A stretch of DNA of 32,000 bases. Source: Promethearchaeum syntrophicum. Its GTDB lineage: Archaea > Asgardarchaeota > Lokiarchaeia > Sigyniarchaeales > Promethearchaeaceae. Under the pieces are notes generated by a model. That model was given only the letters and a program-made list of their open reading frames with translations. It did not search any database and was not told the origin of the DNA. Shown here one piece after another: positions 1 through 32,000 of the stretch. The stretch lies in NCBI RefSeq assembly GCF_008000775.2, contig NZ_CP042905.2, positions 2,700,001 through 2,732,000 on the forward strand, given 5' to 3'. The stretch's first letter is position 1. The number at the start of each line of letters is the position of its first letter. Both the position numbers and the translations under genes were made by a program.

Positions 1-423
1 GCTGATCGAGATTTATCTCGTCCAGTTATTGAAATCCGTGATTTTCAATATAACGATTTGCTATATGAAATTTATGCATTCGGTTCAGATGTAATTGTTG
101 CTCCTGTCGGAAAAAGGAAATATCGGAATAAAACCCCAAAAAAGAAGAAGCGATCCAATTTTTCATCAAATTTTAATGCATTAGATTTAGAATCTGATGA
201 TTTAATTCAAACTTCAGTATTCCGTAAAAATAAAGGATATACGATTGTGACTGATATCTCTTATAAAAACCAATATCTTAATTTCTATGTAAAAAATACT
301 CACCTATTTTCAGCGACGATGAATAATCATGGTGAGATTTATATAAAAAATAATAGCCCAATCTATTCCCGGATAAAAAATGCATTACAAAAGGGAAAAA
401 AAATCCAAGCATCTCAAGACTAA
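1..423 (+). CDS. hypothetical protein, C-terminal part (ORF open to the left window edge)
   Basis: Frame 1 is open from base 1 (ADRDLSRPVIEIRDFQYND...) with no stop before 421-423. The track start at 58 is only an internal TTG. No recognisable domain. Confidence 0.4.
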   Translation, partial: ADRDLSRPVIEIRDFQYNDLLYEIYAFGSDVIVAPVGKRKYRNKTPKKKKRSNFSSNFNALDLESDDLIQTSVFRKNKGYTIVTDISYKNQYLNFYVKNTHLFSATMNNHGEIYIKNNSPIYSRIKNALQKGKKIQASQD

Positions 424-456
424 TGATAATCTTTTCTATTTTAATGAATTAATTAC

Positions 457-1242
457 CTACAGTTTCTGCTTTTTTTCTTTGATTGCTGAAATAAATCCCG
501 ATATTATGAGAAGGATTACAATTGTTAATAATAAGGTCAGGATGATAAAAACAAACACAGCAGCTTGATTTTCAAAGAATATTATCAATACATATGCAGT
601 GAGAGCAGTAACCAGTACTATAACCATTAGAATCTTGAGCCAACCTTTTTTATGTCTAACCTTCTTGCTAAATGAAATTTTATCAGTAACATTAAACCAA
701 GCCAAAAGTATTAGTATAAAGGGGATAGAGTAATGAATAATTTGGTTAAATAAATGTGTAGACCCATAAGCAATGTAGAAATAATAATCAATCAAAGTAA
801 TTAAAGACAAAAATCCTGCAGTAGTTGGTGTAGGCACCCCCACATAACCTTCTAATTCAGTGCAATTAAAATGAGCTAATCGAATAATTGCACCTAAAAT
901 AAAAATAAATGTAGGAATAAACATTACCCATATAGAAAAACCCTTTATTCCCATAGAAGTAGTAGTTTGGGTATAAATATAAAAAGTAATGATTGCGGGT
1001 GCAAACCCAAAAGCAAAAAAATCACTTAAGGAATCTAATTCTTTTCCAAATTCATTGGCTTGATTTAATTTCCGAGCAAGATACCCATCTAATGTATCTG
1101 TAATGATTGCGATAAATATCATAGCCATAGCTAACCGATATGCATGATATTCTGATATGGTAAGAATAATTGCAAAAAACCCACATGCACTTCCGATTAA
1201 GGTTGCGATATCTTTAATTTTTATTATAGAAAGCATACCCAT
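457..1242 (-). CDS. pssA: CDP-alcohol phosphatidyltransferase, phosphatidylserine/archaetidylserine synthase type
   Basis: Exact D-x2-DG-x2-AR-x8-G-x3-D-x3-D signature (DTLDGYLARKLNQANEFGKELDSLSD). The protein is multi-pass hydrophobic, with size and layout typical of PssA-type enzymes. Confidence 0.8.
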   Translation of the reverse strand: MGMLSIIKIKDIATLIGSACGFFAIILTISEYHAYRLAMAMIFIAIITDTLDGYLARKLNQANEFGKELDSLSDFFAFGFAPAIITFYIYTQTTTSMGIKGFSIWVMFIPTFIFILGAIIRLAHFNCTELEGYVGVPTPTTAGFLSLITLIDYYFYIAYGSTHLFNQIIHYSIPFILILLAWFNVTDKISFSKKVRHKKGWLKILMVIVLVTALTAYVLIIFFENQAAVFVFIILTLLLTIVILLIISGFISAIKEKKQKL

Positions 1243-1285
1243 AATTATGAATAATAAATATGAATAATAAAGGTATAGAATAATA

Positions 1286-2641
1286 ATGAATAATAAAGGT
1301 ATAGAATATCAAAAAGCCACGACAAAAAAGATGTTACTTTATGCATCCCCTAGATTAGGAATACAATTTTTTATAAGTATAATTGATTTTGCCCTACTAT
1401 TCTTGTATAAAGATGTTTATAGCTTAAACGGGTTGTTTGTCGGAATAGCCCTTGCACTTGGTAAACTATCTGTCGGATTCAGCCAATTTATTATAGGATG
1501 GGCGAGTGATCATACAAAAACCAGATGGGGAAGGAGAAAACCTTATATTATTATAATGACCCCGATATTATGTATTACTTTTATTATGTTATTGCTCCCA
1601 GGACTTTTTTTAGGTGCGAATCCGCCTGAGAATTCCCTTTTTATTTGGTTAGTCATATTTAACTGCTTATCCCAAGCAGCTTATTCTGTTACTACGCCCT
1701 ATCATGCATGGAATGCTGAACTTTTCCCAGTAGATCAACGCCCGAAAGTTTCCTCGTTTCAAAATATGTTCAATATAATTGGGGCTGTGATTATTACTTT
1801 GTTCACACTGGTAATTTTGACAGACGTAAAAGATAAAATAGAAGCAGATCCTACAGTAATCCCAACAAACTTTCTTGTATCAATACTTTTTTTTGCTTTT
1901 GTACTTATTACAATGAGCTTTTTTAGCACCATTGCACTACCGGTAGAAAATACTCCAGAATATGGTTCTAAAATGAAAGATGATTTGAAGATTATATTGA
2001 AAAATAAAAATTTCCTTTTAGTGACTTTCATGCAAGGATTTTGCTCCTTAGCTATTGCAATGATCTCATCCATACTCGCAAAATTTGCCGATAACGTGGT
2101 CCATTTGGGCAGTGATACTAATATTGTTGTATCCGCTTTAATGGTTATAGCAATGCTATTTGGTCTATTTTGGTTCAAACATAGAATTGAAACCAAAGGA
2201 AAGAAAAAGACACTTATTTTCATATTTCTGTGGGGAATTATAATTCTACCATTTTCATTACTAGGATTTTTCCCATTTGCTCAAAGCATGATTTATGGAA
2301 TTGTTTATATCTCCTTCGTAGCCATAGCAATCGGGGGGTGGTATCTTTTTCCTTATATAATGTATGCTGATATTGCGGATGATGACCAAAAAAAAACTGG
2401 TGAACTCAAAGCGGGGATTTATGCCGGTTTTCCATCCATAATTCTTAATATATTCCAAGCTATTTCTCTATTTTTCACAGGTTGGCTAATCGAATTACCT
2501 TTAATCACCAATGTTCCTGATACCGAACCATTTTCGATAGGACTATTATTAATGGGTCCTATAGGCTCACTATTTCTAATTATTGCTCTATTATTTGGAA
2601 AGAAATTTGTTACCCTCGATTTCTCTTGGGAAAAGCAATAA
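1286..2641 (+). CDS. MFS-type transporter, glycoside-pentoside-hexuronide (GPH) cation symporter-like
   Basis: About 12 hydrophobic segments. The loop motif SDHTKTRWGRRKPYII matches the GPH/MelB-family D-x-t-x-x-x-GRR-P signature. Confidence 0.7.
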   Translation: MNNKGIEYQKATTKKMLLYASPRLGIQFFISIIDFALLFLYKDVYSLNGLFVGIALALGKLSVGFSQFIIGWASDHTKTRWGRRKPYIIIMTPILCITFIMLLLPGLFLGANPPENSLFIWLVIFNCLSQAAYSVTTPYHAWNAELFPVDQRPKVSSFQNMFNIIGAVIITLFTLVILTDVKDKIEADPTVIPTNFLVSILFFAFVLITMSFFSTIALPVENTPEYGSKMKDDLKIILKNKNFLLVTFMQGFCSLAIAMISSILAKFADNVVHLGSDTNIVVSALMVIAMLFGLFWFKHRIETKGKKKTLIFIFLWGIIILPFSLLGFFPFAQSMIYGIVYISFVAIAIGGWYLFPYIMYADIADDDQKKTGELKAGIYAGFPSIILNIFQAISLFFTGWLIELPLITNVPDTEPFSIGLLLMGPIGSLFLIIALLFGKKFVTLDFSWEKQ

Positions 2642-2655
2642 GCTTGATTTTTGAA

Positions 2656-2666
2656 TTTTTTTTTTT
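2656..2666 (+). terminator. oligo-T tract (T11) just after the transporter gene
   Basis: A run of 11 T lies 15 nt after the stop at 2641. Archaeal RNA polymerase terminates at oligo-T. Confidence 0.35.
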
Positions 2667-2716
2667 CGATTTATCTTTAAGAAATATTTACATTACTTAA
2701 TTAGGGGAGAATTAAA

Positions 2717-3643
2717 CTGAGGGACATAAAATTCAATTATCAAAAGAATGGAATATTTGTTAGTTTAGGACTAATAATCCTCTTTTCATCTATAGGAGGA
2801 TATCTTACAAATTCTCAAATTTCCTCTCCCACTTTACATTTTATCTCATCAGCAAGCACCACTCAAATTCTACAAACTCCAATTTTTATCGATGGAACTG
2901 ATCCTAATCATGATTGGGATAATACTGAAAATGTTACTGGAACAGGCACTGTATCAGATCCTTATCAAATTGAGAATTTAATAATTGAAATAGATGGATA
3001 TGAAAATGGGATTTTCATTTCTAATTCAAATAAAACACTTCAAATTAAGAATTGCACAATTCTGCATAAGAATGAGATCTCTTCTGATAATGTTATGTCA
3101 GCAATCGGCATCTATTTTCAAAATTGCACAAATATTCAAGTTACAGATTGCACATTAACTCAGAATTCCTATGGTATGTTATTATTGAATTCTACTAATA
3201 TCCTAATCGAAGAAAGCACCTTCAACAACAACAAAATGACAGGGATTTATTCTAATCATTCTTCAAAAAATCTTTTTCTAAACAACAATATTAAACAAAA
3301 TAATAACACTGGATTTATACTAGAATTTTCAGATTCAAATACTATATCGGTTCACAACATTTCCGAAAATTATTTTTATGGTATCCACCTAAAAAATTCC
3401 AATGAAAATCGCATTCAAGACAGCTATATCCAAGATAATGGAAAAAGAAATGTTTTTACCCAAAATTCAGTGGGTACTCAATATTCTGGAAATACTCGAA
3501 TGGAACAATGGATTGAAGGATTTCTTGTTGAATTAGGTGCCGTTGTGTTTGTAACTGCTTATGTAATCTACAAACATTCTAAAGATGAGAAACGGTATAA
3601 AATAAAAAAAGAATTTAAAAAATTTATTGAAAATGATAACTAA
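2717..3643 (+). CDS. membrane-anchored right-handed parallel beta-helix (PbH1/NosD-like) repeat protein; start codon unresolved
   Basis: The frame is open from 2705. The N-terminal hydrophobic anchor (GIFVSLGLIILFSSIGGYL) is followed by PIFIDGTDPNHDWDNTENVTGTGTVSDPYQIENLII and about 22-aa N/S/T-rich beta-helix repeats. A C-terminal TM (FLVELGAVVFVTAYVIY) and basic tail close the protein. The track only reports it from the internal ATG at 3095. Confidence 0.6.
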   Translation: MRDIKFNYQKNGIFVSLGLIILFSSIGGYLTNSQISSPTLHFISSASTTQILQTPIFIDGTDPNHDWDNTENVTGTGTVSDPYQIENLIIEIDGYENGIFISNSNKTLQIKNCTILHKNEISSDNVMSAIGIYFQNCTNIQVTDCTLTQNSYGMLLLNSTNILIEESTFNNNKMTGIYSNHSSKNLFLNNNIKQNNNTGFILEFSDSNTISVHNISENYFYGIHLKNSNENRIQDSYIQDNGKRNVFTQNSVGTQYSGNTRMEQWIEGFLVELGAVVFVTAYVIYKHSKDEKRYKIKKEFKKFIENDN

Positions 3644-3701
3644 AGAATTTAAACATCCTAATTAATTCTTACATTCCTGTTTTCTTCTGTCCCCACATTC
3701 C
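3638..3701. repeat. left copy of a perfect 64-nt direct repeat (partner 13502-13565)
   Basis: Base-by-base identical to 13502-13565 (offset 9864). It overlaps the stop codon of the beta-helix gene. Confidence 0.95.
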
Positions 3702-3722
3702 TAGCGAGACTGCTAACTCTTT
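3669..3722 (-). pseudogene. orphan 3' stub of a RuBisCO-family gene (17 codons plus stop)
   Basis: The minus-strand reading gives KELAVSLGMWGQKKTGM*, against KELGISLGMWGQKKTGM* at the end of the intact gene at 13533-14870. An in-frame stop lies 10 codons further upstream, so there is no gene body. Confidence 0.75.
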
Positions 3723-3849
3723 AACTAAATTATCGCCAGAGAAGCGGCTTTGTCAGACTTTTTAGGTTTTTCAAAGGGTAAAATTAGCATAAAATATATT
3801 GAAATTTATTATTCATTAATCAACATTAGGTTCAATAAAATCAAAGAAT

Positions 3850-4554
3850 CTAATTATTTCTCTTTTTTCGATTTGTTCTGATTCTCGCTCTCCGCCTTTC
3901 TAATTGTTCCGCTGAATTTCTATCAATATTTTGCCCTTCAAATTGTACACCATTGGGCGGAGATTGATTACCTCTCCTTCTTGGGCGGAGGAACGCATAA
4001 CCACCAACTCCGAGAATAGCAGCACCAATTGGTATCCATAACAAATTTAAATTGCCCTCCTCTTCATCGGGAGGATTGGGGGGAACGGGATCAGGTTCTT
4101 GAGGAAAGGGTTTTGGGGTTATATGTCCCGCATGATATGTTCCCGAGGAAAGCGGATTTATAAAATAAATCTTCATTATGAAATTATACAAATATCTTCC
4201 ATTATGATAAAACAATAAATATTCTTTAGATACTATATAGAACCGTAAACCCTCAAGAATTACTTCAATACCATAAATATCTCCCGATCCACCTAATTTC
4301 TTGATAAAACTAGAACCATTTGTGAGATTCACTATATATGAACATCGGAAAGCAGTGATGTCACGAGAACTATTGATTCTAAATTTAAGGGAGTCATTGA
4401 CATCTTCCATTGTTATGTTAGTATATTCCTCATCGCTTGATTGAACTTGTCGTCGATTTTGTGGGATGTCCTTTGGATTTGGATGAATTACCACCACACA
4501 ACAAATCCCGATTGCGAATATAAGGATCATCGTTTTTTTTTTCATACTAATCAT
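3850..4554 (-). CDS. hypothetical type-I membrane/surface protein
   Basis: It has an N-terminal signal-like segment (MKKKTMILIFAIGICCVVVI), a Pro-rich linker (PFPQEPDPVPPNPPDEEE), a TM (LLWIPIGAAILGVGGYAFL) and an Arg/Lys-rich tail. No recognisable family. Confidence 0.55.
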   Translation of the reverse strand: MISMKKKTMILIFAIGICCVVVIHPNPKDIPQNRRQVQSSDEEYTNITMEDVNDSLKFRINSSRDITAFRCSYIVNLTNGSSFIKKLGGSGDIYGIEVILEGLRFYIVSKEYLLFYHNGRYLYNFIMKIYFINPLSSGTYHAGHITPKPFPQEPDPVPPNPPDEEEGNLNLLWIPIGAAILGVGGYAFLRPRRRGNQSPPNGVQFEGQNIDRNSAEQLERRRARIRTNRKKRNN

Positions 4555-4744
4555 TTTTTATTGGGTTATTTAATATCGAAAAAATTTATTTGATAATATG
4601 AGATCATTTGCAAGAAGAGTACTTTCAAGAATTCTCATTTCGGGAAAATTTCTTAATTTGTTTTTTTGTTCAATTGTTCAATCTTCTAAAAAAATACACG
4701 AATCTTTCTAGACCAATTTAAGAAACAATATTTTTAAACTGGGT

Positions 4745-5131
4745 TTATGACACAATACTCAACATGCAATATCGTTCCTCTATGATATATTCAACCCCTA
4801 TTAACGATAAATCACCCATTCCATGTCCCCACACCCCATATTTTTCCGCATCAGCGTATACCGAATAATATCCCTCATAAATACACTGTGCTAAATCCAA
4901 TCGGGAAAACCCCCCAATAACCTGATACTCGAAAACTGCTCCCTTTTCCAGCGGATATGAAAATTCTATTTTGATCGCTTGTTCGGGTATGATTATTCGG
5001 TTCGGACTGAGAAGGTGATATTTGAGCTCGGGATTTCCGAAATGAATAATGGTCGGATTATAATTATCTTCGGGATCATCATCAAACCACCGAAATTTAA
5101 AGGTTTTAATTCCCTTCTGTTTTTTTACCAT
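4745..5131 (-). CDS. hypothetical protein (128 aa), co-directional and 12 nt downstream of the LRR gene
   Basis: Clean ORF with tight spacing to the upstream LRR gene, which suggests an operon. No domain recognised. Confidence 0.5.
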   Translation of the reverse strand: MVKKQKGIKTFKFRWFDDDPEDNYNPTIIHFGNPELKYHLLSPNRIIIPEQAIKIEFSYPLEKGAVFEYQVIGGFSRLDLAQCIYEGYYSVYADAEKYGVWGHGMGDLSLIGVEYIIEERYCMLSIVS

Positions 5132-5143
5132 TTTTTAATCCAC

Positions 5144-6430
5144 CTATAAGTATATTTTTAGCCCGTTGGGGAGATTATATGTTCTTTTATCCCTTATCAT
5201 CTCTAAAACTGCATCATTAGAAGGGACATTATTCTCCAGGATTTTGATTTCAGAACTACTGGCTTCAAAAACTAATCTTTCGCGTTCATCTTCAGTCAAA
5301 GATGCGGGAGAGGAAATATATTGGGTTGCCAGGGCTTTAGGTGATTTTTCATAGTATTTATAGAGTTTTTCAATATCTGATTGTTCTTCAAAGTAGGTGT
5401 GTTTTTCTCCCTTTTTCGTTAAAAATTCATTCGTTAGTATCAGTCTGGCTTCACTATACATTTTAATGAGATATTTTGGCAAGGTCCTGATGGGATTGCC
5501 TTGGATATTTAATAGACTGAAATTCTCTAAAGTCTTGAAATTTTGAGGAGGGGATGAGAGAAGATTATCATATAAATTAAGCTCAAACAGCTTCTCGAAA
5601 TTGTCAATATACTCAGGGATGTTGGTGAGAAAATTTTTGCCTAAATTGAGAATCTTCAGATTAACGAGATTTCTAAAACTGGTGGGGAGGGTTGTCAGTT
5701 TATTTCTATTCAAATAAAGCCGTTGGAGGCTGGTGATATTGCCAAAATTCTCGGGTAAAGATGTAAGTTGATTATCGCTTACAGCAAGAATCCTAAGGGT
5801 AGATAAATTCCCAATAGTATTCGGCAATGTGTCAAGGTTGTTTTCCGTTAAATTTAGGATTTCAAGATTTTTTAAATTTCCAATACTTTCGGGGACAACG
5901 GTTAGCCGATTTCTTTCTATGTCGAAATCTTCTAGTCTTGTTAAATTTCCGAAATTCTCTGGTAAAGAAAGGATTTTATTTTCATTGAGATTCAGTCTTT
6001 CAAGGAATGCCAAATTTCCCAAAGATTCTGGCAATGTTTTGATCCGATTTTTTCTGAGATATAATCTTTTGAGGTACCTTAGATTTTCAATGTCGTCAGG
6101 GAGGGACATTAACTGATTGTTTGATAAATTGAGGTCGAGCAGATATTTGAGATTCGTAAAATTGTCGGGTAATTGCCGGAGATTGCTATGAAGGAGTTCA
6201 AGGGTGATAATGTGACCTCGGTACACTCTGAATTTTGCATCAAAGGAATGGAATTCCTCTACCGCTTCCGCTTCTTTTTTCGGGATTTTGAGCATTTCAT
6301 CACCCACCGTTATTTTACCCCTTGAACCTTTGAATTTAATCCTACAGATATTATTGAAAACAAGTTGAGTATTTCGATTTTTATTTCCATGATGAAGTAT
6401 TCCATAGAAGTATTTAATAAGCAATTCCAA
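5144..6430 (-). CDS. leucine-rich repeat (LRR) protein with conserved non-LRR N- and C-terminal modules
   Basis: About 11 consecutive 23-aa units of the form LxxLPxxIGNLxxLxxLxLxxNxL. The track start at 6430 is TTG. The ATG at 6295 (MLKIPKKEAEAVEEF...) is an equally plausible start and aligns with the N-terminus of the paralog at 10016. Confidence 0.85.
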   Translation of the reverse strand: MELLIKYFYGILHHGNKNRNTQLVFNNICRIKFKGSRGKITVGDEMLKIPKKEAEAVEEFHSFDAKFRVYRGHIITLELLHSNLRQLPDNFTNLKYLLDLNLSNNQLMSLPDDIENLRYLKRLYLRKNRIKTLPESLGNLAFLERLNLNENKILSLPENFGNLTRLEDFDIERNRLTVVPESIGNLKNLEILNLTENNLDTLPNTIGNLSTLRILAVSDNQLTSLPENFGNITSLQRLYLNRNKLTTLPTSFRNLVNLKILNLGKNFLTNIPEYIDNFEKLFELNLYDNLLSSPPQNFKTLENFSLLNIQGNPIRTLPKYLIKMYSEARLILTNEFLTKKGEKHTYFEEQSDIEKLYKYYEKSPKALATQYISSPASLTEDERERLVFEASSSEIKILENNVPSNDAVLEMIRDKRTYNLPNGLKIYL

Positions 6431-6739
6431 AAATAGAAAAAAAAATATGATCTTACTATATTACAATACCCATCCATACTGGAAAAAATTAAACCCCTTT
6501 TTCAAAATGGTCCCGCAGAATATGATTCTATATATTGGATAAAAAACCAATATCCCGGATTACCATTAGTTGCTGGAGAAATGACTCCTCATGATTATCA
6601 AGTTAAAGATCTTAAAGCTAAAATGATTTCAATTGTAACTTATGTGGAGATTTTAATGAAATGTACAGATAAATTAAATTCTCTGAAATCTAAAATCAGT
6701 GAATGATTAATTTAAATTTTTCTTATTTCCTCCATTTAT

Positions 6740-8175
6740 TTTGGGTTGATTAAAGTAGATTTCTTGCATTTGAACTTGTTTTAAATTTTCTTCTCCACTA
6801 ACCGAAGTTGAGTTTGAATAAATGAGAATTGTCGAAGGGTAGGGCCTCGTTTCCAACTTTTTAACATATTATGTTGTCGCCTCCTTCGAGCTTTCTCAAT
6901 TTGCCATGCATTATAAAGCCAGTATTGAACTGAACGCATTGTTAATTTCCGGGCATTTGTATGTGCATTGGATGGCGGACCAAGTCGATTTATATCCCGA
7001 AAACCAGTCTCAATTTGCCACCGACGATCATATTTTTGACAAATACTTGAAGCCCAACCTTGTTGAGCCTTTTTGCATCTAGGTGGAGGCTTTGTAGTCA
7101 TCATCACCATTATTTCCTTCATTGCTTCAGTTAAATCAATCCTTCTTTGTTTGAAATCCTGTCGAATATCCCGTAACCGCCGACCTTGTCGATTGGTAAA
7201 AATTAACCACACGTGGATCCCTGGCAAGTGATAAAATTTCTTTGGTGCGCCTCGAACGATGTATGATTGAATATAGTGAATATCTTTTTTTAAATAACGT
7301 TCTAAAAGCCGTTTAATTGGCTTCCACTTTCGATAGGGGCCAATATAATGGATCCCACGCGGATTTAATTCGGACAATAATTCATAGGTCGGGAACCATC
7401 GATCACCTATCACAGCTCTAACATTAAACCCATGTTGAATTATTCTATCAATGCAATGAAGGATTTTTGGGACATTTGAGTGCTTTCTTTTAATGAGATG
7501 AATTCCAACAAATAAGCTGGTTCCTTTGCTTTTTATCATCAGACCAAGATAATTTCGTTTACGAGATGTGCCAGGGCCATTATAACCTTTTGTAAGGAAT
7601 GGATTTTGAGGAAATCGCTCTGATCCATAGTACCATTGATCAGTATTATCAATTAACAAGTCAATTTGATGGGAAATAAATCCATTTTGAAGAGCATAAT
7701 TGAGTTGGGCATCAAATATCATATCATTTAATCTATTTAATATCCAAAGTGGGAGTGATTGCCGATATTTGCGTACTTGATCTCCATTAGGGCACTTTCT
7801 TTCCCGCCGTACAAGTTCTCCTAAAAATTGTCTCGGTTGAATTTTCCTGCGACGGGTGGCATTTTCCTTCTGCCAAAGTAATTTATTCAACTCATCAGAA
7901 GCTTCATCTAATGAAAGATCCATGAGGGAATGAAGTATTAATATTTCCCAAAAATCTTCAGCGGAATACTTATATCCTTTTCGTTTTGAGAGATGAGTTT
8001 GGTTGATAATTTCTAGAGCAAGATTTTTTAGCCATGGCAGCCAATAATCATATGGGCATGATTCTTCTGCGGGGTGGAGCGGGAACTCCAATCCGCTTGT
8101 TGTTACAGATTGCATGATTACAAGGAAGAATCGGCTCCTTGTAAATCTTTTATTTCGACAAAAATAAATTCATTG
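6740..8175 (-). mobile_element. insertion sequence around the transposase gene; ends approximate
   Basis: Only an imperfect candidate inverted repeat was found by eye: catttattttgggttgattaaagtagattt near 6742, against the reverse complement of 8135-8170, aatttatttttgtcgaaataaaagattt. No clear target-site duplication was identified. Confidence 0.3.
6781..8115 (-). CDS. DDE transposase, IS4/IS5-superfamily (DDE_Tnp_1-like)
   Basis: The C-terminal YDRRWQIETGFRDINRL matches the Y-x2-R-x3-E signature region of IS4/IS5-type transposases. DRWFPTYELL is typical of the second Asp region. Confidence 0.8.
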   Translation of the reverse strand: MQSVTTSGLEFPLHPAEESCPYDYWLPWLKNLALEIINQTHLSKRKGYKYSAEDFWEILILHSLMDLSLDEASDELNKLLWQKENATRRRKIQPRQFLGELVRRERKCPNGDQVRKYRQSLPLWILNRLNDMIFDAQLNYALQNGFISHQIDLLIDNTDQWYYGSERFPQNPFLTKGYNGPGTSRKRNYLGLMIKSKGTSLFVGIHLIKRKHSNVPKILHCIDRIIQHGFNVRAVIGDRWFPTYELLSELNPRGIHYIGPYRKWKPIKRLLERYLKKDIHYIQSYIVRGAPKKFYHLPGIHVWLIFTNRQGRRLRDIRQDFKQRRIDLTEAMKEIMVMMTTKPPPRCKKAQQGWASSICQKYDRRWQIETGFRDINRLGPPSNAHTNARKLTMRSVQYWLYNAWQIEKARRRRQHNMLKSWKRGPTLRQFSFIQTQLRLVEKKI

Positions 8176-8266
8176 AAAACTGAAAATAGAAAAAAAAGTT
8201 ACAGGATACAAACAATATAAAGAAATAATCACTGCTCTAAATCATATTTACTTATATAATCCACAG

Positions 8267-9946
8267 ATGGCTAAGAATTTAGCGCCATTATTATTACGCG
8301 GGGATATATTAATTGATGGTGAAGGTGATGTTTTTCTAAAATTACTGGATAAAACAAGTGTAAAAGATTTAGATTTTGTATATTATAATGAAATATTTGA
8401 ACATCTATCTTCGAGTAGATCAAGGGAGGATGGAAAAATAGCTGAAAATAATGCTAAATCAGCATTAAAAATAATATCCAATTCTTTAGATTTAGCATTA
8501 TTGGGAATTTATTTAACACAAGACATAACACATCCATCGCATATATATGGAGGGTCAAATTATATTGAAAAATTCCTACATATTATGGATGCATATATAC
8601 ATTACAATATTCCTGGTCAAAGGGAGCGAAATGCAATATTTATGGACTATAATAGAATTAGAAGACTATTAGAAATTATAGAAGATCCCGGTATAGCTAT
8701 GATTAGAGAAAATGAGATGAGTTGTATTGAGGACCTTCTAAAAAGATGTATAGATAATCAATTCGATCAACGTCAAAAAGGGTTTATTGAATTAATTAAA
8801 AGTAAGACTTCTGGAATCAGCGCTTTATATGACAACCTTATCGACGATAAAAATTATGGAGGACATATATACTCACAATATACAAATGATTTTAAAACAT
8901 CAGGAAAAACTCTTTCCTTTATGTCCAAATTATCCGCATCAGATATAGAATGGGAATTTATGAGTCAAATGCACGCCAAAACCTACATAGGTTTTCTGCA
9001 AAAAGATATTACGATGGTTTTCACTCAACTTGGTAACGATTTTACGTTTGTTGGAGGTTCAACTTCTGAACTACTATCAATTATCTCCCAAACGATGTTT
9101 AGAAGACAAATACCAGGAACCGATAAATTCGAATTAATTTATCTTCCACCAGGTCAAATAACAAATGTCGACGGAAATCTTATATCTCCTCGTACTTTAA
9201 TGATCAATAGTCAAGTATTGCTTCCGTTAATGAATAATTTAGGTCATTTCTTTCAAGTTGATTATTCAAAAAATTTTGCAGCTAAAAGAACCAATAGTCC
9301 TCAGATCGATGAAGATGCGGGTCGCGTAGTTTATATAGGTTATATGGGTATGCCCTCTACTTCTTACGTTATTGACAAACTGGAAAAAATCGAAGACATC
9401 CAAGCCCAAGGTGCTGCATTTATTAGTATTATGGGTGATGGAAATATTAGAGCAAAATTTGAATCTGTTCTTGCAAGTAGTCGATTTAGTGGTATGGGGA
9501 CAGTTCTTATTAATAAAAAACCATTCGATTATCTTGAGGAAATATCAAATAATCCCGATACATATCATTTAAGTTATGAACATATTATTGATGATATTAC
9601 ACGTATAGCAGCCGGTTTAAGTGCCCAAAATCCAATTATTTCACAATTAGCATTAAACTCGAAATATAATGCAGAAATTGCAAAAGCTTTCGGTAAGTCA
9701 GTAGATGCTCAAAGGCAAGTTACAATTAATTCAATCATGGCTATGTGGTGGAATAATTTCCGTCATTCTAAAGCACCTCGTGATCCATCACAACCTATTG
9801 GTAATATGTTTAAGGCACAATCCAAAATGTTAAAATTCTTCCTTAAATCGATTAGGAACTACTATAGACCAATTGATCCTAATTATATTCCTCCATGGGT
9901 TATATTAAACGGTTGGAAAACAGAATGGGAAAGCTATTTTAATTAA
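8267..9946 (+). CDS. hypothetical soluble protein (559 aa), orphan
   Basis: Long clean ORF with non-repetitive composition and no TM segments. I recognise no motif. Confidence 0.6.
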   Translation: MAKNLAPLLLRGDILIDGEGDVFLKLLDKTSVKDLDFVYYNEIFEHLSSSRSREDGKIAENNAKSALKIISNSLDLALLGIYLTQDITHPSHIYGGSNYIEKFLHIMDAYIHYNIPGQRERNAIFMDYNRIRRLLEIIEDPGIAMIRENEMSCIEDLLKRCIDNQFDQRQKGFIELIKSKTSGISALYDNLIDDKNYGGHIYSQYTNDFKTSGKTLSFMSKLSASDIEWEFMSQMHAKTYIGFLQKDITMVFTQLGNDFTFVGGSTSELLSIISQTMFRRQIPGTDKFELIYLPPGQITNVDGNLISPRTLMINSQVLLPLMNNLGHFFQVDYSKNFAAKRTNSPQIDEDAGRVVYIGYMGMPSTSYVIDKLEKIEDIQAQGAAFISIMGDGNIRAKFESVLASSRFSGMGTVLINKKPFDYLEEISNNPDTYHLSYEHIIDDITRIAAGLSAQNPIISQLALNSKYNAEIAKAFGKSVDAQRQVTINSIMAMWWNNFRHSKAPRDPSQPIGNMFKAQSKMLKFFLKSIRNYYRPIDPNYIPPWVILNGWKTEWESYFN

Positions 9947-10015
9947 TTTCTAAATTTTTTCATGGTATATGTTTTTATATGCCTTTTTTTATATATATTC
10001 TAAGAATGATTCAAA

Positions 10016-11431
10016 ATGAACGATATTTATAATACACCAGTGATTCACCCAGAACTATTTGTCGAAATTCCTAAAAAAGAGAGATACGTAATTGAATCAT
10101 TTGGAATTACATTTAATCGAATGACAAATTTTCCCCGCTGGAACGATATCAAAATAGATAATGGGCATGTGAGAAAAATTTTACTTTCTTTTCCCATTCA
10201 AGAAAAATTTCAACCCACTTATATGTCCCCCACTCCGCATAAAAAGATCGGAGATCAGACATATTATTATTCAAAACACAATCATCCAGAAAATTTCAAA
10301 GGAATCCCCGAAAATTTCGGAAATCTAGAGTTTCTAGAAGATGTCAAATTTGAATTTGACATTTTTGATACATTACCCGACTCGATTGGAAATTTGAAAA
10401 ACCTAAAAATCCTTAATCTTAGCAATTGTAATCTCACCGGATTACCCGACTCGATTGGAAATTTGAATAACCTAAAAATCCTTAATCTTAGCAATTGTAA
10501 TCTCACCGGATTACCCGACCCGATTGGAAATTTGAATAATCTGACCGAACTAAATTTAGGATCTAATAGTTTGCGATTCCTGCCCAAATCGATTGGAAAT
10601 TTGAAAAAGCTTACTTTACTTGATATAAGACATAATCGATTAGAAACTATTCCCGACTCGATTGGAAAATTGAATAATCTGACCGAACTAAATTTAGGAT
10701 CTAATAACCTAACATTCCTTCCAAAATCGATTGGAAATTTGAAAAATCTTAAATTTTTCCACTTAAATCACTGCAATTTTAAATCCATTCCCCCCCAAAT
10801 ACAATTTCTCACAAATTTAATTGTTCTGGATCTTAGGGCTAACCACTTGACATCTCTTCCAGAATGGATCGGAGATCTAAGAAATATTTCACGTCTCACT
10901 TTAGGATGGAATAATCTTTCTTCCTTGCCAAATTCTTTTGAGAAATTGATAAATTTATCTAATTTATCTATTGGGAATAATTATTTTACCGAACTACCCC
11001 AAGTTCTTAATAAATTCAATCAACTTGAAGCGATTTCAGTGTTGCCCAATCCTTTCAAATCTCTTGAATCCATCAAATATTTCTTTCTTAATCTTGATTT
11101 TACTTCTAGTCTTCACGCATTCATAAATTTATTCCCAGAATCGGAATCTGATAAAAAAATCCCCGATACTGTCTCCCAACTAATTCGCGAAGGAAATGGT
11201 GAAGGTTTGTTCAAATACTACGAAACACCTCTCACTGAAATTTTGGAAAAAATTATATCCGACTCTAAATCCCTTTCTGAACATGAAACCGAGCGACTTA
11301 TTTGGGAAAGCAGCGGTTCCGAAAGAAATATTCTTGAATTGCATCTTCCAAATGGTCATTTTATTTTGGAGCAAATTAACGAACGGTTGAGATTCCATGT
11401 TAAAAAAAATGGCATGCAATTATTTAAGTGA
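10016..11431 (+). CDS. leucine-rich repeat (LRR) protein, paralog of 5144-6430
   Basis: About 11 units of the 23-aa LRR type (LPDSIGNLKNLKILNLSNCNLTG...). It shares the N-terminal IPKKE...F...GH motif and the C-terminal module (LFKYYE...LSEHETERLIWESSGSERNILE) with the other LRR protein. Confidence 0.85.
   Translation: MNDIYNTPVIHPELFVEIPKKERYVIESFGITFNRMTNFPRWNDIKIDNGHVRKILLSFPIQEKFQPTYMSPTPHKKIGDQTYYYSKHNHPENFKGIPENFGNLEFLEDVKFEFDIFDTLPDSIGNLKNLKILNLSNCNLTGLPDSIGNLNNLKILNLSNCNLTGLPDPIGNLNNLTELNLGSNSLRFLPKSIGNLKKLTLLDIRHNRLETIPDSIGKLNNLTELNLGSNNLTFLPKSIGNLKNLKFFHLNHCNFKSIPPQIQFLTNLIVLDLRANHLTSLPEWIGDLRNISRLTLGWNNLSSLPNSFEKLINLSNLSIGNNYFTELPQVLNKFNQLEAISVLPNPFKSLESIKYFFLNLDFTSSLHAFINLFPESESDKKIPDTVSQLIREGNGEGLFKYYETPLTEILEKIISDSKSLSEHETERLIWESSGSERNILELHLPNGHFILEQINERLRFHVKKNGMQLFK
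10373..10510 (+). repeat. tandem duplication of one 69-bp LRR unit (2 copies, 68/69 identical)
   Basis: 10373-10441 and 10442-10510 differ at one base (gaaaaacc against gaataacc, giving K to N). Confidence 0.9.
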
Positions 11432-11788
11432 GTTTGTGTAACTTTGAAAAAAATTTGAGACTATTTTTCATTTTCTTATTTAAAGGATCAAAAAAAAATA
11501 ATACCAAAATATAGACCATCCACTTTTTTTTTCTAAAATGGCAATTTTCGGCGTTTAAACGAATCTGGAGAAAAGATAACACAACCACTTTGTCTAAAAA
11601 AGGTCCAAAAAAAAAGATAACGCAACCACTAATACCCATATTTTTTAGAAGGATTATTTACACTTTTTACCGTAATTCGCACATTTATTGGTGTGATTCA
11701 TGATAATCTTTTTTGTTTTTCCACGATATATTCTTTATTTTATTGTATTAAGAAGGAATCATATAGAAGAGGGGAGAGAGAGGAGGGA

Positions 11789-11945
11789 GGGTAAAAAAAA
11801 TTTTATTTTTTTATTTTCGAATTTTATAAACCCCTTTCTTAATGGAAGTTCATGAATAAAGACAAAATCGAAGCTTCCCAGATGAATCTAAAACGCTTCA
11901 CCTCTGATGATGGAGTAGAAATCGCCCATTATAAACCATCCTAAG
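11789..11945 (+). repeat. copy 1 of a duplicated module of about 155 nt (partner 12989-13146)
   Basis: The layout is a G-run, then an A-run and T-rich stretch, a TATA-like box (11822-11830), an ATG at 11852, and a conserved core caaaatcgaagcttcccagatgaatctaaaac (11863-11894, partner 13067-13098). Confidence 0.8.
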
Positions 11946-12361
11946 TGCGGGAAATATCCCTTAATATCTCACATCCCAATCAAGCAAGGCGGAAACAGGT
12001 GAGTTGGTGAATTAAGTTTTATCTGTTGGAATATTTTTATTTCGAAGTTGTTTTTTCTTTTGGTAAGAAAAAATGAGACAAAAACTCAGGTAAATTTGAG
12101 ACTCTTATTTAAAGAGTGTGCTTTCACCGTCATTCTGCATCTTGAAAAAAAATGAGACTTATAAAAGATAAAGAAAGCAAATTTCATGGATACATTTAAA
12201 AATTCAATTTCTGAAGTTTCAGCCATTTCTATTTAAAGGAAAATTAAAATTTGAGACAAAACACTGAAAAAATTTGAGACTCCTATATAAATGACTCGTT
12301 ATCACTGTCATTCACCATCCCGAAAAAAAATGAGACTCGGAATTCTATTTAAATAATACCA

Positions 12362-12963
12362 AAAGATAATTTTGAAACTCTCTTTTTTCTCTAAAATATA
12401 ATTTTCGCCCTTTAAACAGATTTGGAAGAATCAATATTTTTGACATTTATGATATTTTAGCAAAGATAATTTTGCAACTTAAGCCCAAAAGGCTCCCAAA
12501 CAAAGATAATTTTGCAACTATGTCTAAAAAAGGTCCAGTAAAAGGTCCAGAACCAAAGATAATTTTGCAACTTTGCTTAAAAAAGGTCAGAAATCAAAGA
12601 TAATGTTGAAACTTTGCTTAAAAAAGGTAATACCAAAAGATAAATGTTAAACTCTCTTTTTTCTCTGAAATGTAATTGTTGGCATTTAAATGAAGTTGAC
12701 CAAATCGATACTTTTGACCTTTATGGTGTTTTAGCAAAGATAATTTTGCAACTTTGCCCCAAAAGGCTCCTAAAAAAAGATAAATGTTAAACTATTTTTT
12801 CTATGGACATTTTTTACTGTTATTCCCGCTGATACCAAAAAATAAATTTAGCAAAGTTAATTCTGCAACTTTGTTTCAAAATGCGCCCAAAAAAAGATAA
12901 ATTTGCATCTTTGTCTAAAAAAGGTCCGGTAAAAGGTTCAGAAGTAAAGAAAAAATTGCAACT
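12362..12963 (+). repeat. array of 11 copies of the 18-nt motif AAAGATAATTTTGCAACT (degenerate); three more copies lie outside
   Basis: Copies start at 12362, 12462, 12502, 12555, 12596, 12636, 12736, 12776, 12853, 12893 and 12946. Outliers are at 11572 and 11613, plus one reverse copy at 13160-13177. Spacing is mostly 40-41, 53 or 100 nt, with a higher-order period of 274 nt. Confidence 0.85.
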
Positions 12964-12988
12964 CTCTTTTTTGTATGGGTTTTATGGG

Positions 12989-13146
12989 GGGGATAAAAAA
13001 ATTTTTATTTATTTTTTTTTCCGCTTTTTATATCTGCGATTTTTAATGGTAGTCCATGAAAATTGGCAAAATCGAAGCTTCGCAGATGAATTTAAAACAT
13101 TTCTGATGAAAAGTTAGAAATCACTTATATTTTGAACCCTCTTAAG
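12989..13146 (+). repeat. copy 2 of the duplicated module of about 155 nt
   Basis: It has a G7 run at 12986-12992, a TATA-like box at 13025-13033, an ATG at 13056 and the conserved core at 13067-13098. Confidence 0.8.
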
Positions 13147-13405
13147 ATAGAACAAGACGAGTTGCAGATTTATCTTTTTAAGCTGGGTAATATCTTTTTT
13201 TGGAAACAATTTTATTTTTTAGGATTACAAAACGGGGGAAAAAAATGAGACGTTTATATAAATAGCGCTAAATCAGAGTAACAAAAAATACGATTTCTCA
13301 AAAAAAAATGCGACTCTCCAGACAGGTAATTTTATGCAGTTAAAACAGTTACGCGATCCAAAACCGAACAAAGTATGTTTTTAGATTGGTGAGAATTTGC
13401 ATTGT

Positions 13406-13460
13406 GTCTCATTTTTTTATCAAGTCTCATTTTTTTTATTGCATAAATTCTCATTTTTTT
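13406..13460 (-). repeat. three closely spaced reverse-orientation copies of the A-run+TGAGAC motif
   Basis: gtctcattttttt at 13406-13418, gtctcatttttttt at 13424-13437, and the variant ttctcattttttt at 13448-13460. On the plus strand these read as T7-T8 tracts. Confidence 0.8.
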
Positions 13461-13501
13461 AACGAAGTTACAGTTTGATCAGAAAAAAAAGGTAAACCAA
13501 A

Positions 13502-13565
13502 AACTAAAGAATTTAAACATCCTAATTAATTCTTACATTCCTGTTTTCTTCTGTCCCCACATTCC
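13502..13565. repeat. right copy of the perfect 64-nt direct repeat (partner 3638-3701)
   Basis: It covers the stop and last 10 codons of the RuBisCO-family gene plus the 31 nt downstream of it. Confidence 0.95.
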
Positions 13566-14870
13566 GAGGGAAATCCCTAACTCTTTATGATCTTTTGCAT
13601 AAGTTTTTACAGGTATTCCTTCCATTGCAGCAGTAATCGCTTGTCTAAATGCAATTGCTCCGGCTGTTGGTCCATCTTGGTGACTATGAATTCCGCCACC
13701 TGCTCCGAGCATGATATTAAATCCTAAATCTCTTGTAGCATATTCAACCATACCAGGCGTAATCCCCCCAGAAGGCATTGGCATCATCGGTTTTATGTGA
13801 GGTAGAGGATAAACACATTCCATTACGTTCTGAATAAATCGTTCGGGAACAACTGGTGCTTTTCCATATGGTGCTGGTAAAACTATTATATCGCAACCCA
13901 CTAATCGAGGCAATTTTCCAAGGGTTAACTTTGATGTTACGCCAGTGAAAGGATCTTCGTACCACACACCAGAAAAATCCATGTGGCCTTGAATTGGAAG
14001 TTTTACGCTCGGATCCTCAGCAACTTGTTGAACCGCGGTTAGTCCTTGTGGTAGATAATTAATTAACATCCCATTTCCTCCATGTTTTTGTACTACATCA
14101 ATATTTCTAAAAATCCTTGGAGTATTATCTGTTACATTAACCATATAAATAGTTTTTTCCCCAGTTTCTTCTTTAGCTTTATCAAGTCCCTCCATAACCT
14201 TGGTTACTCGATCTTCCAAAGTATTGAATTTCTGGTCTGCAATTAATTCATCATCTTTTACAACATCAACTCCACCAAGGGCTACTTTATAAGCTAATTC
14301 TCCTGCTACTTCAGCAGTATGACCTGTACATGGTTTAATCATGTTATTAAGGAGTGGTCGTTTTTCAACACCGAGGTATTTGCGAACCCCTTCAATTCCA
14401 AATCGTGGACCTGGCATAGTAGCGAGAATGTCTTTTGGAAACCACATATCCAGAAGTTTAATTTTTCCACCCATACTAATATTTCCAATAAGAGCAGTAA
14501 AAAGCAGGGCAAAATTCAATTTCCCTTCAGTGTTCACAAGATTAATTTTTGGCCATGCGATTTGCATAACATAATCTCGATATTCAATAGTTTTTGGAAG
14601 TTCATATTCCCAATTTGGTAATTCATGACAACCAATTAATTTCGCAATATGATTTTTACGGACTTCAGCAGTTTCAGCAGGAACTCTTATCCAAGTTCCA
14701 GTGCTTTGTTCAACACCAGCGAATTGCCCCATGGCTAAACCCGATTGTTTTTTACCCAATCGAGTAAAAAAGGTTCCGATAACGTAATCTTCCAACTCTA
14801 AACCCTCTTTGATTCCCCATGGTTGGGTTAGTATATCTTCAAAATGTGCTAATGGCATTTTTTTTTTCAC
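13533..14870 (-). CDS. RuBisCO large-subunit family protein; active-site substitutions point to a RuBisCO-like protein (form IV-like) rather than a carboxylase
   Basis: Family motifs are present: EQSTGTW, GNISMGG, GPRFGIEGVRK, GGVDVVKDDE, PSGGITPG, GAGGGIHSHQDGPTAGAIAFRQA. IKPCTG replaces IKPKxG, GHMDFSG replaces HxHRAxHA, and DIIVLPAPYGK replaces DxxHxGTxxGK. The track start at 14870 is GTG; ATG at 14858 is an alternative start. Confidence 0.85.
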   Translation of the reverse strand: MKKKMPLAHFEDILTQPWGIKEGLELEDYVIGTFFTRLGKKQSGLAMGQFAGVEQSTGTWIRVPAETAEVRKNHIAKLIGCHELPNWEYELPKTIEYRDYVMQIAWPKINLVNTEGKLNFALLFTALIGNISMGGKIKLLDMWFPKDILATMPGPRFGIEGVRKYLGVEKRPLLNNMIKPCTGHTAEVAGELAYKVALGGVDVVKDDELIADQKFNTLEDRVTKVMEGLDKAKEETGEKTIYMVNVTDNTPRIFRNIDVVQKHGGNGMLINYLPQGLTAVQQVAEDPSVKLPIQGHMDFSGVWYEDPFTGVTSKLTLGKLPRLVGCDIIVLPAPYGKAPVVPERFIQNVMECVYPLPHIKPMMPMPSGGITPGMVEYATRDLGFNIMLGAGGGIHSHQDGPTAGAIAFRQAITAAMEGIPVKTYAKDHKELGISLGMWGQKKTGM

Positions 14871-15254
14871 TTTTATTATTTTTCAATATCTGTCTTATGT
14901 ATAAAAAAATAAATTGAATCTAAATACAACTCTAAGACAATATACGTTAAATAAAACAAGAAGATTATAAATATAAATAGATTTAGTAAAATTCTAAGAA
15001 ATTGGGAAAGTCAAAATTAATCAAAATTCAAAAATGGTTTCAAATCTGTCAGAATTTGCTTTAAACTTTTTACATTAGCGTATTAATATGTATAAAAACG
15101 GGATATTTCATATAATTGAATTATTACTTTTATCGGAATTCGTAAGAGAAGATTTAGCGTGGTATGCAAAAGTCTATAGGTTTTTAGTGATTCTCTAAAC
15201 TTGATATACTATTTCATAAAACAAAAATATAATAATTATTTGAAGGTGAGAACA

Positions 15255-15542
15255 ATGGCAAGAAAAATAAAATGGCAAGGTGAGAAATTAAGATTGGTTA
15301 AACGCCATTTTGTAAATATTGGGGGAATGACAGTTCTTTTAATTGATGAAACAAACTTTCCTCATCTAATTGTTAGTTTAAATCCAAAAAACTACATCCT
15401 TGAGCCCAACGAAATAATTGTTAAAGATTTTGGAGATAATCATGGTATTAAGGATGTTTTAATTTCTGAGAAATATCTAATCCCAACAGGAAAATGGGTT
15501 GAAATAAAAAATGAATTATGTGAAATTTGTAAGGTTCTTTAA
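15255..15542 (+). CDS. hypothetical small protein (95 aa)
   Basis: The ATG at 15255 is preceded by GGTGA 6 nt upstream. The track start at 15201 is an upstream TTG. No domain recognised. Confidence 0.45.
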   Translation: MARKIKWQGEKLRLVKRHFVNIGGMTVLLIDETNFPHLIVSLNPKNYILEPNEIIVKDFGDNHGIKDVLISEKYLIPTGKWVEIKNELCEICKVL

Positions 15543-15815
15543 TTTATTTTAACGTCCTTGCTCATTTTTGAATTTATAAAACTTTTTTAGAAATAAGAAT
15601 TTTCTGAACAAATTTATATTTTTTTAATTCATAAAAGGTGCAATTCTGGTTATTTTTAAGTTAATACATATTCTACAATCTTTGTTTTCAATTCTGGACA
15701 AATATGATTAGAAAATTAGTATTCTGAGGAACATATGTGAAAAGTAGGGAGAAACATTTAATAAGCTAGGCAATGTGAAGATTATTAAGGAAATAAATCA
15801 CAAGAAGGTTTGTAT

Positions 15816-17384
15816 ATGTCAAATAAATATATTTTATCTTATGATCACGGTACATCAGGAATGAAAACGGCAATAATATCTACACAAGGAGAAATAATAG
15901 GTTTTAATGTAGAAGAATACGAATTATTCCATTATGAACAAGGATGTGCTGAGCAAGACCCAAATGATTGGTGGAACTCCCTGATTAAAACTACTCAGGC
16001 ATTGCTCTCGCAAAATTTAGTACCAATTGAAGATATCGTCGCGATATGTAGCTCAAATCAGATGGATGGCACGATTCCCATAGATAAAGAGGGAAATAAT
16101 TTATATAATTGTATAAGTTGGATGGATACTCGAGGGGCTACAGCCGTTCGCGAACTCTGTGGTGGGCCAGTTGCAGAATATAACCCATTTAAGCTTATCA
16201 AATTTCTTAGAAAAACAGGAGCAGCTCCAGGGTTGAGTGGAAAAGATATTCTCGGTCATATTTTATGGTTAAAAGATGCTCATCCTGAAATTTATAAAAA
16301 AACGTGGAAATTTATGGACTGTAAAGATTATCTAAATTTTCGATTAACAGGGAAAGTAGCCACATCTTATGATTGCGCAGTTTTAACATTCCTACTTAAT
16401 ACTCAAGATATTAATAATCTTTATTATGATGAAAAATTGCTTGAAATGGTAAATATTCCCCGAGAAAAATTTCCAGATCCTTACCCCTCTACCCATATTT
16501 TAGGAACTCTAACGGAAGAAGTAGCTGAAACGTTAGGATTAGCGCCATCAACAAAAGTTATAATAGGTGCAGGGGATATGGGTTCAGCTCAGGTCGGTTC
16601 GGGAGCAATTGAATATAATCAAGCACATATTTCAATCGGAAGTTCATCTTGGGTCATGACACATTCGAAAAAGCGAAAAATCGATATTATTCATACTATT
16701 CCCTCCTTACCTGCTGCAATTCCGGGAAGATATATATCTTTTGGTGAACAAGAAAGTGCAGGTATTAATTTATCATGGCTAAGAGATAATATTTTGTATC
16801 ACAAAGATGAATTATTACGAGACGAACAAAAATCGGATGTTTATAAGATATTTGATAGTCTAGTTGAACAAACCGAAGCGGGATCAAAAAAATTAATTTT
16901 TACTCCATGGCTTTGGGGAGAACGTTGTCCGATTGAGGATCACACCATTAGAGGAGGTTTGCATAATGTATCGCTAGAAATTGAGCGAAAACATCTATTG
17001 AGAGCTATTTACGAAGGAGTAGCATATAACTCTAGATGGGTTTTCGAACCTTTAACCAAAATGGTACACAATAGATTGGATCCTATCGTATTAATTGGGG
17101 GAGGTGCAATTTCAGATATTTGGTGTCAAATTTACGCCGATGTTTTAGATCGAACAGTAAAGCAACACGCTCATCCAAAAGAAGGTGTTTGTATAGGAGC
17201 TGCTTTAATTGCATCTGTAGCTTTGGAATATATTACATGGGATCAAATTCCGGATCTGATAAAATACAAAAAGGAATATAAGCCAAATCCTGCAAATCGT
17301 GAGATTTATGATGAATTATTTGCGGAATATAAAGCGATCTATAAAAACAATAAAAAAATGTATCGCAGATTGAACCATTTCTAA
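15816..17384 (+). CDS. FGGY-family carbohydrate kinase (xylulokinase/ribulokinase-like)
   Basis: The N-terminal ILSYDHGTSGMKTAII...EQDPNDWW and the overall length are typical of FGGY kinases. The ATG at 15816 is preferred over the TTG at 15810. Confidence 0.85.
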   Translation: MSNKYILSYDHGTSGMKTAIISTQGEIIGFNVEEYELFHYEQGCAEQDPNDWWNSLIKTTQALLSQNLVPIEDIVAICSSNQMDGTIPIDKEGNNLYNCISWMDTRGATAVRELCGGPVAEYNPFKLIKFLRKTGAAPGLSGKDILGHILWLKDAHPEIYKKTWKFMDCKDYLNFRLTGKVATSYDCAVLTFLLNTQDINNLYYDEKLLEMVNIPREKFPDPYPSTHILGTLTEEVAETLGLAPSTKVIIGAGDMGSAQVGSGAIEYNQAHISIGSSSWVMTHSKKRKIDIIHTIPSLPAAIPGRYISFGEQESAGINLSWLRDNILYHKDELLRDEQKSDVYKIFDSLVEQTEAGSKKLIFTPWLWGERCPIEDHTIRGGLHNVSLEIERKHLLRAIYEGVAYNSRWVFEPLTKMVHNRLDPIVLIGGGAISDIWCQIYADVLDRTVKQHAHPKEGVCIGAALIASVALEYITWDQIPDLIKYKKEYKPNPANREIYDELFAEYKAIYKNNKKMYRRLNHF

Positions 17385-17398
17385 GAATATACTACCTA

Positions 17399-18034
17399 TT
17401 ATGAATTTTGAGCAATTCTGTTTTTTTCTTCAGGTGGTAGACAATCGAAGCACATTGAATTTTGGATTTTTTTATAATTCTTTTTACAGATAGGACATAA
17501 ATCATGCCCATTTTCTAAAGCATAATGACATACTTTGCAGAGAATAATTGTGTCTTGCGCGAGATTCATATAATTGGGAATAGGGGGTGCATGTTTTTCT
17601 TCCAATATTGTGTTTATTTCATCTCGATACTTCCAAATAAAAATTCGGATCCCCCTTTTTCCAAGATTGAAGTTATATTTTACCTCAATTTTTGTATTAG
17701 ATTCATCCAATTTCTGGAATTTTTGACATTTCTTGCAGGTAACGTTCTTATATTTATTATTGGAAACTATTTGCTGATTATCGCATAATGGGCAATGGAA
17801 AAATCTTTCTTTTTTTCCTTGGAACGGAATTTCTCCTGATCGCATTTTACTCTCTATCAACTGCTTAACTACCCTCCGTTCCATAATATTTCGCAATGAA
17901 CGTTCGGTGTAATGATGGTGGATTTGGAGATCGTGTTTTTTCCCACATTGCTGACAAAATTGATCCTGAATTAGTTTTTTTCTTTGATCTTTCCATTCTT
18001 TAGTATTCCAACTTCGGGAATATTTGGCAGTCAT
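17399..18034 (-). CDS. Cys-rich zinc-ribbon protein with split HNH-endonuclease-like motifs
   Basis: W..W..QRKKLI....CQQCG....LQIHHH resembles the N-terminal half of HNH, and ILCKVCHYALENGH resembles the C-terminal half. Extra CxxC pairs lie between them (CPLC...CKKC, CPIC...CFDC). The ATG at 18034 is preferred over the TTG at 18058. Confidence 0.45.
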   Translation of the reverse strand: MTAKYSRSWNTKEWKDQRKKLIQDQFCQQCGKKHDLQIHHHYTERSLRNIMERRVVKQLIESKMRSGEIPFQGKKERFFHCPLCDNQQIVSNNKYKNVTCKKCQKFQKLDESNTKIEVKYNFNLGKRGIRIFIWKYRDEINTILEEKHAPPIPNYMNLAQDTIILCKVCHYALENGHDLCPICKKNYKKIQNSMCFDCLPPEEKNRIAQNS

Positions 18035-18082
18035 GAAAATAAATAATGGTATAAGCAATAAAAAAAAAATTAATCTGAAAGA

Positions 18083-19528
18083 TCAAGCTTGAATATTTGA
18101 GAAGATTCGATCAAATCGCAATAAAGCCTCATCAATGATTTCATTTGAATCCATCATATTCATATACATACGACTCCCAGCAAGAGTGATCATACCTTCA
18201 GCCATCATTGCTGCTCCCATCTCACTCATTGCATGCTTTCGATCCATTGCTTCCTTTAACGCGCCATCTACACTAACATCCACTAACATGGCTCCTGCGG
18301 TCTCAATATGACATAATGATCCTTGATTATAGGCAACAAAAGGTAAATTATATCTTCCAATAATTTTATTTAACCCACTAATTAGCCGATCTCCTGCTAA
18401 GGCTGCTTTATAATATGCTTCATTTCTCTCGATTTCTTTTATTGCCCAATAACCCGCAACGCATGTTAAGGGGTTAGCGCTAAGGGTTCCTCCGATATAT
18501 GCGCGATGTTTTCCTGTTTCAACACCTGCAGCGAGATATTTAATAATTTCTTCATGACCGCCAACACCTCCAGCCATTGGATATCCGCCAGCAACTATTT
18601 TTCCAAAGGTTGTTAAATCTGGATCAACATTAAAATATCCTTGAGCCCCTCCCATCCCTGATCTAAAACCAGTCACAACTTCATCAAAAACAAGAAGCGT
18701 ATCGTATTGAGTACATAATTCTCGTGCTTGTTTACAAAAGTCCTTAACTCTTGGTCTAGTTCCTGATTCGGGACCAAAAGGTTCCAAAAAGACTGCGGCT
18801 GTACCACCCTTCTTTTCACTTCTCTTTAATAAATCTTCTAAAGCCTCAATATCATTTGGGAAAAATTCTTGAGTATATTTAAGAGCGCCATGTGGAATTC
18901 CATGAGCTTCATAATCACCTGTTCCGGGAATATGTAATCCATAAACAAATTGATCTGACCATCCATGGTATGCCCCTCCTTCTTTGATAATTCTTTTCTT
19001 CTTTGTGTATACTCTTGCTAAACGTGCTATTGCCATGTTAGATTCTGTTCCGCTTCCGAGCATACGAAACATTTCTACACTGGGCATATGAGAACTTATT
19101 AACTCCGCTAATTTCAATTCATATTCATGAAATAATCCAGTAACGGGCCCACATTCATTAAGAACCTCAATCACTTTCTCACGGACAGGGGTCCAATTAC
19201 TTCCTAAAAGAGTAGGGCCCCCTGCTTGAAGAAAATCAATATATTTATTTCCATCCATATCCCACATATAAGCGCCATCAGCTTTTGAAATACAAATTGG
19301 AAAAGGATAATTAAAAGCTAAATTATGTTGAACTCCACCGGGGATTAATTTTTTTGCTCTTTCTGTTATTTCTTTTGATTTCTGACAATTGGATTCAAAA
19401 TAATTCAAATATTCCTTCATTTTATCCTTTTTTATTGTTTTAATTGGCTGTTTTACCAAGTTATCAAGTTTTCCTAAAATATCTTGTGCTTTTGGCCAAT
19501 AAGTTAACCCAAATTTTTTTTGATTCAT
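18083..19528 (-). CDS. class-III PLP aminotransferase, glutamate-1-semialdehyde 2,1-aminomutase-like
   Basis: VFDEVVTGFRSGMGGAQGYFNVDPDLTTFGKIVAGGYP closely parallels the HemL motif DEVMTGFR...GGAQ...PDL...GKIIGGG, including the PLP lysine. The N-terminal extension is longer than in typical HemL. The ATG at 19528 is preferred over the GTG at 19537. Confidence 0.8.
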   Translation of the reverse strand: MNQKKFGLTYWPKAQDILGKLDNLVKQPIKTIKKDKMKEYLNYFESNCQKSKEITERAKKLIPGGVQHNLAFNYPFPICISKADGAYMWDMDGNKYIDFLQAGGPTLLGSNWTPVREKVIEVLNECGPVTGLFHEYELKLAELISSHMPSVEMFRMLGSGTESNMAIARLARVYTKKKRIIKEGGAYHGWSDQFVYGLHIPGTGDYEAHGIPHGALKYTQEFFPNDIEALEDLLKRSEKKGGTAAVFLEPFGPESGTRPRVKDFCKQARELCTQYDTLLVFDEVVTGFRSGMGGAQGYFNVDPDLTTFGKIVAGGYPMAGGVGGHEEIIKYLAAGVETGKHRAYIGGTLSANPLTCVAGYWAIKEIERNEAYYKAALAGDRLISGLNKIIGRYNLPFVAYNQGSLCHIETAGAMLVDVSVDGALKEAMDRKHAMSEMGAAMMAEGMITLAGSRMYMNMMDSNEIIDEALLRFDRIFSNIQA

Positions 19529-19643
19529 AAATATCACTTCATTCGATAATATAATTTCGTCTCATTCCTATTATAACTCTTTTTATGGAATAATTGTATT
19601 TTTTTAGTGAAAATCTCTAGGTCAAATTTGTTAAAAAAAAAAA

Positions 19644-20387
19644 TTAGGATTTTATAAATGGATTTTTCTCATCAAAGATAACATATAATGCTAAATCCAC
19701 AATTTGATGTTCACTATCAATTTTAAGAACGTCCACTATGGTTCGTCCTCCATAGATTGGCGGAATTAAATGTTCAAACCACATTTCAAATAAACCGGCA
19801 ATTATGTAATAATGCGCAAACCCATTCTCAATCACATCTTCAGATAGTACATAACCACCTTCAAATGATATAATCGCGGCTAAATTCGTTAGTTTATCTG
19901 GAAATCCATCCTTATCAAGTCTAATATCGTCTTTGAATGTCTCAACTGGGAGTGTCACCTGTAGTACTTTTAGGGTTGTTTCAATAATATCTGATAAATG
20001 ATGGGATTGTTTTTTGAAATTAGCATCTTTTGATAAATCAGGGAATTTCATCATTGGATAGGTAATTTTACCTAATTCTTTGAAATTCTGCTTACCTTCT
20101 GGATTTCTAATATCCCATTTCTCCCCACCCACAATTTTTAACCCTTGTAAGATAGCTTGGTATTGAAATCCATAGATTGTTTGGGGTCGTATTCGTTCTT
20201 TGAGTATATAAGATTTATCTGGTTGCTTGCAAATAGATCCCTTCATTTCTAAAAGATCTAAATATCTATAAACAGAATTTCTGGAGACCTTTAATAATTT
20301 CTGAAGTTGTCCAATTCGGAGTCCGTCAGGGTTTCGATCTAAAATCCGTAAGATTTTTTCTTGGATTGATTCTCCTTTCTTAGTCAT
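19644..20387 (-). CDS. winged-helix transcriptional regulator with an uncharacterised C-terminal domain
   Basis: The N-terminus ILRILDRNPDGLRIGQLQKLLKVSRNSVYRYLDLLEMKG is a typical MarR/ArsR/TrmB-style wHTH. Confidence 0.6.
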   Translation of the reverse strand: MTKKGESIQEKILRILDRNPDGLRIGQLQKLLKVSRNSVYRYLDLLEMKGSICKQPDKSYILKERIRPQTIYGFQYQAILQGLKIVGGEKWDIRNPEGKQNFKELGKITYPMMKFPDLSKDANFKKQSHHLSDIIETTLKVLQVTLPVETFKDDIRLDKDGFPDKLTNLAAIISFEGGYVLSEDVIENGFAHYYIIAGLFEMWFEHLIPPIYGGRTIVDVLKIDSEHQIVDLALYVIFDEKNPFIKS

Positions 20388-20692
20388 TTAATTCACTTAT
20401 TTCTTTTTTGATAAAAAATGTTTATTTTCTTATATTAAAACAGAACAAATAAATCTTAAATTTCTTTCTTTTTTTAATCAAATTTAGTCAAAAATAAATT
20501 TTTGTTGTGTTTACTCAAGGTTAAGGCATTTTTAAAGTGTTTAAGTATTAAAAAAATATCGTAATTTCTCGATTGGTTAGCTATTTTATTATTTTCTATA
20601 TTCCTTCAAGATAAAAGATTAATAAGCTAAATTACCATAAAGTAATTAATTGTTTCAAATATCTTAAATTATTCAAGATAAAGGTTAAAATT

Positions 20693-21376
20693 ATGACAGA
20701 TCAAATTCATTGCCCTCAATGTGGGGCACTTGCTAAGCACGATCAAAAATTCTGTGAAAGTTGTGGATCAGAAATACCCCAAGGAATTTCAATTGAAAAA
20801 AAACAAGATTATACATCGAATGTTGGATTATTTGATCCTTCCCATTTGAACTACGTTCTTCAAGAAAAATACTGGGATTTCGGGAGTGGGCCTATTTATG
20901 ATGAGGGCGGTAATCAAATTGGAAAGATGAAAAGAAAATTGTTATCTCTTCGCGCGAAAATAGAACTTCTAGAAATGAATGGCCATATTGGTGCCTCAAT
21001 TCATAGAAAAATAGTCGCAATTAAACCTAGTTATGATTTGAAAGATGAAAACGAAGTGTTAATTGCACGATTTCAAAAAACTCTACTTTCTGTATTTAGA
21101 CCTAAATTTGAATTAAAAGATCCTAACGGAAATATAATTTTTACTGCATTCGGGAAATTCATGGGATTTGATTTTGAGATCTATAAAGGTTCGGATAATT
21201 TAAAACAAAATTTAATTGCCGAAATCCATAAAACAGATAGATGGAAAGATGTCTTCTTTGGAGGTATAATAGATTTTAAGGATACTTATGCAATTAGGGT
21301 TCATGATAAATCTGTAGATCGACGTTTATTGCTGGGATTTGTAATTACGATCGATAACGTATTGCACGATCAATAA
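20693..21376 (+). CDS. zinc-ribbon plus LURP-one-related/YxjI-like (tubby C-terminal-like fold) protein
   Basis: The N-terminus has CPQCG...CESCG. The remainder shows the alternating beta-strand pattern of the LOR/DUF567 family, ending with DTYAIRVHDKSVDRRLLLGFVITIDNV. Family assignment is from memory of the pattern. Confidence 0.45.
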   Translation: MTDQIHCPQCGALAKHDQKFCESCGSEIPQGISIEKKQDYTSNVGLFDPSHLNYVLQEKYWDFGSGPIYDEGGNQIGKMKRKLLSLRAKIELLEMNGHIGASIHRKIVAIKPSYDLKDENEVLIARFQKTLLSVFRPKFELKDPNGNIIFTAFGKFMGFDFEIYKGSDNLKQNLIAEIHKTDRWKDVFFGGIIDFKDTYAIRVHDKSVDRRLLLGFVITIDNVLHDQ

Positions 21377-21395
21377 TTTCTTACAGATTGAGAAA

Positions 21396-21971
21396 ATGGA
21401 GCAATATGAGAAAATGGAGTGTCAATATTTAATTCAAAATGCTGAAGTAACGCATACTTTGAAATTAATTCAAGGAGATATTACCGAACGGGAAACCGAT
21501 GCGATTGTTAATGCCGCCAACATTAATTTAGTTTTAGGGTCGGGAGTAGCAGGAGCCATTCGCAGAAAAGGGGGAAAATCAATACAAGAAGAATGTAATC
21601 AAATCGGAAGCTGTGAAGTTGGTGGTGCTGTTATTACTACAGGGGGAAATTTAAATGTTAAACATGTGATTCATGCAATCGGTCCAATTTACAAGCAATA
21701 TCCCCCAAAAGAAGCGGAATTACATCTCTCCAATGCAATAAAAAATAGTTTAGAAATTTTACAAGATAATAAACTCTCAAGTATTTCTTTTCCTGCTATT
21801 TCAACTGGAGTGTATGGTTTTCCAAAACATCCCGCTGCAGATATTATAATTTCAACAATCATTCGGTTTTTAAAAACTTCATTAATTCAATTGAGTGTAG
21901 AAATCTGCCTTTTTTCAAGTGATGATTATAACATTTTTAACAATAAAGCCCGTATGATATTAAAAAAATGA
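21396..21971 (+). CDS. macro domain protein (ADP-ribose binding / O-acetyl-ADP-ribose deacetylase-like)
   Basis: GDITERETDAIVNAAN...GSGVAGAIRRKGG...VIHAIGP...SISFPAISTGVYGFP are the canonical macrodomain motifs. Confidence 0.85.
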   Translation: MEQYEKMECQYLIQNAEVTHTLKLIQGDITERETDAIVNAANINLVLGSGVAGAIRRKGGKSIQEECNQIGSCEVGGAVITTGGNLNVKHVIHAIGPIYKQYPPKEAELHLSNAIKNSLEILQDNKLSSISFPAISTGVYGFPKHPAADIIISTIIRFLKTSLIQLSVEICLFSSDDYNIFNNKARMILKK

Positions 21972-22170
21972 AAACAAACACAATAATATTTAAGATAACA
22001 AATTAAAATATAACTTAAGACCAAACGCTTGTAGAGCATAAAGGTCCAGAAATAATTTCACAATCAGATCACTTATACTCCATAACGAATTCTAGCTATA
22101 TTAAATCGTTAACGTTGATCTGGCTAAAAATTTGCTTCGAAAATAAAAAGAGGAAGAAAAAACCTTGGCG

Positions 22171-23160
22171 ATGATGGACGATTATAAAGATTTTAGATGT
22201 TTTTCTTTACTTGATGATGGGGAAAAAGAAGAGATTGAAGTTGAGCAAGAAAAAATTGAAGAATTGTTTGATACTGATAAAGTCTTTCTGCTAGTTCGCT
22301 ACGACCTCAGAAGATTGTTCATCTGGAAAGGCCCCCGCGCCCCTGTTCGAAAACGTTTTATTTCTTCACGTGTAGGGGCACAATTACAGCAAGAATCAGC
22401 GAAAGTCGCCATGCATTTGAAGATTGTGAGCGTAGATGCAGGAGATGAACCCGTTGAGTTCCTCCGCGTATTCAAATTAGATCCGTATGAAGTGGACGAG
22501 CAAGAAAAGATCGAGGATATGTATTATATACGGAATGATGAACGTCGCAAGATAGAAGAAGCGGAAATTGCAGCTAAAATTAAAGCGAAAAAGGGGAAAA
22601 AGAAGAAAGAATATTGGTCGCCTGTGTTAGAGGAAGAAAAAAGATTAGAACAAATGCAAAAAGCCAAAGCGAAAGCGATTTCAACGAAAGCTAAAGCTCC
22701 CGTGAAAGCATCTAAAAAATCAGTAGCCAAACCAAAAACTAGTACATCTACATCCCGACAAACACAACCTCCAAGGAAAAAATTTGCTGAGCATATACCA
22801 TCTATGGATACCCTAACAAAAGATGCAGAAAAACTAGTTCTAAAAGAAATTCTTAAAGCAGATTGCCCAAAGGGATTCAAACGCTTAAATATTGTAGTTG
22901 AATCTTCCCTTTATGGTCCAAAAAAAGTGACCTCTGAGCTTTTTGGAAAGAAAATTGAAGAAATTGAATGGGACAGAATTAAAAAAATTCCTGAGGGTAG
23001 TTTTGACATCGAATCGGGTCAGCTTAGAATTCGTGCTAAAAACAATAAAATACAAGGAATTGAAATTTTTACTAAATCTACTAATACCAAAGAAAAAACT
23101 GGCAAAAATACTGCTAAAAAGAGCACAAAAAGGAAATTAAATACAATACCTACTGGTTAG
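22171..23160 (+). CDS. gelsolin-like domain protein with a Lys-rich linker and an uncharacterised C-terminal domain
   Basis: The N-terminal 100 aa or so (FDTDKVFLLVRYDLRRLFIWKGPRAPVRKRFISSRVGAQLQQESAKVAMHLKIVSVDAGDEPVEFLRVFK) follows the gelsolin-repeat pattern of D.yil, then iW.G, then a helix, then v.eG.EP.eF...F. The ATG at 22171 is preferred over the TTG at 22165. Confidence 0.55.
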   Translation: MMDDYKDFRCFSLLDDGEKEEIEVEQEKIEELFDTDKVFLLVRYDLRRLFIWKGPRAPVRKRFISSRVGAQLQQESAKVAMHLKIVSVDAGDEPVEFLRVFKLDPYEVDEQEKIEDMYYIRNDERRKIEEAEIAAKIKAKKGKKKKEYWSPVLEEEKRLEQMQKAKAKAISTKAKAPVKASKKSVAKPKTSTSTSRQTQPPRKKFAEHIPSMDTLTKDAEKLVLKEILKADCPKGFKRLNIVVESSLYGPKKVTSELFGKKIEEIEWDRIKKIPEGSFDIESGQLRIRAKNNKIQGIEIFTKSTNTKEKTGKNTAKKSTKRKLNTIPTG

Positions 23161-23508
23161 AATTAATTTTTTTTTACTTTCTTATTAATTTCAATATATG
23201 TTTTACATTTGAGTAAAATAACCTCTTGTTAAAATTTTATTAGACAAAAGCGTTTTGAACGAAATAATTAAGGAAATAGTCTCATTTTCAAACAATATTT
23301 TTTTACCTCTATTTTCTATTTATATTCTAGCTACTTTACGGATAAGTCTGATTTAATCATCTCAACATAATCATTCGTCAATAGAATTAAACTAAACATA
23401 TAAAAAAAAGATTAAGACTTATAAAGATCCAAAAATAACTTTACACTATCGATTTTATTAAGTTTGCGTCTATATATTCTTATATAAAATTTCGAAAAAA
23501 AAAAGCGA

Positions 23509-24348
23509 ATGATTATGGATGTAATAGAAAAAAATAATAAATTAGGTGGATTGCTGGCAATTATCGGAGCAATCTTAGGAATTGCTCTAAATTATCTGTT
23601 TTTTACCTCTTATTATAAACCTTTAATAGCAGCTCAAGCAGAAATATGTGGACCCGGTTGTGTGATGGTTATCACTTATCTTCTCCCTGCTTTCACGGAT
23701 ATCGGAATAATTGCAGGAGTTCTCTACTTTATTGGTGCGATCGGATTCTTTAATAAAAAAAAATGGGCTTATAATGTAGCAGTTATTGCTAATGTATTAG
23801 CATTGTGGACAAGTTTTTGGCCATCGATTCCTATATTGGATGCAATGGGAAAAATGGAAAATGGTCCTGGGTTCTTTCCGGTTTATATATTTATATTTCT
23901 CCCAAATATCATCTTGTACTTTCTTATAAATGGCGCAACTGGAAAACGTAATATAGGTCGATTAATAGTAGGTTTATTGACAGGAATGGCATTTATCATG
24001 GCTTTCATTAATGGAACTGCTAGTCTTAATATTATGTACGTCAAGGGATTAGCCAGTTTGGACAATACTCTATATGTGATGGCAAACCGCCTATTCTGGC
24101 TTGCAGCTTTTGGGTATGGATTAATTACTGTAGGTATTATGTGCTTTCCAAAAGAATGGGTGAGAATGCTTGGAATTGGATGTGCAATAATCTGTATGTT
24201 ATTTGGATTCCCAATGGGAATTATTACGACTTTAGCAAAAGGAGAAATTTCAATGTACTTAGGAGCTCCAGTAATGAGTTTAGTTTTAGTATTAATATTC
24301 TTAATTCCAGGAATATGGAAGAAAATCATTAAACCTGATGAGAAATGA
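23509..24348 (+). CDS. hypothetical multi-pass membrane protein (about 8 TM)
   Basis: Hydrophobic segments run throughout. No motif recognised. Confidence 0.55.
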   Translation: MIMDVIEKNNKLGGLLAIIGAILGIALNYLFFTSYYKPLIAAQAEICGPGCVMVITYLLPAFTDIGIIAGVLYFIGAIGFFNKKKWAYNVAVIANVLALWTSFWPSIPILDAMGKMENGPGFFPVYIFIFLPNIILYFLINGATGKRNIGRLIVGLLTGMAFIMAFINGTASLNIMYVKGLASLDNTLYVMANRLFWLAAFGYGLITVGIMCFPKEWVRMLGIGCAIICMLFGFPMGIITTLAKGEISMYLGAPVMSLVLVLIFLIPGIWKKIIKPDEK

Positions 24349-24360
24349 AGTGAAAAGAGT

Positions 24361-24385
24361 AGAATAAAATATTCTTTTTTTTTTT
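24361..24385 (+). terminator. hairpin (agaata-aaa-tattct) followed by T11
   Basis: A perfect 6-bp inverted repeat at 24361-24375 runs into a T-run at 24375-24385, 13 nt after the stop at 24348. Confidence 0.45.
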
Positions 24386-24472
24386 ATATTATTGTATATT
24401 TTTTAACGTTTCCGTTTTTTACCTTTATCAATAAAGGTAATTTTTTTATAAAAACAATAAGTTGTATTCAGT

Positions 24473-25126
24473 ATGAGTGAAGAAATTGTCCAATTAAATT
24501 TTTCAATACTTGTTCCTCCTAAAAAATGGCTATCAAAATTTAGTCTCTTATTTCCTCAATTACAATTTAATTTAATGTCTATGGTTCCGATCTCAAAAAA
24601 TCAAGGCAATCTTTTGCTTCAGATTAAAGGACTTAAACTTAATCAATTTTGGGAGAAATTTACTAAAACATCAGAGAAGATAAACTATAATCTGATTTTT
24701 CAAGATAAAAATTCAATATTGATGAATATATTAATGGGTGATCCTTGGATTCTCCAAACAATTTTTGATGCCCAATTACTTTTACAGTTCCCCTTTCTAC
24801 TGATGAATGGAAAAATATTTCTCCAGCTAGTAGGTTCTCGAAAAAAAATTGATGAATTATTTAGCAGTAATGCACATTGGAAAGAAATAGACATTTCAAT
24901 AAAAAAAATCAGAAAATATTGTCCAGATTCATTATTAACACCACGCCAATTTGAAATCTTAAATCAATCTTTAAATAATGGTTTTTTTGATATTCCAAGA
25001 AAAAAATCACTTAGTGTTTTAGCTGAAGAAATAGGAATATCTCCTTCCGCTCTATCTGAAAATATCAGAAGAATAAATAAGAAACTTGCCGAACACTATA
25101 TAAGTTGTATAGATTTACCGAATTAA
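24473..25126 (+). CDS. HTH_10 (bacterio-opsin-activator type) transcriptional regulator
   Basis: The C-terminus LTPRQFEILNQSLNNGFFDIPRKKSLSVLAEEIGISPSALSENIRRINKKL matches the archaeal LT.RQ.E.L..A...GY...PR......LA..LGIS..T..E.LRR...K pattern. Confidence 0.7.
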   Translation: MSEEIVQLNFSILVPPKKWLSKFSLLFPQLQFNLMSMVPISKNQGNLLLQIKGLKLNQFWEKFTKTSEKINYNLIFQDKNSILMNILMGDPWILQTIFDAQLLLQFPFLLMNGKIFLQLVGSRKKIDELFSSNAHWKEIDISIKKIRKYCPDSLLTPRQFEILNQSLNNGFFDIPRKKSLSVLAEEIGISPSALSENIRRINKKLAEHYISCIDLPN

Positions 25127-25288
25127 TATTAAGATCACAATTATTAATTTTTTCCTTTATAAATAAATCACCTTACGGATAAATTCACTTAAATATCCAA
25201 TGATTTCGTAGAATATTTTAGAAACTTGTAGAAGATTATAACAATTGTATGAAATCATCGAATCTATGTTTTAATTTTTTTTTTCTAA

Positions 25289-25362
25289 TTTATAAATCAC
25301 TTACTTCACTAGTGAATTTCCTTAAATATCAGCAAAATTATACGAACCATATTATCGCTTGT
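25289..25362 (+). promoter_or_regulatory. conserved upstream element, copy S3: TATA-like box plus a 12-nt palindrome (ttcactagtgaa) plus a conserved tail of about 45 nt
   Basis: tttataaat at 25289-25297 and the palindrome at 25305-25316. It is about 74 percent identical by eye to 26998-27071. It lies about 130-200 nt upstream of the gene at 25490. Confidence 0.4.
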
Positions 25363-25489
25363 GTAATACGTTTTAATAGTGAAAAAAAGAAAAACCCTTT
25401 TATGGTTAAGAAAATAATTGTATTTATAAGTTTTTGGTAAGTTTATTTCATGCTTTTTACATTAAAAAATAGAAAATGGTGAGAAATGA

Positions 25490-26980
25490 ATGGAGAATTC
25501 TATTGAATTAAAATTTGCTGCTGAGTTGATAAATTCTGCTCAATTGAAAGGCACCCTAGGAAAGAAAAGCTTTAAAAAAGAAATCCTTGCCCTAATTCTT
25601 TTAATGTTTATTCTAACTGGAATATTTTTCATATTATTTAGATTTCGAAATAATGAGATTTTCTTATCATTTGTCCAAACGAGCCGAGAAGCCCGAATAA
25701 TCATGATCTACCATTCACTTTCAATACCATTTATTGCCGTCTGTACATTTTGGCTTCTTGAATTCTATAATGTACGTGAAAAGATGATACTAACAATAAA
25801 AATCTTAATATTACCTGGAACATTCATTGCTTCTATTTCTGGTGCAATTTTTGCATATACTCGGATAATGTTGTTTCATGATTTTTTTTATTTAGGAATG
25901 TTCCTTGTATTCATCAGTGGATGTGTTTTTCTAGCTTCTGTATGGCTTAAAAAAGGAAAATTTCCCTATCCGGAAGAAGAACTACCGGAAGGATCTACAA
26001 TTCGGGGTTGGAGCATTGAATATTTTATCCTAACAATATTAGCAATGAGTTTATTAATTTCCTCGATAATTGGTGCACTAGCAGCCATGGAAAACTTTGT
26101 TGGAACTGCTTTTGGTTTAAATCCACCAAGAGAACCAATAGCGTTCCTAGCGGAGTATATAATTCATGATGTATCGCATGATATCGTTGAAAATTCTGTA
26201 AAATCTCATCTTCACATAATGCTAGTTGAAGCCAGTGCGATGGTTATGATGATTGCATTCCGTTATGTTAAAATGCCAAAAAACTACTATAAATTCTCTC
26301 TTCTACTATGTATTCCGGGTATCATAATTATTTCAATTGGAACATGGCTGGTAGTATTTGCATTACCAATAGCGCATATGATCATTTATGCAGGATCAAG
26401 TTTCCTTCTTCTTGCTAGTCTATTCATCATTTGGTTCGGATGGAAAGAAGTAGCAATGGAAGAATTAAGAGAAAAATATGATAAAGCATCATTTTGGAAA
26501 AGAACTAGAAGTAGTTTTTCCGATCCGATTAAATCCACTTTCTATTTTCTTCTGTTCTTTTCGTATTTTGTAATTACTTTACCAGGGTTAATTGTTGCTG
26601 CAAATTTAGAAAAATATAGGACACCCGAATATTATGAATTGGAAATTGATTTTAGCATAGGTCATTGGCACATGTTGGCTACGTTGATTGCGACAATGCT
26701 CTTATTATTAGCAATTGACTACTATAATGTCAAAGGAAAAATACGAAAAATCACTGGGATCACAATTTTTCTTGCGTCTCTTTTATCGTTCGGAGGAGGA
26801 ACCGCATATACATTGCGTCCCCTTCCAGACACGATTATAGAACCATACTTCATGATAACAATTATTGGTATTTCTTTTCTGTTTATCGGATATACTCTAG
26901 GAATTTTCATAATATATAAAGCTTATATTAAAGACCGAAAGCAATTAAAAAAAGCAAATGAAGCAGATATTCAAGATTAA
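25490..26980 (+). CDS. hypothetical multi-pass membrane protein (at least 10 TM, 496 aa)
   Basis: Many hydrophobic segments. No motif recognised. Confidence 0.55.
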   Translation: MENSIELKFAAELINSAQLKGTLGKKSFKKEILALILLMFILTGIFFILFRFRNNEIFLSFVQTSREARIIMIYHSLSIPFIAVCTFWLLEFYNVREKMILTIKILILPGTFIASISGAIFAYTRIMLFHDFFYLGMFLVFISGCVFLASVWLKKGKFPYPEEELPEGSTIRGWSIEYFILTILAMSLLISSIIGALAAMENFVGTAFGLNPPREPIAFLAEYIIHDVSHDIVENSVKSHLHIMLVEASAMVMMIAFRYVKMPKNYYKFSLLLCIPGIIIISIGTWLVVFALPIAHMIIYAGSSFLLLASLFIIWFGWKEVAMEELREKYDKASFWKRTRSSFSDPIKSTFYFLLFFSYFVITLPGLIVAANLEKYRTPEYYELEIDFSIGHWHMLATLIATMLLLLAIDYYNVKGKIRKITGITIFLASLLSFGGGTAYTLRPLPDTIIEPYFMITIIGISFLFIGYTLGIFIIYKAYIKDRKQLKKANEADIQD

Positions 26981-26997
26981 TATTTTTTTTAAGATAA

Positions 26998-27071
26998 TTT
27001 ATATATAGCTAACTTTACTAGTGAGTGATCTTATATATCATTAAAAATATACAGAACAGTTTATCGCTTAT
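26998..27071 (+). promoter_or_regulatory. conserved upstream element, copy S4 (TATA-like box plus an ACTAGT-centred half-palindrome plus a conserved tail)
   Basis: tttatatatagc at 26998-27009 and actagt at 27017-27022. It is homologous to 25289-25362 and lies about 225-300 nt upstream of the prenyltransferase gene. Confidence 0.4.
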
Positions 27072-27295
27072 ATTTTTCAATATTTTAAAAAATAAAAGAA
27101 AAATTCTTTTATACTTCAAAAAATAAGTGTATTCATACGTTTTTTCTAAGTGTGTATAATGTTTTTTCTTTGAAAAGAAAAAACTGAACAAAAGAAACGG
27201 TGAAAGAAAGAGAATTGGATTATTACGCGTCAATTCATGATAAATATCTTAATCCCCATCTCAATTAATAAAATAATAGATTAAAAAGGATTATT

Positions 27296-28174
27296 ATGGC
27301 ATTTAAAAATATTGCATCAATGTATTTAGATTTAATAAAAGCAAAACAAACATTATTATTGCTCTTTACAGCGATTTTATCATATCTTATTTCGTTCGAA
27401 TTCAGTGAAATTATTTGGTTGGATCTGATAATTTTTAGTTTATCGATGTTTATGGCAATATCGGGAACAACGATGTTAAATATGTATGTTGATCATGATA
27501 TTGATAAGATCATGGAACGTACAAAATGTAGACCGATCCCAAGTGGTGAAATCTCAAAAGAAGTTGTTTTAATAAATGGTATCATAGTGACTGTATTAGG
27601 TTTAATACTCGGATTTGTTTTTTTAGATTGGTTAACCGCTTTGGTTATATTCCTTGGAGCATTCTTTGATTACGTTATTTATAGTATATGGCTTAAAAGA
27701 AAAACAAGATTTAGTATAATATTTGGAGGTATAGCTGGAGGACTTCCTTCAATGGCTGGAAGAGTCCTTGCAGTACAAAGAATTGATTTGATTAGCGTTT
27801 TATTTCTATTATTTATCCTAACTTGGATTCCTATTCACATACTTACACTTGCCATGCTTCCCAAAAATATTAAGGGATATAAAGAAGCTGGTGTTCCAAT
27901 GTGGCCTATTGTAAGACCATTGGAAGAAACCATGCGTGTTATTGCAGGAAGTGCATTTTTGAATATGATAATTTTGTTCTTATTAGCTTGCATTTTAGAC
28001 ACAAACCTTTTAGTTAGAGTAATAATAGCGATCTGCTGTTTAATTGTAATCTTTTTAGTGATTAAAAATCTAATTAAACCTTCAGAAAAACTCACTTTTA
28101 TAATATTCAAAGTTGCTTCAATGTTCATGGTGTTAGGTTATTTATTGACATATATTGGAGTTTTAGTAGCGTAA
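27296..28174 (+). CDS. ctaB: UbiA-superfamily prenyltransferase, protoheme IX farnesyltransferase (heme O synthase, CtaB/COX10)-like
   Basis: NMYVDHDIDKIMERTKCRPIPSG and YSIWLKRKTRFSIIFGGIAGGLPSMAG parallel the CtaB/CyoE motifs N..-D.DID..M.RT..RP...G and YT.WLKR.T..N...GG.AGA.P...G. The protein has about 8-9 TM segments. Confidence 0.65.
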   Translation: MAFKNIASMYLDLIKAKQTLLLLFTAILSYLISFEFSEIIWLDLIIFSLSMFMAISGTTMLNMYVDHDIDKIMERTKCRPIPSGEISKEVVLINGIIVTVLGLILGFVFLDWLTALVIFLGAFFDYVIYSIWLKRKTRFSIIFGGIAGGLPSMAGRVLAVQRIDLISVLFLLFILTWIPIHILTLAMLPKNIKGYKEAGVPMWPIVRPLEETMRVIAGSAFLNMIILFLLACILDTNLLVRVIIAICCLIVIFLVIKNLIKPSEKLTFIIFKVASMFMVLGYLLTYIGVLVA

Positions 28175-28214
28175 AGAAAAAAATTTTTTATAATAAGAGA
28201 ACAGAGGAATATTT

Positions 28215-29021
28215 ATGAGTTTCAATCCGTTTAGTGAAAATTTAGCTTGGTTATGGGATATTATTGCATTAGTAATCTCACTGATTTGCGTTATGATGGT
28301 AGTTCAAATTAATGGTCAAATTCAAAAAAGTGGTAAATTGCCGACTTATGTTACACGCAAAATTGTACATATCTTAGCAGCACCGGTTTTTATACTAACA
28401 TGGCTCTTTTTCTCGGGGTCTGTTTTCAGTCGATATATTGCATCTATTGTTCCAATTCTTTTTATTGTTCAATTTACTCTAATTGGCACGGGAAAAATGA
28501 AGGATGAAGCCTTTATACGATCTATGTCAAGATCCGGAGATCCAAGAGAATTACTTAAAGGAACTTTATATTATGCAGTAATTCTGTTCATCGTAACGAT
28601 CTTATGGTTTTATTTACCATCATCGGGAACAGAAAATGCAAATCCAGCAGCGCTAGTAATACTTGGGTGCCTTGCTGGAGGAGATGGTTTTGCCGATATT
28701 GTTGGTAGAAAATTTGGAGGGGAAAAAAAATTTGGACTTTTTGGCGCTGAAAAAACAATTGTGGGAACAATCGCAATGTTCGTGGGATCATTTGTCTTTA
28801 GTTTTGGTTTAATCGCTATTTTTCCAATCAGTACACCCGAATTTAATCTGGTTCAATTTTTACTCCCTACATTTATAATTTGTTTATTGGTAACAATTGT
28901 AGAAGCAATATCTCCACCAAATTCAGATAATTTGACTATCCCCATTAGTGTAGTTGTGATGATTGTTGTTTTTGCACTCTGGATCCCCTCACTATGGCCA
29001 TTTCCAATTATAAGCTTATAG
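28215..29021 (+). CDS. polyprenol/phytol kinase-like membrane protein (dolichol kinase / VTE5 family)
   Basis: LAGGDGFADIVGRKFGGEKKF...EKTIVGTIAMFVGSF matches the GDG.AD.VGR.FG ... KS.EGS signature region of CTP-dependent prenol kinases. Multi-pass membrane protein. Confidence 0.6.
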   Translation: MSFNPFSENLAWLWDIIALVISLICVMMVVQINGQIQKSGKLPTYVTRKIVHILAAPVFILTWLFFSGSVFSRYIASIVPILFIVQFTLIGTGKMKDEAFIRSMSRSGDPRELLKGTLYYAVILFIVTILWFYLPSSGTENANPAALVILGCLAGGDGFADIVGRKFGGEKKFGLFGAEKTIVGTIAMFVGSFVFSFGLIAIFPISTPEFNLVQFLLPTFIICLLVTIVEAISPPNSDNLTIPISVVVMIVVFALWIPSLWPFPIISL

Positions 29022-29031
29022 AATCTGAAAG

Positions 29032-29862
29032 TTGATAATTGTGGGACACGCTAAGAATCTAACTATAATAAAACTTGGAGGGGCGCTTTTAACCAATAAA
29101 AGTGTTCCGTATACGAGCAATGATGCAGTAATTAAGGAAATTGCACGAGAAATTAAAGAATGTTTAGCTTCAGGCTTAATTGAAGACTTGATTATTGTTC
29201 ATGGAGTCGGGTCGTTTGGACATCCTCCTGTTCTCGAACACAAGCTACATCATGGTTTCAAAGGAACACATCAGCTTATTCCTCTTTCTCAAACTCAACT
29301 CATCGTTAATAAATTCCGATTTTTCTTAGCTAATGAGCTAATAAATGTTGGTATTCCTGTTAATCTGTTTCATTCTTCATCAATATTTACAAGTGAAAAG
29401 ATGCGAATATCAAATTTTTTTCTCGATTCAATTAAGGGTTTTCTCTCCATAGGAATGGTTCCTTTGATTGGTGGAGATATGCTTTCTGATAATAAAATGG
29501 GTTTTTGCGTGGGGAGCGGTGACCAGATATTAACTCTCTTATCCAAGGAATTAGATGCAGACCAAATGATTTTTGCTACGGATGTTTCTGGAATTCATGA
29601 AGCCGATCCCAAATTAAACCCAAACAGCCCAATTATTAATAATTTAAACATTCAAGATTTGGAACAAGTAATGACCAACATGGATAATTCAAAGTTGAAA
29701 GATGCAAGTGGTGCAATGAAGGGAAAATTGCAATCTTTATTAGTCTTGAAGGAACAAATTAAAACGGGGTTTGAAATAAGCATTATTTCCATGAATTCAT
29801 ACGGGAACTTAATTTCTCTCCTTAAGGGAGATTTAAAAAAATTTACAAAAATAGCGCGTTAA
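29032..29862 (+). CDS. ipk: isopentenyl phosphate kinase (amino-acid-kinase fold)
   Basis: IIKLGGALLTNKSVPY, IIVHGVGSFGHP, IGGDM...SGDQI, ATDVSGI and DASGAMKGKL parallel archaeal IPK (from my memory of the M. jannaschii enzyme). The start is uncertain: TTG at 29032 or GTG at 29041. Confidence 0.85.
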   Translation: MIIVGHAKNLTIIKLGGALLTNKSVPYTSNDAVIKEIAREIKECLASGLIEDLIIVHGVGSFGHPPVLEHKLHHGFKGTHQLIPLSQTQLIVNKFRFFLANELINVGIPVNLFHSSSIFTSEKMRISNFFLDSIKGFLSIGMVPLIGGDMLSDNKMGFCVGSGDQILTLLSKELDADQMIFATDVSGIHEADPKLNPNSPIINNLNIQDLEQVMTNMDNSKLKDASGAMKGKLQSLLVLKEQIKTGFEISIISMNSYGNLISLLKGDLKKFTKIAR

Positions 29863-30049
29863 TTTCTATTTTAAAAAACCTTTTACAATTTTTATCGTTC
29901 ATTTTTTATGGGAATATTCAGTACTTAAATTTAATAAGAGGTGTGATAAAAATAAAACTACTACAAAGTTTTATATTAGCTATCTCTAATCAAAACAATA
30001 TTTTAAATTAAAAAAAAGTATATCACAAAAAAAAAAATTGGCACTGAAA

Positions 30050-32000
30050 ATGATGATGAAATCAACTAAAAGAACTTGCGTTTTTCTATTTCTTACTATA
30101 TTCATGCTTGGATTAAGCACAACTCGACCTATCATAGCAGGAGAGGCTGAAAAAACAGAAGGAATGATCTATGCAGGGATATATTACAATGAAGCAGGAA
30201 GATATTTAAGCTTAGGTGTAACAATGCGATCTAGTACTGGTGAATTTAATGATAGGATTTATTTCACTATCAACGAAACGGAATATACCATGGACCCTTT
30301 CAAATACACTGGAGAAACTGGGGAGGATCTTAACTATAATTATTGGTTAAGTGGACTAAATTATGGTACGTATGAGATTAAATTTTTTCATGAAAATTCA
30401 ACTGATATTTATGAATATGAAACAATATTTACTGCAAATATTACTGAATATGAATTTCATGTAGAAGAAAATACTCACTTTGGGTATACTCGAATAGGAA
30501 ATACCAATAACATGAGTTTTTATGCCTATTGGGATAATGAAGTATTAACAGAAGAAATTGAAAATATTCAATTGATTTTAAATGGAACATCTCATCCGAT
30601 GAGTTGGCATGAATGTTCTAAAAGATTTCTTTTTAATTTGGATTTTGGAATTCATAATTCAAATACCTACAATTATTCAATTTCCTTTTCGATGGGTAAT
30701 GAAAACTTCCAAACTGAAAATAAAACATTAACGTCAAGCAATAATAAAGAAATAAGTTTTTTATCTGGAAGTTTATATCCTTTATATACTCCAGATTCTT
30801 TAGATTTTAATGTAAAAGTGTCTTATAGCACATGGCAAAATGTAGAACCTATTTTAAAACTCGAAATTGACGGATTAAATCAGACTATTGAGCCCAAATT
30901 CGATCTGCAGAGTATGTTCCAAGGTGATCAAATTTCTAGCGTAGATTGGACTTCTACACAACAATTAGGGATGTATAACATTTCTGGACTTGAAGAAGGA
31001 ACTAATCACTCAATTAAAGTTCATGCGTTTGATGATTCAAAATGGCTTACTGATGATTTAATGGACAATGAAACCCTAAGCACTCCTCCAGTAAATGAAG
31101 ATTTTACAATCGATATATTAAATTGGGGGTTTACACCAACAGACTGGTACACTACCTTACACATTGATATTAATGTTACCTGCCCATATCTTACAAATGC
31201 CTATGAGAGAAATGAAGCCAGTTTATCACTATACGGTCCAATGCTCAATAACTTTATTTTTCAAGGGATGGGTGAAGATGATTATAATGATGCAGATTAT
31301 TCGGATGGAAAAATATACAATTTCTCTTATAATTTTTGGAATGCAGAAGAAGTTTATGGGGAATTTACAGGAAAATTCCACATTTTCTATAAAAATCAGA
31401 CTACGACGACGACATATGGACACTACATCAGTTCAAATAACACATTTTCAATCTCTGAAACACCTGTTGCTGAATTCGGAATAAATAAGGAAGATTGGTT
31501 TCTTTATGAGAGTGGTTATGAATCAACCTATCGAGACTGTGATTATTGCAACCTGAAAGGAGTTTCATATTACATATATCGTATAGCTGATTTTGGTTAT
31601 GAACTTGGGGTTAATTATTTAGATCTCGAATACTATGAATGGGATAAATGCAATGAAAAATGGGTCTATGATTTTCCAAATTATGATTATTTAAAGCCGT
31701 ATTATTATGAGCACGATTCCTTTCCAACAAACGTGAACAATGCATCGATGAGAATTTGGATAAACTTAAATGATAATAGCTCACTAGATGATTGGACCTT
31801 TCTCCCTTTAAATAATATCTCCGATTATTTAGAAGATTGCTCCCGTTTATATTTTGAAGATAACAAGGACATTTCCAGAACTTCAGTCGAATTTTCGGCT
31901 AAATTGGGTGATATAAAATTTAATGGATTATTAGATATTGATAGAAAAGGATTTCTAATCGAAAGCTCATCCCAATGGGAATATGGAAAATATTTTACTT
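30050..32000 (+). CDS. large secreted/surface protein, N-terminal 650 aa (ORF runs off the right window edge; absent from the ORF track)
   Basis: I read frame 2 from ATG 30050 to base 32000 and saw no in-frame stop; I re-indexed the codon phase against coordinates at five separate stretches. It has a signal-like N-terminus (MMMKSTKRTCVFLFLTIFMLGLSTTRPIIAGEA), is Asn/Tyr/Glu-rich and carries many N-x-S/T sequons. Confidence 0.65.
   Translation, partial: MMMKSTKRTCVFLFLTIFMLGLSTTRPIIAGEAEKTEGMIYAGIYYNEAGRYLSLGVTMRSSTGEFNDRIYFTINETEYTMDPFKYTGETGEDLNYNYWLSGLNYGTYEIKFFHENSTDIYEYETIFTANITEYEFHVEENTHFGYTRIGNTNNMSFYAYWDNEVLTEEIENIQLILNGTSHPMSWHECSKRFLFNLDFGIHNSNTYNYSISFSMGNENFQTENKTLTSSNNKEISFLSGSLYPLYTPDSLDFNVKVSYSTWQNVEPILKLEIDGLNQTIEPKFDLQSMFQGDQISSVDWTSTQQLGMYNISGLEEGTNHSIKVHAFDDSKWLTDDLMDNETLSTPPVNEDFTIDILNWGFTPTDWYTTLHIDINVTCPYLTNAYERNEASLSLYGPMLNNFIFQGMGEDDYNDADYSDGKIYNFSYNFWNAEEVYGEFTGKFHIFYKNQTTTTTYGHYISSNNTFSISETPVAEFGINKEDWFLYESGYESTYRDCDYCNLKGVSYYIYRIADFGYELGVNYLDLEYYEWDKCNEKWVYDFPNYDYLKPYYYEHDSFPTNVNNASMRIWINLNDNSSLDDWTFLPLNNISDYLEDCSRLYFEDNKDISRTSVEFSAKLGDIKFNGLLDIDRKGFLIESSSQWEYGKYFT

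Follow-up and report, generated by a model that had tools for sequence, protein, structure and literature searches.

The junction between the gene for a type IV RuBisCO-like protein (RLP) and a convergent beta-helix gene is a site of recurrent insertion within the genus Promethearchaeum, and the DNA that occupies it in the Promethearchaeum syntrophicum MK-D1 reference genome (positions 3724-13501 of the 32,000-nt stretch analysed here, the window) is probably a horizontally acquired islet that entered the RLP 3' end by conservative (Campbell-type) recombination (Table 1). The comparison covered three congeners: MK-D1, Promethearchaeum sp. CSMAG_2442 (locus L002) and Promethearchaeum sp. CSMAG_2396 (locus L011). 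An earlier note on this DNA had suggested looking in relatives for an empty site in which the RLP and beta-helix genes are direct neighbours, and CSMAG_2442 has this arrangement: the beta-helix gene lies convergently 24 nt past the RLP gene, and window positions 3724-13499 are missing. Positions 655-4546 of L002 match window positions 17384-13500 and positions 4461-8203 match 3723-1, so the two genes are adjacent in this species. At the same place CSMAG_2396 carries an unrelated insert of ~6 kb, which encodes a 1165-aa orphan and a 616-aa LRR protein and is bounded by a separate 69-nt repeat of the RLP 3' end (8667-8735 and 14685-14753, 2 mismatches). An empty site in one species and a different occupant with its own repeat in another therefore indicate a recurrent insertion site and not a one-off segmental duplication, the alternative that had originally been offered and that the second insert at the same point now disfavours. 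No second copy of the local RLP 3' end was found within 10 kb at L135 or at more distant RLP loci such as L003-L005. On one JGI contig (L094) the RLP, 96% identical, breaks off at residue 257 and is followed by a bacterial-type ribosomal protein gene; this contig was rejected as a probable chimera.

Within the window, the 64-nt direct repeats claimed previously were recovered exactly, 3638-3701 being identical to 13502-13565 at 64 of 64 positions. Similarity had been said to decay beyond them, and indeed the next 22 nt hold 6 mismatches before homology ends at 86 nt, giving a repeat pair (3638-3723 and 13502-13587) of 93% identity. All 6 mismatches fall within the gene-upstream 22 nt of the repeat, a clustering with a chance of 1.6e-4 under uniform scatter. 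When up to 3 mismatches are allowed, a 26-nt core pattern occurs 2 times in the window against 0.00 expected from shuffles, and neither blastn nor tblastn at sensitive settings found another RLP fragment within the interval. As described before, the right copy comprises the last 10 RLP codons, the stop and 31 nt downstream (17 codons with the imperfect part), and the left copy is an orphan stub whose minus strand reads ...KELAVSLGMWGQKKTGM and a stop, all frames on that strand being closed by stops immediately upstream. The terminal 6 nt of the beta-helix gene lie inside the repeat; its frame is open from 2825, with the earliest canonical start at 3095. The RLP gene, which is paired with an FGGY kinase gene across many phyla, has an uninterrupted ORF at every locus compared (MK-D1, CSMAG_2442 and CSMAG_2396).

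Table 1. Features of the RLP/beta-helix locus of MK-D1, in window coordinates.
Feature	Position	Strand	Remarks
Beta-helix (NosD-like) gene	2825..3643	+	Convergent; borders empty site
Distal att-like repeat (attR-like)	3638..3723	-	Orphan stub of RLP 3' end
Diverged arm of stub	3702-3723		6 mismatches; Ala-Val codons as in CSMAG_2442 allele
Inserted island	3724..13501	.	9,778 bp; missing from orthologous CSMAG_2442 locus
orf234 (DSAG12_02963)	3850..4554	-	Signal/TM N-terminus, C-terminal TM anchor
Two-gene module, LRR1 (5144-6430) then orf128 (4745-5131, DSAG12_02964)	4745..6430	-	
DDE transposase, ISH3/IS4 type	6781..8115	-	Secondary IS insertion within island
Two-gene module, orf559 (8267-9946, DSAG12_02968) then LRR2 (10016-11431)	8267..11431	+	
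Repeat-rich non-coding arm	11432..13501	.	~2 kb; adjoins gene-proximal repeat
AAAAAAATGAGA(C/A), three tandem copies	13397..13461	-	41-105 nt from repeat edge
Gene-proximal att-like repeat (attL-like)	13502..13587	-	Last 17 RLP codons, stop and 31 nt
Perfect 64-mer within gene-proximal repeat	13502-13565		
23-nt segment GGAATGTGGGGACAGAAGAAAAC	13543..13565 (also 3679-3701)	-	Sole part identical in RLP-proximal copy and both stub haplotypes
Target gene, type IV RuBisCO-like protein QEE17139.1	13533..14858	-	Intact; Pfam RuBisCO_large, 1.8e-45

Run DRR199588, an assembly derived from RNA-seq of the MK-D1 culture, also contains both MK-D1 junctions on independent Logan contigs, with differences at 13 of 86 positions between its stub and the RLP-proximal copy. 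The perfect core is 23 nt in this haplotype, with mismatches flanking it on both sides; the stub ends in ACT GGA ATG TAG and the gene in ACA GGA ATG TAA. In the left flank ~3% of positions differ up to the att core, and the sequence beyond is identical. Because the DRR199588 stub has diverged, the perfect 64-mer is specific to the reference haplotype. The MK-D1 reference is a short-read assembly from a mixed culture, with gaps closed by Sanger reads, and sequence heterogeneity was mentioned by its authors (PMC7015854). This history, and the fact that DRR199588 does not reproduce the perfect 64-mer, would speak for a locus without mobile DNA, in which local segmental duplication, gene conversion or misassembly produced the repeats. 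Such an account is close to refuted, as the junctions are reproduced independently, one congener is empty and another holds a different insert, and the mismatches are clustered instead of scattered.

The age of the repeats also separates the insertions from one another. RLP third codon positions are 62-67% identical among the three species, and 12 of the 31 intergenic nucleotides differ between MK-D1 and CSMAG_2442, whereas the repeat copies differ at 0 of 64 positions in MK-D1 and 2 of 69 in CSMAG_2396. Being far more alike than the third codon positions, the repeats are younger than the species split; they post-date speciation and therefore record separate insertion events. A different history would have one ancestral insertion followed by piecemeal cargo replacement, gene conversion of the repeats and, in CSMAG_2442, loss by repeat-to-repeat deletion. 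LRR genes at both occupied loci would accord with it, deletion between direct repeats yields a clean empty site, and the near-equal distances among the three species give no polarity to the order of events. However, the limits of the repeat differ at both ends between the window (-52 to +31) and CSMAG_2396 (-66 to the stop), the two islands have no DNA or non-LRR protein in common, and gene conversion would have had to perfect 31 fast-evolving intergenic nucleotides yet leave the adjacent 22 nt 27% diverged. We consider a single ancestral insertion quite improbable.

The positions of the mismatches suggest where recombination between the repeats may have occurred. In the window they are confined to positions -41 to -31 on the stub side; those of CSMAG_2396 are at -13 and -1, where the gene-proximal copy (...TGI and stop) has the derived state and the stub (...TGM and stop) the ancestral one. 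In the window, in CSMAG_2396 and in the DRR199588 stub, the copies of the repeat have a mosaic make-up drawn from two parental att sequences. Judging from these alignments, the first 17 nt of GGAATGTGGGGACAGAAGAAAAC would be the only interval that allows a single crossover in all of them; one crossover interval, -30 to -14, fits all three comparisons, and the crossover point probably lies inside GGAATGTGGGGACAGAA. This geometry fits recombination between two pre-existing homologous att sequences and not a target-site duplication. Together with the empty CSMAG_2442 site and the second occupant in CSMAG_2396, it supports the integration into the gene's 3' end that the earlier note proposed. In such an event the incoming DNA would carry an ~86-nt copy of the RLP 3' end, which would recombine with the chromosomal RLP 3' end (att x att), keeping the RLP reading frame whole and displacing the stub to the far end. 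The intermediate would presumably be circular, and a tyrosine-type integrase supplied in trans would be the likeliest enzyme.

Site-specific and homology-driven recombination would both be compatible with the present data. The latter could have been carried out by the host, with a RadA-dependent single crossover of circular or looped DNA bearing an RLP fragment and later strain exchange via the flanks. An integrase is missing from either island, and the repeats are long (69-86 nt) and of unequal extent, as host recombination might leave them. The 22-nt stub arm has 2 mismatches to the CSMAG_2442 allele and 6 to its own RLP gene, and the ~3% flank difference in DRR199588 stops at the att core, like a tract ending with homology. 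Host recombination would nevertheless need a prior circle with an RLP fragment, most simply obtained from site-specific excision, and a 23-nt perfect core is short for efficiency. Moreover, the same 17-nt crossover interval in three independent comparisons is expected for a fixed cleavage site but only weakly expected here. Homologous recombination by the host is possible but unlikely, and the Campbell-type insertion of an islet remains the preferred reading.

The content of the interval as listed in the earlier note (two orphan proteins, two LRR paralogs, an IS, a 559-aa orphan and the iteron-like region) and its lack of an integrase were both borne out by ORF and domain searches. No integrase, excisionase, replication or virion genes were detected in either island with Pfam, PHROGs, NCBIfam and PADLOC, nor was an integrase fragment found by Pfam in the six-frame translation of 11432-13532. 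Since the present islets hold no recombinase, they would be decayed elements keeping attL and attR, or cargo mobilised from elsewhere, and decay is a more likely explanation of the missing integrase than novelty. The MK-D1 island has direct repeats at both ends, an intact target gene and an empty site in a relative, as attL/attR-type elements do, and it keeps attL and attR with integration and transfer genes missing, as CIMEs do; the internal integrase gene of the tyrosine-recombinase type is present in neither island. A compositional comparison, which had been suggested as a further check, gave no clear difference (GC 0.328 vs 0.319), and the tetranucleotide distance of the island was 0.151, as against 0.131 +/- 0.008 (maximum 0.153) for equal-size flank chunks. 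Exact-pattern scans of IMG/VR viral and JGI metagenome contigs did not find the att core pattern.

Several other classes of element were considered for the island and rejected. An SSV-type partitioned integrase, whose int(N) and int(C) parts would extend over the att sites, does not fit, as stops interrupt each of the three minus-strand frames upstream of the stub and the other side is non-coding. A casposon would have Cas1, terminal inverted repeats and a target-site duplication of 14-15 bp; neither of the first two was found, the inverted repeats being sought between the island ends, and the repeat is 86 nt. A composite or IS-driven transposon is contradicted by the single internal transposase gene, with no terminal IS or inverted repeat. 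Capsid, terminase and replication-initiator genes of a provirus or integrated plasmid were missing in Pfam, PHROGs and NCBIfam searches, the iteron-like arm being the sole plasmid-like trait of the island, and tandem accretion was dismissed for want of a third att copy.

The cargo modules also occur elsewhere in the chromosomes of relatives and therefore resemble ordinary Lokiarchaeial accessory genes. The pairing of LRR and orf128 recurs on metagenomic contig L177, and in a congener (L180) the orf559-LRR module is located after the Macro-domain gene instead. An exhaustive HMMER scan placed orf559 in a small family of Promethearchaeota only, with 17 relatives. Its single-sequence AF2 model was unusable (pLDDT 36); an alignment-based model, good for residues ~270-559 only, had no significant fold match in PDB or BFVD, and the C-terminal half of the predicted model gave weak Foldseek hints to PD-(D/E)xK endonucleases. 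No match to a known family was found for orf234, no sequence matches to PDB chains for the island proteins, and no relatives of them on IMG/VR contigs. The non-coding arm holds AAAGATAATTTTGCAA iterons, ten copies of AAWWTGAGAC beside TATA-like boxes, and duplicated blocks, and the tandem copies of AAAAAAATGAGA(C/A) near its end are candidate arm-type or regulatory sites. The iteron 18-mer gave just single chance matches in IMG/VR, on giant-virus contigs, and Rfam assigned no family at the gathering score, with only a sub-threshold match to CRISPR-DR26, in the arm; a sigma-70 promoter and terminator scan is uninformative for an archaeal host. It is conceivable, albeit very unlikely, that the junction is a dedicated cargo-exchange site at which integrase-less LRR cassettes are swapped by an unrecognised recombinase, either a member of the orf559 family or a host enzyme. 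If so, the 2-kb iteron/promoter-like arm would be the recombination, replication or regulatory module of the cassette, and the two haplotypes, in which the island is identical and the left flanks differ at ~3% of positions, would record exchanges within the MK-D1 culture lineage.

As biology, the MK-D1 block is an ordinary att-flanked genomic islet, a cryptic, integrase-less island of a kind already known. To our knowledge, very few Asgard archaea besides MK-D1 are in culture, and the literature searched makes no mention of an integrated element at the RLP/beta-helix locus. The locus offers a PCR-testable insertion site with a defined att, a known empty-site sequence and two different occupants, and it shows the movement between species of LRR-protein modules, which are abundant in Lokiarchaeia. 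It could help to detect excision and to track down the recombinase involved, and genetic tools, of which we know none for this lineage at present, might use it as a landing site.

Close analogues are phage 21 and e14 in Escherichia coli icd, where a diverged version of the gene's 3' end comes in with the element; the gene is completed by element-borne, mostly synonymous codons, and the old end survives as a stub at the opposite junction. Both differ from the MK-D1 islet in being prophages that encode an integrase and an excisionase, and in having a longer gene-end copy of ~165 nt. Among thaumarchaeal integrated elements, 14 of 68 lie in 3'-distal regions of protein genes, and unrelated elements sometimes share one gene (PMC6563490). 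The MK-D1 island resembles such archaeal cryptic integrated elements in its flanking direct repeats, one overlapping the end of an intact protein gene, in the empty site of a sister species and the sharing of a target gene by unrelated elements, and in its mostly unassigned cargo with internal IS insertion (PMC6563490). Those elements were found via their SSV-type or pNOB8-type integrase genes, whereas neither Promethearchaeum island has one. The Promethearchaeum repeats (69-86 nt) are nearer in length to crenarchaeal att sites (29-69 bp) than to thaumarchaeal ones, which are mostly < 26 bp (Krupovic et al. 2019, PMC6563490). The CIMEs of Firmicutes, which keep attL and attR without integration genes (PMC5704250), are likewise att-bounded islets at the 3' ends of housekeeping-type genes, with no integration or transfer genes and a reused site. 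They are bacterial, however, and their descent from ICEs or IMEs and mobilisation by accretion were shown experimentally (PMC5704250), whereas for the MK-D1 islet neither an autonomous relative nor a tandem array, which would show a third att copy, was found. Within the Asgard archaea, Yucahu-i of Atabeyarchaeia differs in its 11-bp repeat, its tyrosine recombinase as first gene and its circular form in reads, but like the MK-D1 islet it is a chromosomal insertion of ~10 kb with a direct repeat and presence/absence among relatives (PMC11529989).

Positions 3638-3701 and 13502-13565 of the Promethearchaeum syntrophicum MK-D1 reference sequence are identical over 64 nt, as the earlier note had claimed, and the coding context agrees with its placing of the right copy on the 3' end of the RuBisCO-like protein (RLP) gene and of the left copy in an orphan stub. 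The right copy consists of the RLP gene end plus 31 nt of downstream sequence, and the left copy reads KELAVSLGMWGQKKTGM*, with stops directly upstream in all frames. Homology between the copies reaches 86 nt; its 6 mismatches all fall in the gene-upstream 22 nt (P = 1.6e-4 for such clustering under uniform scatter). A 26-nt core of the repeat occurs exactly twice in the window with up to 3 mismatches permitted, versus 0.00 expected, and no further RLP-derived fragments were found inside the island interval. The best NCBIfam matches of RLP, DK-MTP-1-P enolase and type III RuBisCO, fall below cut-off, which assigns the protein to type IV. In nearly all of ~130 fetched loci, from Promethearchaeota, Bathyarchaeia, Chloroflexota, Actinomycetota and Caldisericota, the RLP gene has an FGGY-family carbohydrate kinase gene as its partner, often with a class-III aminotransferase nearby, and this looks like a conserved RLP pathway. 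On the other flank, the convergent beta-helix gene overlaps the repeat by its final 6 nt. Its frame is open from 2825 and contains no ATG, GTG or TTG until 3095; the orthologue in Promethearchaeum sp. CSMAG_2442 has 317 aa and a signal-like N-terminus, NCBI annotates 210-217 aa, and the MK-D1 gene may be N-terminally truncated.

Features of the RLP/beta-helix locus in window coordinates, with the island features in their order along the window
Feature	Position	Strand	Remarks
Flanking CDP-alcohol transferase gene			QEE17128.1
Flanking MFS gene			QEE17129.1
Beta-helix (NosD-like) frame	2825-3643		
Left repeat copy (stub)	3638-3723		
Island	3724-13501		
orf234			Membrane-anchored orphan; DSAG12_02963
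LRR1-orf128 module			orf128 is DSAG12_02964; same pairing on metagenomic contig L177
Transposase gene			ISH3/IS4 type
orf559-LRR2 module	8267-9946 (orf559)		orf559 is DSAG12_02968
Non-coding arm	11432-13501		2.07 kb
Right repeat copy	13502-13587		
RLP gene	13533-14858	-	441 aa; Pfam RuBisCO_large 1.8e-45; QEE17139.1
RLP-FGGY gene pair	13533-17384		
orf331	22165-23160		

A search with the RLP protein against one genome per GTDB species yielded two congeners. In CSMAG_2442, whose RLP is 93% identical in amino acids to that of MK-D1, positions 655-4546 of the locus align with window 17384-13500 and positions 4461-8203 with window 3723-1; the beta-helix gene begins 24 nt after the RLP stop, and window 3724-13499 is missing. 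The earlier note had proposed seeking just such an empty site, with RLP adjoining the beta-helix gene, in relatives. Its leading reading, integration into the 3' end of the gene, is best supported; a pure duplication or an artefact is nearly excluded. In Promethearchaeum sp. CSMAG_2396 (89% amino-acid identity in RLP), the same junction holds a different insert of ~6 kb, which encodes a 1165-aa orphan and a 616-aa LRR protein and shares no similar DNA with the window's island. A 69-nt RLP 3'-end repeat of its own (8667-8735 and 14685-14753, 2 mismatches) flanks the insert. The repeat limits differ at both ends, from -52 to +31 relative to the RLP stop codon in MK-D1 and from -66 to the stop in CSMAG_2396. 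At the other RLP loci (Harpocratesius, other Promethearchaeota, Chloroflexota, Actinomycetota, Bathyarchaeia and others), no second RLP 3'-end copy is present within the fetched flank. The CSMAG_2396 locus also has two lineage-specific segments, one with a 655-aa orphan gene between the orf113 homologue and RLP (5132-7099) and one of ~1.07 kb (14754-15826) that separates the stub from the beta-helix gene and has ORFs of 224 and 72 aa. A JGI contig (L094, 2813-3811) whose RLP is 96% identical to that of MK-D1 breaks at residue 257 into a bacterial-type ribosomal protein L23-like gene, and was set aside as probably a chimeric assembly.

Among the three species, RLP third codon positions are 62-67% identical, and 12 of the 31 intergenic nt after the RLP stop differ between MK-D1 and CSMAG_2442, so a neutral stub that predated the species split is expected to be heavily diverged. 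Within genomes, the copies differ at 0 of 64 positions (window) and 2 of 69 (CSMAG_2396). The repeats would then be young and have arisen separately in two lineages, unless gene conversion keeps the copies alike. A single ancient insertion followed by cargo turnover, with gene conversion maintaining the repeats, is a weaker rival than homology-driven insertion. The mismatches themselves are mosaic. In the window they are confined to -41 to -31, on the stub side, where the stub agrees with the CSMAG_2442 allele in having Ala-Val codons (2 of 22 nt differ) and not with MK-D1's own Gly-Ile (6 differ). In CSMAG_2396 the two mismatches are at -13 and -1, with the derived state (...TGI*) in the gene-proximal copy; the stub has ...TGM*, the state common to all other species, followed by native downstream DNA. 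Such a pattern is that expected from one recombination of two pre-existing, slightly different attachment-site-like (att) sequences. In a Campbell-type insertion, an element-borne copy of the RLP 3' end would recombine with the chromosomal one; the gene would keep its own upstream part and gain the element-borne end, and the stub would gain the element-borne upstream part and keep the native end. From a target duplication by staggered cuts, by contrast, identical copies would be expected.

A second haplotype was found in Logan contigs of run DRR199588, fetched by exact protein look-up. Imachi et al. [quoted passage not shown] Contigs L001 and L083 match window 13193-22583 and 8156-10429 at 100%. 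L082 (DRR199588_43) likewise matches window 6024-3703 at 100%, and leftward from 3702 differs at 111 alignment positions in ~3.7 kb, including a 26-nt indel at 1260-1285, which implies that this haplotype carries one copy of a 26-nt unit. In the window the unit, AATAA(A/T)ATGAATAATAAAGGTATAG, is tandemly duplicated (1253-1304) between the CDP-alcohol transferase and MFS genes. Most codon changes are synonymous both in the MFS gene (synonymous:other, 23:4) and in the CDP-alcohol transferase gene (7:1) and so reflect real allelic divergence; the reference versions of both proteins are absent from the DRR199588 assembly. The haplotypes switch at 3702/3703, exactly the inner edge of the perfect 64-mer. 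Compared with the RLP-proximal copy, the DRR199588 stub has 13 differences in 86 positions, which flank a perfect 23-nt core, GGAATGTGGGGACAGAAGAAAAC, on either side; the stub ends ...ACT GGA ATG TAG, versus ...ACA GGA ATG TAA in the gene. The perfect 64-nt repeat of the earlier note thus holds for the reference sequence but not for this haplotype; perfection is a property of the reference haplotype, and the robust feature is a diverged repeat of ~86 nt with a 23-nt core. We infer that a single crossover point would fit the window, CSMAG_2396 and DRR199588 only in -30 to -14, GGAATGTGGGGACAGAA. Two left flanks on one identical island could mean that integration or exchange took place in two backgrounds, that a tract of homologous recombination stopped where the homology does, or that strains are mixed in the reference assembly. 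Short reads from a mixed culture went into the MK-D1 reference, whose authors mention heterogeneity (PMC7015854).

The two LRR proteins of the island are paralogous (35% identity) and have a non-LRR C-terminal domain in common. LRR2 contains near-perfect 69-nt (23-codon) tandem repeats (10307-10767; 97% over 2.4 copies), which indicates that its LRR units expanded very recently; the Logan contigs break there. A first impression of orf559 as an ORFan was dropped after an exhaustive HMMER scan returned 17 relatives, all on short contigs from Promethearchaeota MAGs or sediment metagenomes. One, with 38% identity, lies on the 'Prometheoarchaeum_2' contig L180, which is 84% identical to window 16104-21979; on it, an orf559-like gene and an LRR gene (5649-7963) come after the Macro-domain gene, on the far side of the conserved RLP-FGGY-...-Macro block. 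The junction there is a second variable one, opposite the RLP end. The cargo modules are therefore accessory genes of Lokiarchaeia that are found in more than one chromosomal location. Synteny of L180 with the window stops 8 nt past the Macro-domain gene, where MK-D1 has orf331. The L180 spacer before the orf559-like gene (5740-6010) holds a short ORF whose product, by eye, looks similar to the cyclin-fold C-terminal portion of a TFB/TFIIB-like protein. An AF2 model of orf559 from the family alignment is confident for residues ~270-559 only and has no significant PDB match. Against BFVD it gave weak, non-significant matches to PD-(D/E)xK-type endonucleases (best E 0.16-0.18; one with probability 0.90 and TM 0.42 over 128 columns), and this predicted likeness of the C-terminal half is only a lead. 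Conserved motifs include HIMDAxxH, FPQLG, GAAFIS, NNPxxY and WWxNFxNS.

The non-coding arm contains nine matches (≤1 mismatch) to a AAAGATAATTTTGCAA-type iteron pattern, some of them forming a 41-nt tandem array, and 10 of the window's 12 copies of AAWWTGAGAC (whole-window expectation 0.79), several immediately 5' of TATA-like boxes. The motif AAAAAAATGAGA(C/A) occurs three times at a distance of 41-105 nt from the att edge. Several blocks are duplicated, one repeating a short N-terminal coding fragment, MNKDKIEASQMNLKRF...; the ~107-nt duplicates at 11793-11899 and 12997-13103 are 75% identical, each start a short ORF (MNKDKIEASQMNLKRF... and MKIGKIEASQMNLKHF*), and look like remnants of a gene 5' end plus promoter. 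The arm motifs are absent from related loci. The arm could harbour a putative origin, arm-type recombinase sites or small-RNA promoters.

The earlier note's failure to see an integrase in the interval was borne out and extends to the CSMAG_2396 island: neither island has a match to an integrase, excisionase, replication initiator, capsid, terminase or known defence protein, and Pfam searches of six-frame translations found no integrase remnant in the non-coding arm. Comparing composition with the flanks, as that note had suggested, did not set the island apart, its composition being host-like. Campbell-type insertion at a site reused within the genus is best supported, and the main rival is insertion by homology, without a dedicated enzyme. 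By archaeal precedent, the enzyme would most likely be a tyrosine-type integrase that acts in trans or has been lost: 14 of 68 thaumarchaeal integrated elements lie towards the 3' end of protein genes, in 3'-distal regions, and the att sites of crenarchaea span 29-69 bp (PMC6563490). No description of the RLP/beta-helix locus was found in the searchable literature on MK-D1 or Asgard mobile elements. It is mildly unusual that both occupants of the site, in MK-D1 and CSMAG_2396, have no recognisable recombinase. The locus adds a new instance to a known kind, cryptic genomic islets flanked by att sites and lodged in a protein gene's 3' end; the CIME concept describes elements that have kept attL and attR and lost their integration genes (PMC5704250).

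Follow-up and report, generated by a model that had tools for sequence, protein, structure and literature searches.

Small elements that move without encoding their own transposase, the MITEs and other non-autonomous derivatives of insertion sequences (ISs), are found in archaea and bacteria, and some, like pneumococcal BOX, are modular, with internal tandem units in variable number. Larger transposons of the Tn7, Mu and Tn5053/Tn402 families have several subterminal repeats that bind the transposase, together with TG...CA tips and target duplications of 5 bp; to our knowledge, these families are essentially bacterial. Repeat arrays are also known from iteron plasmid origins, in which, for example, 17-22-bp iterons lie beside an AT-rich region, and the methanogen plasmid pURB500 has repeat-rich, ORF-less regions. 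Here, we compare with these systems a field of repeats from the Asgard archaeon Promethearchaeum syntrophicum MK-D1.

We analyzed a stretch of 32,000 nucleotides (the window; positions are counted from its first letter). A preliminary description had reported a gene-free, repeat-built region of about 2.1 kb, which our analysis bears out: no ORF in 11432-13532 exceeds 79 aa. The field and its ends are as follows.

11432 to 11436: GTTTG, left 5-nt flanking direct repeat, directly after the stop codon of an LRR gene
11437 to 13472, plus strand: ORF-less, repeat-filled element of 2,036 bp
11437 to 11468, plus strand: left terminal inverted repeat, TGTAACTTTGAAAAAAATTTGAGACTATTTTT
13441 to 13472, minus strand: right terminal inverted repeat, whose reverse complement is TGTAACTTCGTTAAAAAAATGAGAATTTATGC
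13473 to 13477: GTTTG, right 5-nt flanking direct repeat

The field begins 5 nt past the LRR stop codon (11429-11431), and its deletion in silico leaves a compact spacer of 27 nt, typical for the host genome. We interpret it as a candidate non-autonomous, transposon-like insertion, the body of which would consist of reiterated end-proximal modules combining putative binding sites and promoters, and we give this reading a probability of roughly 45%.

The terminal inverted repeat is imperfect, extends over about 30 nt and follows the pattern TGTAACTTyG..A7..TGAGA..ATTT. Aligned in inverted orientation, the terminal 32 nt score 15 against a within-region null of 3.55 ± 2.05, with a fraction of 0.0004 of null pairs scoring as high. 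The tips of the element read TGTAACTT...AAGTTACA, that is, TG...CA, and are accompanied by the 5-nt GTTTG duplication. An exact 8-bp inverted repeat and the 5-nt flanking repeat coincide with the limits of the ORF-free interval, a combination reproduced in 21 of 20,000 boundary-anchored simulations (about 1e-3). Counted generically, 8-bp inverted repeats with 5-bp flanking repeats occur 19 times in the window; with ~16 expected by chance per such window of AT-rich DNA, we rejected the signature as stand-alone proof. The pair that bounds the field is notable only for where it lies and for extending over 30 nt. Neither the terminal inverted repeat nor the flanking duplication was part of the preliminary description.

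In several respects the field resembles a MITE: it lacks a transposase gene, has terminal inverted repeats and a short flanking duplication, is AT-rich, lies between genes directly after a stop codon and contains internal modules in variable copy number. Unlike MITEs, which stay under ~600 bp (tens to a few hundred bp), it measures 2,036 bp, is known in one copy, has ends that do not match the only IS of the window and has an interior made mostly of reiterated end-like motifs and TATA-like boxes. A full-text literature search combining Asgard with "miniature inverted-repeat transposable" returned no paper. With Tn7, Mu and Tn5053/Tn402 the field shares TGT...ACA tips, a 5-nt flanking duplication and asymmetric ends, and it likewise repeats an end motif of ~20 nt, three inverted copies of which stand close together at one end. 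Ends of the Tn7/Mu type have mirrored clusters of transposase-binding repeats on both sides; the field has three copies within 70 nt of the right tip, one within 600 nt of the left tip and eight in the interior; its forward copies are, unlike those of the three families, spread along the whole body. We found no TnsB/MuA-type DDE transposase or AAA+ partner in the window.

The body of the field contains all four layers of repeats that had been distinguished in 11440-13500, and both short motifs, an 18-nt iteron and an A-run followed by TGAGAC, are within the window confined to this interval.

11447 to 13314, plus strand: nine A-run+TG[A/C]GAC copies, starting at 11447, 12068, 12092, 12145, 12246, 12267, 12323, 13239 and 13300
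11507 to 11634, plus strand: short-version iteron block, AAATATAG.., AAAGATAACACAACCACT, AAAGATAACGCAACCACT
11771 to 11945, plus strand: module D4a, with a G-string (11771-11791), an AT-only tract (11792-11817), a TATA-like box (11822-11829) and a 30-codon mini-ORF (11852-11944)
12092 to 12337, plus strand: two 68-nt units, laid out as motif, TATA-like box, ~35 nt, motif
12362 to 12967, plus strand: expanded iteron array, ~11 copies of CAAAGATAATTTTGCAACTTTG
12977 to 13146, plus strand: module D4b, with a G-string (12977-12992), an AT-only tract (12993-13020), a TATA-like box (13026-13033) and a truncated mini-ORF (13056-13106)
13156 to 13177, minus strand: single clear reverse iteron
13406 to 13460, minus strand: three A-run+TGAGA[C/A] copies, at most 70 nt from the right tip and spaced by 18 and 24 nt

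The 18-nt motif AAAGATAATTTTGCAACT has four exact copies, and ten copies with up to three mismatches (0.32 expected), every one of them in 12362-13177. The earlier count of 14 is nonetheless fair, because degenerate left-hand variants bring the total to ~15 forward copies and one clear reverse copy. For the A-run+TGAGAC motif the earlier figure is exact, with 12 copies, nine forward and three reverse, the latter at 13406-13460; 11 copies are found at up to one mismatch against 1.8 expected, and none outside the region. The motif points forward in the left and central parts and is reversed at the right end only, where the outermost reverse copy forms part of the right terminal repeat. Both motifs have counterparts in the ends: A-run+TGAGAC makes up the inner portion of the terminal repeat, and the iteron's 3' half, taken with the A-run that follows (TGCAACTTTG-N3-A6), is like the outer part of the left end. 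In six of the nine forward A-run+TGAGAC copies a TATA-like box follows 1-15 nt after the motif. Outside the D4 modules, TATA-like boxes stand at 11477, 12106, 12160, 12284, 12346 and 13254.

In the expanded array every CAAAGATAATTTTGCAACTTTG copy is followed by YYYAAAAAAGG(T/C)CC, with a period of about 40, 41 or 53 nt and two 168-nt U units interleaved; across the field, iteron spacings are mostly 40, 41 or 53 nt, and some are 76 or 100 nt. The larger units described before are also present, with slightly different limits: the pair of ~70 nt as a 68-nt unit at 12092-12159 and 12270-12337 (78% identity), the unit of ~150 nt as a 168-nt unit starting at 12354 and 12628 (82% identity), with a partial third copy at 11491-11569, and the module of ~155 nt as a 165-nt module at 11785-11945 and 12987-13146 (73% identity). 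The two reported G-strings are found as well, each followed by one of the window's five AT-only tracts of at least 20 nt. Altogether, the portrayal of the region as an iteron-like field of same-orientation repeats with inverted copies at one flank is correct. Its body is built from nested segmental and tandem duplications that have diverged to 70-83% identity, and four 18-mers are perfectly kept inside duplicates that are otherwise ~18% diverged.

Six-frame segments of the field matched neither the window itself nor 118 loci, and a six-frame chimeric search against 5.8 billion proteins gave no match at E ≤ 10; on these empty searches we ruled out pseudogene debris as its origin. Structured RNA was dropped too: no Rfam family was found at gathering thresholds and nothing useful at permissive ones, no tRNA gene was found, fold z-scores range from -2.1 to +0.8, and the paralogous repeat copies show no conserved or common fold. 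A C/D-box reading of the D4 module failed when inspected. Homopolymer A/T runs are ~4-fold enriched on both strands, and the plus strand has 16 T-runs of at least 6. A short-read assembly of the culture breaks within the field. The window's sole other seemingly ORF-free stretch, at 29.9-32 kb, is really a long ORF running off the window end.

The field lies inside a larger island that, judged from flanking repeats and congeneric genomes, is integrated at the 3' end of a RuBisCO-like gene.

3638 to 3723: 86-nt direct repeat at the left edge of the island, a displaced duplicate of the RuBisCO-like gene's 3' terminus
3724 to 13501: strain-specific island, an insertion of ~9.8-9.86 kb relative to a congeneric genome
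6695 to 8236, minus strand: ISH3-like insertion sequence, with its transposase gene at 6781-8115
13502 to 13587: 86-nt direct repeat at the right edge of the island, which forms the functional 3' terminus of the RuBisCO-like gene (13533-14870, minus strand)

The left repeat corresponds to the final 55 nt of the RuBisCO-like gene and 31 nt of the spacer downstream of it; the two copies are 93% identical at a spacing of 9864 and were also aligned with the congeners L001 and L010. In Promethearchaeum sp. L001 the site is empty, with window positions 1-3723 and 13500-17384 contiguous, and in congeners without the field the flanking genes are joined 24 bp apart. L010 carries at the same site a different island of 6 kb with a 65-nt repeat. 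Besides the repeat field, which ends 29 nt short of the right att-like repeat, the island holds two ORFs of unknown function, two LRR genes, the ISH3-like IS and an orphan gene whose 559-aa product has few relatives. The island and its 86-nt att-like repeats are additions to the preliminary description.

Some archaeal mobile elements, once integrated, leave the 3' end of the gene they target duplicated (Thaumarchaeota iMGEs, PMC6563490; Asgard elements, PMC11529989). The island likewise duplicates the 3' end of its target, its 86-nt repeat reconstitutes the end of the RuBisCO-like gene, and empty and occupied sites exist in congeners. Unlike those elements, it has no detected integrase, and its target is a protein-coding gene rather than a tRNA gene. 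No integrase or recombinase gene was found in the island with Pfam, PHROGs or NCBIfam, PADLOC gave no match for island proteins, and no integrase was detected in the L010 island either. For the 559-aa orphan protein, neither Pfam and PDB searches nor Foldseek with an AlphaFold model, confident in its C-terminal half, gave a sequence or fold match. A Rep or integrase among the island proteins was rejected, as Pfam, PHROGs, NCBIfam, PADLOC, PDB sequence and profile searches and AlphaFold with Foldseek all came back empty.

Members of the ISH3 family have CRGT ends and 5-bp direct repeats (PMC2266710). The ISH3-like IS of the island, whose ends (6695 and 8236) we placed by comparison with four homologous IS copies, has terminal inverted repeats A[T/G]CAGTGA and a CTAAA target duplication at 6690-6694 and 8237-8241. 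The intact 5-bp target duplication of this IS is evidence of active transposition in the island, which favours the transposon-like reading of the field. Judged by these ends, the IS is a separate element and not the partner of the field. The field's tip TGTAACTT also flanks the transposase gene (6634 on the plus strand, 8196 on the minus strand; six occurrences against 1.1 expected); given the IS ends, however, these copies lie either within the IS or beyond it, so that common termini of field and IS were dropped. When the IS ends were searched against the field with blastn-short, no convincing match appeared.

Under the transposon-like reading, the element would have been inserted by cut-and-paste transposition at a cut staggered by 5 bp, mobilized in trans by a transposase encoded elsewhere. 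Its internal arrays would be reiterated end-proximal modules, each a protein-binding site with a promoter, amplified through unequal recombination or slippage. They may still bind the cognate end-binding protein and would fire very short transcripts only, given the density of oligo-T runs on either strand. For the chromosome, the element would have no replication function. Several observations weigh against this reading. Searches of 118 loci, IMG/VR, JGI metagenomes (with the iteron pair) and PLSDB brought up no further copy of the element, its ends or its modules: the IMG/VR scan for relatives of the 18-mer, the D4 core, the motif with TATA box and the terminal-repeat pattern gave chance matches only, as did the two-iteron pattern in JGI metagenomes, and the whole element matched PLSDB plasmids no better than chance. 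Moreover, a generic inverted repeat with flanking repeat is common by chance, 2 kb is far above typical MITE size, the forward motifs fill the interior instead of clustering at the left tip, and the sole transposase in the window belongs to an element ending in A[T/G]CAGTGA.

Among the alternatives, we first consider functionless, satellite-like DNA: a spacer of the accessory island expanded by slippage and unequal recombination, with the terminal inverted repeat and the GTTTG repeat as by-products of the same repeat families. The nested, overlapping duplications of 59-83% identity are what such expansion would leave, no homolog turned up in the databases and loci searched, the signature of inverted and flanking repeats is common by chance, and the break of the short-read assembly falls within the field. 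Against this origin, to which we give a fairly low probability, the terminal repeat outscores 99.96% of within-region pairs and sits at both limits of the ORF-free interval, a coincidence of ~1e-3 by simulation; the strict orientation bias of both motifs and the four perfect 18-mers suggest constraint or a directional origin.

The field could also be a battery of short transcription units, in which A-run+TGAGAC and a TATA box form promoters, controlled by one element-specific factor, for small RNAs or micro-ORFs that end at the dense oligo-T runs. We consider this a rather unlikely account. The boxes TATTTAAA, TATATAAA or TATAAAAG that stand 1-15 nt after six of the nine forward motifs resemble TATA boxes upstream of the window's genes, but TATA-like strings are common in DNA of 30% GC. 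In both D4 modules the centre of a TATA-like box lies 26.5 nt ahead of an ATG, as in leaderless transcripts, and both differences in the conserved core of the mini-ORF are synonymous; yet the mini-ORFs diverge in length and sequence past M-R-L, and the iteron period is not a multiple of 3. The 16 plus-strand T-runs of at least 6 could serve as ends, but several predicted start sites lie merely 10-25 nt ahead of a T-run. No Rfam family was found, fold z-scores are near 0, and duplicate copies have no common fold.

A third possibility is that the field is the remnant of an iteron-type plasmid origin and/or partition site, from a plasmid-like element that had inserted at the 3' end of the RuBisCO-like gene. 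The phased 41/53-nt iterons, lying beside AT-only unwinding tracts, would then be the binding sites of an initiator or a centromere-binding protein, the Rep or Par genes having been lost or acting in trans. By the definition of at least three direct repeats of 17-22 bp in one orientation at helical-turn spacing, the field is of iteron type: it has at least ten same-orientation repeats of 18-22 nt, and the 40-, 41- and 53-nt spacings are close to whole helical turns. As in iteron plasmid origins and pURB500, direct repeats of one orientation are combined with a few inverted ones at one flank. AT-only tracts that may correspond to the unwinding region lie next to them; two of the five that reach at least 20 nt lie just beyond iteron blocks, each after a G-string, but the host genome itself has 30% GC. 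Its location within an att-flanked island fits as well. Conversely, spacings of 76 and 100 nt are out of helical phase, and the field of 2 kb, 4-10 times longer than known iteron origins, has no initiator gene, contains two further repeat families and promoter-like boxes, and is integrated and bounded by inverted repeats. We found no Rep, Orc1/Cdc6, primase, helicase, ParA/B or integrase gene in the island or, in Pfam scans of ORFs of at least 80 aa not overlapping a longer ORF, in the window; the 559-aa orphan protein resembles no Rep in sequence or fold, and PLSDB plasmids gave no match. Overall, we assign a plasmid-type origin a low probability. A composite of these ideas, a gene-less Asgard satellite replicon or transposon with its own iteron-type origin or centromere and factor-controlled mini-promoters, all proteins being supplied in trans, is a long shot.

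A chromosomal replication origin (oriC) with ORB-like elements, as entertained in the preliminary description, is extremely improbable. G-strings beside AT tracts and the many repeats would suit an origin, and the preliminary description alone had pointed to a weak likeness of ATGTTGAAACT to the ORB core. The field, however, lies inside a ~9.86-kb insertion that is missing from L001 and replaced by other DNA in L010. We detected no ORB-like sequence in it: the pattern TCCANTGGAAAC, a consensus from other archaea from which the uncharacterised Asgard ORBs may differ, occurs at up to two mismatches 13 times in the window against 12 expected, and not once in 11440-13500. Pfam scans across the 32 kb confirm the earlier statement that the window has no orc1/cdc6 gene, and the local cumulative skew over these 32 kb has no extremum at the field. 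Literature searches on Asgard origins, promoters or MITEs turned up nothing bearing on the locus. Finally, a degenerate CRISPR-like array has a negligible probability: the minus strand of one iteron gives a sub-threshold match to Rfam CRISPR-DR26 (23 bits against a gathering threshold of 39, E=0.59) and the iteron ends in CAAAG...CTTTG, but such an array is contradicted because its "spacers", of no more than 17-31 nt, resemble one another and form a repeat family of their own (YYYAAAAAAGGTCC), and the window has no cas genes.

In practice, skew- or motif-based predictions should not count this locus as an origin. As the island shows, integration at the RuBisCO-like gene's 3' end has recurred within the genus. 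P. syntrophicum MK-D1 is among the very few cultured Asgard archaea, and its mobile DNA is barely described. If the field is mobile, it would be a first example of a large, gene-less, transposon-like element in the lineage, and its terminal motif would offer a handle for finding the responsible transposase.

The ORF-less, repeat-filled DNA at window 11437-13472 (2,036 bp; the field, or element) is best read as a transposon-like insertion that carries no genes and sits inside an integrated island.

Features of the island and element (window coordinates unless stated)
3638-3723 and 13502-13587: 86-nt direct repeats bounding the island, 93% identity
5144-6430 (-): first LRR gene
6695-8236: complete ISH3-like insertion sequence (IS), 1,542 bp (6690-8241 including the duplication); A[T/G]CAGTGA inverted ends, intact 5-nt CTAAA duplication
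8267-9946: 559-aa orphan gene
10016-11431 (+): second LRR gene
11432-11436 and 13473-13477: GTTTG on either side of the element
11771-11945 and 12977-13146: the two D4 modules
L010 (congeneric MAG) 8667-8731 and 14685-14749: 65-nt repeats of a different island

The element's left tip, TGTAACTT, lies at 11437, with the stop codon of the LRR gene 5 nt before it, and its right tip, AAGTTACA, has its last base at 13472. The two ends share about 30 nt of inverted similarity (TGTAACTTTGAAAAAAATTTGAGACTATTT versus TGTAACTTCGTTAAAAAAATGAGAATTTAT): their alignment scored 15, against 3.55 ± 2.05 for random forward/reverse pairs taken from inside the field itself, 0.0004 of which scored as high. The combination of an 8-bp inverted repeat and 5-bp flanking repeats, at a spacing of up to 5 kb, is found 19 times in the window versus about 16 in Markov simulations, so that the bare signature proves nothing; anchored to both limits of the ORF-free interval, the same signature arose in 21 of 20,000 simulations. 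With the element and one GTTTG excised, the att-like repeat is preceded by TGA-GTTTG-ATCAGAAAAAAAAGGTAAACCAAAA, a compact spacer like others in this genome. The 8-mer TGTAACTT also recurs in the window (3138, 6634, 8196, 9717, 11437 and 13465; six sites versus 1.1 expected). Extended mutual similarity was seen only between 11437 and 13465, and none at the sites other than the element tips. We dropped the idea that the element shares these tips with the neighboring IS, as the 8-mer is internal to the IS, whose ends lie elsewhere and do not match the field.

Direct reading and repeat analysis recovered all four repeat layers of the preliminary description. Its 14 copies of an 18-nt motif (the iteron) become about 15 forward and one clear reverse copy when degenerate variants are included; four are exact and 10 lie within three mismatches, against 0.32 expected. 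The A-run+TGAGAC motif has exactly the 12 copies described, nine forward and three reverse (13406-13460), and the 68-nt, 168-nt and ∼165-nt units, with a partial third copy, are likewise present. Overlapping duplications of 59-83% identity make up the body of the field, and within the 32 kb window both motifs are confined to it. Both families run almost wholly forward at the left and center and are reversed only at the right end, where all three reverse A-run+TGAGAC copies lie less than 70 nt from the tip, the outermost within the terminal repeat. The inner half of that repeat is itself the A-run+TGAGAC motif, and the 3′ half of the iteron with the next A-run (TG[C/A]AACTTTG-N3-A6) is similar to the outer half of the left end. 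A 40-codon minus-strand ORF at 13332-13454 (-) (MRIYAIKKMRLDKKMRH...) takes in the three reverse copies, which are 18 and 24 nt apart and so fall in one frame; this is probably coincidence (chance about 1 in 9).

Downstream of six of the nine forward A-run+TGAGAC copies, at a distance of 1-15 nt, comes TATTTAAA, TATATAAA or TATAAAAG; these sequences resemble TATA-like boxes 5′ of genes in the window. In both D4 modules a G-string precedes an AT-only tract of 26-28 nt; next come a TATA-like box centered 26.5 nt upstream of an ATG and then a mini-ORF, whose conserved core has two differences, both synonymous; one mini-ORF copy is cut short by a 5-nt deletion. The element body would consist of reiterated end-proximal modules, each a putative protein-binding site with a promoter-like box. 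The analysis establishes the limits of the element, the orientation pattern of its repeats and the lack of coding or RNA signals. Beyond that, the element may be mobile, a protein may act on it in trans, and its internal sites may have some activity.

The field was described as gene-free, and indeed no ORF exceeds 79 aa from the LRR stop codon (11431) to the RuBisCO-like stop (13533); the sole other seemingly empty stretch, 29.9-32 kb, is a long ORF continuing past the window end. Six-frame segments were compared with the window, with 80 related loci and with 5.8 billion proteins, and none matched; nor did Rfam, ARAGORN or folding give a consistent signal. A CRISPR array was dropped because the inter-iteron "spacers" themselves form a repeat family. 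Searches of IMG/VR, JGI metagenomes and PLSDB for relatives of the field returned none, only single matches that on inspection were due to chance. The short-read culture assembly matches window 22583-13193 without a difference and ends within the field; it also breaks in the second LRR gene (contig L088 ends at 10429), which has six tandem 69-nt (23-aa) LRR units.

In the congeneric MAG CSMAG_2442 the counterparts of window 1-3723 and 13500-17384 adjoin each other, and the beta-helix and RuBisCO-like genes converge 24 bp apart at an empty integration site, which makes window 3724-13501 an insertion of about 9.86 kb. Its flanking repeat comprises the final 55 nt of the RuBisCO-like gene and the 31-nt spacer. 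The left, displaced copy encodes residues A-V, as in CSMAG_2442, and the functional gene G-I, which fits a site-specific integration in which the incoming DNA may have arrived with a target copy of its own. In CSMAG_2396 (L010) the same place is taken by another island, about 6 kb long, between 65-nt repeats of 98.5% identity. Integration in Promethearchaeum has recurred at the 3′ end of the RuBisCO-like gene, whose protein shares 92% and 89% identity with those of two congeneric MAGs. Both islands contain LRR genes, and no integrase was seen in either. Besides the field, the MK-D1 island holds two uncharacterized ORFs, a pair of LRR paralogs inverted relative to each other, the IS and the orphan gene. 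Outside it, a ∼20-nt tandem direct repeat (tatacctttattattcat...; 1243-1285) lies in the divergent promoter spacer of CDP-alcohol phosphatidyltransferase and MFS transporter genes.

The IS ends, set by comparison with four homologous copies, and the CTAAA duplication are features of the ISH3 family, which has CRGT termini and 5-bp direct repeats (PMC2266710). Among its 59 matches, mostly metagenome contigs, the named homologs are all Promethearchaeota, including one in Lokiarchaeum ossiferum (85% identity). The orphan protein matches DSAG12_02968 at 100% identity; that protein belongs to MK-D1, the cultured Asgard archaeon Promethearchaeum syntrophicum. About 10 distant homologs turned up among 1.84 billion representatives, and Pfam, PDB and fold searches gave no match; the model is confident for the C-terminal half (residues ∼270-559). 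The protein lends no support to a replication function.

The iterons may instead be the remnant origin or centromere of an integrated element; no integrase, Rep, Orc1/Cdc6 or partition genes were detected in the island or remaining window, in agreement with the earlier remark that orc1/cdc6 is missing. The boxes and mini-ORFs may form a battery of tiny transcription units; homopolymer A/T runs of at least 6 nt show an enrichment of about 4-fold on each strand, so any transcript would be short. The duplications may also be inert satellite DNA. Each of these readings is compatible with a mobile origin. The chromosomal origin proposed earlier is ruled out, since the locus is unconserved, no initiator gene lies in the window and ORB-like sequence is missing from the field: the suggested ORB likeness failed, with 13 matches versus 12 expected in the window and none in the field, for a consensus that is that of other archaea.

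As a transposon-like insertion, the element would work similarly to a MITE, but its size does not fit, and no second copy turned up in the databases searched; its ends would work similarly to those of Tn7/Mu-type elements, and for both comparisons a matching transposase is absent from the window. Among cultured Asgard archaea, this field is possibly the first non-autonomous element of large size.
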